Below are positions 1 through 64,000 of a stretch of DNA of 64,000 nucleotides, one piece after another. The stretch is from NCBI GenBank assembly GCA_009838915.1, contig VXQT01000032.1, positions 11,016 through 75,015 of the forward strand. The letters run 5' to 3'. The translations under genes and the position numbers were made by a program. Positions within the stretch are counted from its first letter, which is position 1. Each line of letters opens with the position of its first letter. Under the pieces are notes generated by a model. That model was given only the letters and a program-made list of their open reading frames with translations, had not been told where the DNA came from and did no database searches. Origin of the DNA: Chloroflexota bacterium (GTDB lineage Bacteria > Chloroflexota > Dehalococcoidia > Bin125).

Positions 1-25
1 ATGCCGAAGGCAGAGGGGGGCGCCC

Positions 26-829
26 GTGGAGTACCTCGCCGAACTCGAAGCCGCACAGGAAGCCGCCCGCCGAGGCGGCGACATCCTCCAGCGCTACCGC
101 GAATCCGGCGCGCGATACGGCTGGAAGCACGGCGATCCCCTGCAAGGTCGCGCCTACGAAATCGTCTCGGAAGCCGACGTCGAGGTCGACCACGCACTGC
201 GTGACACGCTGCAAGGCGCGTTCCCTGACGACGCCTGGCTCTCGGAAGAGGCCCACGACGACCGCGAGCGGCTGCTGCACCGCCGAGTCTGGATTGTCGA
301 TCCGCTGGACGGCACGCGCGAGTTTCTCCAGGGCGTGCCCGAGTACGCCGTCTCGATCGCGCTGGCGTTCAACGGTCAGCCGGTGCTCGGCGTCGTCTTC
401 AACCCCGACGCGGACGAGATGTTCGCAGCGACCATGGACTCGGAAGACGAGCGCTTCGAACTCGACGAAGCGACATCGCTCGCGGATAGCTTCATGCTGG
501 TCGGACGCGGCGAGTGGCACTACCGCGAACTGCCGCCCGTGCCTGACGGCACCCGCGTGATGCCGGTCGGCTCCATCGCCTACCGCATGGCCCTGCTCGC
601 CAGCGGGCAGGGCTGCCTCGTCTTCACACCGGGACGCCGCAGCGAGTGGGACCTCGCCGCGGGCGCGGCTCTCCTGACAGCGGCCGGCGCGACCGTGACC
701 GACATCGACGGCAGGCCGTTGCAGTTCAACCAGGCCGAGCCCTCGGTGAAGGGGCTAATCGCCGCGCGACCCGAAATCCATAAGGACGCCCGCGAACTGT
801 GGGAGCGTTCGGGTTGGCGCATCCACTGA
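26..829 (+). CDS. Inositol monophosphatase family phosphatase (IMPase/CysQ-like)
   Basis: 267-aa ORF with the IMPase-fold motif WIVDPLDGTREF and the later G..AYRMALLASG region. GTG start at 26. The frame stays open to the window edge, so the start is tentative. Confidence 0.75.
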   Translation: MEYLAELEAAQEAARRGGDILQRYRESGARYGWKHGDPLQGRAYEIVSEADVEVDHALRDTLQGAFPDDAWLSEEAHDDRERLLHRRVWIVDPLDGTREFLQGVPEYAVSIALAFNGQPVLGVVFNPDADEMFAATMDSEDERFELDEATSLADSFMLVGRGEWHYRELPPVPDGTRVMPVGSIAYRMALLASGQGCLVFTPGRRSEWDLAAGAALLTAAGATVTDIDGRPLQFNQAEPSVKGLIAARPEIHKDARELWERSGWRIH

Positions 830-906
830 CCCAGGCGATCCATGTACGCGTCTCGTACTCTGCCCGTGCGACTCGTGCGGAGTGTCGGCCTGAAAGGTGG
901 TGCGAA

Positions 907-1686
907 GTGGCTAATCTCGATAATCGGACTGCGGTCGTGACCGGCGGCGGACGCGGCATTGGCCGCGCCATCGCGCTCGAGCTGGCCCGCCACGGAGCCG
1001 ATGTGGTCGTCTCATCGCGGACGATGGAACAACTTGCGTCGGTGGTCGCGGAGATTGAGGCGCTGGGCCAATCCGGGTTGGCCGTAGTCGCCGACGCCCT
1101 GGACCGAGAGCAGGCGAAGGACCCGGTGCGGCGCGGCGTCGAACGCTTCGGCGCCTGCGACATCCTGATCAACAATGTCGGCGGCGGGGCGCCGCTGCGT
1201 GGCTCGCAGGACGCGTTCACCCACGACGACGATGTCTTCGAGGCGAACCTGGCGCTCAACCTGACCTCTGCCTACTGGACGACGCGCGAGGCGCTGCCGC
1301 ATATGCGCGATGCCGGCTACGGGCGAGTCATCAACATCGGCTCGGGCTACGCCAAGCGCTCCGGCGGCGCGCTGGCCTACACCGCAGCCAAGCACGGACT
1401 GGTGGGCTTCACGCGTGCGCTGGCCCACGACACGGCAGCGCACGGCATCACCGTCAACTGCCTGTGCCCGGGATGGACCAATACTGCGCTGGTCGACTGG
1501 GAGGCGATGGGACGCGCCGCCGGCATCTCGGCCGAAGCAGCCCACGCCATGCGCGCCGCAGAGAACCTCCAGGATCGCGTGCTGGAACCGGAAGAGTTGG
1601 GGCCCATGGCCGCCCTGCTGGCCGCGCCAGAGTCGGCCGGCATCACGGGCCAGGTGATCAGTGTCGACGGCGGCTACAAGGTGTGA
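907..1686 (+). CDS. Short-chain dehydrogenase/reductase (FabG-like SDR)
   Basis: TGGGRGIG Rossmann motif, NNVG, catalytic YTAAK (YxxxK). GTG at 907 is preceded by the SD-like AAGGTGG. The ORF-track start at 799 would overlap the upstream gene. Confidence 0.85.
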   Translation: MANLDNRTAVVTGGGRGIGRAIALELARHGADVVVSSRTMEQLASVVAEIEALGQSGLAVVADALDREQAKDPVRRGVERFGACDILINNVGGGAPLRGSQDAFTHDDDVFEANLALNLTSAYWTTREALPHMRDAGYGRVINIGSGYAKRSGGALAYTAAKHGLVGFTRALAHDTAAHGITVNCLCPGWTNTALVDWEAMGRAAGISAEAAHAMRAAENLQDRVLEPEELGPMAALLAAPESAGITGQVISVDGGYKV

Positions 1687-1699
1687 TGCAGATCTCCCT

Positions 1700-1725
1700 C
1701 TCCCCCCGCCCATACGCGGGGGGAG
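1700..1725. repeat. GC-rich hairpin (CTCCCCCCGC-N6-GCGGGGGGAG) between convergent genes; partial member of REP-like family 1
   Basis: Perfect 10-bp inverted repeat read directly. The same arms occur at 7151-7173 and 46633-46655. There is no U-tract, so it is not a canonical intrinsic terminator. Confidence 0.6.
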
Positions 1726-1738
1726 ACCAGACGATTCC

Positions 1739-3244
1739 CTAGCCGGACGCGTACAACTCCAGCTCGCCGCGCAGCAACTCATCGCCGACCAGCTTGAGGA
1801 TCTTCTCGAGCTGGTCGAAATCCCACTCGCCGACGAATGAGATGGCCGAGCCCTCGGCGCCGGCGCGGCCGGTGCGGCCGACTCGGTGGACGTAGTCCTC
1901 GGGCGTCTGCGGCAGGTCGAAGTTGACGACGTGCTGCACATCGGGAATGTCGAGACCACGAGCGGCGACGTCAGTGGCGATCAGGAACTGCAGATCACCC
2001 GCGCGGAACTGGCCCATGACGCGATCGCGCTTGCGCTGATCGCGGTCGCCGTGGATCGCGTCGGCGTTGAGGCCGCGGTCCTGCAGCCGCCTGACCAGAC
2101 GGTCGACCGTCACCTTCATGTTGCAAAACACCAGCGTGCGGCCTGAGAGCTCGGGTAGCAGCTCTTCCACCGCGCGGATCTTGTCGCGGTCGGCGACCTC
2201 GTAGTAGCGCTGGTAGATGCCCTCCGCCGTCGCCGTCTCGGGCGCGATGTGGATGTGTTCGGGATCGCGCATGAACTGGTGGATCAACGACTTGATCGGT
2301 GTAGGCACGGTTGCCGAGAAGAGCGCGGTCTGGCGATCGTCGGGGCAGCGGCGCAGGATGCGGCGCATGTCGGGATAGAACCCGATGTCCAGCATCCGGT
2401 CGGCCTCGTCCAGCACGGCCATGCGCACGTGGTTGAGCCGCAGGCTGCGCCGTTCGAGATGATCGATCACGCGACCCGGCGTGCCGACCACGATTTGCGG
2501 ACGCCGCTCGAGGTTGGCGAAGTCGTCCGACAGCCGCCGGCCGCCCATCAGGACGGTCGCCTCGAGGCCGCCGGCGCGGGCGAAGAAGTCGAGCACGGAA
2601 CCGACCTGCTGCGCCAGCTCCCGCGTCGGCGTGAGGATGATCGCCTGGCATTCGCCCAGGTCCGGGTCGCAGGCTTGCACGGCCGGCAGGCCGAAGGCGA
2701 CCGTCTTGCCGGTCCCGGTTTGCGCCTGCCCGACCACGTCGTGGCCGTCCAGCATGAGCGGAATCGACTGCGCCTGGATCGGCGTCGGTTCCTCAAACTT
2801 GAGCGCGGTCAACGCCGACAACATGCGTTCCGACAGGCCGAGATCGCCGAACGCGCTCGGCCAGTCGTCGGATGAAATTCGCTCGAGTTCGTCCAACGCC
2901 GGCAGCTTGTAGCCGCCGGAGAGCAGCGCCTTCTGCGTCGCGCTCTGCGGAGCGGACGGCGCGCCATTGTCGGAGCGCCGCCGATTGTTCCGGCGGCGCC
3001 CTGAGCGAGCACGTGATCGATCGCCGCTCGCCGGCGCGGGGGATGGCGCCGGAGCCTGAGTCGAGGTCTGCGAGCGGGCCGAGCGCGGCTTGCGCTTGCG
3101 CCGACGTCGTCGCGGACGTCCGTCAACCGGCGCAGCGCCGTTGGAGGAGTTTCCAGGTGAGGAAGGAGAGGGAGGGGGTGGTTGGGTGTCCTGCGAGTTC
3201 GCAGGTTCAGGGGATTTGCTCAACAGCCGCCGAAGGATACTCAA
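1739..3244 (-). CDS. DEAD-box ATP-dependent RNA helicase with an R/S/P-rich N-terminal extension
   Basis: Motifs AQTGTGKT, PTRELA, VLDEADRMLD (DEAD), SAT and HRVGRTGRAG. The first ~110 aa are low-complexity and basic (RRRRRKRK, RRRNNRRR). Confidence 0.9.
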   Translation of the reverse strand: MSILRRLLSKSPEPANSQDTQPPPPSPSSPGNSSNGAAPVDGRPRRRRRKRKPRSARSQTSTQAPAPSPAPASGDRSRARSGRRRNNRRRSDNGAPSAPQSATQKALLSGGYKLPALDELERISSDDWPSAFGDLGLSERMLSALTALKFEEPTPIQAQSIPLMLDGHDVVGQAQTGTGKTVAFGLPAVQACDPDLGECQAIILTPTRELAQQVGSVLDFFARAGGLEATVLMGGRRLSDDFANLERRPQIVVGTPGRVIDHLERRSLRLNHVRMAVLDEADRMLDIGFYPDMRRILRRCPDDRQTALFSATVPTPIKSLIHQFMRDPEHIHIAPETATAEGIYQRYYEVADRDKIRAVEELLPELSGRTLVFCNMKVTVDRLVRRLQDRGLNADAIHGDRDQRKRDRVMGQFRAGDLQFLIATDVAARGLDIPDVQHVVNFDLPQTPEDYVHRVGRTGRAGAEGSAISFVGEWDFDQLEKILKLVGDELLRGELELYASG

Positions 3245-3335
3245 ACGTTCCGCCGCACTATGCGCATCTCGATGCGCAATTCGAGGCGCGTCTTGCGCCA
3301 GTCAACTTGTCTATGCCATTCAGCCTATCAGCAGG

Positions 3336-3755
3336 TCAGTCGGACTCGCGCGGAGTGAGGGCGACCAACGGTATCCGGCGCGACGTTTTCTCCTGGTAGC
3401 CCGCGTAGGGCGAGTACATTGAAATCAAGCGCTCCCAGATCGCCTCGCGCTCTTCGCCCTCGAGCTCCGAGGCCACGACATCCTCCGCCCCGCGCGCCGC
3501 GGACCAGATGCGGCAATTCGGTTCGGCCAGCAGGTTCTTCCACCACTGCGGATGCTCGGAGTACCCGCCGTAGGACGCCACCACGATCACGCGAGGTCCG
3601 TAATCAAGATACAGCAGCAAGACCGCCCGCTCTTGACCCGACGTACGTCCCATCGTCCAGAGGCGCAGGGTCGGCGGCCCCTGCAGCCGCCCGCGCATCA
3701 TCGTAAAGATCGGACTCTGCAGCCGCGTCAGCGCCTTGATCAGTCGAGGTCCCAT
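3336..3755 (-). CDS. Deazaflavin (F420)-dependent nitroreductase family protein (Ddn/DUF385-like)
   Basis: 139 aa. The pattern VVASYGGYSEHPQWWKNLLAEP ... REAIWERLISMYSPYAGYQEKTSRRIPLVALTP matches the family consensus from memory. Confidence 0.7.
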   Translation of the reverse strand: MGPRLIKALTRLQSPIFTMMRGRLQGPPTLRLWTMGRTSGQERAVLLLYLDYGPRVIVVASYGGYSEHPQWWKNLLAEPNCRIWSAARGAEDVVASELEGEEREAIWERLISMYSPYAGYQEKTSRRIPLVALTPRESD

Positions 3756-3773
3756 ACGTCGATGCTAGCCGAA

Positions 3774-5399
3774 TCAACGACCCCGTCGTATCAACGGCAG
3801 ATAGCGATCGAGCAGCTCGCTCGGCGAGCGGGAGTCGCCACGGACCGTGTGAGCGGCGACGACGCCGTCGGGCCGGACGATGACCGCCTCGGACTCGGCG
3901 TAGGGCGTGTTTGTGGCGTGGAGCATTTGCTCGATGCGGATCGGGAAGCCGCGGGCGCGGTAGTCGTCGACGGACGATCGCCAGGCCGCCCCTTCCGCCT
4001 CGACGGCGCCGCAGATCATGACGACGTAGTCGGTACCGAACCAGTCGAGCGTTGAGAGCGTGCGCTGCGGGTCGAGCCAGGCGTGTGGGGCGCGGCGGCC
4101 GCCTCGGACAACGGGAATGAAATCGCGGTGTTCGTTCTCGACCGTCGGCGGCGGCTCTGTTTCCGCCTGGCACAGCGCCGAGCGGTACTCGTAAGCCATG
4201 ATCATGCCCTCGTAGCTGCCGTACTGATGACAGTTGCGCTCCGCCTCGGCCATGTCGCCGTCGCTCATGTAGGTGCGCACGATGTTTGCCGCCAACTGTC
4301 CATTTTCGATGCTGAGCGCGACCCGGTGTTCGGCGACCGGCCGGTGCTCCTCCTCGTAGGTGTCGAGCAGCGAGTCGGGCGCGTGCCCCTGCAGCACGTA
4401 GGCCAGCTTCCAGATCAGGTTGTGCGCGCCCGAGAATCCCGCGTTGCTGCCCATGCCGCCGGTGGGGATGAAGGCGTGCGCCGCGTCGCCGGCGAGGAAG
4501 ATGCGCCCATTCGAGAAGTGCTTCGAGAGGCCGGCGATGAAGCGCCAGGGTCTGATGCTCTGGATCTCGAGGTCGAGCTCGGAGGCATCCACGCCGACCG
4601 CCTCGACGATGTACTCGCGCGCCGTCTCGACGGGCAGGTCGCCGCGCTCAGGGTCCCAGTTGGGCAGCTGCACCCGCCAACGCAGCGCGCCGTCCATCGG
4701 CTGGTACACGCCCATGCCGTACCGGGTCAGCATGAACAACAGACCACCTACCCGGTTGCCGACCCAGCGCGAGAGATCGGCCTCGAAGAGGATATCCTGC
4801 ATGTAGACGTCGAACGTCTGGCCGCCGAGCGGACAGCTGATCAGCTCGCGCGTGGCGCTGTTCACGCCGTCGGCGGCGACGACGTACCGGGCACGGACTT
4901 GTTCGACCTGATCGGTGTCGCGATCGCGCAGATTGGCGCTGCAGCCGTCAGCGTCCTGTTCCAGGTCCTCGGCGTTGGTGTAGAAGCGCACCTCCGCCGC
5001 TGGTTGCTCGCGCGCCGCCTTCCACAGCGTTTCCTCGATCAGATCCTGCGCGCCCATGACCGGCATGCTGGGGCTGTAGTCGACCGGCGCCATCTGGAAC
5101 GACTCGGTCGGCACCTGGGCGATCTGCGGGCCGGTGAGGCTGTGAATCCAGCGGTTCTGACGCGTCCAGAGGTCGCCGATGCCGGTTGCCTCGACCTCTC
5201 GCTGGACGCCGAAGCGGCGCAGCAGCTCCATCGTCCTGCGGTCGTAGAGCCGCGCCCGCGGATGGTCGCTTGTGTGCGGCCGCCGGTCGACCAGCACGTG
5301 CTCAATCCCGAGGCTCGAGAGCAGCAACGAGCAGGTCAATCCGATCAGGCTGCCGCCGATCACCAGCACCTGCGTCTCGCGGATCTCAGTCATCAACAA
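3774..5399 (-). CDS. FAD-dependent aromatic-ring monooxygenase (PheA/TfdB-type hydroxylase)
   Basis: N-terminal dinucleotide fold VLVIGGSLIGL, DG motif VVAADGVNS, GD motif LAGDAAHAFIPTGGMG. The 541-aa size includes a C-terminal thioredoxin-like extension typical of this class. Confidence 0.8.
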   Translation of the reverse strand: MLMTEIRETQVLVIGGSLIGLTCSLLLSSLGIEHVLVDRRPHTSDHPRARLYDRRTMELLRRFGVQREVEATGIGDLWTRQNRWIHSLTGPQIAQVPTESFQMAPVDYSPSMPVMGAQDLIEETLWKAAREQPAAEVRFYTNAEDLEQDADGCSANLRDRDTDQVEQVRARYVVAADGVNSATRELISCPLGGQTFDVYMQDILFEADLSRWVGNRVGGLLFMLTRYGMGVYQPMDGALRWRVQLPNWDPERGDLPVETAREYIVEAVGVDASELDLEIQSIRPWRFIAGLSKHFSNGRIFLAGDAAHAFIPTGGMGSNAGFSGAHNLIWKLAYVLQGHAPDSLLDTYEEEHRPVAEHRVALSIENGQLAANIVRTYMSDGDMAEAERNCHQYGSYEGMIMAYEYRSALCQAETEPPPTVENEHRDFIPVVRGGRRAPHAWLDPQRTLSTLDWFGTDYVVMICGAVEAEGAAWRSSVDDYRARGFPIRIEQMLHATNTPYAESEAVIVRPDGVVAAHTVRGDSRSPSELLDRYLPLIRRGR

Positions 5400-5611
5400 C
5401 CTCCGCTCTGAGCGGAATCGTATCGAAGTATCAGGTCAGCGAGCAGGGCGAGTTTCCCGCCTGCGCGGGAATGACGGTGCATTGGCCGCGAAACATCGCC
5501 GAAATGTTTGCGCAATCGAAACGACACATGCGCGCAACGCTTGTGAAACCAATCACGCCCCTCCTGTTCATAGGTTGCTGAGCAGACCGGAACTCGGGAA
5601 GGGAGGCTTCT

Positions 5612-7111
5612 ATGACCGTAGCCCGCACGTTAGCCGGTAGTGTCAGGACCCCGTCGATCTCATTCGGCGCGGTCCGCAAACCTGGACTGGGGTTGTTCCT
5701 CGGCATCCTCACCGGCCTCTTGGCCACCTTCGGCATTGCCTACGGGCAAAGCGTTGAAGAGAACGCGGCCGCGCTGGCCGACATCATCCTCGCCGTCGAC
5801 ACGATCTGGTTCGTGATCGCCGGCATCCTCGTGTTCTTCATGCAGGCCGGCTTCGGATTGCTCGAAGCCGGGTTCGTGCGTGTCAAGAACACGACCAACA
5901 TCCTGATGAAGAACGTGCTCGACGCCTCGCTCGGCGCGGTCGTCTGGTGGGCGGTCGGCTTCGGCTTCGCCTTCGGCGGCTCGCAGGGCGGCTTCATCGG
6001 CGGCGACTCGTTCTTCCCCGCGCTCGGCGGACTGACCGAGACCGATGGCGTCTCCGAGGCGGCCGTCTTCTTCTTCCAGTGGGCGTTCGCGGCTACCGCC
6101 GCGACAATCGTCTCCGGCGCGCTGGCCGAGCGGACCAAGTTCTCCGCCTACCTCTTCTACACGGTGTTCGTGACCGGGATCATTTACCCGATCGTGATCC
6201 ACTGGGGCTGGGGCGGCGGCTGGCTCGGCGACCGCGGCTTCATGGACTACGCAGGCTCCACCCTCGTCCACTCGGTCGGCGCGTGGGCCGGACTGATGGG
6301 CGCCATCCTCGTCGGACCGCGAATCGGCAAGTACGTCGGCTCCGAGGTCCGCGCGATTCCCGGACACAACATGACCCTGGCCACGCTGGGCATGTTCATC
6401 CTCTGGTTCGGCTGGTACGGCTTCAACCCCGGCTCGACCCTTGGCCTCTCCGGCGGACTCGCCACCGAGGCCGCCTGGATCGCGATCAACACCACCCTCT
6501 CAGCCGGCGCCGGCGCGATCGTCGCCGTCGCCGTGGCCAAGGTGCGATACGGCAAGGCAGACCTTGGCTTGACGCTCAACGGCGCGCTCGCCGGCCTGGT
6601 CTCGATCACGGCAGGCTGCGGCTTCGTCGAGCCCTGGGCGGCCCTGTTGATCGGCGCCATCGGCGGCGGCGTGGTCGTCTTCGCGGTCGAGTTCTTCGAC
6701 CGGCTCAAGATCGACGATCCGGTCGGCGCCATCTCCGTCCACGGCGCCTGCGGCGTCTGGGGCACGATGGCGGTCGGTCTGTTCGCCACCGCCGGCGCGG
6801 CCGAGGCCTGGGGCGCACCCGGCCACGGTCTGTTCATGGGCGGCGGCTTCCGCGCCCTGCTCGAGCAACTGATCGGTGTCCTCGCCATCTTCGGCTGGAC
6901 CACGGTGACCGCCGGCGTGCTGTTCTTCGTGATCAAGCACACCATCGGACTCCGAGTCCCGGAGAACGAGGAACTCGCCGGACTTGACGTGCAGGAGCAC
7001 GGCATCGGCGCCTACCCCGAGTTCCCCACAGTCGCGCCCGGCGTGGCGGTCGAGGTCTCGGCGGGCGAAGAGCTGCCCGCAGCCAGTCCCGCCGGTGGCG
7101 GAGGCGACTAA
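5612..7111 (+). CDS. amt: Ammonium transporter (Amt family)
   Basis: Polytopic membrane protein with DYAGSTLVHSVGAWAGL, WFGWYGFNPGS and ISVHGACGVWGT signatures. Confidence 0.92.
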   Translation: MTVARTLAGSVRTPSISFGAVRKPGLGLFLGILTGLLATFGIAYGQSVEENAAALADIILAVDTIWFVIAGILVFFMQAGFGLLEAGFVRVKNTTNILMKNVLDASLGAVVWWAVGFGFAFGGSQGGFIGGDSFFPALGGLTETDGVSEAAVFFFQWAFAATAATIVSGALAERTKFSAYLFYTVFVTGIIYPIVIHWGWGGGWLGDRGFMDYAGSTLVHSVGAWAGLMGAILVGPRIGKYVGSEVRAIPGHNMTLATLGMFILWFGWYGFNPGSTLGLSGGLATEAAWIAINTTLSAGAGAIVAVAVAKVRYGKADLGLTLNGALAGLVSITAGCGFVEPWAALLIGAIGGGVVVFAVEFFDRLKIDDPVGAISVHGACGVWGTMAVGLFATAGAAEAWGAPGHGLFMGGGFRALLEQLIGVLAIFGWTTVTAGVLFFVIKHTIGLRVPENEELAGLDVQEHGIGAYPEFPTVAPGVAVEVSAGEELPAASPAGGGGD

Positions 7112-7120
7112 GCCGAACTC

Positions 7121-7182
7121 GGTGTGCCCCCCTCTGTCCCTACGGGACATCTCCCCCCGCTCGCGCGGGGGGAGAGGGGAAT
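7121..7182 (+). repeat. REP-like family 1 element (two adjacent hairpins) between amt and the PII gene
   Basis: GGTGTGCCCCCCTCTGTCCCTACGGGACATCTCCCCCCGCTCGCGCGGGGGGAGAGGGGA is near-identical to the reverse complement of 46628-46686. Confidence 0.8.
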
Positions 7183-7222
7183 CGGCACAATGGAGAGAAC
7201 CAGTTGAGGAAGGAACACGATC

Positions 7223-7561
7223 ATGAAAATGGTGATCGCCATCATCCGCCCGGAGCGACTCTCGGTGGTTCGCACGGCGCTGGAGGAAATCGGGATTGTC
7301 TCGATGACCATCTCGGAAGTTCGCGGACGGGGCGCGCAGAAGGGCGTCGTCCAGGAGTATCGCGGACAGCAGGTGCAGGTCGACTACCTGCCCAAGATCA
7401 AGATCGAGATCGTGATCAACACGACTCCCTTGGACGACGTGATTGACGCGATTGTCGAGAACGCGGCCAGCGGCCAGATCGGCGACGGCAAGATCTTCGT
7501 GCTCGACGTCGAGGACGCCGTCCGTGTGCGCACCCGTGAACGGGGACCGGCCGCCGTCTAG
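7223..7561 (+). CDS. glnK: Nitrogen regulatory protein P-II (GlnK/GlnB)
   Basis: 112 aa. MKMVIAIIRP start, T-loop RGRGAQKG..EYRG, and GDGKIFV near the C-terminus. Adjacent to amt. Confidence 0.9.
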   Translation: MKMVIAIIRPERLSVVRTALEEIGIVSMTISEVRGRGAQKGVVQEYRGQQVQVDYLPKIKIEIVINTTPLDDVIDAIVENAASGQIGDGKIFVLDVEDAVRVRTRERGPAAV

Positions 7562-7683
7562 GAGCCTGCCGCTGCTCAGCAAGTGGGCAGGCGGTAGACC
7601 GACGGCCGATCCCCCTCCGCGGGGACCGGTTGGGGCGGGGATTGCTCGCAAGAGCGGTCCCCGCTTCACGCGTTTCAGGCGGA

Positions 7684-7727
7684 GCCCCCTCCGTCACTCT
7701 GTGACACCTCCCCCAGAGGGGGAGGTA
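7684..7727 (+). repeat. REP-like family 2 element
   Basis: GCCCCCTCCGTCACTCTGTGACACCTCCCCCAGAGGGGGAGGTA. The reverse complement of 20521-20563 differs at only a few loop positions. Confidence 0.8.
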
Positions 7728-7752
7728 CATCGCGGTCTACCCTGACCTCCCT

Positions 7753-10700
7753 ATGTCCCTCACGATTGAGCTGCTTCCGGACCCTGCCGCCAACGACCTG
7801 CGGCTGACCCAGCTCGCCGCCGACCGCTCGACTCCACTCGAGCGGCTCAACGTCCTCTACGGCTCCGGCCTGCAGCGGCTCGTTGCTCAGCGCATGTTGA
7901 CCGAGGCCGCCGGCGGCGGTCTCGCCGCCGTCTACGGCTTCACGCCCGTGGACCTGGCCGAAGCCGCCGCGCGTCTGGGCCGTCCGCCCGAGCGTCTCGC
8001 CTGGCCGCCGGGAGCCGACCTCGTGGCGCTCCGGCGCATGCTCGACTCACTCGATCTCGATCGCTTTGACGCGCACGCGCCTGGTCTCGCCCCGGCGCTG
8101 CTGCGCACGCTCACTGACCTGCGCGAGGCGGCGCTCTCGCCGGACGATTTGCCGGATGGCGACATCCGAACCGTCTTCGGCGCGTGGCGAGACATTGTGG
8201 CGACCGTCGAGGATCGCAGCTCGCGCTACGAAGACGCGATCAGCCAGACGACTCCCGATGCCGCCTACCGTGAGGCGCTCGGCGGCGCGCCGCTCATCGT
8301 CTCGGGCATCTACGACCTCACCCGCGTCCAGCGCCTGCTGCTCGCCCGCATATCGGAAGCGGTCGAAGTCCACATGCTGTTAGTCGCGCCGGACGACGAT
8401 CCCCGCTCGCCGCCGCTCAGGACGCTGGACGCGTTGCGCCGCGAGACCGCAGCCCGGGTGATCCGCTCCCCGATCCCAACGTCGTCCCGAGCGCCCGAGC
8501 GCTACTTCAGCAGCGGCGATCCGACCGCCGAAGCCGACGAGATCGCCTCGCGCATCCTCGGACTCGGACGCGATGGGATCGCGTTCCACCGGGTCGCGAT
8601 CCTGCACCAACAGGGCGCGCCCGGCGACGAGCGGCTCGCAGCTTCGCTGGCCCGCGCCGACATTCCGGTTTGGCGTGTCGGCGGACGGCAGATCGCCGCG
8701 ACGCCGCCTGGACACGCCTCGCTGGTGCTCTGCCGGCTGTTGTTGGCGCCGACAAGCGTCGAGCGTTCCGCTCTAATCGACTGGCTGTCGCACCGCTCGC
8801 TGCGTGATCGTCCGCTGGACATCACCCGACGGCCGGGCGTGTGGGACCGCATCGCCGTCGAGGCCGGACTCAGTCACGGCCTGCACACAATGCGGAACAG
8901 TCTGGAAGACCACTTTGAAGTCTCGCGCGATGAAGGCGGTCGCGATCTCCTCCAGATCATCACCGACCTGGGCGAGCGCAGCCGCGCGCTCGAAGCCGCC
9001 GAGTCCTGGGGCCATGCGGCTGACATCCTGATTGACGCCCTGCACGACTACATCGAGGAGCGTCCCGACCTCGTGGTGTTGCTTGATGCCGTCCGTTCGA
9101 CGATCAACCAGCTCGCGGGCAACGACGCCTTCGGCGCCGCCTGGACGATGCAAGACGGTTTCACGGCCATCGGGCGGGCGCTCGAGTCGCAGGTGGTCCG
9201 CGATCCCCGGCGATTGGTCGGCGGCGTCAACATCGGGGCTGCGACTGGTCCCGTGCGCGGCATCCGTTACGACGCGATCTTCGCGGCCGGCGTCGCCGAG
9301 CGCGTGCTTCCCGCCGCCGGCCGCCAGGATCCGCTGCTGGGCGACGACCAGCGCGCCGCAATCAATGCCCGCATCCCCGCTGCGCTCGCCCTGCAACGCG
9401 AGCGAGGCGACAGCGATCGGCACGCCTGGGCGCTGATGCGCCGCGCCGCCGTGCGGCAGTTCACGCCGAGCTGGAGCCGACGCAGCAGCGCAGTCGGCGG
9501 GCCGGCCAGGGCCTCGGCGCTGATCCTCGAGGCCGCCTCCGACTCGTTGCCCGCGGAGCTGCGCTACTCCGAGCAGGCATTGAGCGACGCCGGCCGCATC
9601 GAGCGCATCGCCTCTCCCGGAGTTGCCGACGCCGAACACCGCGCCGCCCCGGCCGACGCGGTCGACAGTTCCGCCTTCAACCTCGCCCTGCTCCAGCTTC
9701 CCTATACCGATACCCGCGCGCTGCTCCCCGAACTCTGGCCGCAGGCCGACGCGTCGTTGCACGCCCGTGCGCGGCGCAGCGCTCGGGACTTCACCGAGTT
9801 CGACGGACGACTCGATCCCGAACTCATCGAGGAATGGCGGCCGCTCGAGCAGTCATGGACACCGGCGGCGCTGGAGACCTTTGTCACTTGCCCGTACCGC
9901 TTCTACCTGCGTTACGTGATCGGCGCACGGGGCGAACCTGCGCCGCAGCGAGTCGACCGCCGGGCACGATGGGTGTTCGATCGATTGGTCCATCGCATCC
10001 TCTCGAGCTGGGTGCGCGAGTACGAGCACTTCAAGACCGACCGCACCTGGTTCGAGTACGCCGATAGTGCCAGCTATCTCAACGCCGTTGCCCGCCGCAT
10101 CCTCGACTCCGACGCAGGCGCAGCCGCGCTCGGCCCGCCGGCCGGTGCGGCGGCGGCCCGCAATGAGGTCATGCGAATCCTGGAGCGTGCCCGACGACGC
10201 GAGGCGGCCAACGCTCGCGATGGCTGGCGGCCGCTTGCAGTCCATGTCTCCTACGACGGCGCGCAGGTCCGCGTGCAGGGCGGCCGCGCACTGAGGTTCC
10301 GCGGCATGATCGACCGCATTGATATCCACGTCGGAGGCAGGCATCGCGCGCTCAGCCTGTTCACGGAGCCCGATCCGCCCGACGTGCGCGGCTTCGTCAA
10401 CGGCTCGTCCTTTCTCTCGGTCGCTCACCTTTGCGCGCTCAACCAACGGGGAGTCGCGATACGAGACGCCGAAGTGGAACACCGAGCGATCGACGCCGAC
10501 GGCGCTGTCTCCTCGCAGGTGCTTGCCGGTGAGTCGCTCGCGACGCGCGGTGGAAGCGCGGCGCCAAGCGACGGCGAGCGACTGCGCCGCACGCTTGCGG
10601 TCGTCGCCGATCAGCTCGAGGCCGCAAACTTCATCCCCAATCCCGGCGCGCCGCCGCAGAATCGGCCCAATTGCGCCCGCTGTACGTTCGAGTCCACCTG

Positions 10701-10794
10701 CACACCCGACCTGGGCCGGCGCTACCAGTTCAAGGCCCGGCACGACCCTGAGCGCGTCCGCGACCTGGAATCCCTGAGGCGGCTGCGCATATGA
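7753..10794 (+). CDS. addB: AddB-type helicase-nuclease subunit (PD-(D/E)XK nuclease with Fe-S cysteine cluster, no Walker A seen)
   Basis: 1013 aa. C-terminal nuclease region (GMIDRIDI) is flanked by one Cys (VTCPYRF) and CARCTFESTC (CxxCxxxxxC), as in AddB. ATGA overlap with the downstream UvrD-like gene. Confidence 0.65.
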   Translation: MSLTIELLPDPAANDLRLTQLAADRSTPLERLNVLYGSGLQRLVAQRMLTEAAGGGLAAVYGFTPVDLAEAAARLGRPPERLAWPPGADLVALRRMLDSLDLDRFDAHAPGLAPALLRTLTDLREAALSPDDLPDGDIRTVFGAWRDIVATVEDRSSRYEDAISQTTPDAAYREALGGAPLIVSGIYDLTRVQRLLLARISEAVEVHMLLVAPDDDPRSPPLRTLDALRRETAARVIRSPIPTSSRAPERYFSSGDPTAEADEIASRILGLGRDGIAFHRVAILHQQGAPGDERLAASLARADIPVWRVGGRQIAATPPGHASLVLCRLLLAPTSVERSALIDWLSHRSLRDRPLDITRRPGVWDRIAVEAGLSHGLHTMRNSLEDHFEVSRDEGGRDLLQIITDLGERSRALEAAESWGHAADILIDALHDYIEERPDLVVLLDAVRSTINQLAGNDAFGAAWTMQDGFTAIGRALESQVVRDPRRLVGGVNIGAATGPVRGIRYDAIFAAGVAERVLPAAGRQDPLLGDDQRAAINARIPAALALQRERGDSDRHAWALMRRAAVRQFTPSWSRRSSAVGGPARASALILEAASDSLPAELRYSEQALSDAGRIERIASPGVADAEHRAAPADAVDSSAFNLALLQLPYTDTRALLPELWPQADASLHARARRSARDFTEFDGRLDPELIEEWRPLEQSWTPAALETFVTCPYRFYLRYVIGARGEPAPQRVDRRARWVFDRLVHRILSSWVREYEHFKTDRTWFEYADSASYLNAVARRILDSDAGAAALGPPAGAAAARNEVMRILERARRREAANARDGWRPLAVHVSYDGAQVRVQGGRALRFRGMIDRIDIHVGGRHRALSLFTEPDPPDVRGFVNGSSFLSVAHLCALNQRGVAIRDAEVEHRAIDADGAVSSQVLAGESLATRGGSAAPSDGERLRRTLAVVADQLEAANFIPNPGAPPQNRPNCARCTFESTCTPDLGRRYQFKARHDPERVRDLESLRRLRI

Positions 10795-13700
10795 CGAACC
10801 CGGAGTTGCCCGCCGATCAAGAGGTCCGCGAGCGGATTATCAACGAGCTGGACACCTCGTTCTTCCTCGAAGCCGGGGCAGGCTCGGGCAAGACCTCCGT
10901 CATCGTTTCAAGGGTCGTCAACCTCGTGCGCAGCGGGGTCGCTCCGTCCGAGATCGTCGCCATCACCTTCACCGAGAAGGCTGCCGGAGAGCTGCGCGAC
11001 CGTATCCGCGCCGAGCTGGCCGCGGTTGGGGAACTGGCCGCCCTGCGCGATCTCGACCTCGCCCCGTTCCAGACGATTCACGCCTTCGCCGCAGCCATCC
11101 TTCGCGAGTGCGCGCTCGAGGCCGGACTCGATCCCGACGTTCGCGTTCTCGACCAACTCCAGGAAGACCTCCGCTTTGCCCAGGCGTGGCGCTCCTGGTT
11201 GTGGAGCAGCGACGCTCCGCGGGATGACTTGCAACGCGCACTCGACCTGGGACTCTCACTCGACGACCTTCAACTGGCCGCGCAGCAGCTCTCGCGGAAT
11301 CGAGACCTGGACGGAGGCGAACTTGCGCTCGCCTCCGACGAAGAGGCGCCGGAGGACCAGCGCGCCCGAGACTCGGCCCTCGCTGAACTCACTGCCGCCG
11401 TTCGCGGGTTCATCTCCGCCGATGCCGCGCAACGCCGACGCGACGGCGCGCTCTCCTACGACGACCTGTTGCTCGATGCTCGGGATCTGCTGGTTCGGTC
11501 GACCGAAGCGCGGGATGAACTGCGCCGCCGCTATCGGACCATCCTGGTCGACGAGTTCCAGGACACCGACCCGCTCCAGGCGCAGATCGCGCTGCTGCTC
11601 GCCGCCGATCCCGACACCGAGGACTGGACCACCGCAGTGCCGGGTCCCGGTCGACTTGTGCTCGCCGGCGACCCGAAGCAGTCGATCTACCGCTTCCGCC
11701 GCGCCGACATCGACGTTTATGAGCAGGTCCGCGAGATCTTCGAGTCCTCACCGCAGACCTGCGCCATCGCCGGGCTCTCGGTCAGCTTCCGCTCCAGGCC
11801 CAGGTTGTGCGCGTGGCAGAATCGGATCCTGCCCGCCGTCCTCAAGCCGGACGCCGACTTCCCTCGCGCCCAGGCGCGATGGTCCGCCTCCACGCCCCAC
11901 CGAAGCGATCGCGGTATCGGCGTCGCGGTCATCCCCGGCAACCGTCAGTTCGACCGTGCCCCCGACGCTCGCGCCGCCGAGTCGGGGATGATTGCCAGCC
12001 TGATCACGCACATGCACGGCGCGGCTTCGGGCCTCGGTCAGCTTCCGTCTGAGGACACTGAACGCGCGCCCCAATTCCGCGACATCGCCATCCTGTTCCG
12101 CACCCGTGCCGGAGCGGACATCTACACCGCCGCGCTCGACGGGGCCGGCATCCCCTACCACTTCGACAGCGGACAGGGCTTCTACCAGAGACCGGAGATC
12201 CGCGCCGTCGCCCACCTGCTGCAGGCGCTCGACGATCCGCAGGACGAGGTCGCCGCCATCGCCGTGCTCAAATCGCCCCTGATCGCGGCGTCCGACCAGG
12301 AGTTGTTCGACTTGCGAGGAGCGCTCGGCGCGGCGCCGCTGCTGCTGCAACCAGCTGCGTTGCCCGAAGATTATGAGGGCCGCCTGCGGGCGCCGATCAG
12401 ACAACTGGCCGCGTTGCGCGAGGAGTTGCCGCGCTTCCCCTTGCCCGAGCTCGTCGATCACGTCATCCGAAGCTCCGACCTGCTCGTTGCGCAGGCCGTC
12501 GGCGTCGACCCGCCGCAGATGCGGCAGCGCCAGGCCAACTTGCGGATGCTCGTCCAGCGTGCGGCGCACTTCGCCGACAACCACGACGACGCGATGCGTC
12601 CCTTCGTCCGCTGGCTCAGCCAGCGAGGCGTGCGCAATCTGCCCGAGTCCGAGTCGCCGACCACCGAAGCGGACGACGATGCGGTACGCATCCTCACCAT
12701 CCACCAGGCCAAGGGTCTTGAATTCCCCATCGTCATCCTGCCCAAGTTGCAGGACTGGACCGGCGCGGGCGTGGACTTCATCGTCGATCGCGCCAACGAG
12801 CGGGTCGAGTTCAAGCTCGGCGACGATCGCTCGCCGTTCCGCAGCGCCGGCTATCTCGCCGCCTTGCGCCGAGACCGCGCCTACGCCGATGCCGAAGCGC
12901 GGCGCATGCTCTACGTGGCTGCGACCCGCGCCCGCGACTGGCTCATCCTGTCATCGTTCCCTGCCGACAGCCTCGCCGGACGCGACTCGTTCCACACGTT
13001 CCTCGAAGATGCCGCGCCGCACTGGCTAAGTCGCGACGCCGACTCCGATGTAATCGTCGTCTCGCCGCGCGCACTCGACGCGCCGTCTCCCCCGTCGGTC
13101 GAGCGTTCGCTGCCGCCGCACGACTCACTGCTCGAAGAATGGACGCAGCGCCGCGAAGATGCGTTCACCGGCGGCCGAAGGCGGATCGAGACCACGACGC
13201 CATCGAGCATCGGCGATCATGCGTCCCCGGAGCACGAAGACATCAAATCTGAGCGTGCAGAGCAGGATCGGGATCAAACCTCAGTTGACCCGCTCGAATT
13301 CGGCAGCGCGGTCCACGACGCGCTGGAAGCCGCCGATTTCGACGACCCGGCCATCACCCGCGAGCGGACAATCCGTATCTGCCGGTCGCGTCGCGCTCCC
13401 GAGGAACAGGTGCTCGCGCATGTTGAGCGAGCGATGGAATCACCGCTGCTTCAGCGAGCGCGCGCGGCGCAAGTCGTACGCCGCGAACTGCCCTTGGCAG
13501 CGATCGCACAGGACGATGAGCAGACCACGATCACCGAGGGCATCGCCGACCTCGTCTTCAGCGACGCCGGCCGCTGGGTGCTCGTCGACTACAAGTCCGA
13601 CGCGCAGCTGCCGCCGGATCGACTTGCGGCCTATCGTGCGCAAGTGCGGCGCTATGCCACAATGCTCGAGGCCGCTGGCATCGTCATTGACGAGGCGTAT

Positions 13701-13802
13701 CTCCTCCTGACCGCGACGGGCGAAGCCGTACCGGTCCCGGTAGCGCCCGACGCTGACTCCGGCGACGCACTGCCGATATCGTCTGAGCCGACCGCCGATT
13801 GA
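10791..13802 (+). CDS. addA: AddA-type UvrD/Rep-family helicase with C-terminal RecB-like nuclease
   Basis: Walker A GAGSGKTS, VDEFQDTDP, LTIHQAKGLEFP, YVAATRAR, and the C-terminal nuclease motif DLVF...VLVDYKSD. Confidence 0.75.
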   Translation: MTNPELPADQEVRERIINELDTSFFLEAGAGSGKTSVIVSRVVNLVRSGVAPSEIVAITFTEKAAGELRDRIRAELAAVGELAALRDLDLAPFQTIHAFAAAILRECALEAGLDPDVRVLDQLQEDLRFAQAWRSWLWSSDAPRDDLQRALDLGLSLDDLQLAAQQLSRNRDLDGGELALASDEEAPEDQRARDSALAELTAAVRGFISADAAQRRRDGALSYDDLLLDARDLLVRSTEARDELRRRYRTILVDEFQDTDPLQAQIALLLAADPDTEDWTTAVPGPGRLVLAGDPKQSIYRFRRADIDVYEQVREIFESSPQTCAIAGLSVSFRSRPRLCAWQNRILPAVLKPDADFPRAQARWSASTPHRSDRGIGVAVIPGNRQFDRAPDARAAESGMIASLITHMHGAASGLGQLPSEDTERAPQFRDIAILFRTRAGADIYTAALDGAGIPYHFDSGQGFYQRPEIRAVAHLLQALDDPQDEVAAIAVLKSPLIAASDQELFDLRGALGAAPLLLQPAALPEDYEGRLRAPIRQLAALREELPRFPLPELVDHVIRSSDLLVAQAVGVDPPQMRQRQANLRMLVQRAAHFADNHDDAMRPFVRWLSQRGVRNLPESESPTTEADDDAVRILTIHQAKGLEFPIVILPKLQDWTGAGVDFIVDRANERVEFKLGDDRSPFRSAGYLAALRRDRAYADAEARRMLYVAATRARDWLILSSFPADSLAGRDSFHTFLEDAAPHWLSRDADSDVIVVSPRALDAPSPPSVERSLPPHDSLLEEWTQRREDAFTGGRRRIETTTPSSIGDHASPEHEDIKSERAEQDRDQTSVDPLEFGSAVHDALEAADFDDPAITRERTIRICRSRRAPEEQVLAHVERAMESPLLQRARAAQVVRRELPLAAIAQDDEQTTITEGIADLVFSDAGRWVLVDYKSDAQLPPDRLAAYRAQVRRYATMLEAAGIVIDEAYLLLTATGEAVPVPVAPDADSGDALPISSEPTAD

Positions 13803-13828
13803 CTTCCGCCCCACCAGAGGAGCCGCCC

Positions 13829-15391
13829 ATGGCCGACAATCCGCCCACGCCCCAGCAGATTCGCGAGGACCTCTCCCTGCGCAGACAGAAGGTCGTCTCG
13901 GAGATGGGCTCGCCCGAGCGCATCGAGCGCCAACACGCCCGCGGCCGCCTGACGATCCGCGAGCGGCTCGACCGGCTCTTCGATCCGGGCAGCTTCCGCG
14001 AGATCGGCACCTTCGCCGTCTCCGAGGTACCCGACGTGCGCGACCGCACCCCCGGCGACGGCAAGATTGGCGGCTGGGGCACGATCGACGGCCGCGCCGC
14101 CACCGCCTGCGGCGACGACGTGACGGTGCTGCACGGGTCGTCATCCGTCGTCGGCGGACGGCGAATGAAGCGCATCTATGAGCAGTCGCTCCAGCAAGGC
14201 GTGCCCTTCGTCTACTTCGGCGAGACCGGCGGCGCGCGCCTGCCGGATTCGCTGGGTTCCGAGGGCTTTAGCAAGATCGCCGCGTCGGTCGAGATGGGCC
14301 GCCGACGCCGACGCATTCCACTCGCGACCGCAATCGTCGGCGAGTCCTTCGGCGGCTCCAGCTTCCACAGCGCGTACTCCGACTTCACCGTTCAGGTGCG
14401 CGGCGCGGCGCTCAACGTCTCCTCGCCGCGGGTGATTGAGATCGCCACCGGCGAGCGCATCTCACTCCAGGACCTCGGCGGCGTCGATATCCACCTCGAC
14501 ATCACCGGCCAGATCGACCGTGCAGCCGAGGACGAGGACGACGCCATTGCGCAGATCAAGCGCTTCCTCTCCTACTTGCCCTCCAACTGCCGAGAACTGC
14601 CGCCCGTCCTTGACGGCTACGACCATGCCGAGCCGGATCCGGGATTGGCCGACCTCGTACCTACGCGCCGACAGCGCGCCTATGACATGCACCGCGTGAT
14701 CGCGCGGATTGTCGACAATGGCGAAGTGCTGGACCTGAAGCCGCGCTTCGGACGTTCGTTGATCACGACGCTGGCTCGCATCGGCGGTCAGTCGGTGGGC
14801 ATCCTCGCCTCCAATCCGATGTTCAACGCCGGCGCGCTTGATCCCAACACCTGCGACAAGGGCACACAGTTTCTGTGCATGTGCGAGGCGTTCAACATCC
14901 CCACGATCTGGTTGCAAGACGTTCCGGGCTTCATCGTCGGCTCGCAGCCCGAGCACGCGCGCCTGCTGCACAAGGCGATCATGTTCCTCGAAGCGCTCTC
15001 CCTGCTCACGGTGCCGCGCTTCACGATCGTCATGCGCAAGGCCTTCGGGTTGGCCTACTTCTCGCTCAACGGCGGCAACGACAACAACATGCTCTCAACC
15101 GCCTGGCCGGGCGCGGAGATCTCGTTCATGGACCCCGGCGTCGGCGTCAACGTTGTCCACGCGCGCGACATCGCCGAGGCCGCCGACTCCAATGCCGAAC
15201 GCCAACGGCTAGTCGACGAGTGGACGCTCGGCCACGAACCCTGGGGCGCGGCGGGCATCATGAATCTGGACGAGATCATTGACCCCGCCGACACACGCCG
15301 CTGGCTGCTCGAAGCCGTCCAGCGCTTCCCCGTCACTCCGCCCCGACGAGGCGAGACCAAAGAGCTCGCCAGTTGGCCAACCTGCGTCTGA
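13829..15391 (+). CDS. Acyl-CoA carboxylase carboxyltransferase (beta) subunit
   Basis: The ERIERQHARGRLTIRERLDRLFDPGSF opening and double crotonase-like CT domains are typical of propionyl-/methylcrotonyl-CoA carboxylase beta chains. Start at ATG 13829, with 13799 as an alternative. Confidence 0.85.
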   Translation: MADNPPTPQQIREDLSLRRQKVVSEMGSPERIERQHARGRLTIRERLDRLFDPGSFREIGTFAVSEVPDVRDRTPGDGKIGGWGTIDGRAATACGDDVTVLHGSSSVVGGRRMKRIYEQSLQQGVPFVYFGETGGARLPDSLGSEGFSKIAASVEMGRRRRRIPLATAIVGESFGGSSFHSAYSDFTVQVRGAALNVSSPRVIEIATGERISLQDLGGVDIHLDITGQIDRAAEDEDDAIAQIKRFLSYLPSNCRELPPVLDGYDHAEPDPGLADLVPTRRQRAYDMHRVIARIVDNGEVLDLKPRFGRSLITTLARIGGQSVGILASNPMFNAGALDPNTCDKGTQFLCMCEAFNIPTIWLQDVPGFIVGSQPEHARLLHKAIMFLEALSLLTVPRFTIVMRKAFGLAYFSLNGGNDNNMLSTAWPGAEISFMDPGVGVNVVHARDIAEAADSNAERQRLVDEWTLGHEPWGAAGIMNLDEIIDPADTRRWLLEAVQRFPVTPPRRGETKELASWPTCV

Positions 15392-15410
15392 CTCTTCTCG
15401 GGACGAGCGC

Positions 15411-16148
15411 TTAGGTAGCCCGGCGCTCCCGCATCCGACGCGACATCGCCTCCGAGGGCTTGGCTTGCTTGTGGCCGGTCTCCAGCTTGTTGCGCACTTC
15501 GCGCAGGATTCGCGGCGCAAGCCGATCCTCGTGCAGCAAGATGAACTCGATCACCGCATCCGGGTCGCGGATGCCCAGCTCCCTCAGCGCCCAACTCAAC
15601 GCCTTGACGTGCAAGTCGGCCCGATCGTCCACGAACAACTCACAGATCGCCAGCGTCCGCGCGGCGTCGCCTTTGCCCAGGTGACGCTCGTTCAAGGCGA
15701 TCGTCGATACCAGTCCCGTCCGACGCCACCAGAAGTCCGACGATGTCGCCCACTTCATGACCCGTGCATCGGTGATCTGGCCCCGCTGCCAGGCAGGGCC
15801 GCTGAGCTTGCGCGCAAAGTGATCGACCGACGCCCAGCCGTCCATCGTCCGACCCAGGCGCTCGAGCTCCCGCCAGTTAAGCAGTGCGAACGCCCCCTGG
15901 TGCATCCAGGCCAGGTCGAACGCGACCATCCGCGACTCGTATGCCGATCCGTGCTCGACTCTGCGCACTCGGCCGCTGCCGCCGTGCTCCACCAGGAAGT
16001 TGCACAGCTCGAGGACATCCTCGCCCCGAGCAGACTTCAACTCCTTCGCCTCCCGCCGCGCGATCTTGCGCAACTCCGGAGTCATCAGCACCTTGGGTGA
16101 ATCGAGGATCTCGCGCAGCAGCGCTTCGCTTCGTTCAGACTCCTGCAT
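15411..16148 (-). CDS. DNA alkylation repair protein (AlkD-like HEAT-repeat family)
   Basis: 245 aa with features of the DNA alkylation repair enzyme family: WASVDHFA, SDFWWRRTGLVSTI and VKALSWALRE. Confidence 0.65.
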   Translation of the reverse strand: MQESERSEALLREILDSPKVLMTPELRKIARREAKELKSARGEDVLELCNFLVEHGGSGRVRRVEHGSAYESRMVAFDLAWMHQGAFALLNWRELERLGRTMDGWASVDHFARKLSGPAWQRGQITDARVMKWATSSDFWWRRTGLVSTIALNERHLGKGDAARTLAICELFVDDRADLHVKALSWALRELGIRDPDAVIEFILLHEDRLAPRILREVRNKLETGHKQAKPSEAMSRRMRERRAT

Positions 16149-17616
16149 CGGCCGCGCTCCTTCCCGCGACTCGGCCGAAGACGCTGCCCGCCATCAGACC
16201 CGAACCGCCGGCGTAGTTGTTGTAGAACAACCCGCCGACCAGCTCCCCCGCCGCGTACAGCCCCGGCATCGGCCGATCCTCGGTATCCAGCACCTGTCCA
16301 CTGCGCGGCTCAATCTTCAAACCACCGAACGTGAACGTGATCCCGCAGGTCACCGCATAGCCCAGGTACGGCGGCGAATCGAAGGGCAGCGCCCAGTTCG
16401 ACTTCGGCGGCCGGACGCTGTCGTCGGTGCTCACACCGTCGAGCGTTGACGGGTTGAAATCCTCGATCCGATCCCACCGGATCGCGGCGTTGTATTCGTC
16501 GACCGTTTCGGTCAGGAGTTGCGGATCGATGCCCAGCGCCTCGGCGAGTTCCGGAACGCTGTCCGCCGTCGCCATCGTCGCCTGGCGCACGCGGTACTCG
16601 TCGCGCAGCAGGCCGACCGTACGCTGATCAAAGAGTTGGAACGCCACCCGTTGCGGCTGTTCCAGGATCTCGCGCCCGTACTTCGCATACGTGTAGTTGC
16701 GAATGTCTGCGCCCTCGTCGACGAAGCGCCGGCCGTCGATATTGACGATCAATCCATAGGGATACGAGTGCTTCTGGTAGAGGTCGGCAACAATCCGGTT
16801 ACCCGTCGGCGGCGCGTTGAGATCCCAGGCCACTGCGTGCGCGCCCGACCAATTGCCGAACGGCTGCGCGCCCACCTCAATCGCTGCCTGGATCGCGTCG
16901 CCAGTGTTGAACCTCGAGCCGCGAACCTTGGCCATATCCCAGCCGGGACCCAGATAGCGAGTCCGCATCTCGATGTTCGCCTCGAAGCCGCCCGCCGCGA
17001 GCACCACCGCGTCCGCTTCCAGTTGCTCCACCGAGTCCTCGGTCCACAACTCCACACCGCGAATTCGCCTGCCCTCCGTGAGCAGGCCCACCACTTTGCT
17101 GTCGTAGCGCACCGTGCAGCCTGTGCGCTTCGCCGCTTCGAACTCCTGGTCCGAAAGGCCTTTGCCCGCGCCCACGGCCTCAACCGTCAGACCGCCGTAG
17201 AAGACCAGTTTGCCGCCGACCTCGTTCGCCTGCCGACCGGTCATCAGCGTGAACTTGACGCCCCGGCCGTGCAGCCACTCCATCGTCGGCGCGGCCTCGC
17301 GCACCAGAGTCGAGGCCATACCATCGTCGATCAGTCCGTCGGTTACCCGCGCCAGGTCGTCGCGGAACATCGCCGTCGTGTAGGAGCCAACGTCCACCCG
17401 CTCAATCTCCGCCTCGCTCAGGTCCGGAATGATGCGCAGGATGTCGGACATCCCCTCGTACGGGAAGCGGAACCCGCCGCCGGTGAAGTAGGTGTTGCCG
17501 CCGCGCTCGCCCTCGGGCGCCTTCTCCAGCACGGTCACCTCCGCGCCGTGCTCCCGTGCGGACAGGGCAGCGCAGAGCGCCGCATTCCCCGCACCCACCA
17601 CGATCACATGCGTCAC
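16135..17616 (-). CDS. FAD-binding dehydrogenase, TcuA (tricarballylate dehydrogenase)/fumarate-reductase flavoprotein-like
   Basis: HVIVVGAGNAALCAALSAREHGAEVTVLEKAP...GGNTYFTGGGFRF N-terminus, and C-terminal GLYAAGELVGG. Confidence 0.65.
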   Translation of the reverse strand: MTHVIVVGAGNAALCAALSAREHGAEVTVLEKAPEGERGGNTYFTGGGFRFPYEGMSDILRIIPDLSEAEIERVDVGSYTTAMFRDDLARVTDGLIDDGMASTLVREAAPTMEWLHGRGVKFTLMTGRQANEVGGKLVFYGGLTVEAVGAGKGLSDQEFEAAKRTGCTVRYDSKVVGLLTEGRRIRGVELWTEDSVEQLEADAVVLAAGGFEANIEMRTRYLGPGWDMAKVRGSRFNTGDAIQAAIEVGAQPFGNWSGAHAVAWDLNAPPTGNRIVADLYQKHSYPYGLIVNIDGRRFVDEGADIRNYTYAKYGREILEQPQRVAFQLFDQRTVGLLRDEYRVRQATMATADSVPELAEALGIDPQLLTETVDEYNAAIRWDRIEDFNPSTLDGVSTDDSVRPPKSNWALPFDSPPYLGYAVTCGITFTFGGLKIEPRSGQVLDTEDRPMPGLYAAGELVGGLFYNNYAGGSGLMAGSVFGRVAGRSAADAGV

Positions 17617-17617
17617 G

Positions 17618-19336
17618 TCAGCTCCTTACCTGCGTCTCTGTGTCTCCGACTGCTAGCGGCGGCTGTCCTTCGGCTCCGTTGCGTCCGTCGCGCGGCCCAA
17701 TGGCCGTCTTCTGACCCCGGAACAGCGGCACCATCCCCGAGATCTCGTCCTCGATCGCGACCCGCACGACCCTGACGCCTTCCACAGCCTTACCAGCCGC
17801 TCGTTCGGCCACCCCGCGGACGCCGCGTTGACCGCCGAACAGCGAGAACAGGATCGCAGGCGACGCCGCCAACGCGGCTACGACCAGCGCCGCGCGGAAG
17901 CCTTGCATGACGGCCTCTCCGCTCTCCGCTGCGACTCCGTGGTCCAGTGCAAAGCTCGCGGCAACCGACGTCATGATCGCCACGCCCACCGACGTGCCGA
18001 ACGCGTTACCGAACGTGCGCGCCGTCGTCTGCGAGGCCGAGGCAGTGCCCAACCGCTCTGGAGGCACCGCCGACATGATCACCGACGTGTTGGGTGAGCT
18101 GAACGTCGAGGTGCCGATCCCCAGCAGCAGCATCCGCATGGCGAAGTCAACCGGCGAGGTGTCCGCGGTCGTGCGCGAGAGCAGGAAGAGCGCCAGGCAG
18201 ACAATCACCATCCCGGCAGTGGTCAATGGGCGAGAGCCGAAGCGGTCGGATAAGCGGCCCGAAATCGGCGACCAGAGCAGCATCATCAGTGACAGCGGCA
18301 TCATCATCATCGCCGTCTCAGTCGGGGAGAACCCGCGCCCTGCCTGCAGCACGATCGGCCCCAGAATGAACGTGAAACTCAGCCCGAAGAACTGCAGGAT
18401 CGCGGCCAGGATGCCAAATGAGAATCCGCGTCCCTTGAACAGACCCAGGTCGACCACCGGCGAGGGTGAGCGCCGCTCGACGATGATGAACCAGACCATG
18501 AAGACGAGTCCGGCGGCAATGACGACGGTGACGAGCGTCGACGTGATGCCGAGGTCCCGGGCCCGGTTGATGCCGAAGGTCAGACAAGCCAGCATCCCGA
18601 ACAGCAGGATCGCGCCGGGCACGTCCAGGCCCTTGGGACGCTGCTCGCTGGGCGCGTCGACCAACAGCCGCCAGGCGAGGACGGCGGCGATCAGGCCGAA
18701 CGGCACGCGCGTCCAGAAGATCGCCCGCCAGTCCAATAGGTCGATCAGCACTCCGCCAAGGATCGGTCCGGCCGCCGCGCCCGCGCCCACGGTCGAGACA
18801 ATCAGTCCCAGCCCGGTACCGCGCTTCGAGGGCGGGAACGCCGCCGTGATGATCGCCGCGCCGTTGGCCATCGTCATTGCGGCGCCGATCGCCTGCAGCA
18901 CCCGCGAGCCGACCAGCTCCTCCAGCGAGCCGGCGATCGAAGACAGGAGCGTCGCCACGGTGAAGAGAACGTAGCCCCAGGCGTAGAGCCTTTTGCGGCC
19001 GTAGAGGTCGCCCATCCGGCCCATCGTCAACGAGAGCCCGGTGCTGACCACGATGAACGCGAGCGCCACCCAGATCACGTCGTCCAGTGGCCGATCAAAC
19101 TCGGTCGTCAGCGTGTCCAGGGCGATGTTGGTGATCGTGTTGTCCATGACACCGAGAAAGGTGCCCACGCAGACCACAATCGCCGCCACCCAGTGATAGG
19201 GAATCGGCCCCAACGACGGACCCGTCACCAGAGGCCGGTCGTCACTTGCTCCACGATCGCTCGCCCGGCGCTGACGCTCCCCCCGTTGGGGGGAGCTGCC
19301 GAAGGCTGAGGGGGGCTCCCCGTTCCTCTGCGCCAT
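17618..19336 (-). CDS. MFS transporter, DHA2 (EmrB/QacA-like, 14-TMS) family
   Basis: MFS motif GRMGDLYGRKRLY and many TM segments. The N-terminal ~35 codons overlap GC-rich palindromic sequence (19270-19325), so the true start may be further downstream. Confidence 0.8.
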   Translation of the reverse strand: MAQRNGEPPSAFGSSPQRGERQRRASDRGASDDRPLVTGPSLGPIPYHWVAAIVVCVGTFLGVMDNTITNIALDTLTTEFDRPLDDVIWVALAFIVVSTGLSLTMGRMGDLYGRKRLYAWGYVLFTVATLLSSIAGSLEELVGSRVLQAIGAAMTMANGAAIITAAFPPSKRGTGLGLIVSTVGAGAAAGPILGGVLIDLLDWRAIFWTRVPFGLIAAVLAWRLLVDAPSEQRPKGLDVPGAILLFGMLACLTFGINRARDLGITSTLVTVVIAAGLVFMVWFIIVERRSPSPVVDLGLFKGRGFSFGILAAILQFFGLSFTFILGPIVLQAGRGFSPTETAMMMMPLSLMMLLWSPISGRLSDRFGSRPLTTAGMVIVCLALFLLSRTTADTSPVDFAMRMLLLGIGTSTFSSPNTSVIMSAVPPERLGTASASQTTARTFGNAFGTSVGVAIMTSVAASFALDHGVAAESGEAVMQGFRAALVVAALAASPAILFSLFGGQRGVRGVAERAAGKAVEGVRVVRVAIEDEISGMVPLFRGQKTAIGPRDGRNGAEGQPPLAVGDTETQVRS

Positions 19337-19447
19337 CGCCGCCTCTTCACCGACCCGCTGGAAGCCGTTCCGCGCGCGCCGCTCGGTCAGTTTAGATGGT
19401 CGATTCGGATGGACGAACTAACTTGGCCAACGCCGTAGACTCAGCGC

Positions 19448-20509
19448 ATGACCACCGCCGACACATACACCATCGCCGACGAACTCTCCGCCATCGACTA
19501 CTGCTACGAGCAGGGCTGGACCGACGGACTGCCCGTTGTGCCGCCGGCCCGCGAGCGGGTTGAGCGCTTCCTCATGGCCGCAGGCCGACCGCCTGAGGAG
19601 GTCGTCGCCCGGCACCCGGCCACGGGACGCGCGTGCAACGTGCAGTCGGCCGCGATCAACGCCGTCATGGCCGGCTGCCTGCCGCAATACTTCCCCACCG
19701 TGCTGGCCGCGCTCGAGGCGATGAACGAGGACGCCTACAACTTCCACGGATCGACCGCCAGCACCGGCGGCTCGACTCCCGTCGTGGTCGTCTCCGGTGA
19801 CATCCGCGACGAGATCGACATGAACGCGAGCGTCAACGTCTTCGGACCCGGTAACCGCGCCAACGCGACCATCGGCCGCGCAGTCCGGCTGATCATCATG
19901 AACGTCTTCCAGATGATCCCCGGCGTCTCCGACCGCTCGACCACCGGCTGGCCGGGCAAGTACGCCTGCTGCATCGCCGAGAACATCCTCAACAGCCCCT
20001 GGGAGCCGCTGCATGAGTCGCTGGGCTTCCCGCCGGAGGTCTCGACCGCGACCGTCTTCGCCGCCTCCGGCTTCTACAACATCGAGAATCACTACACCTC
20101 GAACCCCGAAGCGCTGCTCGACACCTTCGCCGACGCCATGGCCTCGCTGGGCGCGCTGACCGACGGACAGTCGTTGGTGGTGATGTCGCCGGAACACGCC
20201 GAGATCGCCGCGTCCGGCGGCATGTCGCGCCAGGATGTCCAGGCCTATCTCTTCGAGCACGCCGACCGCGATCGCGACACGATGGAGCGGATCGGCAAGT
20301 GGCCGGAAGGACAGCCGCTGGACGGTCTGGCCGAGCGCCCCTTCGACATGTCCGAGAACCGCTTCCACCGAGGCCGCAGCGCCGATGACATCCTCTTGGT
20401 TGTTGCCGGCGGCGAAGCGGGCGGGCACTCCGCCTTCCTGCCCTCCTGGAGCCGGGGCCGCAACTCGATCTACCAGACCAAGGCAATCGGCGTCTGCCTC
20501 GACTGCTAG
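19448..20509 (+). CDS. Conserved-looking hypothetical protein (353 aa), upstream of the UGSC selenoprotein candidate
   Basis: Protein-like composition (YCYEQGWTDGLPVVPP, GKYACCIAEN, C-terminal GVCLDC). No domain recognised. The antisense 382-aa ORF has a typical G/R/V/D-rich shadow composition. Confidence 0.6.
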   Translation: MTTADTYTIADELSAIDYCYEQGWTDGLPVVPPARERVERFLMAAGRPPEEVVARHPATGRACNVQSAAINAVMAGCLPQYFPTVLAALEAMNEDAYNFHGSTASTGGSTPVVVVSGDIRDEIDMNASVNVFGPGNRANATIGRAVRLIIMNVFQMIPGVSDRSTTGWPGKYACCIAENILNSPWEPLHESLGFPPEVSTATVFAASGFYNIENHYTSNPEALLDTFADAMASLGALTDGQSLVVMSPEHAEIAASGGMSRQDVQAYLFEHADRDRDTMERIGKWPEGQPLDGLAERPFDMSENRFHRGRSADDILLVVAGGEAGGHSAFLPSWSRGRNSIYQTKAIGVCLDC

Positions 20510-20520
20510 CCGCCGTTCAA

Positions 20521-20563
20521 TACCTCCCCCTCTGGGGGAGGTGTCACGAAGTGACGGAGGGGG
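20521..20563 (-). repeat. REP-like family 2 element (inverted copy of 7684-7727)
   Basis: TACCTCCCCCTCTGGGGGAGGTGTCACGAAGTGACGGAGGGGGC. Its 3' GGAGG lies about 10 nt upstream of ATG 20572. Confidence 0.8.
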
Positions 20564-20571
20564 CATCCACC

Positions 20572-21099
20572 ATGCCGCTGGAACTGCTCGACCCGACCGG
20601 TGAACCCGCGCCGACCGGATTCCGCGCCGCGCCGCGACTGACCGCGCTCGACAGTCTGCGCATCGGCCTGTTCTCCAACGGCAAGGTCAACGCCGACCGC
20701 CTGCTGCGCTATACCGCCGAGGTCTTCGAGCGCGAGGCCGGCTGCCGAGTCGCTGTCGACACGGGCAAACCTAACGCCAGCCGCATCGCCGAGCCGCAGG
20801 TGTTGGAACGGATCGCCAACGACGTCGACTTCCTGATCACAGCGGTCGGCGATTGAGGATCCTGTTCAACGTGCAGTGTGCACGACGGGATCAGTTTTGA
20901 GCAGACCGGCAAGCCCGGCCTCGTGCTCTGCACCCATCCGTTCGATCCCACCGGCCGAATGATCGCCAGAACCCTCGGCATGCCCGACTTCCAATACGCC
21001 CTCGTCGATCACCCCATCGGAAGCGCCGCCACCGAGGAACTGCAAGCCCGGGCCCTCGACGCCTACGAGCAGGGTCGGCGAATCCTCTTGGGCGCGTAG
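20572..21099 (+). CDS. Candidate selenoprotein, UGSC-motif family (in-frame TGA at 20854-20856 read as Sec)
   Basis: ORFs 20551-20856 and 20878-21099 share one frame and are separated only by a single TGA. Read-through gives ...DFLITAVGD-U-GSCSTCSVHDG... (UxxCxxC). A hairpin starts right after the TGA. The downstream piece has only a GTG start, and that GTG straddles the apical loop and descending arm of the hairpin. Confidence 0.6.
20857..20892 (+). promoter_or_regulatory. SECIS-like stem-loop immediately 3' of the in-frame UGA
   Basis: GAUCC (20858-62) pairs with GGAUC (20888-92). The upper stem is CGUGCA (20870-75) with UGCACG (20879-84), and the apical loop is GUG. The upper stem begins 13 nt after the UGA, and the GUGCA/UGCAC arms resemble the E. 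coli fdhF SECIS as I recall it. Confidence 0.5.
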
Positions 21100-21131
21100 A
21101 TTGAATCTTTCCTACTCGGGGATGTCCGCAT

Positions 21132-22286
21132 TCATTCCGGTCCCACCAACTCCCGACCGATAAGGATCCGGCGAATCTCCGATGTGCCCGCGCCGATCTC
21201 CAACAGCTTGGCGTCGCGGACGTAGCGGGCGACGCGGCTCTCGTTCATGTAGCCATAGCCACCGTGGATTTGCACCGCCTTGTCTGCGACCCGGCTGGAC
21301 ATCTCCGCCGAGTAGAGGATGGCGGCGGCCGCCTCTTTGTTGCTGCGCAAGCCCCGCGCGGCCGACTCCTCCACGACATGCGCCGTCCGATAGACCAGCC
21401 AGCGCGCCGCTTCCAGCTCGGTGTACATGTCCGCGAGCATCGCCTGGATGAGCTGGAAGTCGCCGATCCGCTGACCGAACTGCCTGCGGTTGCGGGCGTA
21501 CTCGACGGCCTCGTCCAACGCCGCCTGGGCGATGCCCAGCGGCTCGCCGGCGAGGAAGGCCCGCTCCACCGCCAGCCCCTGCATCATCACCCCGGCGCCC
21601 GCGCCCTCGCCGCGCAGCACGTTGGAAGCGGGCACGACGCAGTCTTCGAGGATTAACTCAGCGGTTGGCGAGCCGCGATGGCCGACCTTATCCAGCACCT
21701 GCCCCACGCTGAATCCTTCGAAGTCCGACTCGACGATGAATGCCGTCACGCCACGCGACCCGGCGTCGGGATCCGTCTTGGCGTAGAGCACCAGCGTGTC
21801 GGCGACCGACCCATTCGTGATGAACATCTTCGAGCCGTTGAGCCGGTAGACGTCGCCGTCGCGCACTGCCGTGGTGCGGATGCCCATCGCGTCCGACCCG
21901 GCCTCCGGCTCGGTCAGCGCCAGCGCCCCAATCTGCGTGCCGTCGCAGAGGCCGGGAAGGTACTGTCGCTTCTGCGCTTCCGAGCCGTTGGCGGCGAGGT
22001 TGTTCGCGCACAGGTTCGCGTGCGCTCCGTATGACAACGCCACCGACGCGCTGGCCCGGGCAATCTCCTCCGTCGCGATCACGCCGGCCAGCAGACCGGC
22101 ATTGGAACCGCCGTACTGTTCGTCAATCGTGACGCCGAGCAGTCCCAGTTCGCCCAGCATCGGCCACAAGTGCATGGGAAACTGATCGTGACGATCGATG
22201 TCATCAGCGATTGGATCAATCTCGGCGCGCACGAAGTCTCGTACGGTTTGTTGTACTAAACGTTGCGCCTCGTTAAGTTCAATCAT
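21132..22286 (-). CDS. Acyl-CoA dehydrogenase (isovaleryl-CoA dehydrogenase-like)
   Basis: LTEPEAGSD, QIHGGYGY and EIGAGTSEIRR motifs. Start taken at MIELNEAQ (ATG 22286), not the ORF-track start at 22421. Confidence 0.88.
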   Translation of the reverse strand: MIELNEAQRLVQQTVRDFVRAEIDPIADDIDRHDQFPMHLWPMLGELGLLGVTIDEQYGGSNAGLLAGVIATEEIARASASVALSYGAHANLCANNLAANGSEAQKRQYLPGLCDGTQIGALALTEPEAGSDAMGIRTTAVRDGDVYRLNGSKMFITNGSVADTLVLYAKTDPDAGSRGVTAFIVESDFEGFSVGQVLDKVGHRGSPTAELILEDCVVPASNVLRGEGAGAGVMMQGLAVERAFLAGEPLGIAQAALDEAVEYARNRRQFGQRIGDFQLIQAMLADMYTELEAARWLVYRTAHVVEESAARGLRSNKEAAAAILYSAEMSSRVADKAVQIHGGYGYMNESRVARYVRDAKLLEIGAGTSEIRRILIGRELVGPE

Positions 22287-22364
22287 GTTTATATGTCCCT
22301 GAGTCGCGAATCGCCTGCCCGATTCGTCCTGAGCATACATCCGCACCGCTGATAGAATCGGCGC

Positions 22365-22874
22365 ATGATCAGCGCTTCCGACCGCACTTCTCGATTCCAG
22401 GAGTCCCTGGTCGCTGCCCAAGGCGAGATCGCCTATCTCGACTCATGGGACGAACTCTGGGACTTCGCCGCATCACTCGGCGACGACACGCCGGTAGTTT
22501 CACCCGCCGCTCATGGGTTCCTGCGGCGCGGCGACCTACCCGACGCCGAAGACCCGCTGCGCTCGATCGCCGACCGCTCAGTCGGCATCACGGTCGCGGC
22601 GCTCGGCGTTGCCGAGACCGGCTCGCTGTTGCTTGTCGAACGAGCGCCGGTAGACCGCGCCGTGTCTCTTCTCACCCGCCACCTGGTGATCGCCGTCGGT
22701 CAGGACGACATCGTCGATGAACTCGCCGAGGGATTCCGCTGGCTCGCCGATCAGCCGCGAGCCGCCGCCTACGCGACCTTCGTCACCGGGCCGTCGCGCA
22801 CTGCGGACATCGAGCGATCGCTAACCATCGGCGTGCAGGGACCGAGTCGGCTGACGGCGGCGGTGCTGACATGA
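22365..22874 (+). CDS. lutC: LutC-like lactate utilisation protein (LUD domain)
   Basis: 169 aa. GVAETGSLLL and LVIAVGQDDIV are typical of LutC/YkgG. ATGA overlap with the next gene. Confidence 0.7.
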   Translation: MISASDRTSRFQESLVAAQGEIAYLDSWDELWDFAASLGDDTPVVSPAAHGFLRRGDLPDAEDPLRSIADRSVGITVAALGVAETGSLLLVERAPVDRAVSLLTRHLVIAVGQDDIVDELAEGFRWLADQPRAAAYATFVTGPSRTADIERSLTIGVQGPSRLTAAVLT

Positions 22875-25042
22875 TCGCCGAGTTCACGGAGCGCTATCGA
22901 CGCGCCGTCAACGATCCCGATCTGCGCCCGCGCCTGCTCGCCTTTCAGCGCTCCTGGCGCGAGAGCCGAGACGCCCAGGTCGCCTTGCTCGAGCAACGAA
23001 CCGAGCGCTCGTTCGACGAGCTGCGCCGCGACTTCGCCGAGGTCAAGGATGCCACACTCGATCGGATCGACGACTACATCGCCGAGTTCCGCGCCAACGC
23101 CGAAGCGGCGGGCGCAACGGTCGTCGAACTGACCACGGCCGAAGAGGCGGTCGAGTATATCGCGGGCGTTTGTAAGGCGCGCGGCATCGACCTGGTGGTC
23201 AAGAGCAAGTCGATGGTCTCGGAAGAGATCGAGCTGAACGATGAACTCGCCGAGCGCGGGATCACGGCAATCGAGACCGACCTCGGCGAGTGGCTGCTAC
23301 AACTCGCCGAGCAGCGGCCGTCGCACCTGGTCATGCCTGCGATTCACCAGAAGCGGCAATACGTGGCCGAGATTCTCGGCGAAGAACTGGGCCGCGAATT
23401 CGATCCGGATGACATCCCGGCCATGGTCGCCAGCGCCCGCGAGGGCCTGCGCCGTCACTACCTCGCCGCCGGCACGGGGCTGACCGGCGCGAATGCGCTC
23501 GTCGCCGAGACCGGCAGCATCATGGTCGTCACCAACGAGGGCAATATGCGACTCGCCACGTCGTTGCCCGACGTGCACTTCGTCACCGCCGGGATCGAGA
23601 AGCTGATCCCCACCTGGGCTGACGCCGAGCGTCAGCTCCAACTGCTGCCGCGTTCGGCTACGGCACAGACGCTGAGCACCTACACAACCTGCATCACCGG
23701 CGCCCAACCGGGCAAGGAGATGCACATCATCCTGCTCGACAACGGCCGCCGCGAGATGCGACTCGACGACACGATCGGAGCGGCGCTGCGCTGCATCCGC
23801 TGCGGCGCGTGCGCCAACGTCTGCCCGCCCTACCAGGTCGTCGGCGGGCACACCTTCGGCCACATCTACACGGGCGCGATCGGCCTCGTGAATACCGCCT
23901 TCCATCACGACGTCGAGGCCGCCGCCGGTCCACAGGGGCTGTGCGTCTCCTGCGGCGCGTGCGAGACGGTCTGTCCCGTCGCCATCCCGCTGCCCAGGCA
24001 GATCCTCCAGATCCGCAGACGGACCACGGAATCGGGCCACGCGCCGCGCTGGGAACGCTGGCTGCTGCGAGCCTGGTCGGCGCCGCAACTCTTCCGCGCC
24101 GCAATGAAGCTGGGCGCGGTTGCCTCGACTCTTGCCCGCGCCGTGGGATTGGTGCGTCGCGACCACATTCGTCTGCCCTTGCCCCGCCGCCTGAACTGGC
24201 GGTCCATTCCCGCCATTCCCAGCCAGACCGGCAGCGACCTGATTGACAACCGGCAGCCGCAGCCGACCCTCGAGTCAACGCCCGCTTCCGGCACCACGGT
24301 CGACTTGTTCGCGCAGTGCCTCGCCAATCGTCTGATGCCCGACACGGTCGACGCCTCCGCTCGGCTGATCGAAGCGGGCGGCGCGAACGTCAACGTCCCG
24401 CCCAACCAACACTGCTGCGGCCTGCCCGCCTTCGACGCCGGCGACTGGGAGACTGCCCGTCGGATGGCCCGCGCCGCCATCGATGCGCTCAGCCGCGCGG
24501 ACCACCGGATCGTCACGCCCGCGACCAGTTGCGTGATCTCGATGCGTGACCACTGGCCGCAACTCTTCCGCGACGAACCCCAAACTCTGTCTCGCGCCAA
24601 CGCGGTCGCGGATCGCGTCCACGACCTTGCCGCCTGGCTGGACGGCCCCGGCCGGCTGCCCGACGGCTGCCTGGAGCAGGAGGAATCGGGCTCGTGGACG
24701 GCGCACCGATTCTGCCAATCGTCCAATCGCGGCGAACCAGGGGCGCGCATCGACCTGCTCGTGGAGCGGCTGACGGGCGAGACTTCATTGCCGTTGGAGG
24801 AAGCGGAGGTCTGTTGCGGATTCGGCGGGCTCACCTCGATCGCCGCGCCCGAGGTCGGCGAGGGCATCATCGAGCGCAAGCTCGAGTGCATCATGGCGAG
24901 CGGTTGCGAAACGCTGCTGACCAACAATCCCGGCTGCGCCCTGCATCTGCGAGCCGGCGCAGTGGCCCGCGGAGCATCGCACAACACGCAGCACTACGCC
25001 GACTTCCTCGCCTCCCGCCTGCCCGACGATCCGCCAAGCTGA
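22871..25042 (+). CDS. LutB-LutA fusion: LUD-domain 4Fe-4S protein fused to a CCG-domain (Fe-S) oxidoreductase
   Basis: The N-terminal ~440 aa are LutB-like (AETGSIMVVTNEGN, CIRCGACANVCP, CVSCGACETVCP). The C-terminal ~270 aa are LutA/GlcF-like with two CCG motifs (HCCGLPAF, VCCGFGG). Confidence 0.8.
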   Translation: MIAEFTERYRRAVNDPDLRPRLLAFQRSWRESRDAQVALLEQRTERSFDELRRDFAEVKDATLDRIDDYIAEFRANAEAAGATVVELTTAEEAVEYIAGVCKARGIDLVVKSKSMVSEEIELNDELAERGITAIETDLGEWLLQLAEQRPSHLVMPAIHQKRQYVAEILGEELGREFDPDDIPAMVASAREGLRRHYLAAGTGLTGANALVAETGSIMVVTNEGNMRLATSLPDVHFVTAGIEKLIPTWADAERQLQLLPRSATAQTLSTYTTCITGAQPGKEMHIILLDNGRREMRLDDTIGAALRCIRCGACANVCPPYQVVGGHTFGHIYTGAIGLVNTAFHHDVEAAAGPQGLCVSCGACETVCPVAIPLPRQILQIRRRTTESGHAPRWERWLLRAWSAPQLFRAAMKLGAVASTLARAVGLVRRDHIRLPLPRRLNWRSIPAIPSQTGSDLIDNRQPQPTLESTPASGTTVDLFAQCLANRLMPDTVDASARLIEAGGANVNVPPNQHCCGLPAFDAGDWETARRMARAAIDALSRADHRIVTPATSCVISMRDHWPQLFRDEPQTLSRANAVADRVHDLAAWLDGPGRLPDGCLEQEESGSWTAHRFCQSSNRGEPGARIDLLVERLTGETSLPLEEAEVCCGFGGLTSIAAPEVGEGIIERKLECIMASGCETLLTNNPGCALHLRAGAVARGASHNTQHYADFLASRLPDDPPS

Positions 25043-25050
25043 GGTCAGCC

Positions 25051-25965
25051 ATGCCTACCGTGATCGATGTCCACGTCCACCTCTGCCGCACCGCACAACA
25101 GGAGGCGATCGTCTTCCCGCGCCCGGGCCTCCCGCTCGAGTGGCGCTGGGCCAACGGCGATGCCTGCGGCGAGTACATGACCCGTAACGATGTCGAAGCC
25201 ATAGTCGGGCTCAACTACATGGTCGTGCCAGAGATGTTCGAGCAGCAACGCGCCCGCCGACCCGAGGCATCGGATGGGGAGATCCACGAGATGCTGCGCC
25301 AACGCGTACGCGACTTCAACACCTGGACCTTGGAACGGCAGGCCGAGGATCCGCGCCTTCGCACCTTCCTCTGCTGCGACATCGGCACCTGGGGCGAGAC
25401 CGAGCCATTGATGGAAGAACTGGAGCGCGGTGTCGCGATGGGCGCGCGAGGCGTCAAGATGCACCCTGGCCTGGGCCGCTACTTCCCCTCCGACGAGCGG
25501 ATGATGCCGCTCTACGCACGGCTGGAAGAGCTGGGCCTGCCGATCCTCAGCGACACGGGGGCGCTGCGCGGCGGACCCGGCGACGACGTCTACGGCATGC
25601 CCGACCACTTCATTCCCGTCTTCGAGCGATTCCCCCGCCTACAGTTCATCATGGCCCACATGCCCGGCGCCTACTGGGATCAGCGCATCCGCATCGCCGA
25701 CCGCTTCCCCCAGGTCATCTTCGACACCGCCGGGGGCTTCGACGACGGTCACTTCACCTGCCGCGACGGCCGACGCGCCTGCGCGCTGGAAGACGCCGCC
25801 CGCCTGATCCGGCGCCTGGGCGTCGAGCGAGTCCTGTTCGGTTCAGACGCTCCCGGCGCGGACCAGCAACCCCAGGTCCTGCAACTCCTGCGCTCCGGCC
25901 TCACCGACCGGGAGCTGGACCAGGTCCTCGCCGAGAACGCGCGACCCGTGCTGGGTCTGAACTGA
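25051..25965 (+). CDS. Amidohydrolase-2 family metal-dependent hydrolase
   Basis: MPTVIDVHVHL start (HxH metal motif), internal GVKMHP, and later MAHMPG and FGSDAP. The ORF-track start at 24694 lies inside the upstream gene, so I trimmed to ATG 25051. Confidence 0.75.
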   Translation: MPTVIDVHVHLCRTAQQEAIVFPRPGLPLEWRWANGDACGEYMTRNDVEAIVGLNYMVVPEMFEQQRARRPEASDGEIHEMLRQRVRDFNTWTLERQAEDPRLRTFLCCDIGTWGETEPLMEELERGVAMGARGVKMHPGLGRYFPSDERMMPLYARLEELGLPILSDTGALRGGPGDDVYGMPDHFIPVFERFPRLQFIMAHMPGAYWDQRIRIADRFPQVIFDTAGGFDDGHFTCRDGRRACALEDAARLIRRLGVERVLFGSDAPGADQQPQVLQLLRSGLTDRELDQVLAENARPVLGLN

Positions 25966-25977
25966 CCGTGCCGCCTG

Positions 25978-26901
25978 CTATGACAGATGCGCCTGCAGGA
26001 AGTCAATCTCAGCCGCCTGATACGCGTTGTCGCCGTCACTCAGCGCCAACAGATGCCATCCTCGTTCGACCGTGAACAGTTCAGCCCCGGGGATTGTGTT
26101 CGCCGCGTGCTCCGCGTGGGCGAACGGGACGTCGCCGTCGTGTGTGCCGTGCACCACTAGCGTCGGGCATTGGACCTGGTCGAGAGGAAGCCGGTCGGCG
26201 GACTCGAACTGTTCCATGTCGTTCTCGAACCCGGCCCGTAGCCTTCCGAACGGGGGACCGTCAAACAGTTGGTGCAAGATATCCATTTTCTCCGGGTCGG
26301 CAATCACGTTGGCGGTGATCCGCATGACATCCGCCGAGTCCAGGGTGCTTTCCATCTTGACCATCTGTCCGACCGCGAGGCGAGGTGTGCGCCGCAAGAG
26401 CTTCCCCTGGGCCCAGAACGCCAATGAACTCATCGCCAACGCCACGGTCAGCCGTGACACTTGCGGCCGATACGCGCTCGAGATCGCCACTTCCAGGATC
26501 AATCCCTTGACGCGCTGCGGGTGCCGAGCGGCAAACTCAATGCTGCTCGGTCCGCCACCGGAGATCCCGTAAGCGGCGACCTGATCAATCTCGAGCTCAT
26601 CGAGTAGCGCGGCCGCCGCATCAGCCTGATCGGCAAACGTGCGACCCGTCTCGAGCGGCGTGCGCAGATATCCCGGCCGCGACGGCGTGATCGTCCCGAA
26701 CCCCGCCGCCCTCAGCGGTTCGCCGAAGTAGCTCGCGTGATGCCCCTGCGGCGTGCCGTGGAAGATCAGCACGTACGGCGCGTCGCCGTGTCGGGCGAAC
26801 TCGACAGGACCGCGCGGCGTCTCGATCACTTCGGAGGCCGCGTTCAGCGCAGCAAGCCTGTTCGCTCCAGGAGCCTTCAATCCGAACGGCATGAATAGCA
26901 A
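25978..26901 (-). CDS. Alpha/beta hydrolase
   Basis: Nucleophile elbow GISGGG, HG oxyanion region (IFHGTPQGHH), and C-terminal VVHGTHDGDVP. Confidence 0.75.
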   Translation of the reverse strand: MLFMPFGLKAPGANRLAALNAASEVIETPRGPVEFARHGDAPYVLIFHGTPQGHHASYFGEPLRAAGFGTITPSRPGYLRTPLETGRTFADQADAAAALLDELEIDQVAAYGISGGGPSSIEFAARHPQRVKGLILEVAISSAYRPQVSRLTVALAMSSLAFWAQGKLLRRTPRLAVGQMVKMESTLDSADVMRITANVIADPEKMDILHQLFDGPPFGRLRAGFENDMEQFESADRLPLDQVQCPTLVVHGTHDGDVPFAHAEHAANTIPGAELFTVERGWHLLALSDGDNAYQAAEIDFLQAHLS

Positions 26902-26942
26902 TCCTATCGCCGAGTGCTTCCGCGTCGCCCCGACACCGGATT

Positions 26943-28688
26943 TCAGTGCGAGCCGTTGCCGCCGATCGTAGATCGCTGCGGCCGGACTCTCGCGACCAGC
27001 GCAGGATCGTTGGCCCAGCCACCGCCGAACCTGCCATTGCCATTCGCACCGTTCGATGCGCCGACCGAGACCGGCGAACCGTCATGCCTCGGAGGCCCGA
27101 GCGCGCCTTCGGGTACCTCAGGCAGGTCGTGCTCTCCGGTTCGCAGACGCTTCTCCCGCAATGTGATCACGGCGAAGAACGCCACGACTCCGACACCGGC
27201 GGACAGCCAGAAGTTGCTCGTGATTGCAATGGCCAGCGCCTCCGGCAGCGCTTCAAGTACCTGCAGGAAGCCCGCTTCGCCGATCTGCGCCAACAGTCCG
27301 CTGCTCGCCTCCTCGCTCAGTAGCTGCGTCGGATCGGCGTGCGCCGCCAGATCTGTCGGCAGCCGCGCCGCGAGCTCGCTCGTCAGCCGACCGGTCACCA
27401 GCGCCCCGACCAGCGTCACGCCAATGATCGCGCCCATCTCCTCGAAGAACTGGGTCGCCCCCGAGACGGTACCCAACATGCTCTGCGGCAGCGCGTTCTG
27501 GGCCGCCGTCATCAGCGCGGGATAGAGAATCCCCAGTCCGGCGCCGAACAGGACCAGTCGCCAGATCACGTCGACCGCATCGGTCTCGGTGCTGAGCTGG
27601 GTCATCAGCCAACCGCTGATCACAATGATCACGGTCGCCACGATCGACATCGCCTTGTAGCGACCGGTCCGCGAGACGACTTGCCCGCCAACCGTCGCGG
27701 CGATCACCAACGAGATGATCTGGGTGCTGAGCAACAACCCCGACTCGGTCGGCGAGTAGCCCAGCACACCCTGCATGAAGTAGGCGAGGAAGAACGAGAC
27801 GCCGAACAAGCCGCCGCCGATCACGGCCATCACCAGCGCCGCGACGCGGAAGGTGTGATTGCGGAACAACGTGCCGGGCAGGATCGGCTCCCTGGCCGAC
27901 CGTTCGGCGCCAATGAACGCCAGCACGCCCAACGCGGAGACGCCGAACAGCACCAGCGTCTTGATGTCCAACCAGGGCGTCCCGGTCGAGACCAGGCCCA
28001 GCGCGAGCATTGCCGGCATCAGGGCCAGCAGCATCGCCCCTATCCCCAGCCAGTCGATCACTACCTTGCGCGGCGGCGGACGCAGCCAGGGCATGATGAA
28101 CGCGATCGAAGCGAAGGCCAGCGCGGCCAGCGGCAGGATCGACCAGAACACCCAGCGCCAGTTGAGTGCGTCGACAATCAGACCGCCCAGCAGCGGCCCA
28201 ACCAATCCGCCGACGCCGAAGACGGCGGCGAAGATGCCCATGTACTTGGCCCGCTCTGCCGGGGGAAAGAGATCTCCGGAGATCGCGAACGTGTTGCCCA
28301 TCAGCACGCCGCCGCCGATGCCCTGCAATGCGCGGAAACCGATCAACATCTCCATCGAGGTGGCGAACCCGGCCAGCGCCGTCGCGCCGGCGAAGATCAC
28401 CAGTCCCCCGAGCAGGAACGGCTTGCGCCCGTACACATCGGACATCCGACCGGCGATCGCCACGGCTGGCACCGAGGTCGCCATGAAGGCCGATTCCATA
28501 AACGCGATCAGGTCAATCCGGCCCAGATCGGCGGCCAGTACCGGCGTCGCCGTCGCCACGATCGAGTGCTGCACCGCCGACAGGAACATGACCACGACTG
28601 CGCTGCCCAGGATCACCATCTTGGTCCGGTGCGGCAGAGCAAATCCGACGGTCGCGGCGGTCGGCGTGGTAGGGGCGGCGTGAGCCAT
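26943..28688 (-). CDS. MFS transporter, DHA2 family
   Basis: GRMSDVYGRKPFLL motif and ~14 TM segments. Start taken at MAHAAPTT (codon 27 of the ORF-track model). Second DHA2 paralogue in this window. Confidence 0.8.
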   Translation of the reverse strand: MAHAAPTTPTAATVGFALPHRTKMVILGSAVVVMFLSAVQHSIVATATPVLAADLGRIDLIAFMESAFMATSVPAVAIAGRMSDVYGRKPFLLGGLVIFAGATALAGFATSMEMLIGFRALQGIGGGVLMGNTFAISGDLFPPAERAKYMGIFAAVFGVGGLVGPLLGGLIVDALNWRWVFWSILPLAALAFASIAFIMPWLRPPPRKVVIDWLGIGAMLLALMPAMLALGLVSTGTPWLDIKTLVLFGVSALGVLAFIGAERSAREPILPGTLFRNHTFRVAALVMAVIGGGLFGVSFFLAYFMQGVLGYSPTESGLLLSTQIISLVIAATVGGQVVSRTGRYKAMSIVATVIIVISGWLMTQLSTETDAVDVIWRLVLFGAGLGILYPALMTAAQNALPQSMLGTVSGATQFFEEMGAIIGVTLVGALVTGRLTSELAARLPTDLAAHADPTQLLSEEASSGLLAQIGEAGFLQVLEALPEALAIAITSNFWLSAGVGVVAFFAVITLREKRLRTGEHDLPEVPEGALGPPRHDGSPVSVGASNGANGNGRFGGGWANDPALVARVRPQRSTIGGNGSH

Positions 28689-28862
28689 CAGGAGTCCATT
28701 GGCAGGTTCCCGGCGGAACCTCAGACAGGCTCGAACATACCAGTAAACTTCGAGAGTCCGAAGCATCTCCGCCGCACAACTAGCGGCTTCGTGCGAAGTT
28801 ACACGCCTTCAAACGAGACGCGCTGATCGAGGGACGCCGACGCACGGCCTTAGACTCGCCGC

Positions 28863-30038
28863 ATGAGCAACCAACCGGACCGCAGCGACCTGCGCAACCT
28901 CCAGGACAAGACGGCTATCGTCGGCGTCGGTACGACCGAGTTCGGCGCCATCTACCGCGACCTCGATCCTGAGCGCTCGGCATACGAACTCGGGCTGATC
29001 GCCTTCCGCGAGGCGCTCAAGGACGCCGGACTCAAGCGCACCGACGTAGACGGCGTGATCGTCTCGCGCCTACCGCACTATGGGCGGATGTGCGAGATGA
29101 TTGGACTGCGACACCCGCGCTTCGTCAATGTGCTGCCCGGCGAGGGGCGACAGTCGGGCATCGCCCTGCAGTACGCGGCGCTCGCCGTCGCCAACGGGAT
29201 GGCCGATGTGGTCGCCTGCATCTACGGCAATAACGGTCGCTCGGCCGGCGCGAAGTACGGCGGCGAGAGCCGCGGCATCTCGACCCAGGCGATGTTCGAG
29301 GCGCCCTACGGGATGACCTCGCCCGGCGCGGTCACTTCAATGATGTTTCGACGCCACCAGTACCGCTACGGCACTACGACCGAGCCGCTGGGACATCTCG
29401 CGATCTCCAACCGAGCCAACGCCGCGCTGAATCCCAATGCCGTGATGCAGCGTCCAATCACAATGGACGACTACCAATCCGCGCGCTTCATCGCCGAGCC
29501 GCTATGCCTGCTTGACTACTGCCTGATCAATGACGGCGGCGTCTGTTTCATCGTCACCTCGGCCGAACGCGCCCGCGACCTGAATCACACGCCGGTGCTG
29601 ATTCACGCGACGTCTCAGGCGTCAGACATCACCCCCGTCTACGTGGCCGACGACTTCTGGCACGAGCCGATGTCGCAGATCGCGGACGACCTGTTCGCTA
29701 TCTCGGAGGCGCAGCGCGAGGATCTCGCCTTTGCGCAGCTCTACGACAACTTCACGCCGACGATGTTGTTCACGCTTGAAGGCATGGGATTCTGCGAACC
29801 GGGCGAAGGCGGCGACTGGATCACTTCCGAGCGGATCGGTCTGCGCGGCGAGTTGCCACTCAACACAGGCGGCGGACACACCAGCGAGTCCTACATGCAG
29901 GGCTGGGCACTGCACGTCGAAGCGGTGCGCCAGCTCCGCCAGGAGTGCGGCGAGCGCCAGGTCGACGACGCCCAATACGGCCTCTACGCCTGCGCCGCGC
30001 CGCTTGCCACCGGACACATTCTGCGCCGCGGTGACTAG
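28863..30038 (+). CDS. Thiolase-like protein (SCP-x/lipid-transfer-type thiolase)
   Basis: 391 aa. Thiolase fold with the C-terminal NTGGGHTSESY region. Paired with a DUF35 gene, as in BbsAB- or Ltp-type systems. Confidence 0.75.
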   Translation: MSNQPDRSDLRNLQDKTAIVGVGTTEFGAIYRDLDPERSAYELGLIAFREALKDAGLKRTDVDGVIVSRLPHYGRMCEMIGLRHPRFVNVLPGEGRQSGIALQYAALAVANGMADVVACIYGNNGRSAGAKYGGESRGISTQAMFEAPYGMTSPGAVTSMMFRRHQYRYGTTTEPLGHLAISNRANAALNPNAVMQRPITMDDYQSARFIAEPLCLLDYCLINDGGVCFIVTSAERARDLNHTPVLIHATSQASDITPVYVADDFWHEPMSQIADDLFAISEAQREDLAFAQLYDNFTPTMLFTLEGMGFCEPGEGGDWITSERIGLRGELPLNTGGGHTSESYMQGWALHVEAVRQLRQECGERQVDDAQYGLYACAAPLATGHILRRGD

Positions 30039-30050
30039 GGGGGACAACCG

Positions 30051-30491
30051 ATGACTACCGAATCACCGACTCCGGAGCTGAGTTACGAGAAGCCGCTGCC
30101 GCCGGTCCTTGAGTTGACCAAGCCGTTCTGGGACGGCTGCCGCGAGGGGATTCTGCAGATTCAGTTCTGCAACATCTGTGATCTACCCTGGTTCCCGCCG
30201 GCTGAGGCCTGCCCGCGTTGTCTGCAGGACGACTGGGAGTGGCGTCCGATCTCCGGGCACGGCACGGTCTGGTCCTGGATCCGGATGTGGCAGAGGTACT
30301 TCCCCGGCTGGTCGCCCGAGGAATATCCCTACACCGTCGCCCTGATCAAGCTCGAAGAAGGCCCCTACATGTATTCGACCCTGGTCGATATAGAGGACCA
30401 GGACGTCAGTTGCGACCTCGCGGTCGAGGTCGACTTCCGCAAGGTCAACGACGAGATCACGCTGCCTGTGTTTCGCCCGAGGAGCGCGTAG
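30051..30491 (+). CDS. Zn-ribbon/OB-fold protein (DUF35 family)
   Basis: 146 aa. Cys4 ribbon CNIC...CPRC followed by an OB-fold region (GTVWSW). Confidence 0.8.
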   Translation: MTTESPTPELSYEKPLPPVLELTKPFWDGCREGILQIQFCNICDLPWFPPAEACPRCLQDDWEWRPISGHGTVWSWIRMWQRYFPGWSPEEYPYTVALIKLEEGPYMYSTLVDIEDQDVSCDLAVEVDFRKVNDEITLPVFRPRSA

Positions 30492-31658
30492 CTAGGACCG
30501 AGTCGCCAACTCTCTCAGCACCTCACCCTGATGCTCCGCGAGCGCCGGGGCGGGACGAGTCGGGGTGGCAACTGGAGTTCCCTCGAAGTCCCAGGGTGGG
30601 GCGACCTGGCGCATGACGGATCCGTCCGACTGTTCCAGGTCGATGATGGTGCCAACTGCTCCCACCTGTGGATCCTGACTCAGCCGCTCGTAATCGTGCA
30701 TGGGGAAGGCCCAGCCGCCGTGGCGCTCCACGATCTCCATGACCTGCTCGGCGTCGAAGCCGGCGAATCCCCGTTCCCAGAGCGGCGTCAGTTCGGCGGC
30801 GTAGCGACCGGCGCCCCCGGCGCCATCGGTGCGGAGCTTGTCATAGTCGGGATGTTCGCGCGCCCAGCCCATGTCCAGTTCGTCGATCAACGACTCAAAC
30901 GCATCGCCGCGGATTCTCGCCAGCGAGAAGTAGATGGGCAAATCTCTGCATTGATAACCGTGGTCGGGTGGCTTGACGTAGCTGTCGAGATGGAAACCCC
31001 ACCACTCATCGGGGTTCGACAGCGCCACCCAGAGCGTCGAACGCATTGCGATCAGGCTGCCGAAGAGCGAGACCTCGACACGTTGGCCGCCGGTGGGACT
31101 TGACGGATCGCTATCGTCGCGGGCGTAGAGCGCGGCGCAGATCACCTGGATCGCGTTGTTGGCCGCGAAGACCGAGCCGATGTCGCTGCCGTGGCGCACC
31201 GGTGGCTCGCCCAGGTTGCCGAGCGACGATGTTGCCTCGCTCGCCATCTGCGTACCGATTTCCGATGCCGGTCTGTCGGCCCAGGGTCCCTGCGGTCCGA
31301 AGCCGGAGATGGCGCAGTAGACGAGGCCGGGAGCATTGAGCCGCTCCCAGCTCAGCTCCGCCGGCAGTCCAAACTTGTCCACCACCGCGACATCCGCCTG
31401 CGAGAGCAAATGACGGGCCGTCTCCACATCCTGGTCGGACGACCAGTCCAACACGATCCCGCGCTTGCTCCGATTGAGGGTGCGGAACACTGGCGAATCA
31501 TCATCGAGTGCGGGCGCCCATCCACGCGACCGATCACCCTGCGGCGGCTCGATCTTGACGACATCGGCGCCGGCGTCTCCCAGCGACATCGCGGTGTACG
31601 GCCCGGCGACTCCCCCGGCGATTTCCACCACGCGATACCCGTCGAGCGGTCCCGGCAC
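30492..31658 (-). CDS. Family III CoA-transferase (CaiB/BaiF family)
   Basis: GPLDGYRVVEIAGGVAGPY...GADVVKIEPPQGD N-terminus. Confidence 0.85.
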   Translation of the reverse strand: MPGPLDGYRVVEIAGGVAGPYTAMSLGDAGADVVKIEPPQGDRSRGWAPALDDDSPVFRTLNRSKRGIVLDWSSDQDVETARHLLSQADVAVVDKFGLPAELSWERLNAPGLVYCAISGFGPQGPWADRPASEIGTQMASEATSSLGNLGEPPVRHGSDIGSVFAANNAIQVICAALYARDDSDPSSPTGGQRVEVSLFGSLIAMRSTLWVALSNPDEWWGFHLDSYVKPPDHGYQCRDLPIYFSLARIRGDAFESLIDELDMGWAREHPDYDKLRTDGAGGAGRYAAELTPLWERGFAGFDAEQVMEIVERHGGWAFPMHDYERLSQDPQVGAVGTIIDLEQSDGSVMRQVAPPWDFEGTPVATPTRPAPALAEHQGEVLRELATRS

Positions 31659-31659
31659 G

Positions 31660-32877
31660 TTAGTCGCCGATCACCGGCGCGGGCTCGTCGGCAGTCGTGC
31701 TTCGCGCGGCCAGCTCATCGAGGATCTCGCCCGTATGCTCACCGGGCAGACATGCGCCGAACCAGCGAGCAGGTGTGCGCGAGAGCTCCCAGGGCGCGCC
31801 GCCGGTCCAGACCTTGCCCCAGCCTGAAGTCTCGACTTCACGCAGATATTGATTCTCGATCGCCTGTGCATGGTGCTGCAGGGTCTCAAAGGAGATCGGA
31901 TAGCCGCAGGGAACTCCGGCCGCGCTCAGCCTCAACATCCAGTAGTGCCTGGGCCGTTGGATGAATCCCGCCTGGAGCAGCGCCGCCAGTTCGACTCGCC
32001 GTGCCACGCGCTCACGGTTGGTGCGCCACCGCGGATCGGTGTCCAACTCGTCGATCCCCTCGACCTCCGCCTCCGATTCGCGCATCACGGCGGCGAAGCG
32101 CTGCCACTCGTCCTCACCGGTCACCGAGACGCCGATCCAATCGCCCCACTGACATTGAAACGCCTGATCGGGCGCCGTCGCGAACGCAGCCGATCCCTGC
32201 GGCTGGTGCAGTGCTCCGCTGCTGAGATACTCGGCGATCCGCCCGCTCTGCAGAGCCATGCCTGCGCGCAGCATGCCCACATGGATGCGCTGGCCCTTGC
32301 CGGTCCGCTTGCGCGCCAGCAACCCCATGAGCACGGCCTGCGCCGCGACATTGCCGGTGGTTGCGTCGATCTGCGCCATGTGCCGGTATACCTCGGGCCG
32401 CTCGCCCTCCGCACCGCTCACCGACCAGAATCCCGTGAAGTACTGCGCCTGGACATCGGCGCCCGGCTTGTCACGCATCGGCCCCACTTCGCCCCAGCCG
32501 GTGATCGCGGTGTAGATGATGTCGGGATTGACGGCCTTGACCTGTTCGTAGCCCACACCCATGCGCTCGGCCGCGCCGGGGCGCATGTTGATCAGGAAGA
32601 CGTCGCACGTCTGGAGCAACTCATAGGCCGTCTGACGGTCCGTCGCCGACTTCAAGTCAAGGAAGAGCCCGCGCTTGTTTTGATTCCAGGTCATGTAGCC
32701 GATCGACGTGCCACTGATCGTCGGTGGCACGCCCGCGCCCAGGGTGCGCGGATCGACCGAGGGCTGCTCGATGTGAATCACGTCAGCGCCCAGCGCGCCA
32801 AGCTGCGTCGATGCCCACGGACCCACCATCCACAGCGTCAAGTCAAAGACACGTACTCCGTCAAGCGGTCCGGGCAT
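31660..32877 (-). CDS. Family III CoA-transferase (CaiB/BaiF family), second paralogue
   Basis: GPLDGVRVFDLTLWMVGPW...GADVIHIEQP. It sits 1 nt upstream of the other CoA-transferase, so a heteromeric enzyme is possible. Confidence 0.85.
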   Translation of the reverse strand: MPGPLDGVRVFDLTLWMVGPWASTQLGALGADVIHIEQPSVDPRTLGAGVPPTISGTSIGYMTWNQNKRGLFLDLKSATDRQTAYELLQTCDVFLINMRPGAAERMGVGYEQVKAVNPDIIYTAITGWGEVGPMRDKPGADVQAQYFTGFWSVSGAEGERPEVYRHMAQIDATTGNVAAQAVLMGLLARKRTGKGQRIHVGMLRAGMALQSGRIAEYLSSGALHQPQGSAAFATAPDQAFQCQWGDWIGVSVTGEDEWQRFAAVMRESEAEVEGIDELDTDPRWRTNRERVARRVELAALLQAGFIQRPRHYWMLRLSAAGVPCGYPISFETLQHHAQAIENQYLREVETSGWGKVWTGGAPWELSRTPARWFGACLPGEHTGEILDELAARSTTADEPAPVIGD

Positions 32878-32926
32878 TGCAGCCTCCGTCCACGATCGCC
32901 GTCAGTGACCATGATAGGTCCGCCGT

Positions 32927-33244
32927 TCAACCCCCGCCGCGCTGAGCCTTGAGCATGAACCGCTCCAGGAGCGAGTCCAGATCCTCCTCCGACTTGGCCG
33001 TGAAGACGAAGAAGTGCTCATCGATCTTGGTCGGCAGCCTCGGGTGTATCGGCGCCTGTTCCGTTCGCCAGAGCACGGTCCACCCGTCGCCCGACATTGC
33101 CGCGTTGGGCCGGACCACCCCGTCCGGATCAGTCGCGCCCGGCTGCGGCAGATCGATGTCCGCCGCGCCCAGTTGTTCCAGATACTGGCGAAGCAACCAG
33201 ATCGGCACGCCGCGGAGCGTCATCTCTCTGACCGCTTGAGCCAC
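32927..33244 (-). CDS. Hypothetical protein (105 aa), first gene of the CoA-transferase operon
   Basis: The ORF has protein-like composition and no recognised domain. Same strand as the CoA-transferases, 49 nt upstream of them. Confidence 0.4.
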   Translation of the reverse strand: MAQAVREMTLRGVPIWLLRQYLEQLGAADIDLPQPGATDPDGVVRPNAAMSGDGWTVLWRTEQAPIHPRLPTKIDEHFFVFTAKSEEDLDSLLERFMLKAQRGGG

Positions 33245-33368
33245 CTCGGTCTCCTTGGAGTCCTTCGAAGTCGCGTGATAACTGCGTTACCGTACTGCGA
33301 ACCTCGTGTATCGTTACGCGATACGAGTGAATCCGTCGGCGGGGCGGATGCTCGATGAGGAGGACACG

Positions 33369-35363
33369 ATGAGCGAGCGTTCCTACTGGCAACGCATGAG
33401 CCGCAAGCGAATGAGCCGCCGCGGCATTCTCCGGGCTTCGGCCCGCGCCGGCGTCGGCGCGGCCGGACTGGCCCTGGTCGGCTGTGGGGACGATGACGAC
33501 GATCAGGCCGTGACCCAGGTCCAGTCGCAACAGCAACAGGACCAACCTCAGGCCCAACAGCAGGCCATGCAGCAGCAACAACAGCAGGCCATGCAGCAGG
33601 ACCAGGCCGATCAGGCAGCCCAGCAACAGGCAGCTCAGCAGCAGGCCCAGGAGCAGACGGCTCAGGAGCAGGCCGAGCAACAGGCCGCTCAGCAACAGGC
33701 CATGGTCTCCGACAAGAAGTACGGCGGCTACCTGATCGAGCAGTCAGCCAATGTGTACGAGACCTACGACGCGCAGCGCACGGTCGCCTCGCCTGTGCTC
33801 CAGGTCCTTGCTCGGGTGCAGTCCAAGATCCTGCGCTTCGCCCATCCGGACACGGGCGTCCTCGAGGGCGACCTGGCCGAGGCCTGGGAACTGCCCGACT
33901 CGACCACCGTCGTCTTGCACCTGCGTGACGGCGTGAACTGGCACTCGGACGGCCCCGGCGCCAACCACCCGGCCGCAGCTCCGGGCCGCGCGCTGACCAC
34001 CCAGGACATCGTCTGGAACATCGATCGCCAGCGCAACAAGCTGCTGGAGAGCGGCGAAGAGGCCGGCAACTTCGGCCGATCCGCCTACTGGGGCGGCGTC
34101 TCCTCGATCGACCAGGCCGACAACAGCGTCACCCTCAACCTGGTCGAGCCGGACGCAACCTTCGTCCAGGGCTTCGCCAACGAGTTCAACCTGATCAACC
34201 AGCCCGAACTCGTCGGCGGCACCGAAGACCAGTACACCGAAGTCGACGCCTCCAAGGTGATCGGCACCGGACCCAATATCCTCACCCGCTGGGACCCGGG
34301 CGAGGGTATCTCGGCCGTCAGGAACCCTGAATTCTACGGCCTGCCCAACAAGCCCTACCTCGACGGTTGGGTCTGGGTGCAAACCTTCCAGGACCCCAAC
34401 GCCTATCGGATCGCGTTCGAGCAGAAGCAGGTCGACTCGATGACCGACCCTGACCCGAACACGATCCTCGCCATCCACGACGACCTGATCGACGAGACCT
34501 ACCTCACCTTCCAGGGCGTCGCCAACACGGTGGCAATCTTCACGCCGTCGAACAAGGCGCCGTGGAACGACTTGCGCCTGACCCGAGCCATCGACCTGGC
34601 GACCAACCGCCGTCAGCTCATCCAGCAGCTCCACAACGGCCTGGGCAAGGTCTCCGGTCCGGTCTCCTGGATGCAGGAGGCATGGGCAATCCCGCAGGAA
34701 GAGCTGGAAACGATCCCCGGTTACCGTGTCGACAAGGACGCCGACATCGAAGAGGCGCGTGCGCTTTGGGACGCCGCCGGTGGACCGGACCTCGGACAGA
34801 TCGACTGGGTCACCTCCGAACTCTGGGCATCCCGCGCCGCATGGTCGGCGACGCCGGGCATCATCGCCGAGATGTTCAACCAGGCCTTCGGCACCGACCA
34901 GTTCAACGGCATCACCAAGCCCTACCTGGAGATCATCCCGTCCTGGATCGCCAAGGACTTCGACCCGTTCTTCAGCTGGATCCCGAACATCGAGATCCCC
35001 GACGCGCGGGCCGACATGATCGGCGCCTTCACCACCGGCGCCGGCTCCAACTACTGGGACGTCTCCGACCCCTACATCGACGAGACGTTGATCGCCGCCA
35101 AGCAGGAACTCGACTACGAGACCGCCTACCAGATGGTCCGCGACGTGCAGGCCTACGTGATGGAGCGCGGTCAGTTCGGTCGCAGCATCTGCTACAACTA
35201 CATCTACCCCTGGATCGGGTACAACTACAACAAGATCGAGAAGAAGACCGACGAGGAAGGCTGGAACTTCCTTGCCGTCAGTCTCCAGGCGATGGAGCAC
35301 TACCTCGATCTCGACGACCCGTCTGCGTCCGACCGCCAGGCGCCGTCGCCGGTTCCGCTCTGA
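33369..35363 (+). CDS. ABC transporter substrate-binding protein, family 5 (peptide/nickel/opine type), Tat-lipoprotein with Q-rich linker
   Basis: Twin-arginine/lipobox signal SRRGILRASARAGVGAAGLALVGCG, then a ~65-aa Gln/Ala-rich linker, then an SBP_bac_5-like body. Start ATG 33369 is tentative. Confidence 0.8.
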   Translation: MSERSYWQRMSRKRMSRRGILRASARAGVGAAGLALVGCGDDDDDQAVTQVQSQQQQDQPQAQQQAMQQQQQQAMQQDQADQAAQQQAAQQQAQEQTAQEQAEQQAAQQQAMVSDKKYGGYLIEQSANVYETYDAQRTVASPVLQVLARVQSKILRFAHPDTGVLEGDLAEAWELPDSTTVVLHLRDGVNWHSDGPGANHPAAAPGRALTTQDIVWNIDRQRNKLLESGEEAGNFGRSAYWGGVSSIDQADNSVTLNLVEPDATFVQGFANEFNLINQPELVGGTEDQYTEVDASKVIGTGPNILTRWDPGEGISAVRNPEFYGLPNKPYLDGWVWVQTFQDPNAYRIAFEQKQVDSMTDPDPNTILAIHDDLIDETYLTFQGVANTVAIFTPSNKAPWNDLRLTRAIDLATNRRQLIQQLHNGLGKVSGPVSWMQEAWAIPQEELETIPGYRVDKDADIEEARALWDAAGGPDLGQIDWVTSELWASRAAWSATPGIIAEMFNQAFGTDQFNGITKPYLEIIPSWIAKDFDPFFSWIPNIEIPDARADMIGAFTTGAGSNYWDVSDPYIDETLIAAKQELDYETAYQMVRDVQAYVMERGQFGRSICYNYIYPWIGYNYNKIEKKTDEEGWNFLAVSLQAMEHYLDLDDPSASDRQAPSPVPL

Positions 35364-35405
35364 TCCGACAACGTTCTTCGGCCACAACCAGGAACGAATT
35401 CACGG

Positions 35406-35440
35406 CATCCCCGCTGTTCTCGCGCAGAACAGCGGGGATG
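35406..35440 (+). promoter_or_regulatory. Strong intercistronic hairpin between the SBP and permease genes
   Basis: Perfect 15-bp arms CATCCCCGCTGTTCT / AGAACAGCGGGGATG with a 5-nt loop. No U-tract. Hairpins in this position typically stabilise SBP mRNA or attenuate read-through. Confidence 0.55.
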
Positions 35441-35532
35441 TCCGTTACCCTCAGTGAACGCTCAGCGAATCTATTCCCCGCGGATGGCAGCGTCCCGAAC
35501 GATGCCCATCAGCCGATTGCAGGACGAACGCG

Positions 35533-36489
35533 ATGCAGGGCTACATCATCCGCAGGATTATCGGCGCCGTGTTCGTCGTCTTCCTGGTCGGCACGTTCTC
35601 CTTCTTCGCAATTCGCGTGCTCCCGGGAGACTTCGCTACCGCGTCGCTGGGATTGGACGCCGGAAGCGCTTCTGCGGAGAACATCGCCCAGCGCAAGGCC
35701 GACCTGGGCCTCGATCTGCCGATCGGCGAGCAGTACGCCAACTGGCTCTGGGATACGGTTCGGCTTGATCTCGGCACGTCGTTCCTGACCCAGAACTCCG
35801 TCTGGTACGAGATCGGACGCTCGCTGCCCTATTCGATTGAGCTGGGCGTACTGATCATGATCGTCGGCTTCACCGTCGCGATCCCGGTCGGCCTGATTTC
35901 CGCCATCTTCCAGGACAAGGCGCTCGACTACAGCTTGCGCGGACTCGCCATCCTGGCGCTCGCCGCGCCCGTCTTCTGGACGGCGGCCATCGCCTCGCTC
36001 GTCGTGCTGCAATGGGACCTCTTTCTGATCGACGTGATCGGGCAACCGCATCTCTGGGAAGACCCCGGCAGAGCAATCACCTGGTACCTGATCCCGATGT
36101 TCGCCGGAGGCTTCGCCGGTACGGCCACGACAATGCGGCTGCTGCGCTCGCAGATGCTCGAAGTTCTGCGCCAGGATTATGTCCGCACCGCGCGCTCCAA
36201 GGGACTGACCGAGTCGGCCGTGATCATCCGCCACGCCCTGCGCAACGCATTGCTGCCCGTGCTCACCGTGATGGGCGTCACGATCGCGACGATCATCGGC
36301 TCGCAGGTCATCCTCGAGAACATGTTCAACATCCCCGGCATCGGCAACAAGGTGCTGACCTCGCTGTTCGCCCGCGACAACCCCGTCTTCCAGTCGGTGG
36401 TGCTGATCATCGCCGTCTTCACCGTGCTCACCAACCTCGTCGTCGACATCATGTACGGCATCATCGACCCGCGCATTCGGCTCTCGTAG
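35533..36489 (+). CDS. ABC transporter permease (DppB/OppB-like)
   Basis: MQGYIIRRIIGAVFVVF start and the EAA-loop region DYVRTARSKGL. Confidence 0.88.
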   Translation: MQGYIIRRIIGAVFVVFLVGTFSFFAIRVLPGDFATASLGLDAGSASAENIAQRKADLGLDLPIGEQYANWLWDTVRLDLGTSFLTQNSVWYEIGRSLPYSIELGVLIMIVGFTVAIPVGLISAIFQDKALDYSLRGLAILALAAPVFWTAAIASLVVLQWDLFLIDVIGQPHLWEDPGRAITWYLIPMFAGGFAGTATTMRLLRSQMLEVLRQDYVRTARSKGLTESAVIIRHALRNALLPVLTVMGVTIATIIGSQVILENMFNIPGIGNKVLTSLFARDNPVFQSVVLIIAVFTVLTNLVVDIMYGIIDPRIRLS

Positions 36490-36513
36490 CATGATTTTCG
36501 TAAGAGGACGCAG

Positions 36514-37494
36514 ATGAGCCAGATCGCCGATCCCACCGTCGTCCCGCTGCGTGATCCCACGATCCTCGAGCGACTGCGCAACGCCACGGTCAGCCTCGGC
36601 CGCTTCCTGCGCGGCAAGCCGCTGGGCGGCTCCGGGTTGATCGTGGTCGTCATCTTCATCCTCGTGGCGCTGCTCGCCCCCGTCATCCAGCGCCACGACC
36701 CGGACCAGATTTTCGAAGGTCCCAATCCCGACTACAAGGCCAACCCGACCGTGATCGAACTGGCCCGCAACCCCGACATCGGCTCGCCGGTGGTCGTCGA
36801 GCAATTCATCGAACCCTCGGGCGGACACTGGTTCGGTACCGACAAGTTCGGCCGCGACATCTGGTCGCAGGTCATTCACGGCGCTCGATTGAGTCTGATC
36901 GTCGGGTTGGGCGCATCGGTGATCGCCGTGGTCGGCGGACTGATCATCGGCATGATCTCGGCTTACTACGCCGGCATCGTCGACCTGTTGATTCAACGGC
37001 TGGTTGACATGCTTCAGGCGATCCCGTTCCTGGTCCTGGTGCTGGTCTTTACCCAGATCACGGAGCGCTCTGTTCTCAATGTGGTCCTATGGCTCGGCGT
37101 CGCCGGCCTGGCGATTACGACCAGGCTGATCCGCTCGGCCGTGCTCGGCGTGCGCGAGAGCGAGTTCGTGCTGGCCGCCCGGGTCGTCGGCGCGAGCGAC
37201 CTGCGGATCATGATCCGCCACGTGCTGCCCAACTGCGTCGCCGTGCTGATCATCGCGTTCAGCATCGGCATCGGCGCCTACATCCTTGCCGAGGCATCCA
37301 TCTCCTTCCTCGGCGCGGGGCCGCAGGGCATCCCGAGCTGGGGCCAGATGGTCCAGGCCGGACGCGGTTCGCTCGACCTGCATCCCTGGCAGACCGTCTT
37401 CGCCGGCGGCGCGATCATGTTGATCGTGCTCGGCTTCAACCTGCTTGGCGACGCGCTCAGGGACGTGCTTGATCCACGCCTGCGCGGCGCTTGA
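36514..37494 (+). CDS. ABC transporter permease (DppC/OppC-like)
   Basis: HWFGTDKFGRDIWS motif and EFVLAARVVGAS EAA loop. Confidence 0.88.
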   Translation: MSQIADPTVVPLRDPTILERLRNATVSLGRFLRGKPLGGSGLIVVVIFILVALLAPVIQRHDPDQIFEGPNPDYKANPTVIELARNPDIGSPVVVEQFIEPSGGHWFGTDKFGRDIWSQVIHGARLSLIVGLGASVIAVVGGLIIGMISAYYAGIVDLLIQRLVDMLQAIPFLVLVLVFTQITERSVLNVVLWLGVAGLAITTRLIRSAVLGVRESEFVLAARVVGASDLRIMIRHVLPNCVAVLIIAFSIGIGAYILAEASISFLGAGPQGIPSWGQMVQAGRGSLDLHPWQTVFAGGAIMLIVLGFNLLGDALRDVLDPRLRGA

Positions 37495-38908
37495 CGCCGT
37501 TCGCCAGCGCCTCCGCCAGACGCCTGAACATCACCATGTGGATCGGCCAGAGCGCGTACCAGTAGACCAGTCCCCATACGCCGGCTGGATGAAAGTGCGC
37601 CTGTAACTGCGCGATCGAGCCGTCGCCGTCCGGCCGCACCGAGAGCTCCAGCACCGCCGACCCCGGCAGCTTCATCTCCGCGACCAGCGTCAGGCTCCGG
37701 TCCGGCTCCACCGCCGCGACCCGCCAGAAGTCGAGCGGGTCGTCAACCCGCAGCTCAGTCGGATGCCGCCGCCCCCGCCGCATCCCGACTCCGCCCAGCA
37801 GCCGATCGATTGCGCCGCGCAGCCGCCACAGCCAGGTCGCGTAGTACCAACCGCGCGCGCCGCCAATCGATGAGATGTCGTCCCAAACCTGGTCCGCCGA
37901 TCGAGCCGTGCTCACCTCGACGCGCACCGACTTGTCGAACCACGACACATCATGCCGCTGTCGGCGGTAACGGAAGCCGCCCTCGGTCCAGCGGATCGTC
38001 AGCGCCGCCGAACGCTCCTCCTCCAGCGCCTGAGCCACCGCTTCGCGGTAACTGGTCCCGTCAATCGGAGTCAGCTCGCGCAACTCGTCGGGACGCTCGG
38101 AGACCAGGTCATGCTTCAGTCCGTCGATCAGCGGACGCGCAATGCTGGCCGGAACCGCCGTCACCAGGTCGAGCCAGTACGACGAGAGCCTCGGACTCAG
38201 CACCGGCAGCGGCACGATCCGCACCTCGCGGCCCACGACCGCGCCAAACTGCCGAAGCAGGTCGCCGTAGCTCAGCGTCTCGGGACCGACCGCATCGTAA
38301 GTGTGCGACTCCCCGTCGTCCTCAAACGCCAACAGACCGACCAAGTAGGCCAACAGATCGTCAAGCGCGATCGGTTGGCTGCGCGACCGCACCCAGCGCG
38401 GCGCAAGCATGACCGGCAGGTGATAGACCAGGTCGCGGATCACCTCGAACGCCGCCGAGCCCGGCCCCACGACGATCCCGGCGCGCAACTCGGTCACCGG
38501 TACCGGACCGCCGCGCAGAATCTCGCCGGTTTCCAATCGCGACGCCAGGTGCGGCGACGCCCCGACCGGAGGCTGCAAGCCTCCCAGGTAGATGATCCGC
38601 CGCACGCCCACATCCGCAGCCGCATCGCGGAAGTTCGCCGCCGCGCGCCGGTCCAGCTCGGAGAACTCCTTGCCCGCCGCCATCGAGTGCACCAGGTAGT
38701 AAGCGATGTCCACGCCGTCGAGCGCCTCCTTCAGCGAGTCGAGCTCAAGGGCGTCGGCGCGTACGCACTCCACGCCGTCCCAGCCGCGGGCCCGCAGCGC
38801 ATCCACTCGACGGGCCGCCGCACGCACGTCATGGCCTGCCGCGGCGAGACGAGGCGCCAGATGTCCGCCCACATACCCGCTCGCGCCGAGGATCAGGACT
38901 CGCGTCAT
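37457..38908 (-). CDS. NAD(P)H-binding atypical SDR fused to a DUF2867-like C-terminal domain
   Basis: MTRVLILGASGYVGGHL Rossmann start. The 483-aa architecture matches NmrA-like plus DUF2867 proteins as I recall them. Confidence 0.65.
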   Translation of the reverse strand: MTRVLILGASGYVGGHLAPRLAAAGHDVRAAARRVDALRARGWDGVECVRADALELDSLKEALDGVDIAYYLVHSMAAGKEFSELDRRAAANFRDAAADVGVRRIIYLGGLQPPVGASPHLASRLETGEILRGGPVPVTELRAGIVVGPGSAAFEVIRDLVYHLPVMLAPRWVRSRSQPIALDDLLAYLVGLLAFEDDGESHTYDAVGPETLSYGDLLRQFGAVVGREVRIVPLPVLSPRLSSYWLDLVTAVPASIARPLIDGLKHDLVSERPDELRELTPIDGTSYREAVAQALEEERSAALTIRWTEGGFRYRRQRHDVSWFDKSVRVEVSTARSADQVWDDISSIGGARGWYYATWLWRLRGAIDRLLGGVGMRRGRRHPTELRVDDPLDFWRVAAVEPDRSLTLVAEMKLPGSAVLELSVRPDGDGSIAQLQAHFHPAGVWGLVYWYALWPIHMVMFRRLAEALANGVKRRAGVDQARP

Positions 38909-38954
38909 ACATCAACGCTACGCCGAGGCAACGGCGCACTGCACTCGCGCCGGA

Positions 38955-39413
38955 TCAGCGGCGCGACATCGCCTCCAGCACTCGAAACTCCGTGTAATCC
39001 TCGGGCAGCCCCTCGTCAACTGCGGCCTGGCGCATCGCCTCGAGCGCGTCGTTCCAACCCTCCGTCCAACCAACCGCAAACTGCTCGCCGTATGGCGTGT
39101 CCGCGCCTTCCCCGGCGATGACAATCCGCTCTCCCAATCGCTCCACTTCACCATGAGGCAGCCCATCGGCGTAGCCCTGATTCTCGACGGCGACGTACGC
39201 CTTTGCGTACGCCGCCTCCTCCGCCCTCCGCAAATCGTCGGAAGTGCGCAGGTTGAACGGGTCCAGCGTCGCGCCGATTAGCGCCGCCAGGAGCACGCCC
39301 ATCACCGTCGCGACCATCGTGTGCCGACCGATCGGGTCGCGGCCGCGACGCCACCACGAGCGCTCCTGCTCGTCCGTACCCCAAGTCTGCAAGGACGTTC
39401 TGCGCTGAGTCAT
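38955..39413 (-). CDS. Small single-pass membrane protein, type 1 (copy A) of the triplicated two-gene module
   Basis: Basic N-terminus with WWRRG, TM MVATVMGVLLAALIGA, AAYAKAYVAV, and C-terminal FAVGWTEGWNDALEAM. ATG 39413 overlaps the stop of copy B (ATGA). Confidence 0.6.
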   Translation of the reverse strand: MTQRRTSLQTWGTDEQERSWWRRGRDPIGRHTMVATVMGVLLAALIGATLDPFNLRTSDDLRRAEEAAYAKAYVAVENQGYADGLPHGEVERLGERIVIAGEGADTPYGEQFAVGWTEGWNDALEAMRQAAVDEGLPEDYTEFRVLEAMSRR

Positions 39414-39820
39414 TGACGCAGCGCCTCCCACGCCTCAAACGCCGATTCCACTTCCAGCTTGTTGCGCTTCGCGGTATGCAGCGCCAGATCAATCGCCGCA
39501 TTCCAGGAGAACTCGTACGAACGTCGCAGGGCGTCCGCGGGATCGCCCGAGGCGAGCAACTCGGGCAGCGCCAACTGTGCTCGTCCGGCGCCGTCCAGCC
39601 GACCGCGCTCGAACGCCGCCTCGTAGCCGTCGATCCGGCCCTCCCGCTCGCCCCGCACCTCCGCCTTGGCGATCTCCTCGGGCGTGACCTGATCCAGGAC
39701 CGAGATCATCCAGCCGATCGCCGCCGTCACGGCCATCGCCGCGAGCAACGAGATCAGCACTTGTCGCGGCAGGTCGTAGCGAAGCAGGCGCATTCCGTGA
39801 GCGTACACGCGAACCCGCAT
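39410..39820 (-). CDS. Small single-pass membrane protein, type 2 (copy B)
   Basis: YDLPRQ, TM VLISLLAAMAVTAAIGWMI, EGRIDGYEAAFERGRLDG, YEFSWNAAIDLAL, C-terminal WEALRQ. Start taken at ATG 39820 (AGGGG 8-12 nt upstream). The ORF-track start at 39994 would overlap copy C. Confidence 0.55.
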   Translation of the reverse strand: MRVRVYAHGMRLLRYDLPRQVLISLLAAMAVTAAIGWMISVLDQVTPEEIAKAEVRGEREGRIDGYEAAFERGRLDGAGRAQLALPELLASGDPADALRRSYEFSWNAAIDLALHTAKRNKLEVESAFEAWEALRQ

Positions 39821-39869
39821 CTGCAGCCCCTGTGAACACAGGGGCCCGTTCCGCGCGTGACTCACGAGA

Positions 39870-40346
39870 TCAACGTCGATCAATCCCCAAGAGCAGATCG
39901 CGTTCCCGCTGCAACTCATCCGCCGGCGCCTCGGACTCGGTGGCTCGCAGCATGGCGTCGAGCGCCGCGTTCCAGCCGTCGGTCCAGCCCTCACGAATTC
40001 CCCGCACCCAGGCAGCGTCGCCGTCCTTGTGCTCCAGTCCGAGCAGGATCAGGTGGCGCTGCCGACCCAGTTCGACGCCGCGCCGCTGCCCTTCCTCGTA
40101 GGCGGCTTCATACGCCGCATTGAACGCCGCCATCTCCTTATCCGGCAGATCAAACTCCGTCGTCACACCGAGTGGATCGAATGCCACGCCCACCACCGCG
40201 ACTAGCGCAATCGCCACGACGAACGCCAGGATCGAGTGCATGCCCGTGAAGTCGGCGCCGCGCTGCCACCATGCGCCCGCCGCGGGGTCGCTACTGCGGT
40301 AGTTGCTCAAACCATGCCGCCGGGTACGTCTCGGTTGTCTGCTCAT
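39870..40346 (-). CDS. Small single-pass membrane protein, type 1 (copy C)
   Basis: WWQRG, TM ILAFVVAIALVAVVGVAF, AAFNAAYEAAYEEG, VRGIREGWTDGWNAALDAM. ATGA overlap with copy D. Confidence 0.6.
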   Translation of the reverse strand: MSRQPRRTRRHGLSNYRSSDPAAGAWWQRGADFTGMHSILAFVVAIALVAVVGVAFDPLGVTTEFDLPDKEMAAFNAAYEAAYEEGQRRGVELGRQRHLILLGLEHKDGDAAWVRGIREGWTDGWNAALDAMLRATESEAPADELQRERDLLLGIDRR

Positions 40347-40762
40347 CGGCGCAGTGACTCCCAGTACGTCATCCGCCTGAGCTGAATCACCGGCGTATGC
40401 GACGCTTCCTCAATCGCCCGATCGATCGCCTCGTTCCAGGCCAGATCGAAGGCAAACTCGCGGCCCTCATCGAACGTCCCAGTCGACACGAGGCTGTCGA
40501 CATCACCGCGCGCCGCGAAGAACCCGTCTTCCTCGCCATCGCGCAACCCCTCCGCAAACCCGCGCGCCCGACCCTCGACCTGCCCGGTCTCCTCAATACT
40601 CTCCACCTGCGACGGCGGAATCCGCCAGAAGAACGTGATGATCAGTCCACAGGCAATCGCAACCGCGAGTCCCAGCACAAACGCCTTCGCGCTCTGCCTG
40701 GGGATGTCGTACTGCCAGAGCGACTTAACGAAAGACACGAATGACACTCTTACTGAACACAA
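40343..40762 (-). CDS. Small single-pass membrane protein, type 2 (copy D)
   Basis: YDIPRQ, TM AFVLGLAVAIACGLIITFFW, EGRARGFAEGLRDGEEDG, FAFDLAWNEAIDRAI, C-terminal YWESLRR. The start is TTG at 40762 or GTG at 40747 or 40738 (uncertain). Confidence 0.55.
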   Translation of the reverse strand: MCSVRVSFVSFVKSLWQYDIPRQSAKAFVLGLAVAIACGLIITFFWRIPPSQVESIEETGQVEGRARGFAEGLRDGEEDGFFAARGDVDSLVSTGTFDEGREFAFDLAWNEAIDRAIEEASHTPVIQLRRMTYWESLRR

Positions 40763-40780
40763 TCGTTGATCCGACGGATC

Positions 40781-41266
40781 TCACTGCTGCGGAACACGGC
40801 GCGGCTCCGTGTCCAACGCTGTGAGCTCACGCGAGTCGGGGCTCAGGCCTGCCTCGAGCGATGCCGCGAACATCGCATCCAGCGCATCGTTCCAACCCTC
40901 TGCCCATCCTTGGCGAACGCCCTCTGCCCACGCTGAGTCGCCTGACGGCCCAGACGCGAACACAAGCAGTGCAAGTTCATACGTCATGCGTTGTTCCAAA
41001 GCGGACTCGTAAGATTCGTCATATGCGGCGTCGTAGGCGTTGCTCAACGCCTCATACCTAATCTCTTCTACGTCGCCTCGCGTGGTCTGCATCTGCTGTG
41101 GCACAACCTCCAACAGCACCCAGCCGATCAATGCCGCAGTTGCCGCGCCAATCAAGAACCACGCCAGCATCCGCCTTGACGACTCGTCGGGAGGTCGCCA
41201 CATTGCGAGCCTTACGAGATCTCGTGAGCTGCCAGTCGGTGGAGTGAGCGGTGTTCCCAGACTCAT
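40781..41266 (-). CDS. Small single-pass membrane protein, type 1 (copy E)
   Basis: TM MLAWFLIGAATAALIGWVLL, ALSNAYDAAYDESY, AEGVRQGWAEGWNDALDAM. ATGA overlap with copy F. Confidence 0.6.
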   Translation of the reverse strand: MSLGTPLTPPTGSSRDLVRLAMWRPPDESSRRMLAWFLIGAATAALIGWVLLEVVPQQMQTTRGDVEEIRYEALSNAYDAAYDESYESALEQRMTYELALLVFASGPSGDSAWAEGVRQGWAEGWNDALDAMFAASLEAGLSPDSRELTALDTEPRRVPQQ

Positions 41267-41670
41267 CTTCGCAGCTCAATCCACTGGGTGTGCTCTTCCT
41301 CGTGGAGCCGCTGTCTCGGCACTCGCCGGCTGAGCGTCTCGATCGCGTCATTCCAGGCGTAGCGATACGTGGGTTGGTAACCGAGATCAAAGCTCTCGCT
41401 CGCGGTCAAACGGGGGAGCTCTTCGGAAGCTCGACGCTGAGCCTCATCAATGGCGTTCTCTTTTGCTTCCTGCTGAGCCAGATACACCCCTCGCGTTGCT
41501 CCGGCGGTCTCGACTTGATTGCGATAGGACTCAGGAATGCCACTCGGCCACGGTGTTGCTACAACCGCCAGGACGGCCACCACGATCGCGACCAGCGTAA
41601 ATCCCGCCAAGAAGGCGACCAGACTCAGCGGCCAGGCACGGATCTTGAGCAACTTGAACGTCCGCTTCAA
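41263..41670 (-). CDS. Small single-pass membrane protein, type 2 (copy F)
   Basis: Basic N-terminus MKRTFKLLKIR, TM LSLVAFLAGFTLVAIVVAVLAVVA, YRYAWNDAIETL, C-terminal QWIELRR. The TTG start overlaps the stop of the MoaD-like gene (TTGA). Confidence 0.55.
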   Translation of the reverse strand: MKRTFKLLKIRAWPLSLVAFLAGFTLVAIVVAVLAVVATPWPSGIPESYRNQVETAGATRGVYLAQQEAKENAIDEAQRRASEELPRLTASESFDLGYQPTYRYAWNDAIETLSRRVPRQRLHEEEHTQWIELRR

Positions 41671-41951
41671 TGGTGCTCGGACCCCCCTGCGACCGGGGGA
41701 AAGATGTCCAGTTCGCTGTCGGGGTTTACCCGGCTTTGCAGGCCCTCGACGTGGCGGATGTCTCGGCCGTCGACCATGATCGCGACGAAGCGGCGCACCG
41801 TGCCGTCATCGTCGAAGAGCTGCGCGCGGAGTCCGTCGTAGTCGTCGGCGAGGCGCTCCAGGACGGCGCCAATCGTGTCCGGCGGGTCGGACAACTCGAC
41901 GCTGCGGCCGCCGACAATGGGCCGCAGCGTCGCGTAGAAGCGGATCTGCAT
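41667..41951 (-). CDS. MoaD/ThiS-family ubiquitin-like sulfur-carrier protein with a 4-residue extension after the GG motif
   Basis: MQIRFYATLRPIVGGRSVEL ... DSELDIFPPVAGG-SEHH. Beta-grasp sulfur-carrier pattern. Start taken at ATG 41951. Confidence 0.7.
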   Translation of the reverse strand: MQIRFYATLRPIVGGRSVELSDPPDTIGAVLERLADDYDGLRAQLFDDDGTVRRFVAIMVDGRDIRHVEGLQSRVNPDSELDIFPPVAGGSEHH

Positions 41952-41961
41952 GGGCGTCCTG

Positions 41962-42079
41962 TGGGCCCTCACCCCAGCCCTCTCCCAGGGGGAGAGGGAG
42001 TTTAGAAGGAGAGCCCTTCGCTCAACGGATGACGAGTTCCCAACCCCTCTCCCTGAGGGAGAGGGTTAGGGTGAGGGCC
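41962..42079. repeat. Inverted pair of REP-like family 3 units (GGGCCCTCACCC-N3-CCCTCTCCC-N3-GGGAGAGGG)
   Basis: The left unit (41962-41997) and right unit (42043-42079) are reverse complements of each other, and each contains its own 9-bp hairpin. They lie between the AOR and MoaD-like genes. Confidence 0.75.
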
Positions 42080-42095
42080 CTCGCGGCTTTGATTC

Positions 42096-43958
42096 CTACG
42101 CAATGATCTCCAGCTCGCGCAGCTTGGCCTCGCCGACAACGCCGTCGTCCCAGCCTCGGGCGTCGTAGTACTGCTCCTTCATCTGGTCGAGCTCGCAGAC
42201 GTGGCCTTCCGCCGGGCCGCTGCCCGGTTCGGTCAGGAAGCGCTCGGGCAGCGAGTCGTCGCTGCCGTCGAAGCCGGCCAGGTTGTTGTAGTAGCGCTCG
42301 AGGTTGTAGATGCGCTCGCCGGCGACCATCACGTCCTCTTCGGACATCGGCAGGCCGACGACAGTCTCGTAGAGCGCCGCGTACTCAGGCGCGCCCACCG
42401 CGAAGGCGGAGAACTTGCACAGGTCGAGCGAGTCGGAGAAGGCGTGCAGGTCCTGGAAGATCTTGAGCAGCGGACCCTTGCCGTCCCACTCCAGCGGGTC
42501 GGTCTGCACGGGAATGCCCAGCAGCTCCGAGGCCGGCGTGTAGCCGCGCAGGTGGCAGGCGCCGCGATTCGAGGTGGCGTAGCCCAGGCCCTCGCCCTTG
42601 ATCCCGCGCGGGTCGTAGGCCGGCACCGCCTGGCCCTTGACCGTCATCGAGATCTCCGGGTGGCCCCAGGCCGCCGCCGCCTTGGCCGTTCCCTGAGCCA
42701 GCGTCTGACCGATCGAGGACGAACCCATCGCCATCTCCTCGGCCACGCGGACCATGCCCGCGCCGTCGCCCCAGTCGAGCGGCGTGTCGACGTAGCCGCG
42801 CTCCGATGCCTCCATGTACATCGAGATCACGTTGCCGATCTCGATCGCGTCCATGCCGTAGTCGTTGCACTGGTCGATCACCTTGGCGATCACCGCCGGG
42901 TCGTCGTTGCCGCAGTTTGCGCCCAGCGACCAGGCCGGCTCATACTCGAACGACTCCATCTTCAGGCCCGCGTGCGGACCCTCGGTGATCTCGACTTCTT
43001 TCTTGCAGGCCACCGGACAGGCGTGACAGGTCGGCTCGGCGGTCAGGAAGTCATCGCGCATCGTCTCGCCTGAGACCGCGTTGGCCGCCTCCGGCGTGGT
43101 CTGCGTCGCCTGCGAATTCTTCGTGCCCAATCCGCCGACCGCGTTGACCGCGTTCATCAGCACGTTGGTCCCGAACGCCGAGAGCGCGCCCGAGCCCTCC
43201 TTGAGCGAACCGTCGTCGTTGACCGACGACGGCGCCGTCACCGGCGACTCCATGATCAGCTTGAGGTGCGCGCCCTGCGCCTCGCGGAAGGCCTGACGCT
43301 TCTCGCCCTGCTCCGGTCGCCAGCGTCCCTCGCGCGTGCCGCGCACGACCACGCACTTCAGATTCTTCATCCCGGCAACCGCGCCGGTGCCGCCACGACC
43401 GGCCGCGCGGTCGTCCTCGTTGAGGAAAGAAGCAAACAGCACGCCGTTCTCGCCAGCCTGCCCAATCGACATCACCGAGACATCGGTCTTGTTACCGCTG
43501 TCAGAGCCGAAGTGGGCCACCGTGTCGTGGATGCCCTTGCCCCAGATCTCGGAGGCGTCGCGAATGGCAACCTCGCCGTTCTCAACTTCCAGATAGACCG
43601 GCGAGTTCGCCTTGCCCGTGATCAGAACCGCGTCGAAACCGGCCCAGCGCAGCCGCGCCGCCGACCAGCCGCCCATGTGCGAGTCGGTCACCGTGCCCGT
43701 CAGCGGGGACTTGGTCACGAAGGCCAGGCGTCCCGACATCGTCACCTCGGTGCCGGTCAGCGGTCCGTTGACCAGCGCCAGCATGTTGTCGGGAGAACTG
43801 GGATCGACATCCGCGCCGTTGTCGAGCAGGTACTTGACCCCCAGCCCGCGAGCGCCGATGTACTTGCGTGCGTCGTCCTCATTGATACCTTCGTAGGAGA
43901 CCGAGCGGTCAGTCAGATTGACCCGAGCCACCCGATTCGCAAAACCGCCAAGTGCCAT
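42096..43958 (-). CDS. aor: Aldehyde:ferredoxin oxidoreductase (tungsten/molybdopterin AOR family)
   Basis: ~620 aa. N-terminal FANRVARVNLTD, 4Fe-4S/pterin ligand region EPTCHACPVACKK, and GNRGACHLRGY-type segment SNRGACHLRGY. Confidence 0.88.
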   Translation of the reverse strand: MALGGFANRVARVNLTDRSVSYEGINEDDARKYIGARGLGVKYLLDNGADVDPSSPDNMLALVNGPLTGTEVTMSGRLAFVTKSPLTGTVTDSHMGGWSAARLRWAGFDAVLITGKANSPVYLEVENGEVAIRDASEIWGKGIHDTVAHFGSDSGNKTDVSVMSIGQAGENGVLFASFLNEDDRAAGRGGTGAVAGMKNLKCVVVRGTREGRWRPEQGEKRQAFREAQGAHLKLIMESPVTAPSSVNDDGSLKEGSGALSAFGTNVLMNAVNAVGGLGTKNSQATQTTPEAANAVSGETMRDDFLTAEPTCHACPVACKKEVEITEGPHAGLKMESFEYEPAWSLGANCGNDDPAVIAKVIDQCNDYGMDAIEIGNVISMYMEASERGYVDTPLDWGDGAGMVRVAEEMAMGSSSIGQTLAQGTAKAAAAWGHPEISMTVKGQAVPAYDPRGIKGEGLGYATSNRGACHLRGYTPASELLGIPVQTDPLEWDGKGPLLKIFQDLHAFSDSLDLCKFSAFAVGAPEYAALYETVVGLPMSEEDVMVAGERIYNLERYYNNLAGFDGSDDSLPERFLTEPGSGPAEGHVCELDQMKEQYYDARGWDDGVVGEAKLRELEIIA

Positions 43959-44051
43959 GATCGTTCCCTTCACCATCGCTCTGGTTTGCGCGTCAAAGAT
44001 AGCGGATTGCCGCAGCGTTCCCGAGCCGGCGTCTCTTGCAAATCCGAGTGC

Positions 44052-45686
44052 CTACGGCCGCATCCCGTAACGCACCCGAACGCCCAGTTGACTCGGCAGC
44101 TGCGTCTCGTAGGCGATCTTCAGCCACTCAGCCAACATTGGTCGCGTGTCTCGAGGATCGATGATGTCCTCGACCGCGAACGCCTCGGCCGCAGAGAACG
44201 GGTCGCGCAGCGCAATCAGCCGCTCTTCGATCGCCGCGCGATGCGCGACCGGATCTTCCGCTGCCTCGATTTCGCGTCGATAGGCGGCTGCGACCCCGCC
44301 CTCGATCGGCAGCGAACCCCACTCGCCCGACGGCCAGGCGATGCGGAAACAGAAGCGGCTGAAATCCTGATGCGCGCCGCCAGCGACTCCGTAGAGCCGC
44401 CGCACGACCACCGTCGCCCAGGGCACCCGCGAATCGTTGATCGCCGCCGCCGCCTTCACTCCGGCGCGCAGCGTGCCCGCCGACTCGCCCGGCCGACCGA
44501 TCAGGAATCCCGGCTGGTCGGCCAGGTTCACAATCGGCAGGTGGAAGACATCGCACATGTCGACGAATTTCTCGAACTTGCGCGCCTCCTTGGCGCCCAT
44601 CGCGCCGCCGTAGTGCATCGGATCGTTGGCCAGCACGCCGATCGGCATCCCGCCGATCCGCACGAGTCCCGTCACCTGCGCCCGACCGAAGTAGCGCCCG
44701 ATCTCGAAGAACGATCCTCGGTCAACGACCAACTCAATCATGCGGCGCACGTTGTAGCCGCGATTGCGATGCTTCGGGATGATCGAGGCGAGCCGCTCCT
44801 CCCGCCGGTCGAGTGGATCGTCATACTTCATCACCGGCGGAAGCTGATGCACGTTGGTCGGGAGGTAGGAGAGGAACCTGCGAATCTGGCGCATGGCGTC
44901 CGCCTCGTCCTCGGCGTCGTTGTCGACCACGCCGCTGCTGCGCGCGTGGACCTCGTAGCCGCCCAATTCCTCCTTGGTCAGCTTCTCGCCCATCGACCGT
45001 TCGACCAGCGGCGGACCGCCGGCGAACACTTGCGACGAGCCGCGCACCATCACCGAGAAGTGCGAGGCCGGAACCTCCGCCGCCGGCAGACCCGCGACCG
45101 AACCCAGCGCCGCCGAGACCACCGGCGACTGCGACATCAACGTGCCCCAGCGCTCAGGCCAGAACAGCTCCGGCAGGTAGGTCCGACCCATCTCGGCGGT
45201 CGCGCGGATGTCGCCGCCGAACCCGTCGATCAGGCGGATCATCGGGATCTTCATTTCGATCGCCAGCGACTCGATATGCCCCGACTTGTCGCCGCCGCTG
45301 TGAATCCGAATCTTGCCGCCGTTCCCCGACTCGGCCTCGGAGCCGCTGCGCGGCCGCGAGGTGAAGTCGCCGCCCGACACCGCGACCGGACGTCCATCGA
45401 TCTGTCCGGTGCCGATCACGGTCGCCGCCGGATGAAACCCAACCAGTTCGCCGTCGTCGTCGTAGTAGCCGGCGCCCGCCAGGATGCCGCGCTCGCGGAA
45501 CGAATCCTGGTCGAGCAGCAGGTCGATTCGCTCACGAACCGTGAGATTGCCCCGCTCATGCTGCTGCTGTACGCGGTCCGCGCCGCCCATCTGCTTCGCC
45601 AACTCACGTCGGCGCTCAATCTGATCAATCTCCGCTTGCCAGATTGACTCTGAGGACTCAGCCCTGGCTTTGGTCTGGTCTGCCAT
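44052..45686 (-). CDS. Acyl-CoA carboxylase carboxyltransferase (beta) subunit, second paralogue
   Basis: AKQMGGADRVQQQHERGNLTVRERIDLLLDQDSF opening and CT domain throughout. Start taken at MADQTK (ATG 45686). Confidence 0.85.
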   Translation of the reverse strand: MADQTKARAESSESIWQAEIDQIERRRELAKQMGGADRVQQQHERGNLTVRERIDLLLDQDSFRERGILAGAGYYDDDGELVGFHPAATVIGTGQIDGRPVAVSGGDFTSRPRSGSEAESGNGGKIRIHSGGDKSGHIESLAIEMKIPMIRLIDGFGGDIRATAEMGRTYLPELFWPERWGTLMSQSPVVSAALGSVAGLPAAEVPASHFSVMVRGSSQVFAGGPPLVERSMGEKLTKEELGGYEVHARSSGVVDNDAEDEADAMRQIRRFLSYLPTNVHQLPPVMKYDDPLDRREERLASIIPKHRNRGYNVRRMIELVVDRGSFFEIGRYFGRAQVTGLVRIGGMPIGVLANDPMHYGGAMGAKEARKFEKFVDMCDVFHLPIVNLADQPGFLIGRPGESAGTLRAGVKAAAAINDSRVPWATVVVRRLYGVAGGAHQDFSRFCFRIAWPSGEWGSLPIEGGVAAAYRREIEAAEDPVAHRAAIEERLIALRDPFSAAEAFAVEDIIDPRDTRPMLAEWLKIAYETQLPSQLGVRVRYGMRP

Positions 45687-45787
45687 GATCTTCTCCCAGT
45701 ACTCACTGAAGTATCGCCCAGGTCGGACGCAACGCGAATCGGCGCTATCTTCAGTGCAACCTGATACGGCAATCCCGGAGGCCGGAA

Positions 45788-46600
45788 ATGCCCACATCCG
45801 CCATCTCAATCGAACCCCTGACGCCCAGCATTGGCGCGACCGTGCACGGCGTCGATCTGACCCAGCCGCTCGACGAAGAGACCTTCCAGTTCATCCACGA
45901 CGCCTGGATGGAACACCTGGTGCTCTTCTTCCGCGATCAGCCGATGACTCCGGACCAACACCTGACCTTCGGGCGCATGTTCGGCGACCTGCACATTCAT
46001 CCCGCCGCGCCGTACGAGCACGGCAACCCCGAACTCATGCGCATCTACACCGACAAAGACTCGTTCCGCAACAACGGCGAGCGCTGGCACTCGGATGTCT
46101 CTGCGGACGAAGAACCGCCGATGGCGTCCATCCTGCACATCCACAGCATCCCCTCACAGGGCGGCGACACCTGCTGGTCCAACATGTACGCCGCCTGGGA
46201 CGGGCTCTCGCCGCAGATGCAGGCGCTGCTCGAGCCGCTCACCGCGCTACACGCCGCCGACTACTCCGGACAGTACGGAGACCACAAGCCGCAGCGCGAG
46301 TCGCCGCGCGCCGTCCACCCGATCGCGCGCACCCATCCGGTCACGGGACGTAAGGCGCTGTTCGTCAACTCCAGCTTTACCAGGCGGATTAACGAACTGC
46401 CGATCGAGGAGAGCGACGCGCTACTCGGATTCCTCTTCGAGCACGTCAAAAACGTCAACTTCCACTGCCGATTCAAGTGGGAGGCCAACTCGGTCGCCCT
46501 CTGGGACAACCGCTGCACCCAGCACATGGCGATCTGGGACTACTACCCGGAGTCTCGAGGCGGCATTCGCGTCACCGTCAAGGGCGACAAGCCTTTCTGA
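45788..46600 (+). CDS. TauD/TfdA-family Fe(II)/2-oxoglutarate-dependent dioxygenase
   Basis: 270 aa. WHSDVS (HxD facial triad), GGDTCWSNM, and a C-terminal region typical of taurine dioxygenase relatives. Confidence 0.85.
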   Translation: MPTSAISIEPLTPSIGATVHGVDLTQPLDEETFQFIHDAWMEHLVLFFRDQPMTPDQHLTFGRMFGDLHIHPAAPYEHGNPELMRIYTDKDSFRNNGERWHSDVSADEEPPMASILHIHSIPSQGGDTCWSNMYAAWDGLSPQMQALLEPLTALHAADYSGQYGDHKPQRESPRAVHPIARTHPVTGRKALFVNSSFTRRINELPIEESDALLGFLFEHVKNVNFHCRFKWEANSVALWDNRCTQHMAIWDYYPESRGGIRVTVKGDKPF

Positions 46601-46627
46601 CCGCTTCGAACAGCTGGGGATCGGAAG

Positions 46628-46762
46628 CTCCCTCTCCCCCCGCGCCAGCGGGGGGAGATGTCCCGTAGGGACATAGGGGGGCACGCCCGAAGTCGTGCGC
46701 GCGGAGCCCCCTTCTGTCTTCGGCATCTCCCCCCGCCTGACGGCGAGGGGAGAGGGGAGTCG
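46628..46762. repeat. Two REP-like family 1 units in opposite orientation between convergent genes
   Basis: 46628-46686 is the reverse complement of 7121-7182 with a few mismatches. 46701-46762 is a more diverged direct-orientation copy (GCCCCCTTCTGTC...CATCTCCCCCCGC...GGGGAGAGGGGA). Confidence 0.75.
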
Positions 46763-47806
46763 TCAGCCGATCGCCAGTCCGGCCAGATCACGCGCCGTGT
46801 CCCTTGAGACGTCGGGGCAGGTCATGGGGAAGACCTCGGTGCCGTGGATCGTGCCCATCACCTGGCGGCAGCGGGCGGGCACGCCCGACTCGAGCAAGAG
46901 GCGGTAGAAGGCGATGCCCTCGTCCCTGAGCGGGTCGCACTCATTGACTGAGATCACCGTGGTCGGCAGACCGATCACGTCCTCCGCCGACGCGAACAGC
47001 GGCCAGGCGAGCGGGTCCTCGGCCTCGAACGCCTCGATCCCGTAACCCATCGCACCCGTGTTGTTGTGCAGGTCGAGCAGGATGCCGTTGTTCTCAATCG
47101 TCGAGGGCAGGTCGTCTCGCGGCCAGCTTCCGGCGATGTAGGGGCAGAGCGCGTACAAACCCTTGACCAGGCCAATGTCGCCCTCGCGCAAGAGCTTCAT
47201 TCCCGTCGCTAGGGTCAGATTCCCGCCGCCGCTCTCGCCGGCGATGATGATTCGCGAGCGGTCAATTCCCAGCCGCTCGGCGTTCTCCGACAGCCAGCGC
47301 AGACCCGAGGCGCAGTCGTTGAGGCCGGCCGGGTAGGGCGCGACCTCGGGCGCCGACGACGGCGTCACGGCGTTGCGGAAGTCGACCATCGCCACGGCGA
47401 CGCCGTTCTGCGCGATGATCCGTCCCCAAGCCTTGTAGTTGCCGTCGTAGCACGACATTGACGCCATGCCGCCGCCGTGGATGTAGTAGACCCCCGGCAG
47501 TGGTCCGTCCGACGTTCCGTTCCCGTTGGGCACAATCATCTGCACGTTGATCGTGTTGCCGTCGGGCGCGGAGACGAAGGTTTCGGTCGTGATCGTCAGA
47601 CCGTCGGAGGGGGCGATTTCCTCCGTGTCGCTCATGCCCAGGAACGCTGCCAGACCCTCGCGCATGGCGACCGCTTCGTCCGAGCTTGCCTGCGCCAGGA
47701 TCTCCTCGCGGCTGGCCGCGTCGGGCTGGCCGGGGATGTCCAGCTCGCCGAACATCGCCTTGATTCGCGGGTCGATCCGTGGGTCTTCCGAGAGCTTGCT
47801 CATCAT
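46763..47806 (-). CDS. Alpha/beta hydrolase, hormone-sensitive-lipase-type esterase
   Basis: HGGG oxyanion motif (YYIHGGGM) and GESGGG nucleophile elbow. Start ATG 47806 is tentative. Confidence 0.8.
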   Translation of the reverse strand: MMSKLSEDPRIDPRIKAMFGELDIPGQPDAASREEILAQASSDEAVAMREGLAAFLGMSDTEEIAPSDGLTITTETFVSAPDGNTINVQMIVPNGNGTSDGPLPGVYYIHGGGMASMSCYDGNYKAWGRIIAQNGVAVAMVDFRNAVTPSSAPEVAPYPAGLNDCASGLRWLSENAERLGIDRSRIIIAGESGGGNLTLATGMKLLREGDIGLVKGLYALCPYIAGSWPRDDLPSTIENNGILLDLHNNTGAMGYGIEAFEAEDPLAWPLFASAEDVIGLPTTVISVNECDPLRDEGIAFYRLLLESGVPARCRQVMGTIHGTEVFPMTCPDVSRDTARDLAGLAIG

Positions 47807-47941
47807 CGCCGCCTTCCAGCCGGTCCTATGTCTGGGCACAAGCTACTACTCGGATAGGCCCTGTCCCTGACTTGCTCAGGGACCCGCTCGGCTTACGCCC
47901 TAGCCTGAGCGGAACCGCACAATAGAAAGGACGCGCGACGC

Positions 47942-48265
47942 ATGAGCAACATCGCCATCTGGGTCAAGGTGAAGGTCAAGCGGGAAGGGCTGGACAAGTT
48001 CCTGCACGCGATCGAGGTCGACGCGCTCGGCTCGGAGGGAGACGAACCGGGCTGCCTGCGTTTCAACGTCTTGCAGGACGCCGCGGACGAACTGACCTAC
48101 TACTTCTACGAGGTCTACGAGGACGAAGCCGCGCTGGACGCCCATCGCCAGGCCCCGCACTACGCCGTCTGGTCCGCCGCCCGCGACACCCTCGACGGAG
48201 ACATCGAGATCACAAGAACCGCCACGGTCTTTCCGTCCGATCAGGGCTACTGGTCGAAGGGCTGA
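47942..48265 (+). CDS. Antibiotic biosynthesis monooxygenase (ABM) domain protein
   Basis: 107 aa. Ferredoxin-like ABM pattern (YYFYEVYEDEAALDAHRQAPHY). Confidence 0.7.
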   Translation: MSNIAIWVKVKVKREGLDKFLHAIEVDALGSEGDEPGCLRFNVLQDAADELTYYFYEVYEDEAALDAHRQAPHYAVWSAARDTLDGDIEITRTATVFPSDQGYWSKG

Positions 48266-48271
48266 GCGGGG

Positions 48272-48811
48272 TCAGGGGCGGGGGGAGGGCTTGAGCTGGA
48301 GCGGCAGGCCGGCGGCGATGAAGGTGACTTCGTCGGCGTTGGCGGCGATCTGTTGATTGACCCTGCCGAGCTGATCGGCAAAAGCGCGGCCCAGGGGAGT
48401 TGACGGCACGATGCCGAGGCCGACCTCGTTGCTGACCACGATCCAGGATGAGTCGCCGTCCTGATAGCAGTCGAGCAGGCGGGAGGTCTCGTCGAGGACG
48501 TTGAGGTCGGATTGGGCCAGCATCAGGTTGGTGACCCAGAGCGTAAGACAGTCGAGCAACACAACCTCGTAGCGGTCGGCGACGGGAGCGAGTTCACCGA
48601 CGATGTCCAGCGGTGTTTCCAGCGTGTCCCACTCGGCCGGCCGATCCTTGCGATGCTTCTGAATCCGCGCCGACATGTCATCGTCCAACGCCTCGGCCGT
48701 GGCCACAAACAGCACTCGACCTGCTCTAGCTCGCTCATGCGCCAGGCGTTGGGCGTATGTGCTCTTGCCGGCGCGCCGACCGCCGAGGATCAGGGTCAGT
48801 CGCTTGCTCAC
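48272..48811 (-). CDS. cobU: Adenosylcobinamide kinase / adenosylcobinamide-phosphate guanylyltransferase
   Basis: P-loop ILGGRRAGKSTYA, SNEVGLGIVP motif, ~180 aa. Confidence 0.88.
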   Translation of the reverse strand: MSKRLTLILGGRRAGKSTYAQRLAHERARAGRVLFVATAEALDDDMSARIQKHRKDRPAEWDTLETPLDIVGELAPVADRYEVVLLDCLTLWVTNLMLAQSDLNVLDETSRLLDCYQDGDSSWIVVSNEVGLGIVPSTPLGRAFADQLGRVNQQIAANADEVTFIAAGLPLQLKPSPRP

Positions 48812-48814
48812 GGC

Positions 48815-49492
48815 TTACTCCTCCTCGGTCGGGTCGAGGTCGTCCAGGTGTCCCGTGTCGTTCCACAACTCGAGGACGCCGGTCTCGGGATAGGTGCCTA
48901 CGATTGAGAGCGCGGCGACATCCAGCCGCACGCGCCAGAAGTGCTCGGGCGGCAGATCAAGCAGGCAGACCAGCAGCGCCCGCAGGCTGCCGCCGTGTCC
49001 GACGACCAGCACTGCCTCGTCCGGCGCGTGACGCTGCGCGGTCTCTGCATGGAAGCGGCGCACGCGCTCGAGCACGTCGAAGGTGTTCTCGCCGCCCGGT
49101 CCGGCAAAGTCCTCGCTGCGGCCGGACAGTCGGCGCGAGAGCCGATCGGCGTCGCGGGCCTCGACCTCGGCGATGGTCAGGCCTTCCCACTCGCCGTAGG
49201 AGAACTCGCGCAGCTCCGGAGTCGCCAGGACCTGCGGGTCGGACCCATCGACCAGCAGGCGCGCGCTCTGCATCGTGCGCGAGAGATCGCTGGCGTAGAC
49301 GGCTGCGAAACTGGTCCCGTTCAGCCGCCTGCCCAGTGCGGCGATCTGACGCCGGCCTCGCGCGTTGAGCGGGATGTCGCTCTGCCCCTGGATGCGCCGA
49401 GCGCGGTTCCAGTCCGTCTCCCCGTGCCGGACCAGGTACCAGGTCAGGGACTGGACTTGCTCAACAGGTTGGCGACTGGCTTCATTGGTCAT
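48815..49492 (-). CDS. cobC: Histidine phosphatase family protein, probable alpha-ribazole phosphatase
   Basis: RHGETDWN catalytic motif and a position between cobS and cobU. Start taken at MTNEAS (ATG 49492). Confidence 0.7.
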   Translation of the reverse strand: MTNEASRQPVEQVQSLTWYLVRHGETDWNRARRIQGQSDIPLNARGRRQIAALGRRLNGTSFAAVYASDLSRTMQSARLLVDGSDPQVLATPELREFSYGEWEGLTIAEVEARDADRLSRRLSGRSEDFAGPGGENTFDVLERVRRFHAETAQRHAPDEAVLVVGHGGSLRALLVCLLDLPPEHFWRVRLDVAALSIVGTYPETGVLELWNDTGHLDDLDPTEEE

Positions 49493-49502
49493 GACTCCAT
49501 GC

Positions 49503-50264
49503 CTACCAGATGGGCGCGCTAAAGAGATCGGGCAGGGCGGGTGCGAGCGCAATGCCGAGGAGCAGCGCGAGCACTTCGCTCAGCTCGTTGACCGCGCCGT
49601 AGGCGTCTCCGGTCATGCCGCCGAGCTTGCCCACGAGCCAGCGTCCCAGGCCCAGCGCCGCGACCGAGACCGCGCCGAGCAGGACGAGTCCGCCGGGTCC
49701 GAGGAAGACAACCGACGCCGAAACCGCCGTGAGCAACCCCATGGCAACGTGCCACGGTGGACCGTCCTGCTGCAGCGAGGCGCCTACGCCCTGGGCTCGC
49801 GCGTAGCGGAAGGCGACCATGGTCAGCAGCATGCCGAATCGTGAGAGGACGGGAAACGCCAGCAGGAGGCCGATGCGCGCGTCGTCGGGCGTGCTCGCGA
49901 GCAGGCTCCACTTCACCGCGATCAGCGCCGCGCCGCCGATCACGGCGAAGGCGCCAACGTGCGTGTCGCGCAGGATGCGCAGTCGATCCTCGGCCGTGTA
50001 TCCACCGAAGAGGCCGTCGCAGCAGTCGAGGAATCCCTCGGCGTGAAGCGCACGGGTCAGGATCAGCAGCGCGCAGAGCAACAGCGCCCCGATGACGATC
50101 GGCGGCAGTCCCTCGCGAGCGGCGGCGTCGAGTCCGACCAGGGCCGCGCCCAGGGCGAGTCCGACGAAAGGAAACCAGGCGCGCGCCGCGCTGCCCGGCG
50201 GCTCGCCGGCCGGCGTGACCGGCAGGATCGTGAGGAAGCCGAACGCGTGCCGCAGGCTGTTCAC
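49503..50264 (-). CDS. cobS: Adenosylcobinamide-GDP ribazoletransferase (cobalamin synthase)
   Basis: AFGFLTILPV motif and a polytopic membrane protein. GTG 50264 overlaps the cobT stop (GTGA). The ORF-track start at 50330 would overlap cobT by 70 nt. Confidence 0.85.
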   Translation of the reverse strand: MNSLRHAFGFLTILPVTPAGEPPGSAARAWFPFVGLALGAALVGLDAAAREGLPPIVIGALLLCALLILTRALHAEGFLDCCDGLFGGYTAEDRLRILRDTHVGAFAVIGGAALIAVKWSLLASTPDDARIGLLLAFPVLSRFGMLLTMVAFRYARAQGVGASLQQDGPPWHVAMGLLTAVSASVVFLGPGGLVLLGAVSVAALGLGRWLVGKLGGMTGDAYGAVNELSEVLALLLGIALAPALPDLFSAPIW

Positions 50265-51328
50265 TCGCGAGGCTCGTTCGTCGCGTCCGAGACTCCCGCC
50301 TCTCCGAACGTGGCCATCTCGTTGAGGCAAGCGGCCGCCGCATCCACGATGCCCATGGCCAGCAGTGCGCCCGATCCCTCGCCGAGCCGCATGTCGAGAT
50401 CAAGCAGCGGCTTCAGCCGTAACTGTTCCAGGGCGATGCCGTGTCCGCGCTCCGCCGAGCGATGGCCGGCAATCAGATAGTCGCGGCTCATGGGCACAAT
50501 CGACTGTGCGACGAGCGCAGCCGCAGCCGTGATGAATCCGTCCAGCACGACGGGCGTACGCCGCGAGGCCGCGCCCAGCACGACCCCGGCCAGGACGCCA
50601 ATCTCGAATCCGCCGAGTGTGCGCAGCACGTCCACACCGTCCGTCGGATCAGGCCGGTTAACGGCAATCGCCTGTTTGACCACGGCAACTTTCCTGGCAA
50701 GCTGTTCATCGCTGCGCGACGCGCCTCGCCCAGTGACGTTCTCTGCCGGACGTCCGCAGAGCACCGAGACTACTGCTGCGGCTGAGGTCGTGTTGGCGAT
50801 GCCCATGTCTCCGACGCCGATGATGTCGTCGTAGGCCGCCGCGGCGCGCGCGATCCTGGCGCCCGCGTCGAGCGCCGTTTCAGCCTGCTCCAGCGTCATC
50901 GCCGGGCCTTCAGCGATGTTCTGCGTTCCGAATCCCAGCCGCAGCGAGACCAGCTCGTCCGAGGGACCGACCGGCACGGCGACTCCGGCGTCGACGATGG
51001 TCAGATCGACGCCGGCTCGCTGCGCCAGCGTGTTCACGGCCGCGCCACCCTGGAGGTAGTTCTGCACCATCTGCGCAGTGACTTCTTGCGGATAGCTGCT
51101 CACGCCGCTCGCTGCGACGCCGTGATCGGCGGCAGCCAGGATCAGCTTCTTGCGATAGGCGCGCGGATGCTCGTCGCCTTGCATGCCGGCTAGCAGGATT
51201 GACAGCTCCTCCAACCTTCCCAGGCTGCCCGGCGGCTTCGTCAACTGCCGCTGGCGCTGCTCCGCCGCCGTCATGGCTTCGCGGTCGAGCGGTTCGATGA
51301 TCCGGAGGATGTCGTCGAGCATGATCAT
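50261..51328 (-). CDS. cobT: Nicotinate-nucleotide--dimethylbenzimidazole phosphoribosyltransferase
   Basis: LTKPPGSLGRLEEL and GDMGIANTTSAAA motifs. Confidence 0.9.
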   Translation of the reverse strand: MIMLDDILRIIEPLDREAMTAAEQRQRQLTKPPGSLGRLEELSILLAGMQGDEHPRAYRKKLILAAADHGVAASGVSSYPQEVTAQMVQNYLQGGAAVNTLAQRAGVDLTIVDAGVAVPVGPSDELVSLRLGFGTQNIAEGPAMTLEQAETALDAGARIARAAAAYDDIIGVGDMGIANTTSAAAVVSVLCGRPAENVTGRGASRSDEQLARKVAVVKQAIAVNRPDPTDGVDVLRTLGGFEIGVLAGVVLGAASRRTPVVLDGFITAAAALVAQSIVPMSRDYLIAGHRSAERGHGIALEQLRLKPLLDLDMRLGEGSGALLAMGIVDAAAACLNEMATFGEAGVSDATNEPRE

Positions 51329-51347
51329 CTCAAGAGACCCGCGCTCC

Positions 51348-51929
51348 CTAGAACTCGATGCCCGGCTGGGCCTTGATCCCCTGATCTTCGAACGGATGCT
51401 TGATCAGTGTCATCTCGGTAACCAGATCGGCGTAGTCGATCAGTTCCTGCGGCGCGTAACGGCCGGTGATGATCACGTGCATCGCCTCGGGACGCTGCTT
51501 GAGCGTCTCGATCACATCGCTCACGGCGACCCACTCGTAGTGCATCGCATAAGTGAACTCGTCGAGCACGATCAGGTCTTCCTCGCCCGCCAGGATCGCC
51601 TGCTTGCAGCGCTCCCACTGGGCGACGGCGAGGGCCGTCGTCTCGTCCATGTCCTTGGACAGCCAGGTGAAGCCGTCGCCCAACGACTCGATCGGCAGGC
51701 CGATCCGCTCGGCCGCGCGATGCTCGCCGAAGCGGGCGGTCGAGTGCTTGATGAACTGGAACATGCGCACGTTGAAGTCGCGGCCCCAGGCGCGGAAGAG
51801 CACGCCGAGCGCAGCCGTCGTCTTGCCCTTGCCGTCGCCTGTGTTGACGATCACCAGTCCGCGACGCACACGCGGACCTCGAGGCGCGGGCCGTTCCGGC
51901 GCCTGACCGGGATTCCTAGCTGATGACAC
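51348..51929 (-). CDS. cobO: Cob(I)yrinic acid a,c-diamide / cob(I)alamin adenosyltransferase
   Basis: GLVIVNTGDGKGKTTAALG P-loop and the LDEFTYA motif. Confidence 0.88.
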   Translation of the reverse strand: MSSARNPGQAPERPAPRGPRVRRGLVIVNTGDGKGKTTAALGVLFRAWGRDFNVRMFQFIKHSTARFGEHRAAERIGLPIESLGDGFTWLSKDMDETTALAVAQWERCKQAILAGEEDLIVLDEFTYAMHYEWVAVSDVIETLKQRPEAMHVIITGRYAPQELIDYADLVTEMTLIKHPFEDQGIKAQPGIEF

Positions 51930-52854
51930 CGGCGGCCTCGCTCTCGTCGCGGCGCGGAATGCCGGCTTCCCGCGCGGACGCAGTCTCGCCGACGCCGAGA
52001 TCCGCGTCGGGCTCCTCGTCCACTGCGGCGATCAGGCTGACCATCAGCGCACCCGTCGCGGGGTCGCGATGAATCTCGGAGCGAACGCCGAAGGCGTCTT
52101 CAATCGTCCCGGGCGTCAGCACCTCTGCCGCAATGCCCTCGGCCAGGACCCGACCCTCGGCCAGCACGACGAGCCGATCGCAGAAGCGGGCGGCGAGATT
52201 GAGATCGTGGATCGCGGCCACTGCCGTCAGTCCATCGTCAACGAGCCGGCGCACCAGCGACATGATCTTGAGCTGATGCAGAATGTCGAGGTTAGAGGTC
52301 GGCTCGTCCAGCAGTAGAACTCTCGGCTCCTGCGCCAGCGCGCGGGCGATGAAGACGCGCTGGCGCTCGCCGCCCGAGAGCGTGTCCAGCGTCCGTTCGG
52401 CAAAGCGATCGGTCTCGGTCAACCGCATCGCCTCGCCTGCGATCCGGTCGTCGTCTTCGCCCTCGACTTGCAGCCGTCCGAGGTGCGGATAGCGGCCCAT
52501 CAGCACCAGCTCGAACGTCGTGAATCCCTGTGTGTAGGGCGCGATCTGCGGGACCAGCGCCAACGTTGACGCGATCCGCTTCGCGCCCAGAGTGCGCAGA
52601 TCCTCGCCTTCAAGACTGATCGCCCCTTGCTCAATCTTGAGCACACTGGAGATGGCGCGCAACAGCGTCGACTTGCCCGCGCCGTTTGGACCGATCAGTC
52701 CCACGAACTGTCCGCGTCTGGCCTGCAGATCGACACGGTCGAGCAGCCGCTTGGCCTCGACGCTGAACGAGACCGCTTGCGCATCGATCGCGGACGGCGA
52801 CGCGCCGTTGGGCGTACTCACAGACCGTTCTCCCTTCGGCGGCGCGTCGGTCAC
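51916..52854 (-). CDS. ABC transporter ATP-binding protein (FecE/BtuD-like)
   Basis: Walker A GPNGAGKST, signature LSGGERQRV, Walker B LLLDEPTS. Downstream of a B12 riboswitch. Confidence 0.88.
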   Translation of the reverse strand: MTDAPPKGERSVSTPNGASPSAIDAQAVSFSVEAKRLLDRVDLQARRGQFVGLIGPNGAGKSTLLRAISSVLKIEQGAISLEGEDLRTLGAKRIASTLALVPQIAPYTQGFTTFELVLMGRYPHLGRLQVEGEDDDRIAGEAMRLTETDRFAERTLDTLSGGERQRVFIARALAQEPRVLLLDEPTSNLDILHQLKIMSLVRRLVDDGLTAVAAIHDLNLAARFCDRLVVLAEGRVLAEGIAAEVLTPGTIEDAFGVRSEIHRDPATGALMVSLIAAVDEEPDADLGVGETASAREAGIPRRDESEAAGVIS

Positions 52855-53939
52855 AGCGAATAGACCTGTCGCTTATTGCGGATCAGCAAGAAGATGAAGA
52901 ACGGCGCGCCGACGAACGCGGTCAGTACGCCCAGGCGGAACTCCGCCGGCGCGATGATCGTGCGCGCCACCGTGTCGACGGCGAGGACGAACACCGCGCC
53001 GCCCAGGGCGCTCATGGGAATCAAGACCCGATTGTCCGGGCCCAGCAGCAGACGCATGATGTGCGGAATGACCAAGCCGACGAATGCGATTACGCCGCTG
53101 ACGGCCACCGCAGCGCCGGTCGCCAGCGCGGCCGTGACCAGCAACAGCACCCGCATCCGACCGACCCGCACGCCCATCGAGCGCGCCTCGTCGTCACCCA
53201 GCATCAGCAAGTTCAGGTCGCGAGACAGCAGCAGCAGCAGGAACGCGCTGCCGAGAATCAGCGGCGACGCGATCCTGGCGTGGTCCCAGGACCGCGAGTC
53301 GAGTCCGCCCGCGAGCCAGAACAGCACTTCGCGCAGCGCCTCGTTGTCAGGCAGGAACAGAATGATCGCCGAAACCACGGCGCCGAGAAACGCGTTGATC
53401 GCGACGCCGGCCAGCAGCAATGTCGCCATCGAGAATCGGCCGCCGATCGCTGCGATCGCGTAGACGAGGAACGCGGCCGCGATCGCGCCGACGAAGGCGA
53501 ACACCGGCAGCGCCATCAGGAACAGCGCCGCCGCCCCCGTTGAGATCGCCACCACCGCCCCCAGCGCGCCGCCGGCCGAGACGCCGATGATCCCCGGATC
53601 GGCCATCGGATTGCGGAACAGCCCCTGCATCGTCGCGCCAGCCACGCCCAGGGCGATACCCACCGACGCTCCCACCACCAGCCGCGGCAGGCGGATCTGT
53701 TCAATGACCAGTTGCTCGGTGCGCCCGAAGTCGGGCACGTCGATCCCAAGTGGCGAGAACAGGATCCAGGCGACATGCGTGAGCGGAATCTCGACCGGAC
53801 CAAGGCCGAGCGAGACCAGCCCGACGACAATCACCAGCGCGAGCAGCGCCACAGTACCGACAGCAAGCCGAGTGCCAACGCCCATCCGGCGGTAACCGCG
53901 GAGCGTCGGTCGGCGAGACATCCAGGAGGGAGGCGACAT
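52851..53939 (-). CDS. FecCD-family ABC permease (BtuC-like)
   Basis: Polytopic FecCD pattern (RLPRLVVGASVGIALGVAGATMQGLFRNPMADPGIIGVS). The start is uncertain (ATG 53939 or 53921). The ORF-track start at 54062 abuts the riboswitch. Confidence 0.85.
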   Translation of the reverse strand: MSPPSWMSRRPTLRGYRRMGVGTRLAVGTVALLALVIVVGLVSLGLGPVEIPLTHVAWILFSPLGIDVPDFGRTEQLVIEQIRLPRLVVGASVGIALGVAGATMQGLFRNPMADPGIIGVSAGGALGAVVAISTGAAALFLMALPVFAFVGAIAAAFLVYAIAAIGGRFSMATLLLAGVAINAFLGAVVSAIILFLPDNEALREVLFWLAGGLDSRSWDHARIASPLILGSAFLLLLLSRDLNLLMLGDDEARSMGVRVGRMRVLLLVTAALATGAAVAVSGVIAFVGLVIPHIMRLLLGPDNRVLIPMSALGGAVFVLAVDTVARTIIAPAEFRLGVLTAFVGAPFFIFLLIRNKRQVYSL

Positions 53940-54067
53940 TCCGGCAACGGCCAACGAGAAACCTCCAGCGTCTCCGCTAGAGGTTGTGGGTTCGACCTGA
54001 CCGGCGCTTCCGCATTCGGAGCCCGGAGATCGAGGGACCTCTCTACTGCGGAGAGTTGTCACCTCAT

Positions 54068-54232
54068 CGTCCAGGCAGGTCTCCTGGCTTGCGGAGGGAG
54101 GCTGCGCGGCGCTCTTCCCATCGACGCTCGGTCGACAGTGGACGCCGTTTCCCTTTCCGGCTCTTTCGAGCCCCGCTCACAGTGGCGCTACCGCGGCGGA
54201 TTCTCACCGCCTTCCCTATTCTCCCGGGACGG
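54068..54232 (-). promoter_or_regulatory. Cobalamin (B12) riboswitch
   Basis: The minus strand reads AGGGAAGGCGGTGAGAATCCGCCGCGGTAGCGCCACTGT ... GGGAAG ... AAGCCAGGAGACCTGCC. The B12 box is at 54074-54090 and GCCACTG is at 54180-54186. It lies directly 5' of the BtuCD-like/cob operon. Confidence 0.85.
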
Positions 54233-54297
54233 GCACCTGGACGATTACTGCTGAGCGAAGGCTACCACAGGCTGGCGCCGACGCCCGCTCCAGGCCG

Positions 54298-55008
54298 TCA
54301 GTCGATGCCCAGCACGCCATAGTGACCATCGAGGATCAGACGGACCGAGACGTACACGCCCACCATCGGAATCAGGATCCAGACCGCGTTGGGGCCGAGC
54401 AGGTATATGTAGAAGTCTCGTGCCGTGAGCAACCGTCGCTTCTGTCCGACGAAGAAACTGACCAGGTAGAGCGAGGACGCATAGACCCACTGCCAGAAGA
54501 GCATCGCCCCGACGATGCCGGCAGCCATCGCCGGTATCACCCCCCCGGTGTAGGCCGCGTACAGCATCAACGTCGGCGCGATCGTCACGAACCCGTTGCC
54601 GATATCGATGTTGAATCCGTATGTGTTCCGATCCGCGTAGGCCGAGTCGAACATCGAGTAGGTCGCCCAGACTTCGGCCCAGACCGTGGGCGAGAACGCG
54701 CGCCGCAATGGCACCCGGCCAGTCAGGAACACGAGGGCGGGCGTGCGGCCGCCGTCACGCTGCCACTCACTCCAGTGCTCCGCGCGTCGCTCGATCTGGT
54801 CGCGGCGGAGGTACAGGCAAATCTCCCAGTAGCAGATCAGCAGATTGATTGAGAAGAACAGGCTGAACAGGAAGTGGAAGGCGTCCAGTCCGTCATGCAA
54901 CGCGTAGCGGACGGCGATCCCGGGCAGCGCCAGGAGCACGATTGCGAGCACGCCGAGCAAACCCGCGGGCGCGCTCCATCTTCCCGGTTGCTCGCTGGCT
55001 TCGGTCAA
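54298..55008 (-). CDS. EBP/EXPERA-like 4-TM membrane protein, candidate sterol C8(9)->C7 isomerase
   Basis: 236 aa and about 4-5 TM. WATYSMFDSAYADRN resembles the EBP segment WKEYAKGDSRY, and YIYLLGPNAVWILIPMV resembles the EBP segment FVFMNALWLVLPGV (human EBP recalled from memory). Divergent from the sterol operon. Confidence 0.45.
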   Translation of the reverse strand: MTEASEQPGRWSAPAGLLGVLAIVLLALPGIAVRYALHDGLDAFHFLFSLFFSINLLICYWEICLYLRRDQIERRAEHWSEWQRDGGRTPALVFLTGRVPLRRAFSPTVWAEVWATYSMFDSAYADRNTYGFNIDIGNGFVTIAPTLMLYAAYTGGVIPAMAAGIVGAMLFWQWVYASSLYLVSFFVGQKRRLLTARDFYIYLLGPNAVWILIPMVGVYVSVRLILDGHYGVLGID

Positions 55009-55189
55009 TCTGCCCGACCTCCCTCAGGCCGAAACTCAACCCCGCGCTCGCTGCCAAGCAGGTGTGCAGGATAGCGCTGCGCCATTGGCGCTCGACGAAC
55101 ATCTGCGTCGTCTTGAAGCTCCCAAACGCACGCCCTATTGTCTGGTACATATTCCACGGCGACGACCGAGCGCCCTCTCCGGGAGCCGA

Positions 55190-56284
55190 ATGGCCTCAGA
55201 CGCACTAGCCAGCCCAACCGACACTGCCGAACCTCCGGTGCTGCTGACCGGAGCCGCCGGACATGTCGGCGCCAATCTCGTGCGCCGCTTGCTTGACGAC
55301 GGCGTCCGAGTTCGAGTGCTGCTCAGGCCGGAGGACAACAACGAGTCCGTGGAGGGACTGGACGTCGAGCGCGCCTATGGCGACATTCGTGACCTGGAAG
55401 CCACCAGGCAGGCGATCGCCGGTTGTCACCGCGTCTATCACACCGCCGCGCTCGTCTCGACCATCGACGGCGACGACGCCCATCGCCGCGACGTGTTCGA
55501 ATCGAACGTGATCGGCACCCGCAACGTGCTCCAGGCCGCACGGGAAATGGAAGCTGGACGCGTCGTGGTTACCGGCTCGTTCAGCGCTGTCGGATACGAC
55601 CTGGACGACTCCTCTATTCCGACGAGAGAAACGATGCCGTTCTATCCGATGGAACGCACGATGCCCTACGAGCGCAGCAAGGCGATGGTCGAAACCGAAT
55701 GCTGGCATGCAGCGGCGGGCGGACAGGACGTGCTAATCGCCACGTCGTGCGCGGTTGTCGGCGGCAACGATTTCTTTCCGTCCAGAATGGGGAGAACGCT
55801 GTGCGACTTCGCCAATCGCAAGCTCCATGCCTATGTCGACGGCGGGTTCGAGTTCGTCGCGGCGCATGACATCGCAGAGGGCCACGTGCTCTGCATGGAG
55901 CGCGGAAGGTCAGGGCAGAAGTACATCTTCAGCTCCGAGTATCAGACGATTTCCGACATGCTGGATCACTTCCAGGCGGTCACAGGTGTCAAGCGTCCGC
56001 GTCGACAGATACCGCTCGGACTGATGCTCCCGTTCGCCGAGCTGTCGAGCCGCATGCTCAGCCGCTTCTGGCCGAGTTATCCGCAGCGCTTCACCCCCGG
56101 CGCGATCCGTCTGTTGCAGCAATGTCGACACGCCGACACGAGCAAGGCGAAAGAGGAACTCGGGTTCCAGCCGACCACGATTCGCAGCGCAGTCCAGGAT
56201 GCCTACGCGTTTCACTATCGGCGCGAGGCGATCACCAATCCGAACGCCATGCGCCCGGAAGCGCTGACTGCGGGAAGCGAATAG
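55190..56284 (+). CDS. Extended SDR, 3-beta-HSD/NAD-dependent epimerase family (SdmB-like candidate sterol C-4 decarboxylating dehydrogenase)
   Basis: LLTGAAGHVGANLV Rossmann motif and catalytic YERSK (YxxxK). First gene of the sterol operon. Start taken at MASDAL (ATG 55190). Confidence 0.6.
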   Translation: MASDALASPTDTAEPPVLLTGAAGHVGANLVRRLLDDGVRVRVLLRPEDNNESVEGLDVERAYGDIRDLEATRQAIAGCHRVYHTAALVSTIDGDDAHRRDVFESNVIGTRNVLQAAREMEAGRVVVTGSFSAVGYDLDDSSIPTRETMPFYPMERTMPYERSKAMVETECWHAAAGGQDVLIATSCAVVGGNDFFPSRMGRTLCDFANRKLHAYVDGGFEFVAAHDIAEGHVLCMERGRSGQKYIFSSEYQTISDMLDHFQAVTGVKRPRRQIPLGLMLPFAELSSRMLSRFWPSYPQRFTPGAIRLLQQCRHADTSKAKEELGFQPTTIRSAVQDAYAFHYRREAITNPNAMRPEALTAGSE

Positions 56285-56339
56285 CTATGCCGTCTCGCAT
56301 GGGTCCGGTTGCTTCCGCCGAAACGGATAAGCTCGCAGT

Positions 56340-57449
56340 ATGAGCATCGAGACGCAGCCCCGCACGGACGGTCCACCGACGGCGGAAGACGCCGCCAATC
56401 TGCGCCAGCAAGCACGGGCGGTGGGGATGAACCCCGACTATTGGTACGCCGTCGAGGAAGTGCGCAACGTCAAGCCGGGCTCGGTGACAGAAGTCGTCTT
56501 CTGGAAACAGTCGATCGCCCTCTTCCGCTCCGAGGACGGGTCGTTTCACGCGATGGAGAATCGCTGCCTGCATCGCCAGGTCAAACTCTCGCTCGGCGAA
56601 GTTGAGGGCTGCAGGCTCGTCTGCGGCTACCACGGCTGGGGATACGACGAGGAAGGGCACGTTGTCGACATTCCGGACCTGTTCGGACGCACCAAGGTCC
56701 CGAGGCTCTCGGTGCGTTCGTATCCCGTACAGGTTCGTTACGGGTTGGTCTGGATCTTTCCCGGCGATCCGGCGCTGGCCGAGGAACGGCGGATTCCCGA
56801 GATTCCCGAACTCGAGGGCCCCGGACGCTGGGCTTGCGTGCCACTCAGGTTCGATCTCACCGCCCATCACTCGATCATCATCGACAACGTCAGCGACTTT
56901 TCCCACGCCTACCTGCACCGACAGTATCGACCGTTCGACGGCGCCACGCTGACCCGCCATGAGACGATCGGCGACAACGTGCACCTCGCCTACGAGACGC
57001 GCGTGGGCCGCGGACGCATCTCCGGCAAGTTCGTCGATCACGGCCGCCTCAACACCAATCACATGGAACTCTGTTACGAGTATCCCTATCAGCGCTCCAA
57101 CACCGACGACGAGATCAAGCACTGGCTCTTCGTGCTGCCGATCGACGAACGCACCACGCGGACGTTCTTCCTCTTCTACTTCCAGTCGCTCAAAATTCCG
57201 CTGTTACCGGTCCGCATTCCCCGCTGGGCAATGACCACAGTGTTGCGCCTGGCGAACCGGATGCTGATCGGGCCGCTGCTCTCACAGGACCGCTGGGCGG
57301 TGGAGGCGGAGCAGGCCGGCTATGAGCACAACTGGGACGCTCCGCCGATCGAGGTCAACCCGGTCGTGCGCTCATTCCAACAGGTGACGGTGCGCAAGTG
57401 GCGCGAACACCTGGAGCGCGAGGCGGCCGTGAACGCGAACGATGCCTGA
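56340..57449 (+). CDS. Rieske [2Fe-2S] non-heme iron oxygenase (SdmA-like candidate sterol C-4 methyl oxidase)
   Basis: Rieske ligands CLH (56565-56573) and CGYH (56622-56633). The catalytic domain has DNVSDFSHAYLH. Sits between the SDR and sterol reductase genes. Confidence 0.6.
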   Translation: MSIETQPRTDGPPTAEDAANLRQQARAVGMNPDYWYAVEEVRNVKPGSVTEVVFWKQSIALFRSEDGSFHAMENRCLHRQVKLSLGEVEGCRLVCGYHGWGYDEEGHVVDIPDLFGRTKVPRLSVRSYPVQVRYGLVWIFPGDPALAEERRIPEIPELEGPGRWACVPLRFDLTAHHSIIIDNVSDFSHAYLHRQYRPFDGATLTRHETIGDNVHLAYETRVGRGRISGKFVDHGRLNTNHMELCYEYPYQRSNTDDEIKHWLFVLPIDERTTRTFFLFYFQSLKIPLLPVRIPRWAMTTVLRLANRMLIGPLLSQDRWAVEAEQAGYEHNWDAPPIEVNPVVRSFQQVTVRKWREHLEREAAVNANDA

Positions 57450-58539
57450 CATCCCCTCGGCCTGGACGTCGGTGTCCGGCCAGCATGTGCTCGAAGCTGC
57501 GGCGCTCTTCGCTGGGTTCGTCGCCATCTTGCTGTTGGGCTCGAAGGTGCTGCCGGGACGCAAGCAGGATGGACGGCCGGACCCCGAAGGCGTCACACGC
57601 ACCTACCATCTCAACGGTCTCACGCTGTTCCTGGTCGTCATGCTGGTTGCGGTGCTGGGCGAAGTGTTCAATCTGTTCTCGCTCTCGATCTTGCACAGCC
57701 ACTTCGCCGAGCTGTTCATCGTCGCCAACGTTTTCGCCTGTGCGATGTCGCTGGGACTGTACTGGCAAGCGTCGCGCACCGAAGAGCAGTCACCCGGATT
57801 GCTGCGAGGCATCTTCTTCGGCCGACAGCTCAATCCGACCTGGTTCGGAGTCGATCTGAAACTGTTCAGCTATCGACCGTCCTTGATCGGCCTGGCCCTG
57901 TTCAACGTCTCATTCGCTGTCGTTCAGTGGGACGCGAACGGCGGGCTCTCGTTACAGATGATTCTCTACCAGGCCTTCACCCTGCTGTACGTATTCAACT
58001 ACTTCCAGTTTGAGTATGGAATGATCTACACGTGGGACATTGTCGCCGAGCGGTTCGGCTGGATGCTGGCCTGGGGCGATTATGTGCTGGTGCCGTTCTT
58101 TTACTGTCTCGGCGGCTGGTGGGTGCTTGAGGCAACGGGCTCATTGCACAGCGTCGCGGCGGCGGCGATCTGCGTACTGTTCGTTGTGGGATTCACGATG
58201 TTTCGCGGCGCAAACGAACAGAAGCATCGATTCAAGCAGGACGCCGAGGCATCGATCTGGGGACGGCCGGCCGAATCGCTCGAAGGACGCCTATTGGTAT
58301 CCGGGTTCTGGGGCCTAGGCCGACATCTGAACTACACCGGTGAGATCTGCGTGTACTTTGCCTGGGCCCTGACCACCAGCTTCGCCTCGTGGATACCGTT
58401 CGCCTTGCCCGTGTGGCTGACAGCGCTTCTCTGGCATCGATCGCGGCGCGATGACCGACGCTGCCGCCTCAAGTACGGCGAGTTGTGGCAGCGCTACACG
58501 CAGCGGGTGCCCCACGCCTTGATTCCGCGCGTCTACTAG
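57442..58539 (+). CDS. ERG4/ERG24-family sterol reductase (probable sterol C-14 reductase)
   Basis: Polytopic. GANEQKHRFK, GLGRHLNYTGEI and LWHRSRRDDRRCRLKYGELWQRY are hallmark motifs of eukaryote-type sterol reductases. 8-nt overlap with the upstream gene. Confidence 0.8.
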   Translation: MPDIPSAWTSVSGQHVLEAAALFAGFVAILLLGSKVLPGRKQDGRPDPEGVTRTYHLNGLTLFLVVMLVAVLGEVFNLFSLSILHSHFAELFIVANVFACAMSLGLYWQASRTEEQSPGLLRGIFFGRQLNPTWFGVDLKLFSYRPSLIGLALFNVSFAVVQWDANGGLSLQMILYQAFTLLYVFNYFQFEYGMIYTWDIVAERFGWMLAWGDYVLVPFFYCLGGWWVLEATGSLHSVAAAAICVLFVVGFTMFRGANEQKHRFKQDAEASIWGRPAESLEGRLLVSGFWGLGRHLNYTGEICVYFAWALTTSFASWIPFALPVWLTALLWHRSRRDDRRCRLKYGELWQRYTQRVPHALIPRVY

Positions 58540-58544
58540 ACTCG

Positions 58545-59960
58545 ATGCCTGAGGATCTTCCGAGGACTGCGATGGTTCAACTGCGCGATGCTCCCACGGC
58601 GACACCGGAAGCCCGACCGATCCCGGTGCTCGGTGGCGGCGCGCCCCTGCTTGGCCACCTCTGGGAGTTCCAGCGAGATCCCGTAGCGATGCTCGAGCGT
58701 GGACGCCGCGAGTTGGGCGATCTGTACCAGTTCAGCCTCGGACCGCGAAAGTTCGCGCTCTTTTCCGGACCCGACGCGCACGACGCCTTCTTCAGCGCGC
58801 CCGAAGATCAACTGAATGCCAAGGCGGTCTACCAGTTCACGGTCCCTATCTTCGGCCGCGGCGTCGCCTACGACGTGGCGCCGCAGATTATGGACGAACA
58901 GCTGGGATTCCTGTATCCGGCGCTGCGCGAAGCCGCGATGCAGCAGTTCGCCCGGATCATGTTCGAGGAGACCTCGCTGCTCGCCGACTCGATGGGCGAC
59001 TCGGGCGTGATCGACCTGCCCGAGACGATGAATCGGCTCACGGTCAACATCGCCAGCCGCAGCCTGATCGGACAGGAAGTCCGCGACCAGGTCGACGCCG
59101 GTTTCGCCGACGCGTATCACGATCTGCAGAAGGGCATCAACACGCTGGGGTTCTTTCTGCCTCGGTTGCCCACGCCGGCGCACCGCAGCCGCGACCGCGC
59201 GCGCCGGCGGGTGGCCGACCTCTTCGGCCGGATTATGAGCGCGCGGCGACGCGCGGAGCATCGTCCCGACGATTTCATGCAGTCGCTCATGGAGGCCGCC
59301 TACAGCGACGGCCGTTCCCTGAGCGACGATGAGATCACCGGCATTCTGCTGACGGTCCTGTTCGCCGGCCAGCACACAAGCGCCGTGCTCGCTACCTGGA
59401 CGGGCCTGGAGCTGCTTAGGGCGTCCTCCTACTCGGACCGGGTCAGGGACGAGACGCGCGACATCTACGGCGGTTCGGGCGAAATGAACCTTGAAGGCCT
59501 GAAGCAGCAGGTGACCACGGAACATGCCGTGCGCGAGTGCGAGCGACTGCATCCCCCGTTGATCATCCTGATCCGCAAGGTGCTCAGGACGATGCGCTAC
59601 GGCGATTACACAGTGCCGGCTGGCGCAATGGCCATGGTCTCGCCGGCGGTCTCCCATCGGCTGCCGCACCTGTTCGATGAGCCCGACCGCTTCAATCCCG
59701 ACCGCTTCGCTCCGCCGGCCCGCGAGGACAAGCAGCATCCCTACGCCTTGATCGGATTCGGCGGAGGCAAGCACCGCTGCATGGGTAAGCACTTCGCCGA
59801 GATGCAGGTCAAAGCGATCTGGACCGTGCTGCTGGATCGCTTCGAGTTCAGTCTCGACACCGAGTTTCCCTCGCCCAACTACGGCAGTTGGGTGACGGGT
59901 CCGGTCACCCCCTGCCGGCTCCGCTATCGGCGCCGCTCGCAGGGAAGCGTGTTCCGGTGA
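58545..59960 (+). CDS. cyp51: Cytochrome P450, CYP51-type sterol 14-alpha-demethylase
   Basis: Heme loop FGGGKHRCMG (59757-59786) and I-helix FAGQHTS. The N-terminal GHLWEFQRDPVAMLERGRRELGDLYQF...YQFTVPIFGRGVAYD parallels M. tuberculosis CYP51 as I recall it. Start at ATG 58545, with 58572 as an alternative. Confidence 0.8.
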   Translation: MPEDLPRTAMVQLRDAPTATPEARPIPVLGGGAPLLGHLWEFQRDPVAMLERGRRELGDLYQFSLGPRKFALFSGPDAHDAFFSAPEDQLNAKAVYQFTVPIFGRGVAYDVAPQIMDEQLGFLYPALREAAMQQFARIMFEETSLLADSMGDSGVIDLPETMNRLTVNIASRSLIGQEVRDQVDAGFADAYHDLQKGINTLGFFLPRLPTPAHRSRDRARRRVADLFGRIMSARRRAEHRPDDFMQSLMEAAYSDGRSLSDDEITGILLTVLFAGQHTSAVLATWTGLELLRASSYSDRVRDETRDIYGGSGEMNLEGLKQQVTTEHAVRECERLHPPLIILIRKVLRTMRYGDYTVPAGAMAMVSPAVSHRLPHLFDEPDRFNPDRFAPPAREDKQHPYALIGFGGGKHRCMGKHFAEMQVKAIWTVLLDRFEFSLDTEFPSPNYGSWVTGPVTPCRLRYRRRSQGSVFR

Positions 59961-62900
59961 CGGATGGCGATATCGGCCGTTATGACGTAGCGATCGTCGG
60001 CGCCGGGCCGGTCGGCAGCGTCTGCGCGATTGCTCACGCGCGCAAGGGCTACCGGGTCGCGCTGTTCGAGGCCAATCCGGCGGCGTCCAAGCGGCTGGCC
60101 GGCGAGTGGCTGCATCCTCCCGCCGTGCGGGTCCTGAGTGAACTCGGCATCTCCGTCGAGGGCGAGGTGCCAAGCACCTCGGGCGAAGGCTTCGCCGTGT
60201 TTCCCGAGGACGGCCGGGAGCCGATCGTCCTCCCATATGCCGACGGATCGCGCAGCCTGGTCTGCGAACACGCTGCCCTTGTCTCGCACCTGCGCCAGGT
60301 CGCCGGCAACGAGCCGGGCGTCGATCTGCGAGTCCACGCTCGCGTGCGCAGCGTCGAGGACGGGCGGATCACGTTCATGCAGGATGGCGTGGAACACACC
60401 GCTCTCGCTGAGCGCATCGTCGGTGCGGACGGGCGGTCGTCCGTCGTCCGACGATCCCTGGGGCTGAGCACGCAAACAAGAACCTGTTCGCGGATGATCG
60501 GGCTGACGCTCAAGGAGGTGGACTTGCCCCTGGAGGGCTACGGCCACGTCCTCAGCGGCGCGCCCGGTCCAATGCTGATCTACCGGCTGAACGAAGACAG
60601 TATCCGTGCGGTCATCGATATCCCACTTGACCTCTCGCCCCACGAGTGGAAGCGCCTGCTCTCCGACTCGTACGCACGTTGGGTTCCGGAGCCGCTGCGC
60701 CCCGCATTCCTCGATGCATGTACGGACGAGCGATTTGACGCCGCCGCCAATGTCGTCAGCCCGCGACTCACGTACGGAACCTCCCGCCGCGTGCTGATCG
60801 GCGACGCGGCGGGACACTACCACCCGCTGACCGCGACCGGGATGACACTGGGCTTCGGCGACGCGTTCGAACTGGCGGAGGGCGAGGAGTTCAGCGACTT
60901 CCGAAACCACCGATTCGAAGCCACGCGTGTGCCCGAGCTTCTGGCAATGGGCATCTACGAGGCCTTTGCCGATCAGCGGGTCGAAGGGACCGCCCTGCGC
61001 CAGGCAATGTACAGCCGATGGCGAGCCAGTTCCGGTGTGCGGGGCCGCACCATGCGGCTGCTCGGTTGTGAAGACACGAGGATTCGCAGCTTGAGTCGCG
61101 AGTTCTCGACGACGGTGCTCTGGGCGCTCCGGGCGAGACTGCCAAAGTCGTTCAGTCCCAACGCCTGGCGCGAGTATCGCGATGTCGCTCGGGGATTGAG
61201 CAATCGCCTGGCCTGGCTGCTGCGGGCCGCATGGCACCTCTACAGCGTCAGACGCGCAGGCGGGACCGGAACCGAACGCCCCACCGAGGCGCTCGCCCGC
61301 GCCTTCTTGACCTCAATGCCTTCAGGATCGCCGGCCCCGGATCGCACCGAGCAGCCTGGCGAGATCGAAGTAGACGCGCCCGATGCGAGCTTGGCCGTCC
61401 AGCGCGCCGTCGAGCGGCTGCTCAACCTCCAGACGGAGGACGGCGGCTGGGAAGGCGAGATGGTCTGGTGCCCGATGATCACGGCCCAATGGGTGCTGCT
61501 CCAGCACATCCTTGGTCGCCCGATCGACCCCGACCGTCGGCGCCGCCTGCTGCGCTACTTCGAGCAGTCGCGACTGGCCGATGGCCAATGGGGTCTGCAC
61601 GATCACTCCGCTCCGCACCTGTTCGTCACAACCCTGGTCTATGTCGCCGTCCGGGTGTTGGGCATCGAGCGGGACGATCCGTTGATTGCACCGGCGCTCC
61701 GCTTCATCCAGGCGGAAGGCGCGCTGGGCATCCCGAGCTGGGGCAAGTTCTGGCTGGCGCTGCTCAATCTCTACGACTGGGACGGACTCCACCCGGTACT
61801 GCCCGAGCTGTGGAGCTTGCCCCGCCGACTGCCGCTGCATCCCTCCAAGTGGTACTGCCACACGCGACTGATCTACATGGCCATGGCCGCGATCTTTGCA
61901 CGTCGATTCCAGGCGGCCGTGACGCCGTTGATCGGTTCCCTGCGCGAGGAGCTGTACCCCCAGGGCTACGAGACCGTCGACTTTCCTGCCGCCCGCAGCC
62001 GACTGCGCACGGCCGACCTGTTCGCCGCGCCGACGGTCTGGCTGCGAACTCTGTATCGCGGCGCGCAGCTTGTCCAGCGATTCCACCTCCCCCGCCTGCG
62101 CGAGCGGTCGGTCGACGCAATGGTTGAACAGATCAAATGGGAGTTGAACACCACCGACCACACCAGCATCTCGCCGGTCAGCGGACTGCTCAACATCCTC
62201 GCGCTGTGGTTGCACGATCCCGAGGATCCCGATGCGCAATGCGCCCTGGAGCAGGCCGAGCTCTGGTTCTGGGAAGACGAACAGCGCGGCGCGCGCCTGA
62301 CCGGCGCAAAGAGCGCCTCATGGGACAGCGGATTCGCGCTCCAGGCGCTCGCGACCGCAACCCACATCGAGGGCGTCCCCGACGCGCTTGAACGCGGACG
62401 CGAGTACCTGGGCCGCCAACAGATTGTCGCCAGTTTCCCCGGCTACCGCGAGGCCTATCGCAACGATCCGCAAGGCGGCTGGTGTTTCGCCGAGCGATGG
62501 CATGGCTGGCCCGTATCCGACTGCACGGCCGAAGCCGTGCTCGGCATCGTCGCCGCCGATCGCGCGTCGGGCGCAGATCCGGCCGGCACGGACGCGCTGC
62601 GCGACGGGGTGCGCTTCATGCTGCGCGCGCAGAATCGCGACGGCGGCTTCGGCAGCTACGAGGCGCAGCGCTCACGCTTCGATCTCGAACGCATCAATCC
62701 CGCCGAGATGTTCGGCGAGTCGATGACCGAACACTCGTACGTCGAGTGCGCCGCCTCGTGCATGGCGGCGATCGCCGCGTGGCGCAGGGCGGCGACTGCC
62801 GCCGGCCGCGAGCACGCGCCGAACGCCGTCGACGCGGATGCCGAGCGCGCCCTCGAGCGCGCCGACGCCTGGTTGCGCCGCACTCAAGGTGACGACGGCT

Positions 62901-63364
62901 CGTGGCGCGGCGTCTGGGGCGTGCAGTACATCTACGGCACCTTCTTCGGCATCCGAGGCCTGCTCGCCGGTGGTGCACCACCTGGAGATCCGGCGCTGCG
63001 ATCCGCCTGCCGCTGGCTGCTGGATCGGCAGCGTGACGACGGCGGCTGGGGGGAGCACCACAGCGGCTGCCTGAGCGGACAGTACGTCCCGCACGACGAG
63101 AGCCAGGTGATCCAGACCGCCTGGGCGCTAATCGCATTGCTCGAAGCGGGCGACGAACACTGGAGCGCCATCGCGCGAGGCGCGCGCTTCCTGGTCGATA
63201 GTCAATGCGAGGACGGCGGCTGGGCGCGCCAGGACATGGCCGGCGTCTTCTTCCGCACCGCCCTGCTCGACTACGTCCTCTACCGCCAGTACTTCCCGCT
63301 GCACGCGCTCGGACTCTACGAAGCCCGGCGAACTGCCCGCCACGTTGGATTGAACGACGGATAG
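59957..63364 (+). CDS. Fusion protein: squalene monooxygenase (N-terminal) + oxidosqualene cyclase (C-terminal)
   Basis: Single uninterrupted frame. The N-terminal half has YDVAIVGAGPVGS, GEWLHPPA, VGADGRSS and IGDAAGHYHPLTATGMT (squalene epoxidase pattern). The C-terminal half has QW-type repeats (LQTEDGGW, RAQNRDGGFG, RRTQGDDGSW, DRQRDDGGW, SQCEDGGW) and VSDCTAE at 62519-62533. GTG 59957 overlaps the cyp51 stop (GTGA). Confidence 0.8.
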   Translation: MTDGDIGRYDVAIVGAGPVGSVCAIAHARKGYRVALFEANPAASKRLAGEWLHPPAVRVLSELGISVEGEVPSTSGEGFAVFPEDGREPIVLPYADGSRSLVCEHAALVSHLRQVAGNEPGVDLRVHARVRSVEDGRITFMQDGVEHTALAERIVGADGRSSVVRRSLGLSTQTRTCSRMIGLTLKEVDLPLEGYGHVLSGAPGPMLIYRLNEDSIRAVIDIPLDLSPHEWKRLLSDSYARWVPEPLRPAFLDACTDERFDAAANVVSPRLTYGTSRRVLIGDAAGHYHPLTATGMTLGFGDAFELAEGEEFSDFRNHRFEATRVPELLAMGIYEAFADQRVEGTALRQAMYSRWRASSGVRGRTMRLLGCEDTRIRSLSREFSTTVLWALRARLPKSFSPNAWREYRDVARGLSNRLAWLLRAAWHLYSVRRAGGTGTERPTEALARAFLTSMPSGSPAPDRTEQPGEIEVDAPDASLAVQRAVERLLNLQTEDGGWEGEMVWCPMITAQWVLLQHILGRPIDPDRRRRLLRYFEQSRLADGQWGLHDHSAPHLFVTTLVYVAVRVLGIERDDPLIAPALRFIQAEGALGIPSWGKFWLALLNLYDWDGLHPVLPELWSLPRRLPLHPSKWYCHTRLIYMAMAAIFARRFQAAVTPLIGSLREELYPQGYETVDFPAARSRLRTADLFAAPTVWLRTLYRGAQLVQRFHLPRLRERSVDAMVEQIKWELNTTDHTSISPVSGLLNILALWLHDPEDPDAQCALEQAELWFWEDEQRGARLTGAKSASWDSGFALQALATATHIEGVPDALERGREYLGRQQIVASFPGYREAYRNDPQGGWCFAERWHGWPVSDCTAEAVLGIVAADRASGADPAGTDALRDGVRFMLRAQNRDGGFGSYEAQRSRFDLERINPAEMFGESMTEHSYVECAASCMAAIAAWRRAATAAGREHAPNAVDADAERALERADAWLRRTQGDDGSWRGVWGVQYIYGTFFGIRGLLAGGAPPGDPALRSACRWLLDRQRDDGGWGEHHSGCLSGQYVPHDESQVIQTAWALIALLEAGDEHWSAIARGARFLVDSQCEDGGWARQDMAGVFFRTALLDYVLYRQYFPLHALGLYEARRTARHVGLNDG

Positions 63365-63388
63365 AGTGGCCCTCGCCCTCGAGAACGA

Positions 63389-64000
63389 TCAGCGGCCGAC
63401 AATGGCGCGCAGCGCGAAGCGCGCGTTGGACGGCCGCTCCGCGATCCGGCGCATCAAGTACGGATACCAGCGCGCGCCGTAGGGAATGCTCATCCGCAGC
63501 CGCTCGCCGCGGGAGCGCATCGCCGCGCCCAGCTCGGGACGCACCCCGTACAGCATCTGGAATTCCCAGTAGCCGATAGTCGACTGGTCGTTGGCCAGTC
63601 TGCGAGCCGCGGCATGCAGCACCGGATCGTGGGTTGCCACGCCGACATCGGCCCCCGCTTGCCAGAGCTGCTCCAAGATCCCCGTGTAGGCCCGACGAAT
63701 CGGGCCCGCGCCGCTGTGCGCGATACGGCTCGACTCGCTGTAGGCGCCCTTGGTCAGACGCACCCGCGCGATGCCCTCGTCGATCAGCGCCTGTGCATCA
63801 TCCGGCGTGCGCCGCAGGTAGCTCTGCAGCGCGACGCCGGTCAGCTCCGACTCCGCCGCCGCCGTCCGATACAGCCTCAGCGTCGCGTCGACGGTGTGCG
63901 ACACCTCCATGTCGAGCTCGACCCGCACGCCGTTCTGCGATGCCGTCTCGACGATCGTCAACAACCCGCGCTCGGCCGTTTCGTAGGAGATGCCCAGGCC
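63389..64000 (-). CDS. Proline dehydrogenase (PutA PRODH-domain family), 5' end beyond window
   Basis: LQSYLRRT, VRLTKGAY, GVATHD, EFQMLYGVR and MRRIAERP are PRODH barrel motifs. The frame is open to the window end. Confidence 0.8.
   Translation of the reverse strand, partial: GLGISYETAERGLLTIVETASQNGVRVELDMEVSHTVDATLRLYRTAAAESELTGVALQSYLRRTPDDAQALIDEGIARVRLTKGAYSESSRIAHSGAGPIRRAYTGILEQLWQAGADVGVATHDPVLHAAARRLANDQSTIGYWEFQMLYGVRPELGAAMRSRGERLRMSIPYGARWYPYLMRRIAERPSNARFALRAIVGR

What the first reader, a model, noticed from the sequence alone, without database searches (positions are those of the whole stretch)
20572..21099. In-frame TGA in a U-G-S-C-S-T-C redox-type motif followed by a SECIS-like hairpin: candidate selenoprotein
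Two ORFs in the same frame are separated only by TGA 20854-20856. Reading it as selenocysteine gives a ~175-aa protein with ...AVGD-U-GSC-STC.... This is a UxxCxxC arrangement, the pattern I recall for glycine reductase selenoprotein B. UGSC is also the name-giving motif of an NCBIfam family that I remember as 'UGSC family (seleno)protein'. A two-tier hairpin (20857-20892) starts right after the UGA, and its upper stem GUGCA/UGCAC and G/U-containing loop resemble the E. coli fdhF SECIS. An automated annotator would split or truncate this gene. The REP-like element upstream also seems to supply its Shine-Dalgarno sequence.
Basis: partly seen in the sequence, partly recalled or inferred. Interest (0 to 1): 0.7.

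Follow-up and report, generated by a model that had tools for sequence, protein, structure and literature searches.

The report
Known UGSC selenoprotein gene, split by annotators
The in-frame TGA is almost certainly a selenocysteine codon in a 175-residue protein of the already described "UGSC" selenoprotein family, followed by a conserved fdhF-like SECIS hairpin; the gene is real and mis-annotated as two ORFs in public records, but it is a new member of a known family, not a new kind of thing.

Summary
TGA 20854-20856 joins two same-frame ORFs into a 175-aa protein (ATG 20572 to TAG 21099) that matches Pfam PF24696 "UGSC family" end to end (159 bits) and NCBIfam NF041046 "UGSC family (seleno)protein" (121.5 bits, just under the 125 cutoff). 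Among 85 related loci, 58 carry TGA at this column and 27 carry TGC/TGT. The frame stays open for about 80 codons after every TGA. It is under purifying selection there (pN/pS 0.13; shifted-frame control 3.8). TGA is the commonest ordinary stop in the window. A 5-bp stem with an NGUNU loop (20870-20884) is conserved in two divergent Sec subfamilies, with compensatory changes (G-C/C-G/G-U/U-A). Synonymous sites within it are frozen. Its loop G and U fall at nt 23/24 from the UGA, as in E. coli fdhF. Not shown: the Sec machinery. None lies in the window, and the rest of the MAG could not be read. Added findings: a 353-aa "hypothetical" gene (19448-20509) is an obligate neighbour (80/82 loci) and sometimes a fusion partner. 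The predicted UGSC fold is flavodoxin-like, not thioredoxin-like. The GrdB likeness is a motif analogy only. The third Cys tracks the Sec/SECIS state. Verdict: an ordinary member of a known selenoprotein family whose function is still unknown.

The parts
20572..21099 (+). UGSC-family selenoprotein gene, 175 aa including Sec; conserved start ATG 20572, stop TAG 21097-21099
   Evidence: PF24696 residues 4-172 = profile 1-170/172, 159.4 bits. NF041046 at 121.5 bits against a cutoff of 125. The start is conserved as M-x-L-E-L-L-D-P-T-G with 94 residues before U in nearly all subfamily members. Gene callers used GTG 20551 or ATG 20572 and stopped at the TGA.
20854..20856 (+). In-frame TGA read as selenocysteine (U of the U-G-S-C motif)
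   Evidence: The same column is TGA in 58 loci and TGC/TGT in 27. About 80 codons stay open after every TGA, and downstream pN/pS is 0.13 against 3.8 in a shifted frame. TGA is the ordinary stop of 25/37 long ORFs in the window.
20870..20884 (+). Conserved apical SECIS-like stem-loop: 5-bp stem 20870-20874/20880-20884, loop A-G-U-G-U 20875-20879 (A20875-U20879 can also pair); G20876 and U20877 are nt 23 and 24 counted from the U of UGA
   Evidence: On 47 unique sequences from two Sec subfamilies, 93% of cells pair. Pair 24/36 is GC 24, CG 20, GU 2, UA 1; slid controls give 14-62%. RNAalifold picks the same stem. Synonymous sites of codons +5..+10 are frozen in Sec forms but not in Cys forms. 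The register matches fdhF.
20858..20892 (+). Whole two-tier hairpin in this window (lower stem 20858-20865/20885-20892, bulge 20866-20869)
   Evidence: Only the CUG/CGG core (20862-20864/20886-20888) is conserved across the subfamily, where 14/42 and 12/44 are mostly mismatched.
19448..20509 (+). Obligate partner gene, 353 aa, 'hypothetical protein' with no Pfam/NCBIfam model; invariant Cys19 and Cys175, near-invariant Cys77 and C-terminal C-x-D-C
   Evidence: Adjacent on the same strand in 80/82 loci: upstream in Sec forms, downstream in actinobacterial Cys forms. Fused C-terminally to UGSC in P0043/56/66/67/142/151 (45% id, E 7e-77). It is the only neighbour conserved across all groups. At least 7,923 clusters, none named. 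Conserved residues.
20522..20563 (+). REP-like palindromic repeat in the partner-UGSC spacer; its 3' end carries GGAGG (20556-20560) upstream of the ATG
   Evidence: Inverted repeats. A second full copy at 7685-7725 (-) and related hairpins at 41979-41997 and 42046-42064, with ~0 expected by chance. The same element sits at the same site in L041, L069 and L072 and is absent from most relatives, which have ...gacGGAGnccatc-ATG.

Best explanation
Window 20572-21099 is one gene for a 175-residue UGSC-family selenoprotein. The ribosome reaches UGA 20854-20856. The mRNA hairpin just downstream (apical stem-loop 20870-20884, loop G20876/U20877) recruits SelB.GTP.Sec-tRNASec, so selenocysteine is inserted and translation runs on to TAG 21099. 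This step is inferred, not shown. In the predicted flavodoxin-like alpha/beta domain, Sec lies at the N-terminus of a helix, one turn from Cys (U-G-S-C). That geometry is typical of a redox-active selenol/thiol pair. The protein most likely serves as the dedicated redox (electron or sulfur/selenium-relay) subunit of the 353-aa protein encoded just upstream (19448-20509), with which it forms a conserved and sometimes fused two-gene module. What that module acts on is unknown; the surrounding genes suggest catabolism of small organic compounds. Shown: family membership, TGA/Cys correspondence, translation-frame conservation past the TGA, hairpin conservation, partner linkage. Inferred: Sec insertion itself, redox role, functional interaction with the partner.
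For: Family: PF24696 full length at 159 bits; NF041046 E 2.9e-35. The family is described as 'UGSC-containing protein', 255 Sec against 21 Cys sequences in GOS (PMC2398784), and still listed as function-unknown in 2022/2026 reviews. TGA against Cys: 58 TGA and 27 TGC/TGT loci at one column. Translation past the TGA: pN/pS 0.13 downstream, 0.22 upstream, 3.8 shifted frame, with about 80 open codons in 58/58 loci. In the AF2 model (pLDDT 94.6) the U/C column lies in the middle of a single domain, so the two halves cannot be separate proteins. SECIS: conserved stem-loop with GC/CG/GU/UA covariation at one pair and invariant loop G, U; frozen synonymous sites only in Sec forms; mean folding z -1.5 and -3.8 in the Sec subfamilies against 0.0 in Cys forms; G23/U24 register and UGCAC arm shared with verified fdhF. 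Standard code: TGA is the main stop codon. Not an assembly error: the same TGA appears in independent assemblies L004, L085, L086 and L087. Redox/partner: adjacency in 80/82 loci, fusions, and a UGSC-Pyr_redox_2 (thioredoxin-reductase-like) fusion, P0045. SelA/SelB co-occur in most sponge-symbiont bins (PMC5649159).
Against: No selA, selB, selD or tRNA-Sec lies in the 64-kb window or in about 1 Mb of related loci. The rest of the MAG could not be examined, so the decisive machinery test is open. NCBIfam score 121.5 is slightly below the equivalog cutoff of 125. No Rfam SECIS family matches the hairpin. The apical motif was not found after in-frame TGAs of any other gene in 1.02 Mb, so there is no independent second selenoprotein from this lineage. 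Covariation rests on one variable pair; four stem pairs are invariant and also lie in conserved codons. The redox function and partner interaction are inferred from motif, predicted fold, synteny and fusions only. Neither protein has a solved relative.
Confidence: 0.88

Rival explanations
1. The UGA is recoded but not to selenocysteine. A tRNA-Sec-like or suppressor tRNA inserts Cys (or another residue), perhaps still using the hairpin and a SelB-like factor.
For: The Sec machinery was not seen. Cys works at this position in 27 loci. UGA-to-Cys recoding by selC-like tRNAs has been reported in some bacteria (my own knowledge, not checked here).
Against: The family is a recognised selenoprotein family with far more Sec than Cys members in metagenomes. 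The fdhF-like loop G23/U24 points to canonical SelB. The TGA forms uniformly keep a third Cys (58/58 against 22/79). That fits protection of a reactive selenol, or the SECIS itself.
Confidence: 0.04
2. The TGA is a true stop. The locus is a pseudogene, or two separate small genes (an N-terminal 94-aa product and a C-terminal 73-aa product starting at GTG 20878).
For: This is how every gene caller annotated it. No Sec machinery was seen in the window.
Against: The TGA is fixed at the same column in 58 loci of two subfamilies, with the frame kept open and strong purifying selection downstream. Cys-form homologues are single polypeptides. The break would cut one compact domain between a strand and its helix, removing the conserved motif's first residue. 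GTG 20878 lies inside the hairpin and is simply the conserved Val codon.
Confidence: 0.04
3. Sequencing or assembly error: the real codon is TGC/TGT and this is a Cys form.
For: A single-base difference would be enough.
Against: The identical TGA occurs in independent assemblies from different samples (L004, L085, L086, L087) and in dozens of other genomes. TGA forms and Cys forms also differ systematically in the next 10 codons.
Confidence: 0.01
4. The hairpin is a by-product of coding for the conserved peptide STCSVHD and has no RNA function.
For: Four of five stem pairs never vary and lie in conserved codons. No Rfam match.
Against: Synonymous positions are frozen: Thr ACG 27/28, Ser AGT 28/28 in a 66% GC genome, Val GTG 28/28. 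Neighbouring Gly and Ser codons vary freely. The second subfamily encodes a different peptide (TSCCMQD) that forms the same stem in the same register, with a compensatory C-G pair and the same loop G, U. Cys forms have neither the peptide nor the structure (z 0.0).
Confidence: 0.03

Closest known systems
UGSC-containing protein family (Pfam PF24696; NCBIfam NF041046; Zhang & Gladyshev, PLoS Genet 2008, PMC2398784)
   Same: Full-length HMM match, U-G-S-C motif, ~175 aa single domain, Sec/Cys alternation at one column, and fusion with an unnamed domain ('Unknown_1' in that paper, which probably corresponds to the partner found here).
   Different: Nothing essential. This is a member from a sponge-associated Chloroflexota MAG. 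The NCBIfam score is 3.5 bits under the equivalog cutoff. The literature guessed a thioredoxin-like fold, whereas the AF2 model here is flavodoxin-like.
E. coli fdhF SECIS (SelB-binding mRNA hairpin)
   Same: A hairpin directly 3' of the UGA inside the coding sequence. The apical loop has G and U at nt 23 and 24 from the U of UGA, and the 3' arm UGCAC at nt 26-30 is identical.
   Different: The loop is GUG/AGUGU rather than GGUC. There is no bulged U17 equivalent; a 4-nt bulge sits lower down. The lower stem is not conserved. No Rfam SECIS model matches. SelB binding is untested.
Glycine/sarcosine/betaine reductase protein B (GrdB/F/H) and proline reductase PrdB
   Same: A selenoprotein with a U-x-x-C-x-x-C motif. 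It works with a partner protein encoded next to it.
   Different: No sequence homology (no PF07355 hit at E<=10). No grdA/grdE/grdC or prdA genes nearby. Much smaller (175 aa). The third Cys is not a family-wide feature (22/79 Cys forms).
Thioredoxin-fold UxxC/CxxU selenoproteins (Trx-like, Prx-like, SelW-like)
   Same: A UxxC redox-type motif at the N-terminus of a helix. One family member is fused to a thioredoxin-reductase-like flavoprotein (P0045).
   Different: The predicted topology is five parallel beta-alpha units (flavodoxin-like/Rossmannoid), not the thioredoxin beta-alpha-beta-alpha-beta-beta-alpha. Foldseek finds no thioredoxin-fold protein among the top hits.

Membership tests
UGSC family (PF24696 / NF041046) | Full-length match to the family profile above its curated threshold | tested here: met
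   Pfam PF24696: 159.4 bits against gathering 25, residues 4-172 = profile 1-170/172. NCBIfam NF041046: E 2.9e-35 but 121.5 bits against an equivalog cutoff of 125, so marginally below that stricter cutoff.
UGSC family (PF24696 / NF041046) | U/C-G-S-C motif at the conserved column after ...(A/G)-(V/I)-G-D | tested here: met
   ...ITAVGD-U-GSC.... D, C/U, G and C are near-invariant in 83 representatives.
UGSC family (PF24696 / NF041046) | Adjacent or fused ~350-aa partner ('Unknown_1') | tested here: met
   Window 19448-20509. Adjacent in 80/82 loci, with fusions. That this partner equals 'Unknown_1' of PMC2398784 is inferred, not checked against their supplementary alignment.
Bacterial selenoprotein gene (Sec decoding) | In-frame UGA aligned with Cys in homologues, with the ORF conserved downstream | tested here: met
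Bacterial selenoprotein gene (Sec decoding) | SECIS hairpin immediately 3' of the UGA with an apical-loop G/U at the proper distance | tested here: met
   Conserved stem-loop with covariation. G23/U24 as in verified fdhF. SelB binding itself is not testable here.
Bacterial selenoprotein gene (Sec decoding) | selA, selB, selC (tRNA-Sec) and selD present in the genome | not testable with these tools
   None in the window or in ~1 Mb of related loci. The rest of MAG GCA_009845245.1 could not be fetched. Only indirect literature support exists.
Bacterial selenoprotein gene (Sec decoding) | Selenium actually incorporated in the protein | not testable with these tools
   Needs 75Se labelling or mass spectrometry.
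GrdB/PrdB reductase selenoprotein B (PF07355) | Sequence homology to the GRDB family | tested here: not met
   No PF07355 hit at E<=10 for the window protein or P0002.
GrdB/PrdB reductase selenoprotein B (PF07355) | U-x-x-C-x-x-C motif | tested here: met
   U-GS-C-ST-C. The motif is confirmed for GrdB/F/H in the literature.
GrdB/PrdB reductase selenoprotein B (PF07355) | Operon with grdA/grdE/grdC/trxAB or prdA | tested here: not met
   The gene map of the whole window shows none.
Thioredoxin-fold oxidoreductases | Thioredoxin fold | tested here: not met
   The AF2 model (pLDDT 94.6) has five parallel beta-alpha units. Foldseek top hits are flavodoxin-like/Rossmannoid, TM<=0.5. This rests on a prediction, not an experiment.
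Rfam bacterial SECIS families | Match to a curated covariance model | tested here: not met
   No SECIS family at E<=10 on 20780-20980.
REP-like intergenic palindromic repeat | Short imperfect palindrome repeated in intergenic regions of the genome | tested here: met
   Two full copies and two related hairpins in 64 kb, with ~0 expected. Present at the orthologous site in three related genomes. The genome-wide copy number is unknown.

The most novel reading that the evidence does not exclude
UGSC and its ~350-aa unnamed partner (at least 7,900 sequence clusters, no Pfam model, no solved structural relative) together form a widespread, wholly uncharacterised two-component seleno/thiol enzyme. 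A small flavodoxin-like Sec carrier would serve a catalytic subunit of a new fold in catabolism of organic compounds by marine and sponge-associated Chloroflexota and by Actinomycetota. In the Sec forms, the SECIS would dictate part of the active-site peptide, including the third Cys of UxxCxxC.
Probability: 0.4. Interest if true: 0.55.

Novelty: new member of a known kind. Interest (0 to 1): 0.3.

Why it matters
The practical value is annotation. Public records, including NCBI MAG GCA_009845245.1 and several ENA assemblies, carry this gene as two fragments, and the same error affects dozens of Dehalococcoidia/Chloroflexota genomes. It also marks the organism as a probable selenium user. In biological terms, the UGSC family is among the most abundant selenoprotein families in aquatic metagenomes, yet it has no known function. 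Three results here give concrete handles for working out what the module does: the strict pairing with an unnamed 350-aa protein, the flavodoxin-like rather than thioredoxin-like predicted fold, and a compact lineage-conserved SECIS with fdhF-like geometry. None of this overturns current knowledge.

Tried and rejected
- GrdB/PrdB homology: rejected (no Pfam hit at E<=10; no grd/prd neighbours).
- Thioredoxin fold: not supported by the AF2 model or Foldseek.
- PDB sequence searches for the UGSC profile and the partner: nothing significant.
- Partner fold search: best TM 0.27 (class I fumarate hydratase, Toblerone-fold hydrolases), too weak to use.
- Rfam SECIS families: no match.
- tRNA-Sec in the window and 52 loci: none, only a tmRNA in L075.
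This is a weak negative.
- Other selenoprotein genes carrying the same apical motif after an in-frame TGA in 1.02 Mb: none beyond UGSC genes.
- A GC3-based scan of the window for other TGA-split genes: too noisy in a 66% GC sequence to be useful.
- Altered genetic code: rejected, because TGA is the main stop.
- Conserved neighbours beyond the partner: none across groups. Contexts differ but are broadly catabolic.
- My first context filter for grouping loci was too strict and was redone.

Full report
**1. Observation**

The sequence shows ...GCG GTC GGC GAT TGA GGA TCC TGT TCA ACG TGC AGT GTG CAC GAC GGG ATC..., with the TGA at 20854-20856. Translating 20551-21099 in one frame gives a single interruption at that TGA and a terminal TAG at 21097-21099. 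The listed ORFs 20551..20856 (101 aa) and 20878..21099 (73 aa) are the two halves. The RNA from 20858 to 20892 folds as a two-tier hairpin. MFE is -20.2 kcal/mol with z -2.15 on 58 nt, and z -3.5 on the 45 nt starting at the UGA.

**2. What the protein is**

With Cys in place of U, the 175-aa product matches Pfam PF24696 "UGSC family" from end to end: residues 4-172 against profile 1-170 of 172, 159.4 bits, gathering threshold 25. It also matches NCBIfam NF041046 "UGSC family (seleno)protein" across both halves (E 2.9e-35). That score is 121.5 bits, 3.5 bits short of the equivalog cutoff of 125.

The family is in the literature as "UGSC-containing protein". It is one of the most abundant selenoprotein families in the Global Ocean Sampling data: 255 Sec and 21 Cys sequences, UxxC motif, "likely" thioredoxin-like fold, and fused in some cases to a domain called Unknown_1 (PMC2398784). 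Reviews from 2022 and 2026 still list it as a bioinformatically defined family of unknown function (PMC9312934 and PMC13188914).

**3. Origin and public annotation**

The window is nearly identical to sponge-metagenome scaffolds (ENGE20-1 samples) and to contigs VXZW01000073.1 and VXZW01000010.1 of NCBI MAG GCA_009845245.1. Its closest named relatives are Dehalococcoidia/Chloroflexota MAGs. In all of these records the gene is called as two pieces, 94-101 aa plus 73 aa, both flagged PF24696.

The conserved start is ATG 20572. Nearly all subfamily members begin M-x-L-E-L-L-D-P-T-G, with exactly 94 residues before the U. The GTG 20551 used by some callers is therefore probably wrong.

**4. Sec or Cys at the column**

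Together with the window and the loci from encoding-contig look-ups, 85 sequences carry the motif; the set was biased towards Cys forms because one seed pattern required Cys.

| Group | Loci | Sequence at the column | Organisms |
|---|---|---|---|
| SecA (window's subfamily) | 32 | D-TGA-GSC-STC-SVHDG | Dehalococcoidia/Chloroflexota MAGs, one Rokubacteria |
| SecB (second, divergent subfamily) | 26 | E-TGA-GSC-TSC-CMQDA | Dehalococcoidia/Chloroflexota MAGs |
| Cys forms | 27 | TGC/TGT, mostly D-C-GSC-SAA-TVADG | Mainly Microbacterium, Agromyces and other Actinomycetota |

- After every TGA the frame stays open for about 80 codons.
- Against the window, median pN/pS is 0.22 upstream of the TGA and 0.13 downstream (the first 13 codons after the TGA, which contain the hairpin, were excluded). 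A shifted-frame control gives 3.8. The downstream half is therefore translated in this frame.
- TGA terminates 25 of 37 long ORFs in the window, and it terminates the partner gene in many relatives. A reassigned code is excluded.
- The same TGA occurs in independent assemblies, which excludes an assembly error.

**5. The hairpin as a SECIS**

I aligned 47 unique 60-mers from both Sec subfamilies without gaps (A2). A 5-bp stem is 100% paired: columns 23-27 with 33-37, which is window 20870-20874 with 20880-20884. Pair 24/36 occurs as G-C (24), C-G (20), G-U (2) and U-A (1). The loop is N-G-U-N-U, with G, U and the last U invariant. Including the extra A-U pair, 93% of cells pair, against 14-62% when the partners are slid. 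RNAalifold independently returns the same stem.

The caveat is that four of the five pairs never vary and lie in conserved codons. The covariation therefore rests on one pair, with perhaps three or four independent events.

The synonymous-site pattern adds independent weight. In the window's subfamily, codons +5 to +10 are ACG 27/28, TGC 28/28, AGT 28/28 (a rare Ser codon in a 66% GC genome), GTG 28/28, CAC 26/28 with two CAT that keep a G-U pair, and GAC 28/28. The flanking Gly and Ser codons use three or four synonyms each. Cys forms vary freely in the same stretch, for example GTC 13 against GTG 13.

Mean folding z-scores for the 45 nt after the codon are -1.5 (SecA), -3.8 (SecB) and 0.0 (Cys forms). 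The lower tier is less conserved. In the window's subfamily only CUG/CGG is constant, and the window's 8-bp lower stem is its own elaboration. The second subfamily has a fully conserved GCUGC/GCAGC lower stem in a different register.

**6. Comparison with fdhF**

The fdhF sequence I recalled proved exact in 5,419 of 5,426 E. coli genomes, where it is annotated as the selenocysteine-containing formate dehydrogenase H. I folded each element starting at the U of UGA.

| Element | Apical loop (nt from U of UGA) | Loop sequence |
|---|---|---|
| E. coli fdhF | 22-25 | GGUC |
| Window | 23-25 | GUG |
| Second subfamily (SecB) | 22-26 | UGUAU |

In all three, a G and a U occupy nt 23 and 24. The 3' arm UGCAC at nt 26-30 is identical between fdhF and the window. 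From established knowledge of the E. coli system, G23 and U24 are the main SelB contacts; I did not re-check that in a paper. No Rfam SECIS family matches the element. A scan of 1.02 Mb of held DNA for TGA + 10-16 nt + 5-bp stem + NGUNU loop in an open frame returned only UGSC genes: 55 hits, against 2 in shuffles.

**7. Sec machinery**

This is the gap. ARAGORN and Rfam find no tRNA-Sec in the window. The Pfam-annotated gene calls that together cover the whole window show no SelA, SelB or SelD domains. The related loci hold no tRNA-Sec and no SelD-like gene. Indirect support comes from a sponge-microbiome study, which reports that SelA and SelB co-occur in most symbiont bins of various phyla (PMC5649159).

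**8. Partner gene**

The 353-aa ORF at 19448-20509 has no Pfam, NCBIfam or PDB match. It has at least 7,923 homologous clusters, all "hypothetical".

- A homologue lies next to the UGSC gene on the same strand in 80 of 82 loci. The two exceptions are contig ends.
- It is upstream in both Sec subfamilies and downstream in actinobacterial Cys forms.
- It is fused to the C-terminus of UGSC in several 540-660-aa proteins.
- No other neighbour is conserved across the groups.
- Another member, P0045, fuses UGSC to a pyridine-nucleotide-disulfide oxidoreductase. That fits a redox-carrier role.
- The partner has invariant Cys19 and Cys175, and near-invariant Cys77 and a C-terminal C-x-D-C.
- Its AF2 model (pLDDT 83, pTM 0.87) has no convincing PDB relative; the best TM is 0.27.

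**9. Fold of UGSC**

An AF2 model of a full-length Cys form, built with 83 family sequences, is confident (pLDDT 94.6, pTM 0.86). It shows five beta-alpha units, with the U/C residue at the N-terminus of helix 101-116, directly after strand 92-98. Foldseek finds only generic flavodoxin-like/Rossmannoid matches (TM <= 0.5) and no thioredoxin fold. The U column lies in the middle of one compact domain, which argues against two separate polypeptides.

**10. GrdB analogy and the third Cys**

UxxCxxC is indeed the GrdB/F/H motif. There is no detectable homology and no grd or prd context.

The third Cys is present in 58/58 TGA-form loci but in only 22/79 Cys-form representatives. Its UGC codon is the core of the SECIS 5' arm (U25-G26-C27 of A2). 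The data cannot say whether it is kept for selenol chemistry or for the RNA stem.

**11. REP-like element**

The palindromic element at 20522-20563 has a second full copy at 7685-7725 (-) and related hairpins near 42 kb. It occupies the same spacer in L041, L069 and L072. Most relatives instead have a ~20-nt spacer ending gacGGAGnccatc-ATG. In the window the element's 3' end supplies GGAGG at 20556-20560, 11 nt before the ATG. That could serve as the Shine-Dalgarno sequence, but the spacing is long and the function is untested.

**12. Verdict**

This is a genuine selenoprotein gene of the known UGSC family, wrongly split in public annotation. I rate it "new member of a known kind". My confidence in family membership, together with specific recoding of the UGA as Sec, is about 0.88. 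The remainder is reserved mostly for the unseen Sec machinery. Interest is modest at 0.3. What raises it above a routine re-annotation is the clean SECIS comparison, the strict partner module with no characterised relative, and the predicted non-thioredoxin fold.

Noticed in passing
window ~55064-63364 (+): An apparent bacterial sterol-biosynthesis cluster in a sponge-associated Chloroflexota MAG. Genes in order: 3-beta-HSD/epimerase, Rieske + VanA_C oxygenase (56340-57449), ERG4/ERG24 sterol reductase (57442-58539), cytochrome P450, and a ~1,135-1,158-aa fusion of squalene epoxidase with squalene/oxidosqualene cyclase domains (59888-63364). Pfam labels come from gene calls of L091.
   Followed up: no
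window 54057-54255 (-): Cobalamin riboswitch (RF00174, 91 bits) upstream of a FecCD/ABC transporter and cobalamin lower-ligand/salvage genes (CobA/CobO, CobT-like DBI_PRT, CobS, CobU, His_Phos_1) at ~48-54 kb on the minus strand.
   Followed up: partly
window 7685-7725 (-), 20522-20563 (+), 41979-41997 and 42046-42064 (-): A REP-like palindromic repeat family (CCTCCCCCTCTGGGGGAGG + GTCACnnAGTGAC + GGAGGGGG). The same element is present at the orthologous partner-UGSC spacer in L041 (with a nested extra hairpin), L069 and L072.
   Followed up: partly
window 19448-20509 (+): The partner protein family is very large (at least 7,923 clusters at 90% identity) yet has no Pfam or NCBIfam model, no name and no solved structural relative. 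It is a candidate for a new domain family definition.
   Followed up: partly
P0045 (502 aa): A family member fuses the UGSC domain to a thioredoxin-reductase-like Pyr_redox_2 flavoprotein with a CGTC motif. This hints at the physiological reductant of UGSC proteins.
   Followed up: partly
window ~39000-44500 (-): A tungsten-type aldehyde:ferredoxin oxidoreductase (AFOR_N/AFOR_C) is followed by ThiS and six consecutive small ORFs (127-158 aa) with no Pfam hit. A MoaD_arch gene and two CoA-transferase genes lie nearby.
   Followed up: no
L001 10180-10312: In the 4.59-Mb relative, the UGSC ORF runs 110 codons past the U instead of ~80. The extension passes through a repeated, palindrome-rich stretch (…GEREGLPLARGAFSGSEGPPLARG…), which looks like a repeat element absorbed into the 3' end of the reading frame.
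   Followed up: no
L006-L031: A second Sec-containing UGSC subfamily (E-U-GSC-TSC-CMQDA) in Dehalococcoidia genomes has its own, more stable two-tier hairpin (mean z -3.8). Some genomes (for example CATQHF01 with L011/L012, and BMJY01 with L051/L053 for Cys forms) carry two copies of the module.
   Followed up: partly

What the first reader, a model, noticed from the sequence alone, without database searches (positions are those of the whole stretch)
38955..41670. Three tandem copies of a translationally coupled two-gene module encoding alternating families of small single-pass membrane proteins
Six consecutive minus-strand genes (135-161 aa) alternate between two types. Type 2 (F, D, B) has YD(L/I)PRQ in two of the three copies, a TM helix, G(Y/F)xxGxxxG-like repeats, (Y/F)x(F/Y)xxAWN(A/E/D)AI(D/E), and a C-terminal W(E/I)xLR(Q/R). 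Type 1 (E, C, A) has a basic N-terminus with WW(Q/R)RG in two copies, a TM helix, NAY(D/E)AAY(D/E)E-like helices, and WxxGxxxGWx(E/D)GWN(D/A)AL(D/E)AM. Within each pair the type-1 ATG overlaps the type-2 stop (ATGA at 41263-66, 40343-46 and 39410-13). Both types share a WN-x-A-(L/I) core, so they appear to be distant paralogues. The positive-inside rule puts the acidic ~90-aa C-terminal domains outside the cell. The copies are strongly diverged at the DNA level, so this is an old triplication that has been maintained rather than a recent duplication. I cannot place the proteins in any named family. The GxxxG-spaced aromatic repeats loosely recall Yae1/FliH-type motifs. This is the best candidate in the window for an undescribed system.
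Basis: seen in the sequence. Interest (0 to 1): 0.8.

Follow-up and report, generated by a model that had tools for sequence, protein, structure and literature searches.

The report
Paired small membrane proteins beside AOR
Three back-to-back gene pairs encode a previously unnamed family of small single-pass membrane proteins with glycine-zipper-like helices; the family occurs only in one group of uncultured Dehalococcoidia (many MAG names suggest sponge hosts), always just downstream of a tungsten aldehyde oxidoreductase gene, and its function is unknown.

Summary
Six minus-strand genes (38955-41670) alternate between two distantly paralogous types (T2 then T1). All three T2 stop / T1 start junctions overlap as ATGA.

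The genes are real. Orthologues occur in more than 35 Dehalococcoidia/Chloroflexota MAGs, with dN/dS of 0.10-0.46. No Pfam, NCBIfam, PADLOC, PHROG or PDB assignment was found.

An exhaustive HMMER search of 1.84 billion representatives found only about 60 full-length clusters. Weaker hits are Yae1_N-type "GX3" repeat proteins.

Both types have a basic N-tail, a conserved TM helix and an acidic helical-hairpin ectodomain. The ectodomain carries significant small-xxx-small stripes.

The pair is the evolutionary unit:
- The order is always T2 then T1, and 59 of 63 junctions overlap by 4 nt.
- Six cognate pair subfamilies co-diverge, and copy number is 1-3 per genome.
- Relatives carry chimeric remnants of lost pairs.

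The array always follows AOR and a MoaD/ThiS-like gene. AOR-ThiS operons at 70% AOR identity or less lack it, so it is a clade-specific insertion.

Best reading: co-translated, membrane-anchored T2:T1 hetero-oligomers held together by GX3 stripes. The physiological role is unresolved. Novelty: new variant of a known kind. Interest is moderate.

The parts
41263..41670 (-). F: type-2 (T2) bitopic GX3 protein, 135 aa, TTG start; pair subfamily T2.1
   Evidence: ORF and start. Matches the T2 HMM at E 1.9e-51. Orthologues in L012, L017 and L038 give dN/dS 0.24-0.37. The start overlaps the ThiS stop (TTGA).
40781..41266 (-). E: type-1 (T1) bitopic GX3 protein, 161 aa; cognate partner of F (subfamily T1.3)
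   Evidence: The ATG overlaps the stop of F (ATGA at 41263-66). Matches the T1 HMM at E 4e-51. dN/dS is 0.40-0.46. Always found next to T2.1.
40343..40762 (-). D: T2 protein. The longest ORF is 139 aa (TTG 40762); the likely start is GTG 40738, giving 131 aa. Subfamily T2.6
   Evidence: Orthologues, and the cluster that holds the window's own protein, are 131 aa. dN/dS is 0.15-0.26.
39870..40346 (-). C: T1 protein, 158 aa; cognate partner of D (T1.6)
   Evidence: ATGA overlap at 40343-46. Eight homologous clusters at 55-100% identity. AF2 model: TM 36-55, helices 67-104, 112-139 and 142-153. dN/dS is 0.23-0.27.
39410..39793 (-). B: T2 protein, 127 aa (alternative ATG 39820 gives 136 aa); subfamily T2.5. 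With A it forms the core pair, present in all 31 B-seeded loci
   Evidence: Orthologues are 60-97% identical across 31 species-level genomes, and the TM helix and helix 1 are nearly invariant. AF2 model at pLDDT 75: TM 8-33, helices 38-82, 85-110 and 116-126. dN/dS is 0.10-0.14.
38955..39413 (-). A: T1 protein, 152 aa; cognate partner of B (T1.7)
   Evidence: ATGA overlap at 39410-13. dN/dS is 0.12-0.23. In a mirror-tree test, A-B distances correlate at r=0.81, and at partial r=0.61 after controlling for AOR and ThiS.
41667..41972 (-). ThiS/MoaD-like small protein (…FPPVAGG + SEHH), immediately upstream of the array
   Evidence: Pfam ThiS at E 3.4e-14. Lies between AOR and the first T2 in every locus that has upstream DNA. 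MoaD-like genes in AOR operons are considered W-cofactor maturation factors (PMC6365974).
42096..43976 (-). Aldehyde:ferredoxin oxidoreductase family (tungsten) enzyme; first gene of the putative operon
   Evidence: Pfam AFOR_N and AFOR_C at E 1e-71 and 1e-125. 87-98% identical in all loci that carry pairs.
37457..38908 (-). SDR (NmrA-like) + DUF2867 protein, same strand, 46 nt downstream of A; a facultative neighbour
   Evidence: Pfam. Present downstream of the array in about 60% of loci.
32927..33244 (-). 105-aa 'RGVPIWLLRQY…DGWTVLW…GGG' protein (precomputed Pfam label for its orthologues: MoaD_arch). It lies next to ThiS in AOR operons that lack the array
   Evidence: ORF. Orthologues are labelled PF09189. 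In AOR loci at 67-70% identity its homologue directly follows ThiS. In L036 it directly follows the two pairs. My own Pfam scan of four homologues from related loci (not the window ORF) gave no hit at E<=0.01.

Best explanation
The six genes are three diverged copies of one two-gene module, T2 then T1. The module belongs to an unannotated, clade-restricted family of small bitopic membrane proteins.

Each protein has four parts:
- a short basic cytoplasmic N-tail with a conserved juxtamembrane motif (T2: YD[LI]PRQ; T1: W-x-R-x-x-D-x-x-G-x-H);
- one sequence-conserved TM helix carrying G/A-xxx-G/A;
- a C-terminal domain of about 95-100 aa, acidic (mean net charge about -6 in T2 and -11.5 in T1), predicted to be a helical hairpin plus a short C-terminal helix;
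- a stripe of small residues every fourth position down both hairpin helices (a degenerate 'GX3' or Yae1_N/FliH-type repeat), ending in the (G/A)WN-x-A-(L/I) cap.

Proposed mechanism, with each step marked as shown or inferred:
1. The array is co-transcribed with AOR and the MoaD-like gene. This is inferred from same-strand arrangement, gaps of 0-123 nt, and no predicted terminator.
2. T1 is translated by termination-reinitiation at the ATGA overlap. The overlap is shown in sequence and conserved in 59 of 63 pairs. That this gives about 1:1 amounts is inferred.
3. Both proteins insert N-in/C-out. This is inferred from the positive-inside rule.
4. Cognate T2 and T1 pack through their TM and ectodomain small-xxx-small stripes into a membrane-anchored heterodimer or higher oligomer. 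This is inferred from pair co-divergence, the mirror-tree result, and analogy with GX3-mediated Yae1-Lto1 and FliH dimerisation.

The array is a lineage-specific insertion into an older AOR-ThiS-(MoaD_arch-like) cluster, so it is an accessory of that operon rather than a general AOR subunit. My best guess for its role is an extracytoplasmic, membrane-tethered acidic scaffold specific to this Dehalococcoidia clade (an envelope or cell-surface function), expressed together with AOR.

Approximate probabilities:
- real coding genes: 0.98
- cognate hetero-oligomers: 0.7
- N-in/C-out topology: 0.75
- co-transcription with AOR: 0.7
- envelope/surface role rather than a direct role in AOR function: 0.4
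For: Genes and selection:
- ORFs and overlaps.
- Homologues exist only in Chloroflexota/Dehalococcoidia MAGs, all labelled 'hypothetical protein'.
- dN/dS is 0.10-0.27 for A-D and 0.24-0.46 for E and F.

The pair is the unit:
- In every usable locus that carries the family (38 distinct places after removing duplicate contigs; 37 tabulated, plus L041), the order is T2 then T1, in 1-3 pairs.
- 59 of 63 junctions are ATGA or GTGA overlaps.
- T2 subfamilies always sit next to the same T1 subfamily: 2.5/1.7, 2.6/1.6, 2.1/1.3, 2.4/1.4, 2.3/1.1 and 2.2/1.2.
- A-B distance matrices correlate at r=0.81, and at partial r=0.61 against 0.16-0.24 for control genes.

Architecture:
- AF2 models show a TM helix, a hairpin and a C-terminal helix.
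- The GX3 stripes are significant.
- The TM helix of B is nearly invariant.
- The positive-inside rule is satisfied in 53 of 62 T1 and 48 of 61 T2 proteins, and the C-terminal domain is acidic.

GX3 relationship:
- 9 of 55 T2 proteins give sub-threshold Yae1_N hits.
- The exhaustive profile search finds, after about 60 family clusters, proteins that Pfam assigns to Yae1_N.
- These include small bitopic proteins ending in G(Y/F)xxGWNxA(L/I).
- GX3 motifs mediate Yae1-Lto1 complex formation (PMC4523923), and GxxxG repeats characterise FliH, which is described as forming a dimer (PMC2674601).

Context:
- AOR then ThiS then the array in all loci with upstream DNA.
- Of 80 metagenomic AOR loci, only the one with 91% AOR identity has pairs.
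- Loci at 67-70% AOR identity have AOR-ThiS-(MoaD_arch-like) with nothing in between.
- L036 has AOR-ThiS-2 pairs-MoaD_arch.
Against: - There is no direct evidence for expression, membrane insertion, topology or interaction.
- The structure tool could not model complexes.
- The monomer models have modest confidence (pLDDT 69-75, pTM 0.29-0.37).
- The mirror-tree signal could come from tight linkage rather than physical interaction.
- The positive-inside bias is moderate: K+R counts of 3.4 against 2.1 for T1 and 2.9 against 1.25 for T2.
- An extracytoplasmic scaffold role does not explain why the array is never found away from AOR-ThiS, nor why both proteins keep conserved cytoplasmic juxtamembrane motifs.
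- All carriers are fairly close relatives with extended synteny, so the conserved neighbourhood is weak functional evidence in either direction.
- The similarity to Yae1_N may be convergent, since the repeats are low-complexity.
Confidence: 0.5

Rival explanations
1. AOR-dedicated adaptor or tether. The T2:T1 GX3 heterodimer acts on AOR itself. One version has it tethering the cytoplasmic enzyme, or its MoaD-like maturation factor, to the membrane through the conserved cytoplasmic N-terminal motifs. The other version, if the topology is actually C-in, has it acting like Yae1-Lto1 as a GX3 adaptor pair that recruits apo-AOR for [4Fe-4S] or tungstopterin insertion.
For: - The array is strictly co-located and co-oriented with AOR and the MoaD-like gene wherever the family occurs.
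- The ThiS stop overlaps the start of F.
- Cytoplasmic juxtamembrane motifs are conserved across subfamilies.
- The AORs that carry pairs share an 11-aa insertion that AORs without pairs lack.
- Yae1-Lto1 is a paralogous GX3 pair serving as a client-specific Fe-S adaptor (PMC4523923).
- T2 has a conserved Trp five residues from its C-terminus.
Against: - AOR-ThiS operons at 70% identity or less work without the array.
- Charge distribution predicts that the GX3 domain is outside the cell.
- There are no conserved Cys or His ligands.
- The cytoplasmic parts are only about 10-35 residues long.
- The AOR insertion may simply mark the clade.
- Pfam Yae1_N is not reached at threshold.
Confidence: 0.2
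2. Membrane-anchored WXG100/Esx-like pairs. The ectodomains would be remote relatives of ESAT-6-family helical hairpins, which also come as tandem, amplified gene pairs and form heterodimeric four-helix bundles. Here they would be displayed on the membrane through an N-terminal anchor instead of being secreted by a type VII system.
For: - The T1 profile hits EsxR (PDB 3h6p) over nearly its full length, at E 0.019 for the full T1 profile and E 0.0068 for the ectodomain alone. The alignment is in register helix-turn-helix and includes GWxxxWNxAL.
- The predicted hairpin of about 95 aa, the paired genes and the amplification all parallel esx loci.
Against: - Only one of the many WXG100 chains in the PDB is hit, and the E-values are marginal.
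- No Pfam WXG100 hit at E<=10 was found for 24 T1 proteins, 55 T2 proteins or the family consensus sequences.
- Foldseek finds nothing in the PDB.
- The motif at the turn is W-x-x-G at the start of a helix, not W-x-G in a loop.
- No FtsK/EssC-like gene lies in any locus.
- WXG100 proteins have no TM anchor.
Confidence: 0.07
3. Incidental passenger. The family is a lineage-specific (possibly phage-derived) set of small membrane proteins that landed in a strongly expressed operon. Its function would be unrelated to AOR, for example phage exclusion, host interaction or stress response. The association would reflect only shared ancestry of closely related genomes.
For: - The family is confined to one clade and is absent from more distant AOR operons.
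- Copy number is in flux, with chimeric pseudogenes.
- A remote relative with the same TM+GX3+GWNDA architecture (P0192) sits on a phage-like contig.
- AOR has unusually low dS, consistent with high expression.
Against: - The B/A pair is retained, at dN/dS of about 0.1-0.2, in all 31 B-seeded loci, and always at the same spot.
- There are no PADLOC hits and no significant PHROG hits.
- No mobile-element genes flank the array.
Confidence: 0.2
4. Artefact. The ORFs are chance open frames in GC-rich DNA, and the repeats are non-coding.
For: High-GC DNA (63-68% here) produces many spurious long ORFs on both strands.
Against: - Orthologues occur in dozens of genomes with dN/dS well below 1.
- Frame-specific conservation, conserved start/stop overlaps and coherent predicted structures all point to coding sequence.
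Confidence: 0.01

Closest known systems
Yae1/Lto1 deca-GX3 proteins (Pfam PF09811, Yae1_N)
   Same: - A long run of small-xxx-small (GX3) repeats on helices.
- Two paralogous GX3 proteins expected to form a heterodimer through those repeats.
- Sub-threshold Yae1_N hits in 9 of 55 T2 proteins.
- The nearest out-of-family hits of the family profile are Pfam-confirmed Yae1_N proteins.
   Different: - The Pfam gathering threshold is not reached, and none of the six window proteins hits at E<=10.
- The repeats are degenerate, mixing G, A and S, and are split over two hairpin helices.
- The proteins have an N-terminal TM anchor and a probably extracytoplasmic location.
- They are bacterial and operon-encoded, with no CIA machinery and no C-terminal-residue Trp.
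FliH/YscL AxxxG(xxxG)mxxxA glycine-repeat segment
   Same: The repeat type is the same: T1-C reads A74-A78-A82-G86-G90-G94. In FliH the repeat-bearing helix is associated with dimerisation. Weak NCBIfam FliH hits fall exactly on this segment.
   Different: The scores are 11-14 bits against cut-offs of 180-293. There is no FliH C-terminal domain, no FliI-type ATPase and no type III genes nearby. FliH is soluble and cytoplasmic.
Uncharacterised small bitopic or lipoprotein 'DGYxxGYxxG…GWNxA(L/I)' proteins of bacteria and phages (for example P0192, P0200, P0214; phrog_4785, phrog_8530)
   Same: The architecture is the same: an N-terminal TM helix or signal, an acidic GX3 repeat, and a terminal G(Y/F)xxGWNxA(L/I) cap. 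The profile E-values are database-wide significant, 1e-5 to 1e-4.
   Different: Those proteins have regular Gly/Tyr repeats. They were not seen as T2/T1 pairs and are not next to AOR; the one context examined is a phage-like contig. Their function is also unknown.
WXG100 / ESAT-6-like (EsxR-EsxS) heterodimers
   Same: A helical hairpin of about 95-100 aa, tandem paralogous gene pairs that are amplified, and a marginal profile match to EsxR that includes GWxxxWNxAL.
   Different: No Pfam WXG100 signal, no canonical W-x-G turn, a TM anchor, no type VII genes in the loci, and no Foldseek match.
AOR operons with MoaD-like accessory genes (aorABCDE of Aromatoleum aromaticum)
   Same: The AOR gene is followed by a MoaD/ThiS-like putative W-cofactor maturation gene.
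   Different: No described AOR operon includes small bitopic membrane-protein pairs. Here there are also no AorA (poly-ferredoxin) or AorC (FAD) subunit genes.

Membership tests
Pfam PF09811 Yae1_N (deca-GX3) | Score at or above the Pfam gathering threshold (27.5 bits) | tested here: not met
   None of the six window proteins hits at E<=10. 9 of 55 T2 proteins (best E 0.0017) and 1 of 24 T1 proteins hit, all below threshold.
Pfam PF09811 Yae1_N (deca-GX3) | About ten consecutive G-x-x-x repeats on one helix | tested here: inconclusive
   T2 has 8 + 6 conserved small columns at period 4, split over two helices. T1 has 3 + 3 in helix 1 (one break), three consecutive plus further positions in helix 2. 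Only about 5-6 of these are Gly; the rest are Ala or Ser.
Pfam PF09811 Yae1_N (deca-GX3) | GX3-dependent heterodimer of two paralogues | not testable with these tools
   Only indirect support is available: cognate pair co-divergence, translational coupling and the mirror-tree result. No multimer modelling was available.
FliH/YscL | Match to the FliH models at their curated cut-off, with the FliH C-terminal domain | tested here: not met
   NCBIfam FliH hits score 11-14 bits against cut-offs of 180-293, and only over the glycine-repeat segment. There is no Pfam FliH hit.
FliH/YscL | Encoded alongside a FliI/YscN ATPase and export apparatus | tested here: not met
   The neighbours are AOR, ThiS, SDR-DUF2867, an ABC transporter and CoA-transferases.
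WXG100 (ESAT-6-like) | Match to the Pfam WXG100 model | tested here: not met
   No hit at E<=10 for 24 T1 proteins, 55 T2 proteins or the consensus ectodomains.
WXG100 (ESAT-6-like) | Helix-turn-helix hairpin of about 100 aa with W-x-G in the turn | tested here: inconclusive
   AF2 predicts a hairpin. T1 has a conserved W-x-x-G at the start of helix 2, not W-x-G. EsxR is matched at E 0.0068-0.019. Foldseek finds nothing.
WXG100 (ESAT-6-like) | Linked to an FtsK/SpoIIIE-type (EssC/EccC) secretion ATPase; secreted, with no TM anchor | tested here: not met
   No such gene lies within ±8-10 kb in any locus. All members have a strongly hydrophobic 19-mer, median Kyte-Doolittle 2.3-2.5. Whole genomes were not searched.
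MoaD/ThiS-like accessory of AOR operons (for gene 41667-41972 only) | ThiS-fold Pfam match, a C-terminal Gly-Gly, and adjacency to an AOR gene | tested here: met
   Pfam ThiS at E 3.4e-14. The …VAGG motif is conserved, followed by a variable tail. The gene is adjacent to AOR in all loci. Precedent: PMC6365974.
Known anti-phage defence or phage protein families | Match to PADLOC or PHROG models | tested here: not met
   PADLOC gives no hits at E<=1. The best PHROG hit is E 0.002, to a family of unknown function.

The most novel reading that the evidence does not exclude
The T2:T1 pairs are a bacterial counterpart of the eukaryotic Yae1-Lto1 adaptor. In this reading, a membrane-bound heterodimer of two paralogous GX3-repeat proteins is dedicated to one metalloenzyme client. 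It would recruit or tether the tungsten/[4Fe-4S] AOR, or its MoaD-like maturation factor, for cofactor loading or membrane localisation. The amplified cognate pairs would provide variant docking platforms. The clade-specific 11-aa insertion in AOR would be the docking site.
Probability: 0.1. Interest if true: 0.75.

Novelty: new variant of a known kind. Interest (0 to 1): 0.45.

Why it matters
The result defines a conserved, selected and completely unannotated protein family of about 60 clusters at 50% identity, with no Pfam or NCBIfam model.

The family has an unusually clean genetic signature: obligate T2 then T1 pairs, overlapping stop and start codons, cognate co-divergence, and copy-number flux.

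It also extends the GX3 ('deca-GX3', Yae1/FliH-type) helix-packing motif to membrane-anchored, probably extracytoplasmic, heteromeric bacterial proteins. If the pairs prove to dimerise through these stripes, they would be a compact natural model for how soluble glycine-zipper helices specify cognate partners.

If they turn out to act on the neighbouring tungsten AOR, they would be a new kind of accessory factor for a poorly understood enzyme family in abundant, uncultured Dehalococcoidia whose MAG names suggest sponge hosts.

If neither holds, this remains a lineage-specific envelope protein family of local interest only.

Tried and rejected
1. Pfam and NCBIfam scans of the six proteins, of 24 T1 and 55 T2 family members, and of the family consensus sequences. 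No family reached threshold. Only weak Yae1_N, FliH and miscellaneous TM-driven hits appeared.
2. PADLOC and PHROGs gave nothing meaningful.
3. PDB sequence-profile searches gave only a marginal EsxR hit and TM noise such as ErbB2 TM helices and L19e.
4. Foldseek of both AF2 models against the PDB, and of T1 against BFVD, gave no match at E<0.8. Single long helices with a TM segment are poor Foldseek queries, so this is uninformative rather than negative.
5. The search for related loci with the broad T2 alignment failed because no stretch was conserved enough. It was repeated with B-type orthologues only, so that genome survey is biased toward B-containing loci.
T1 diversity was therefore taken from the loci.
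7. The promoter/terminator scan found no sigma-70-like promoter, and only one terminator-like site (on the plus strand, 42071-42084) in 37000-44500, fewer than in shuffles. It gives no evidence for an internal transcription unit, but the scan is weak for this phylum.
8. The idea that the hydrophobic segment is a cleavable signal peptide was rejected. The h-region is more than 20 residues long and conserved in sequence, T1 has a 35-aa N-tail, and there is no A-x-A site.
9. Holin/spanin, toxin-antitoxin and anti-sigma readings were considered and dropped for lack of any supporting hit or neighbouring gene.

Full report
**1. What is in the sequence**

The window is GC-rich, 63-70%. Between 38955 and 41670 the minus strand carries six consecutive ORFs:
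- F, 41263-41670, 135 aa, TTG start.
- E, 40781-41266, 161 aa.
- D, 40343-40762 as the longest ORF. GTG 40738 gives 131 aa, the length of the orthologues and of the database cluster that holds the window's own protein.
- C, 39870-40346, 158 aa.
- B, 39410-39793, 127 aa. An alternative ATG at 39820 gives 136 aa.
- A, 38955-39413, 152 aa.

The T1 start overlaps the T2 stop as ATGA at 41263-66, 40343-46 and 39410-13. The TTG start of F also overlaps the stop of the upstream ThiS-like gene, TTGA at 41667-70.

At the DNA level the three modules share only a 66-nt stretch at about 70% identity with a 918/920-nt period (the GWxxGWNxALxAM motif), plus a 19-nt stretch over the WN motif. The triplication is therefore real, regular and old.

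**2. The genes are real and the family is unnamed**

Pfam, NCBIfam, PADLOC and PHROGs give no significant assignment.

Homologues exist only in Chloroflexota/Dehalococcoidia metagenome-assembled genomes, and every one is labelled 'hypothetical protein'.

A scan of one genome per GTDB species found 31 loci, all in 'Dehalococcoidia/Chloroflexota bacterium' MAGs. From my own knowledge, several isolate names (IRC, RHO, PNGco, bin125) look like sponge-metagenome bins. This was not verified here.

An exhaustive HMMER search with a combined T1+T2 profile against 1.84 billion representative proteins returned 115 hits at E<=1e-3. Only about 60 of them are full-length family members.

Nei-Gojobori estimates against five related genomes give these dN/dS values:

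| Gene(s) | dN/dS |
|---|---|
| B | 0.10-0.14 |
| A | 0.12-0.23 |
| C, D | 0.15-0.27 |
| E, F | 0.24-0.46 |
| SDR neighbour | about 0.13 |

All six genes are therefore under purifying selection. The outer pair (F/E) is the least constrained.

**3. Architecture**

Both types have:
- a basic N-tail;
- a strongly hydrophobic segment (median Kyte-Doolittle 2.3-2.5 over 19 residues);
- an acidic C-terminal domain of about 95-100 residues, with mean net charge -11.5 for T1 and -6 for T2.

K+R residues are enriched on the N-side of the hydrophobic segment in 53 of 62 T1 and 48 of 61 T2 proteins. This predicts N-in/C-out; it is an inference, not a measurement.

AlphaFold2 monomer models gave:
- B at pLDDT 75: TM 8-33, then helices 38-82, 85-110 and 116-126.
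- C at pLDDT 69: TM 36-55, then helices 67-104, 112-139 and 142-153.

Each is a helical hairpin plus a short C-terminal helix.

Across 64 T1 and 64 T2 sequences, conserved small residues (G, A or S) fall at every fourth position along both ectodomain helices:
- T2 ectodomain positions 11-15-19-23-27-31-35-39 and 55-59-63-67-71-75.
- T1 ectodomain positions 14-18-22, 30-34-38, 64-68-72 and 80-84.

The i, i+4 excess is significant against column shuffles: 12 against 3.9±1.6 for T2, and 9 against 2.6±1.4 for T1, P of about 5e-5 or less. The stripe continues into the TM helix, where T1 has conserved Gly eight residues apart. The TM helix of B is almost invariant among 11 orthologues, which argues for specific helix-helix packing rather than a passive anchor.

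Short cytoplasmic juxtamembrane motifs are also conserved across subfamilies: T2 has D-x-x-R-Q, and T1 has W-x-R-x-x-D-x-x-G-x-H.

T1 and T2 are related to each other. With the TM helix included, hhalign gives 97% probability and E 1.2e-10. With ectodomains only, it gives 80% and E 1.5e-5, over 36 columns around the turn and the WN motif.

**4. The pair is the unit of evolution**

HMM classification of all ORFs covered 38 distinct loci.
- The order is invariably T2 then T1, in one, two or three pairs.
- 59 of 63 junctions are 4-nt ATGA or GTGA overlaps.
- Clustering gives cognate subfamilies that always travel together: T2.5/T1.7 (= B/A, present in all 31 B-seeded loci), T2.6/T1.6 (= D/C), T2.1/T1.3 (= F/E), T2.4/T1.4 (a fourth pair that sits downstream of B/A in relatives and is absent from the window), T2.3/T1.1 and T2.2/T1.2.
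- Distances between A orthologues and between B orthologues correlate at r=0.81. The partial correlation is 0.61 after removing AOR and ThiS distances, against 0.16-0.24 for control gene pairs.

Copy number is in flux:
- The closest relative found (L005, B 97% identical) has a D::C chimera where D and C should be. It is joined at the shared WN-x-A-L motif and carries an in-frame TAG.
- L001 has a 146-aa fusion of a T2 C-terminus to a T1 ectodomain without a TM helix.
- L003 has a 384-nt gap with no recognisable ORF where the first pair would be.

**5. Genomic context**

In every locus with enough upstream DNA the array follows, on the same strand, an aldehyde:ferredoxin oxidoreductase-family gene and then a ThiS/MoaD-like gene. 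The AOR is 87-98% identical to the window's, and the ThiS-like protein ends in …VAGG. SDR-DUF2867 follows the array in about 60% of loci.

MoaD-like genes are known accessories of AOR operons and are thought to act in W-cofactor maturation (PMC6365974).

I then collected 80 AOR loci from JGI metagenomes.
- Only the one with 91% AOR identity carries T1/T2, as three pairs.
- Loci at 67-70% AOR identity have AOR-ThiS followed directly by a soluble protein of about 95 aa (RGLPEWLIR…DGWSVSW) and no T1/T2.
- The window's homologue of that small protein lies about 5.7 kb further on, at 32927-33244 on the minus strand, beyond SDR and a convergent ABC transporter.
- In L036 it directly follows two pairs.

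The array is therefore a clade-specific insertion into an older AOR-ThiS-X cluster.

AORs from pair-bearing loci share an 11-residue insertion ('SVNDDGSLKEG') and a 2-residue insertion that AORs without pairs lack. This may only mark the clade.

**6. Relation to known families**

The weak hits that recur are all to GX3-repeat families:
- FliH in NCBIfam, at 11-14 bits against cut-offs of 180-293, on the glycine-repeat segment only.
- Yae1_N in Pfam, in 9 of 55 T2 and 1 of 24 T1 proteins, with a best E of 0.0017, below the gathering score.

In the exhaustive search, the hits that follow the family itself are proteins that Pfam assigns to Yae1_N with confidence, for example P0174 at 1.6e-26, P0176 at 1.5e-31 and P0186 at 1.2e-16.

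Many of these are small bitopic or lipoprotein-like proteins whose DGYxxGYxxG arrays end in G(Y/F)xxGWNxA(L/I). That is the 'WN-x-A-(L/I) core' of T1 and T2. One of them, P0192, lies on a phage-like contig.

In eukaryotes the deca-GX3 motifs of the paralogues Yae1 and Lto1 mediate their complex formation (PMC4523923). FliH carries AxxxG(xxxG)mxxxA repeats (PMC2674601).

The best description is therefore a divergent, membrane-anchored, paired variant of GX3-repeat proteins. It is not a demonstrable member of Pfam Yae1_N.

A second lead was WXG100. The T1 profile matches EsxR (3h6p) over its whole hairpin at E 0.019, or 0.0068 with the ectodomain alone. The lead is not backed by Pfam WXG100, by Foldseek or by the gene neighbourhood, so I keep it as a low-probability rival.

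**7. How it most likely works**

Shown:
- Tandem T2 then T1 genes with overlapping stop and start codons.
- Purifying selection.
- Cognate co-divergence.
- GX3 stripes.
- Invariant placement after AOR-ThiS.
- Absence of the array from more distant AOR operons.

Inferred:
- Co-transcription with AOR. The gaps are 0-123 nt and no terminator was predicted.
- Roughly 1:1 synthesis through termination-reinitiation.
- N-in/C-out insertion.
- Assembly of cognate T2:T1 hetero-oligomers through the TM and ectodomain small-xxx-small stripes. This would give a membrane-tethered, highly acidic helical bundle outside the cell.

Role: because AOR-ThiS operons work without the array elsewhere, I favour a clade-specific envelope or surface scaffold that is merely co-expressed with AOR, at probability about 0.4. 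A direct AOR adaptor or tether role is about 0.2, and an unrelated passenger function about 0.2. None of these readings explains everything. The strict linkage to AOR and the conserved cytoplasmic motifs remain unexplained by the favoured one.

**8. Verdict**

The family is new and unannotated, and it belongs to a recognisable motif class (GX3 repeats). I rate it a new variant of a known kind.

Interest is moderate at 0.45. The genetic signature is clean and the hetero-dimerisation hypothesis is testable. Against that, the taxonomic range is narrow, the hosts are uncultured, and there is no functional read-out yet.

Noticed in passing
window 42096-43976 (-) and orthologues in L003, L006, L012, L017, L038: AOR is far more conserved than its neighbours, at 87-98% aa identity. 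It also has markedly lower synonymous divergence: dS 0.41-0.60, against 0.64-1.9 for the adjacent genes in the same genome pairs. This suggests very strong codon-level constraint (high expression) or recent exchange of the gene between lineages.
   Followed up: partly
window AOR, approximately residues 263-273 (within 42096-43976, -): All AORs from loci that carry T2/T1 pairs share an 11-aa insertion ('SVNDDGSLKEG') and a 2-aa insertion ('NK/NS' in GSDSGNKTD). AOR homologues at 70% identity or less, which have no pairs, lack both. This could be a docking loop or just a clade marker.
   Followed up: partly
window 41667-41972 (-); L001:4546-4818; L003:8929-9225: The ThiS/MoaD-like protein has a conserved …FPPVAGG end followed by a variable tail: none in L001, SEHH in the window, ASPGVVLD in L003. 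This pattern is expected if the Gly-Gly is exposed by processing, or if the tail is dispensable.
   Followed up: no
window 32927-33244 (-); L043:7110-7373, L045:7114-7401, L115:7083-7394, L036:10012-10356: A small soluble protein (RG[LV]P.WL[IL]R.Y…DGW[ST]V.W…, ending in GGG in the window) directly follows AOR-ThiS in more distant relatives. In the window it is displaced by about 5.7 kb. Precomputed annotation calls its orthologues PF09189 MoaD_arch, but my own Pfam scan of four homologues from related loci gave no hit at E<=0.01.
   Followed up: partly
L005:730-1140: The closest relative found has a D::C chimera between ThiS and B. The N-terminal two thirds of T2-D is fused at the shared WN/WD-x-A-L motif to the C-terminus of T1-C, with an in-frame TAG. 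It is a recombination scar showing how pairs are lost.
   Followed up: yes
L001:4908-5348: A 146-aa ORF fuses a T2 C-terminal fragment (YDYSWNEAVERAL) to a TM-less T1 ectodomain. It is a degenerate remnant of the first pair in a complete 2.7-Mb genome.
   Followed up: partly
L007:8847-9709, L014:8850-9730, L024:8846-9720, L029, L030, L038:9720-10594: A fourth cognate pair subfamily (T2.4/T1.4) sits downstream of B/A in several relatives and is absent from the window. In some T1.4 members the GWN motif is replaced by GR(R/Q)D.
   Followed up: partly
window 33306-35363 (+): The SBP_bac_5 solute-binding protein has a long Gln-rich low-complexity linker (…QQQQDQPQAQQQAMQQQQQQAMQQDQADQAAQQQAAQQQ…) between its signal/anchor region and the binding domain.
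   Followed up: no
L040:1607-1900 (P0192): A 97-aa protein with the same TM + GX3 + GWNDAVDAI architecture lies among many tiny ORFs on a phage-like contig, whose neighbours include Phage_T4_Y00F. Phages evidently carry small bitopic GX3 proteins of unknown function (phrog_4785, phrog_8530).
   Followed up: partly
L003:5849-6888 (-) and L038:4702-5492 (-): Two overlapping genes with no Pfam hit (162 and 184 aa in L003) are inserted on the opposite strand between the carboxyltransferase and AOR in some relatives. They are not present in the window. They are unrelated to T1/T2 by eye.
   Followed up: no

What the first reader, a model, noticed from the sequence alone, without database searches (positions are those of the whole stretch)
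54298..63364. Near-complete sterol biosynthesis gene cluster in a high-GC bacterial genome
Six adjacent genes cover almost every post-squalene step. These are squalene epoxidation plus oxidosqualene cyclisation (one ORF, VSDCTAE catalytic motif), CYP51 14-alpha-demethylation, ERG24-type C-14 reduction, a Rieske oxygenase plus extended-SDR pair of the kind shown to do C-4 demethylation in Methylococcus (SdmA/SdmB), and a divergent EBP-like candidate C-8 isomerase. The five plus-strand genes are joined by an 8-nt overlap, a GTGA overlap, or gaps of about 5 to 55 nt, so they look like one operon. Bacterial sterol synthesis is phylogenetically sparse. Clusters that also carry the reductase and an isomerase candidate predict a sterol processed well beyond lanosterol or cycloartenol. 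Squalene synthase is not in this window.
Basis: partly seen in the sequence, partly recalled or inferred. Interest (0 to 1): 0.85.

Follow-up and report, generated by a model that had tools for sequence, protein, structure and literature searches.

The report
Sponge-symbiont bacterial sterol synthesis operon
This is a real and intact six-gene bacterial cluster for making a demethylated sterol from squalene, but the same cluster is already described in many sponge-symbiont bacteria; the one new point is that its unannotated sixth gene looks like a very divergent relative of the animal sterol isomerase EBP.

Summary
The window carries, in order:
- a divergent 236-aa membrane protein
- SdmB-like SDR
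- SdmA-like Rieske oxygenase
- an ERG24-type sterol reductase
- CYP51
- a fused squalene epoxidase/oxidosqualene cyclase

The five plus-strand genes are joined by a 55-nt gap, an 8-nt overlap, a 5-nt gap and a GTGA overlap. All cofactor and catalytic motifs are intact.

The host is not a rare sterol producer. It is a Chloroflexota (Dehalococcoidia) sponge-symbiont MAG. The same collinear five-gene core is found in 62 of the 80 related loci I examined, across about ten phyla. It is published as the msb locus (Mohanty 2020) and as "clusters of steroid genes" (Kelly 2022), and it is used in Brown 2023.

The sixth gene has no Pfam or NCBIfam match. It belongs to a conserved family that travels with the cluster in different positions. 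A high-confidence model of it matches only human EBP (TM 0.59–0.64). Eight of the eleven mutagenesis-defined EBP catalytic positions align; six are identical.

The predicted product is a C-14 and C-4 demethylated Δ8 or Δ7 sterol derived from lanosterol. The window holds no sterol methyltransferase and no squalene synthase. No step is shown biochemically.

The cluster is known. The EBP-like assignment appears new.

The parts
54298..55008 (-). 236-aa five-helix membrane protein with no family annotation. It is a divergent EBP/EXPERA-fold protein and a candidate sterol delta8-delta7 isomerase. It is transcribed divergently from the operon.
   Evidence: There is no significant Pfam or NCBIfam match. 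EXPERA/EBP is the only recurrent weak Pfam match: 10/20 and 11/58 family members, best E 0.0029. hhalign of the family against vertebrate EBP gives probability 83.6 %, E 8.2e-6. The AF2 model has pLDDT 94.7. Foldseek's top two hits are human EBP at TM 0.59/0.64 and 0.54/0.61; every other hit is below 0.25. A homologue lies within 10 kb of the cluster in 32 of 66 loci.
55009..55189 (.). 181-bp divergent intergenic region between the EBP-like gene and the operon; the presumed promoter region.
   Evidence: No sigma-70-type consensus was found. That scan is uninformative for Chloroflexota.
55190..56284 (+). SdmB-like extended SDR (364 aa), candidate 3beta-hydroxysteroid-4-carboxylate dehydrogenase/decarboxylase for C-4 demethylation.
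   Evidence: NF052578 SdmB scores 299.9 bits (cut-off 600); the next best is HpnA at 236 bits. Pfam Epimerase and 3Beta_HSD match. GxxGxxG is at residue 21 and YxxxK at residue 160. The start agrees with the public gene calls.
56340..57449 (+). SdmA-like Rieske oxygenase (369 aa), candidate 4beta-methylsterol monooxygenase.
   Evidence: NF052579 SdmA scores 405.9 bits over the full length (cut-off 600); the next Rieske family scores 35 bits. Pfam Rieske and VanA_C match. The CxH...CxxH Rieske motif is at residues 76-98 and an iron motif at residue 183.
57442..58539 (+). ERG4/ERG24-family sterol reductase (365 aa), predicted delta14-reductase.
   Evidence: PF01222 matches at E 1.7e-71. The best solved relative is MaSR1 delta14-sterol reductase 4quv, E 6.5e-65. 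The signature LLVSGFWGLGRHLNYTGE is present. The start overlaps the SdmA stop by 8 nt.
58545..59960 (+). CYP51 sterol 14alpha-demethylase (471 aa), with no fused ferredoxin.
   Evidence: The best PDB matches are Methylococcus capsulatus CYP51 structures 7jj1, 6mcw and 6mi0 (E about 3e-106). All of the top 56 matches are CYP51. The I-helix AGQHTS and the heme loop FGGGKHRCMG are present.
59957..63364 (+). Fused squalene epoxidase (about residues 1-400) and oxidosqualene cyclase (about residues 470-1135). It is predicted to be a lanosterol synthase.
   Evidence: Pfam SE, FAD_binding_3 and SQHop_cyclase_N/C all match. TIGR03463 scores 740 bits. Human OSC 1w6k scores E 9e-123, SHC scores 8e-59, and human squalene monooxygenase 6c6n scores 1e-21. 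GAGPVG is at residue 15 and WPVSDCTAE is present. Val lies at the position of human V453. The product is identical to a protein in GCA_009845245.1.

Best explanation
The region is one horizontally mobile sterol-biosynthesis module carried by a sponge-associated Chloroflexota (Dehalococcoidia) bacterium. Squalene is made elsewhere in the genome.

Predicted route (inferred from homology; no step is shown biochemically):
1. The N-terminal FAD domain of the fusion protein epoxidises squalene. The C-terminal domain then cyclises the product to lanosterol. The acid is the Asp of VSDCTAE, and Val sits at the position of human V453. The fusion probably hands oxidosqualene directly from one active site to the other.
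2. CYP51 removes the 14alpha-methyl group and leaves a delta8,14-diene.
3. The ERG24-type reductase saturates delta14.
4. The Rieske oxygenase (SdmA-like) and the SDR (SdmB-like) remove one or both C-4 methyl groups.
5. The divergently transcribed EBP-fold membrane protein moves the delta8 double bond to delta7.

The expected end product is a 4-methyl or 4-desmethyl cholesta-8,24- or -7,24-dienol. The side chain is not alkylated, because this copy lacks the sterol methyltransferase that follows the cyclase gene in many sister loci.

What is shown directly: gene content, order, coupling of the reading frames, intact motifs, and family or fold membership.
For: Domain and family matches support every gene. 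All cofactor and catalytic motifs are intact. The five plus-strand genes are translationally coupled or nearly so.

All five core genes are present in 66 of the 80 related loci examined, and 62 of these are collinear. They come from Dehalococcoidia, Nitrospirales, Binatia, Acidimicrobiales, Alpha- and Gammaproteobacteria, Acidobacteriota and others.

The published descriptions give the same order. Mohanty 2020 reports msbA-E (PMC7074536). Kelly 2022 reports the CSGs, with purifying selection (omega 0.13-0.26) and HGT (PMC9531527).

V453 predicts lanosterol in the bacterial OSCs tested so far (PMC4919349).

For the sixth gene:
- The family is conserved at 47-85 % identity and linked to the cluster in two different arrangements.
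- The fold match is to human EBP alone.
- The profile match gives probability 83.6 %.
- W114, Y117, D121, Y124, D135, N138, N207 and W210 align with EBP W101, Y104, D108, Y111, E122, T125, N193 and W196. These are 8 of the 11 residues that alanine scanning found to determine EBP activity (PMC4263179).
Against: - There are no biochemical or lipid data for this organism or for any member of this cluster type.
- The SdmA and SdmB matches are below NCBIfam's equivalog cut-offs, so substrate and regiochemistry are not certain.
- Mohanty et al. proposed a different role for the pair, C-23 oxidation.
- The cyclase has His at human position 449, a cycloartenol-synthase-type residue, together with Val453. 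Product purity is therefore uncertain.
- The EBP-like protein fails the Pfam EXPERA threshold (11 bits against 25.7).
- The family has no invariant or near-invariant His, and no counterpart of EBP H76/E80 could be placed. R110 is not kept either.
- EXPERA proteins such as TMEM97 bind sterols without known catalysis.
- The cluster encodes no redox partners for CYP51, the Rieske oxygenase or the epoxidase.
Confidence: 0.8

Rival explanations
1. The five core enzymes make the sterol as described, but the 236-aa EBP-fold protein is not a delta8-delta7 isomerase. It could be a sterol-binding or sterol-handling membrane protein like TMEM97. Or it could catalyse a different nuclear rearrangement, for example formation of the 8(14) double bond seen in some sponge sterols.
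For: No counterpart of EBP His76/Glu80 could be placed, and R110 is not conserved. The Pfam threshold is not met. The wider family includes actinobacterial members (Haloechinothrix, Nocardia) whose neighbourhood holds no sterol-synthesis genes. Only about half of the cluster loci have the gene within 10 kb. 8(14)-sterols occur in sponges, and an isomerase route to them has been suggested for eukaryotes (PMC13277303).
Against: Six of the eleven catalytic determinants of EBP are identical. E122 is replaced by Asp and T125 by Asn. The whole five-helix fold superposes on EBP. The gene moves with the cluster in two arrangements across phyla. Its divergence tracks that of the cyclase (r = 0.92).
Confidence: 0.3
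2. The cluster supplies the aglycone of a specialised metabolite, a sarasinoside-type steroid glycoside, rather than a membrane sterol. In that case the Rieske/SDR pair performs other redox tailoring, such as C-23 oxidation, instead of C-4 demethylation.
For: Mohanty et al. proposed this for the homologous msb locus of a Melophlus symbiont (PMC7074536). SdmA/SdmB membership is below the equivalog cut-offs.
Against: No glycosyltransferase or other tailoring gene lies within 54 kb upstream or 10 kb downstream of the cluster here. The Rieske protein matches the SdmA model end to end at 406 bits, against 35 bits for any other Rieske family. The cluster occurs in many sponges that are not known for sarasinosides.
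Confidence: 0.12
3. The cluster is not bacterial. It would be sponge (eukaryotic) DNA mis-assembled or mis-binned into a bacterial MAG.
For: Several of the enzymes (ERG24, CYP51, OSC, SE, EBP fold) are typical of eukaryotes. The source is a host-associated metagenome.
Against: The genes are intron-free and joined by overlapping stop and start codons. They are contiguous with bacterial cobalamin-salvage, ABC-transporter and restriction-modification genes on several independently assembled contigs. G+C is 0.649, against 0.665 for the rest of the window. The same cluster lies inside closed multi-megabase bacterial chromosomes. C-4 demethylation is of the bacterial SdmAB type.
Confidence: 0.01

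Closest known systems
msb locus (msbA-E) of a gammaproteobacterial symbiont of the sponge Melophlus sarasinorum (Mohanty et al. 2020, PMC7074536)
   Same: Gene content and order are identical: NAD(P) oxidoreductase, Rieske oxygenase, membrane sterol reductase, CYP51, and a bifunctional squalene epoxidase/cyclase with the lanosterol-type valine. Squalene synthase also lies elsewhere in the genome.
   Different: The host phylum differs (Chloroflexota here). The msbF-type sterol methyltransferase is absent from the window. The msb paper stated that the flanking genes have no resemblance to sterol genes. Here a divergent EBP-fold gene sits next to the operon.
'Clusters of steroid genes' (CSGs) in Ircinia sponge MAGs (Kelly et al. 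2022, PMC9531527)
   Same: The core is ERG24-CYP51-LSS, about 5.9 kb, preceded on the same strand by a 'DFR' (the SDR) and a 'hypothetical protein' (the Rieske gene). It is reported in 11 classes, including Dehalococcoidia, with HGT and purifying selection. The window's proteins occur on contigs of sponge-metagenome assemblies.
   Different: Kelly et al. usually found SMT or squalene synthase on the opposite strand at the 3' end. Here the 3' neighbour is proline dehydrogenase. They did not annotate the fusion, the SdmAB identity or the EBP-like gene.
Methylococcaceae sterol pathway (SdmAB, CYP51, MaSR1; Lee et al. 2018, 2023, 2026)
   Same: The closest characterised or solved relatives of four of the enzymes come from this pathway: M. 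capsulatus CYP51, M. alcaliphilum MaSR1, and SdmA and SdmB. Methylotuvimicrobium also pairs a C-14 reductase with a C-8 isomerase.
   Different: In methanotrophs the epoxidase and cyclase are separate genes and CYP51 is fused to a ferredoxin. Most methanotrophs use the NTF2-type 8,14-Bsr rather than an ERG24-type reductase. Their C-8 isomerase is a BLAST-recognisable homologue, unlike the gene here.
Human EBP (3beta-hydroxysteroid delta8,delta7-isomerase; PDB 6oht, 8w0r), EXPERA superfamily
   Same: The five-helix fold superposes over about 216 columns (TM 0.59-0.64). W101, Y104, D108, Y111, N193 and W196 are identical in the aligned family, and E122 is replaced by Asp.
   Different: Identity is only about 13-17 %, below Pfam's threshold. 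There is an extra helical insertion of about 30 residues after TM2. No counterpart of H76/E80 could be placed. R110 and T125 are not conserved.

Membership tests
Squalene epoxidase (Pfam SE PF08491, FAD monooxygenase) | SE domain above the Pfam gathering score, and an N-terminal FAD-binding GxGxxG | tested here: met
   SE scores 78 bits against a cut-off of 20.1. Human squalene monooxygenase 6c6n scores E 1e-21; the next FAD monooxygenase scores 5.7e-7. GAGPVG is at residue 15.
Oxidosqualene cyclase (as opposed to squalene-hopene cyclase) | Catalytic Asp in a DCTAE motif, and closer to OSC than to SHC | tested here: met
   VSDCTAE aligns on human D455. Human OSC scores 414 bits against 203 for SHC. 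TIGR01787 scores 503 bits, above its cut-off. TIGR03463 osq_cycl scores 740 bits, below its 851 cut-off; hopene_cyclase scores 276 bits.
Lanosterol synthase versus cycloartenol synthase | Val (lanosterol) or Ile (cycloartenol) at human position 453; secondary positions 381 and 449 | tested here: inconclusive
   Val lies at position 453, which predicted lanosterol in all bacterial OSCs tested by Wei et al. 2016. But His lies at 449, as in cycloartenol synthases, and Ala at 381. The product has not been measured.
CYP51 sterol 14alpha-demethylase | Groups with CYP51 rather than with other P450 families, and has CYP51 I-helix and heme-loop signatures | tested here: met
   The top 56 matches among solved structures are all CYP51. 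The best scores 359 bits; the first non-CYP51 scores 171 bits. AGQHTS and FGGGKHRCMG are present. No phylogeny was built.
ERG4/ERG24 sterol reductase, delta14-specific | PF01222 above threshold, the C-terminal NADPH/sterol signature, and delta14 specificity | tested here: met
   PF01222 scores 241.7 bits against a cut-off of 27. The best solved relative is the delta14-reductase MaSR1, E 6.5e-65. The signature LLVSGFWGLGRHLNYTGE is present. Family membership is met. Delta14 specificity is inferred from the nearest relative and from adjacency to CYP51; it was not tested.
SdmA (4beta-methylsterol monooxygenase, NF052579) | Score at or above the NCBIfam equivalog cut-off, plus a Rieske [2Fe-2S] centre and a non-heme iron domain | tested here: inconclusive
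   It scores 405.9 bits over the full length, but the cut-off is 600. Rieske and VanA_C domains are present, and CxH...CxxH is intact. It is a clear best match but not an equivalog by the curated threshold.
SdmB (sterol demethylase SDR, NF052578) | Score at or above the NCBIfam equivalog cut-off, plus the extended-SDR GxxGxxG and YxxxK motifs | tested here: inconclusive
   It scores 299.9 bits against a cut-off of 600. HpnA is a close second at 236 bits. Both motifs are present. The gene is adjacent to the SdmA-like gene in 62 collinear loci.
EBP / EXPERA (PF05241) | Pfam domain above the gathering score | tested here: not met
   It scores 11 bits, E 0.58, against a cut-off of 25.7. The best family member reaches E 0.0029.
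EBP / EXPERA (PF05241) | EBP fold, with four to five transmembrane helices enclosing a sterol pocket | tested here: met
   The AF2 model has pLDDT 94.7 and pTM 0.91. Human EBP chains 8w0r_A and 6oht_A are the only structural matches (TM 0.54-0.64, probability 1.00). The next hit has TM below 0.25.
EBP / EXPERA (PF05241) | The eleven catalytic determinants from alanine scanning: H76, E80, W101, Y104, D108, R110, Y111, E122, T125, N193, W196 | tested here: inconclusive
   Six are identical (W, Y, D, Y, N, W). E122 is replaced by Asp and T125 by Asn. R110 is lost. H76 and E80 could not be aligned, and the family has no conserved His.
Sponge-symbiont steroid gene cluster (msb / CSG) | Collinear SDR, Rieske, ERG24, CYP51 and fused SE-OSC genes, occurring in sponge-associated bacterial MAGs | tested here: met
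   The order is identical to msbA-E and to the CSG description. 62 collinear relatives were found in sponge-type MAGs. Identical proteins occur on contigs from GCA_009845245.1 and two ENA metagenome assemblies.

The most novel reading that the evidence does not exclude
The 236-aa protein and its roughly 400 close relatives may form an unrecognised, very divergent bacterial branch of the EBP/EXPERA superfamily. This branch would act as the nuclear double-bond isomerase (delta8 to delta7, or possibly to 8(14)) of the sponge-symbiont sterol pathway, and it spreads horizontally with the cluster across many phyla. If so, uncultured sponge symbionts process sterols one step further than the published cluster annotations imply. 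EBP-type isomerases would also not be a purely eukaryotic invention, as was inferred by Hoshino and Gaucher 2021.
Probability: 0.5. Interest if true: 0.55.

Novelty: new member of a known kind. Interest (0 to 1): 0.35.

Why it matters
Sterols of sponge symbionts bear on a live dispute: whether sterane fossils such as 24-isopropylcholestane record early animals or bacteria (Brown et al. 2023). Knowing exactly which nuclear modifications these bacterial clusters can perform decides which sterol skeletons the symbionts could supply.

This window adds little to the known picture of the core cluster. It does provide a clean, methyltransferase-free Dehalococcoidia example. It also provides a testable candidate for a missing step, a membrane isomerase that standard annotation does not see. 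Finally, the wide cross-phylum spread of one collinear module is a clear case of habitat-specific horizontal transfer.

Tried and rejected
- **Myxobacterial origin.** I first suspected this from the high G+C and the complex sterol pathway. The homologue searches point to Chloroflexota/Dehalococcoidia sponge MAGs instead.
- **Sequence search of the 236-aa family against PDB sequences.** This gave nothing useful; EBP was not found.
- **First AF2 model.** It was built from 20 close homologues and was poor (pLDDT 67), giving only a weak EBP hit (TM 0.40). A more diverse 58-sequence alignment was needed.
- **hhalign against a single EBP sequence.** This gave only 8 % and then 51 % probability. An EBP family alignment was needed.
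- **MAFFT co-alignment of the two families.** It did not give a credible alignment of TM2, so H76/E80 equivalence stays open.
- **Promoter and terminator scan.** It was uninformative.
- **Search of the window for a sterol methyltransferase, an amine-oxidase-type FAD protein or a second sterol P450 like those next to the cluster in Binatia.** None was found.
- **Search for squalene synthase in the window.** None was found.
- **Genomic context of a distant family member in Haloechinothrix.** It showed no sterol genes.

Full report
**What is in the sequence**

The region 54298-63364 holds six ORFs.

Pfam and NCBIfam scans give the following on the plus strand, in order:
- An extended SDR. It matches Epimerase and 3Beta_HSD. 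Its best NCBIfam model is SdmB at 299.9 bits.
- A Rieske oxygenase with a VanA_C catalytic domain. Its best model is SdmA at 405.9 bits over the full length.
- An ERG4/ERG24 sterol reductase (E 1.7e-71).
- A cytochrome P450.
- One long protein with a squalene-epoxidase domain followed by both squalene/oxidosqualene cyclase domains. It matches TIGR03463 oxidosqualene cyclase at 740 bits.

The sixth ORF lies on the minus strand and is divergent from the operon. It encodes 236 aa and has no significant family match.

Start codons and junctions were read directly. They agree with the public gene calls on identical contigs:
- SdmB-like: 55190-56284.
- SdmA-like: 56340-57449, after a 55-nt gap.
- Reductase: 57442-58539, with an 8-nt ATGCCTGA overlap.
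- CYP51: 58545-59960, after a 5-nt gap.
- Fusion protein: 59957-63364, with a GTGA overlap.

**Testing each assignment**

I compared each protein with the sequences of solved structures.
- The P450's best 56 matches are all CYP51. Methylococcus capsulatus CYP51 is on top (359 bits), and the first non-CYP51 P450 scores 171 bits.
- The reductase's best relative is MaSR1, the delta14-sterol reductase of Methylomicrobium alcaliphilum (E 6.5e-65).
- The cyclase half matches human lanosterol synthase at 414 bits and squalene-hopene cyclase at 203 bits. VSDCTAE lies on the catalytic Asp455 motif. The N-terminal half matches human squalene monooxygenase (E 1e-21).

Cofactor and catalytic motifs are intact in all five enzymes:
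- FAD GxGxxG
- DCTAE
- Rieske CxH...CxxH
- SDR GxxGxxG and YxxxK
- P450 AGQHTS and the heme cysteine loop
- the sterol-reductase signature

The cyclase has Val at human position 453. That residue correlated fully with lanosterol production in the bacterial cyclases tested by Wei et al. 2016. However, it has His at 449 and Ala at 381, so the product call is a prediction.

The SdmA and SdmB matches are clear best hits. They are below NCBIfam's 600-bit equivalog cut-offs.

**Whose genome, and how common**

The homologue search shows that the window's fusion protein exists in public data. Its nearest relatives (81-85 % identity) are Chloroflexota MAGs.

A scan of one genome per GTDB species found 352 loci that encode a relative.
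- The closest are Dehalococcoidia MAGs.
- At 59-65 % identity come Nitrospirales, Binatia, Acidimicrobiales, Alpha- and Gammaproteobacteria (including Candidatus Porisulfidus), Bryobacterales, Vicinamibacterales, Thermodesulfobacteriota and others.
- Most carry sponge-metagenome-style names.

The identical protein lies on contigs of GCA_009845245.1 and of two ENA metagenome assemblies, with the same neighbours as in the window.

A tblastn synteny analysis of the 80 best loci gave these counts:
- 66 loci have all five core genes.
- 62 have them in the same order and on the same strand.

So the host is not the myxobacterium I first suspected. It is a sponge-associated Chloroflexota bacterium. 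The cluster is a widely shared module.

**What the literature already says**

- Mohanty et al. 2020 described the msb locus of a gammaproteobacterial Melophlus symbiont. Its genes are msbA (oxidoreductase), msbB (Rieske), msbC (sterol reductase), msbD (lanosterol demethylase) and msbE (bifunctional epoxidase/cyclase with the lanosterol-type valine). This is the same order as here.
- Kelly et al. 2022 described 'clusters of steroid genes', ERG24-CYP51-LSS. They are preceded by a 'DFR' and a hypothetical protein and followed by SMT or squalene synthase. The clusters were found in 115 of 537 Ircinia MAGs from 11 classes, including Dehalococcoidia. They show purifying selection and gene trees that indicate horizontal transfer.
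- Brown et al. 2023 used such clusters, with sdmA and sdmB named, to argue that symbionts could make side-chain-alkylated sterols.

The core of the finding is therefore known. The claim of phylogenetic rarity does not apply to this habitat.

**The sixth gene**

This is the part that is not in those papers. Mohanty et al. stated that the genes flanking msb show no resemblance to sterol genes.

Conservation and linkage:
- The 236-aa protein has about 400 close relatives, all unannotated and without Pfam domains.
- The wider family has 331 representatives at 50 % clustering.
- A homologue lies within 10 kb of the cluster in 32 of the 66 complete loci.
- It occupies two different arrangements. In 15 Dehalococcoidia loci it is divergent, upstream of the SDR gene. 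In 17 loci of other phyla it is downstream of the cyclase, on either strand.
- Its divergence tracks that of the cyclase (r = 0.92).

It is thus a real gene linked to the pathway.

Evidence for what it is:
- Pfam's EXPERA/EBP model is the only family hit repeatedly, though weakly, by family members: 10 of 20 and 11 of 58, best E 0.0029.
- A profile of 58 diverse members against a profile of 23 vertebrate EBPs gives hhalign probability 83.6 % and E 8.2e-6 over 113 columns. I checked the human EBP query sequence against PDB 6oht.
- With the diverse alignment, AlphaFold2 gives a confident model, pLDDT 94.7 and pTM 0.91.
- Foldseek against the PDB returns human EBP as the top two hits (TM 0.59/0.64 and 0.54/0.61 over about 216 columns). 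Nothing else is above TM 0.25.

Sanchez-Pulido and Ponting 2014 list eleven residues that alanine scanning found to determine EBP activity. The hhalign alignment and an independent MAFFT alignment treat these residues as follows:
- Family-conserved W114, Y117, D121, Y124, N207 and W210 fall on W101, Y104, D108, Y111, N193 and W196.
- D135 falls on E122.
- N138 falls on T125.
- R110 is not kept.
- H76 and E80 could not be aligned.

The family has a near-invariant Glu (E62) in the second helix, but no invariant or near-invariant His.

I conclude that the protein is a true but very divergent EBP-fold protein. A sterol double-bond isomerase is its most likely role. TMEM97-like sterol binding, or a different isomerisation, are live alternatives.

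**How it most likely works**

Squalene is made elsewhere. No squalene synthase is in the window.

1. The fusion protein epoxidises and cyclises squalene to lanosterol.
2. CYP51 removes the 14alpha-methyl group.
3. The ERG24-type reductase saturates delta14, giving a delta8 sterol. This is unlike the NTF2-type 8,14-Bsr of most methanotrophs, which gives 8(14)-sterols (Lee et al. 2026).
4. The SdmAB-like pair removes one or both C-4 methyl groups. Both outcomes are known for characterised homologues.
5. The EBP-like protein moves delta8 to delta7.

All steps are inferred from homology. None has been shown for this cluster type. No redox partners are encoded nearby.

**Boundaries and local peculiarities**

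- Upstream of the cluster are cobalamin-salvage and ABC-transport genes (CobU, CobC-type phosphatase, CobT, CobO, FecCD).
- Downstream are proline dehydrogenase and, beyond the window, a restriction-modification system.
- Many sister Dehalococcoidia loci have a sterol methyltransferase convergent with the cyclase gene. This copy does not, so an unalkylated side chain is predicted.
- The cluster's G+C (0.649) is slightly below that of the rest of the window (0.665). The reductase gene is lowest at 0.606.

**Verdict**

The cluster is a further member of a published kind, so its novelty and interest are much lower than proposed. The residual interest lies in the EBP-fold family, which appears undescribed in the literature I could search.

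Noticed in passing
L002, L004, L008, L010-L012, L015, L016, L031, L044 at about 13.4-14.4 kb (minus strand); absent from the window, L001, L003, L006, L007, L013 and L080: Many sister Dehalococcoidia loci carry a sterol C-24 methyltransferase (Sterol_MT_C) convergent with, and immediately after, the SE-OSC gene. The window's lineage has proline dehydrogenase there instead. The methyltransferase has therefore been gained or lost within the class.
   Followed up: partly
L019 13.5-23.3 kb (Binatia); similar in L024, L025 and L028: In Binatia the module is rearranged and enlarged: ERG24-CYP51-SE/OSC, then the EBP-like gene, then two or three tandem sterol methyltransferases, then SdmA and SdmB on the opposite strand, then an amine-oxidase-type FAD protein and a second P450. 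The last two recur next to the cluster in Nitrospirales (L029, L038). Their role is unknown.
   Followed up: partly
L084 8001-8720 (Haloechinothrix, JACCKD010000003.1); protein P0256: Distant members of the EBP-like family occur in the actinobacteria Haloechinothrix and Nocardia wallacei. In Haloechinothrix the gene overlaps the end of a TetR gene and has no sterol-synthesis genes nearby. Haloechinothrix aidingensis is also named in Lee et al. 2026 as carrying an 8,14-sterol reductase homologue, so the family may act on sterols there too.
   Followed up: partly
window 57442-58539: The ERG24-type reductase is short, 365 aa against 427 aa for MaSR1. The alignment starts at MaSR1 residue 71, so the first about 50-70 residues (N-terminal helices) are missing. 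The short form is conserved in all related loci.
   Followed up: no
L014, L017, L023, L027, L045, L046, L054, L074, L078: In some genomes (Tepidiformaceae, Anaerolineaceae, Acidimicrobiales, Rariloculaceae and others) the fused SE-OSC gene stands without the other four core genes within 10 kb. The fusion also exists outside the five-gene module.
   Followed up: no
L005 and L009 (both from MAG SB0665_bin_35, VXTH01): One MAG holds two different copies of the cluster, at 79 % and 73 % identity to the window's cyclase. This is either two clusters in one genome or a mixed bin.
   Followed up: no
L026 14.8-18.7 kb: In a gammaproteobacterial locus the EBP-like gene is separated from the cluster by integrase/transposase genes (rve_3, HTH_32) and is followed by another one. 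This fits the mobility of the accessory genes.
   Followed up: no
window 48272-54062 (minus strand): A cobalamin lower-ligand/salvage block lies here: CobU, a histidine-phosphatase (CobC-type), a 294-aa ORF that gave no Pfam hit (public calls on identical contigs place CobS there), CobT (DBI_PRT), CobO, and an ABC ATPase with a FecCD permease. It directly abuts the sterol cluster.
   Followed up: no
window 7753-13802 (plus strand): Two overlapping genes of about 1000 aa encode a PD-(D/E)XK nuclease and a UvrD-type helicase-nuclease, an AddAB/AdnAB-like pair.
   Followed up: no
window 42096-43976 (minus strand): An aldehyde:ferredoxin oxidoreductase (AFOR_N/AFOR_C, tungsten-type enzyme family) is encoded in the same genome as an oxygen-dependent sterol pathway.
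   Followed up: no
L081 15.7-18.2 kb (beyond the window's 3' end): A restriction-modification pair (RE_XamI with an Eco57I-type methylase) and, in some assemblies, an IS21-type IstB gene lie a few kb downstream of the cluster.
   Followed up: no
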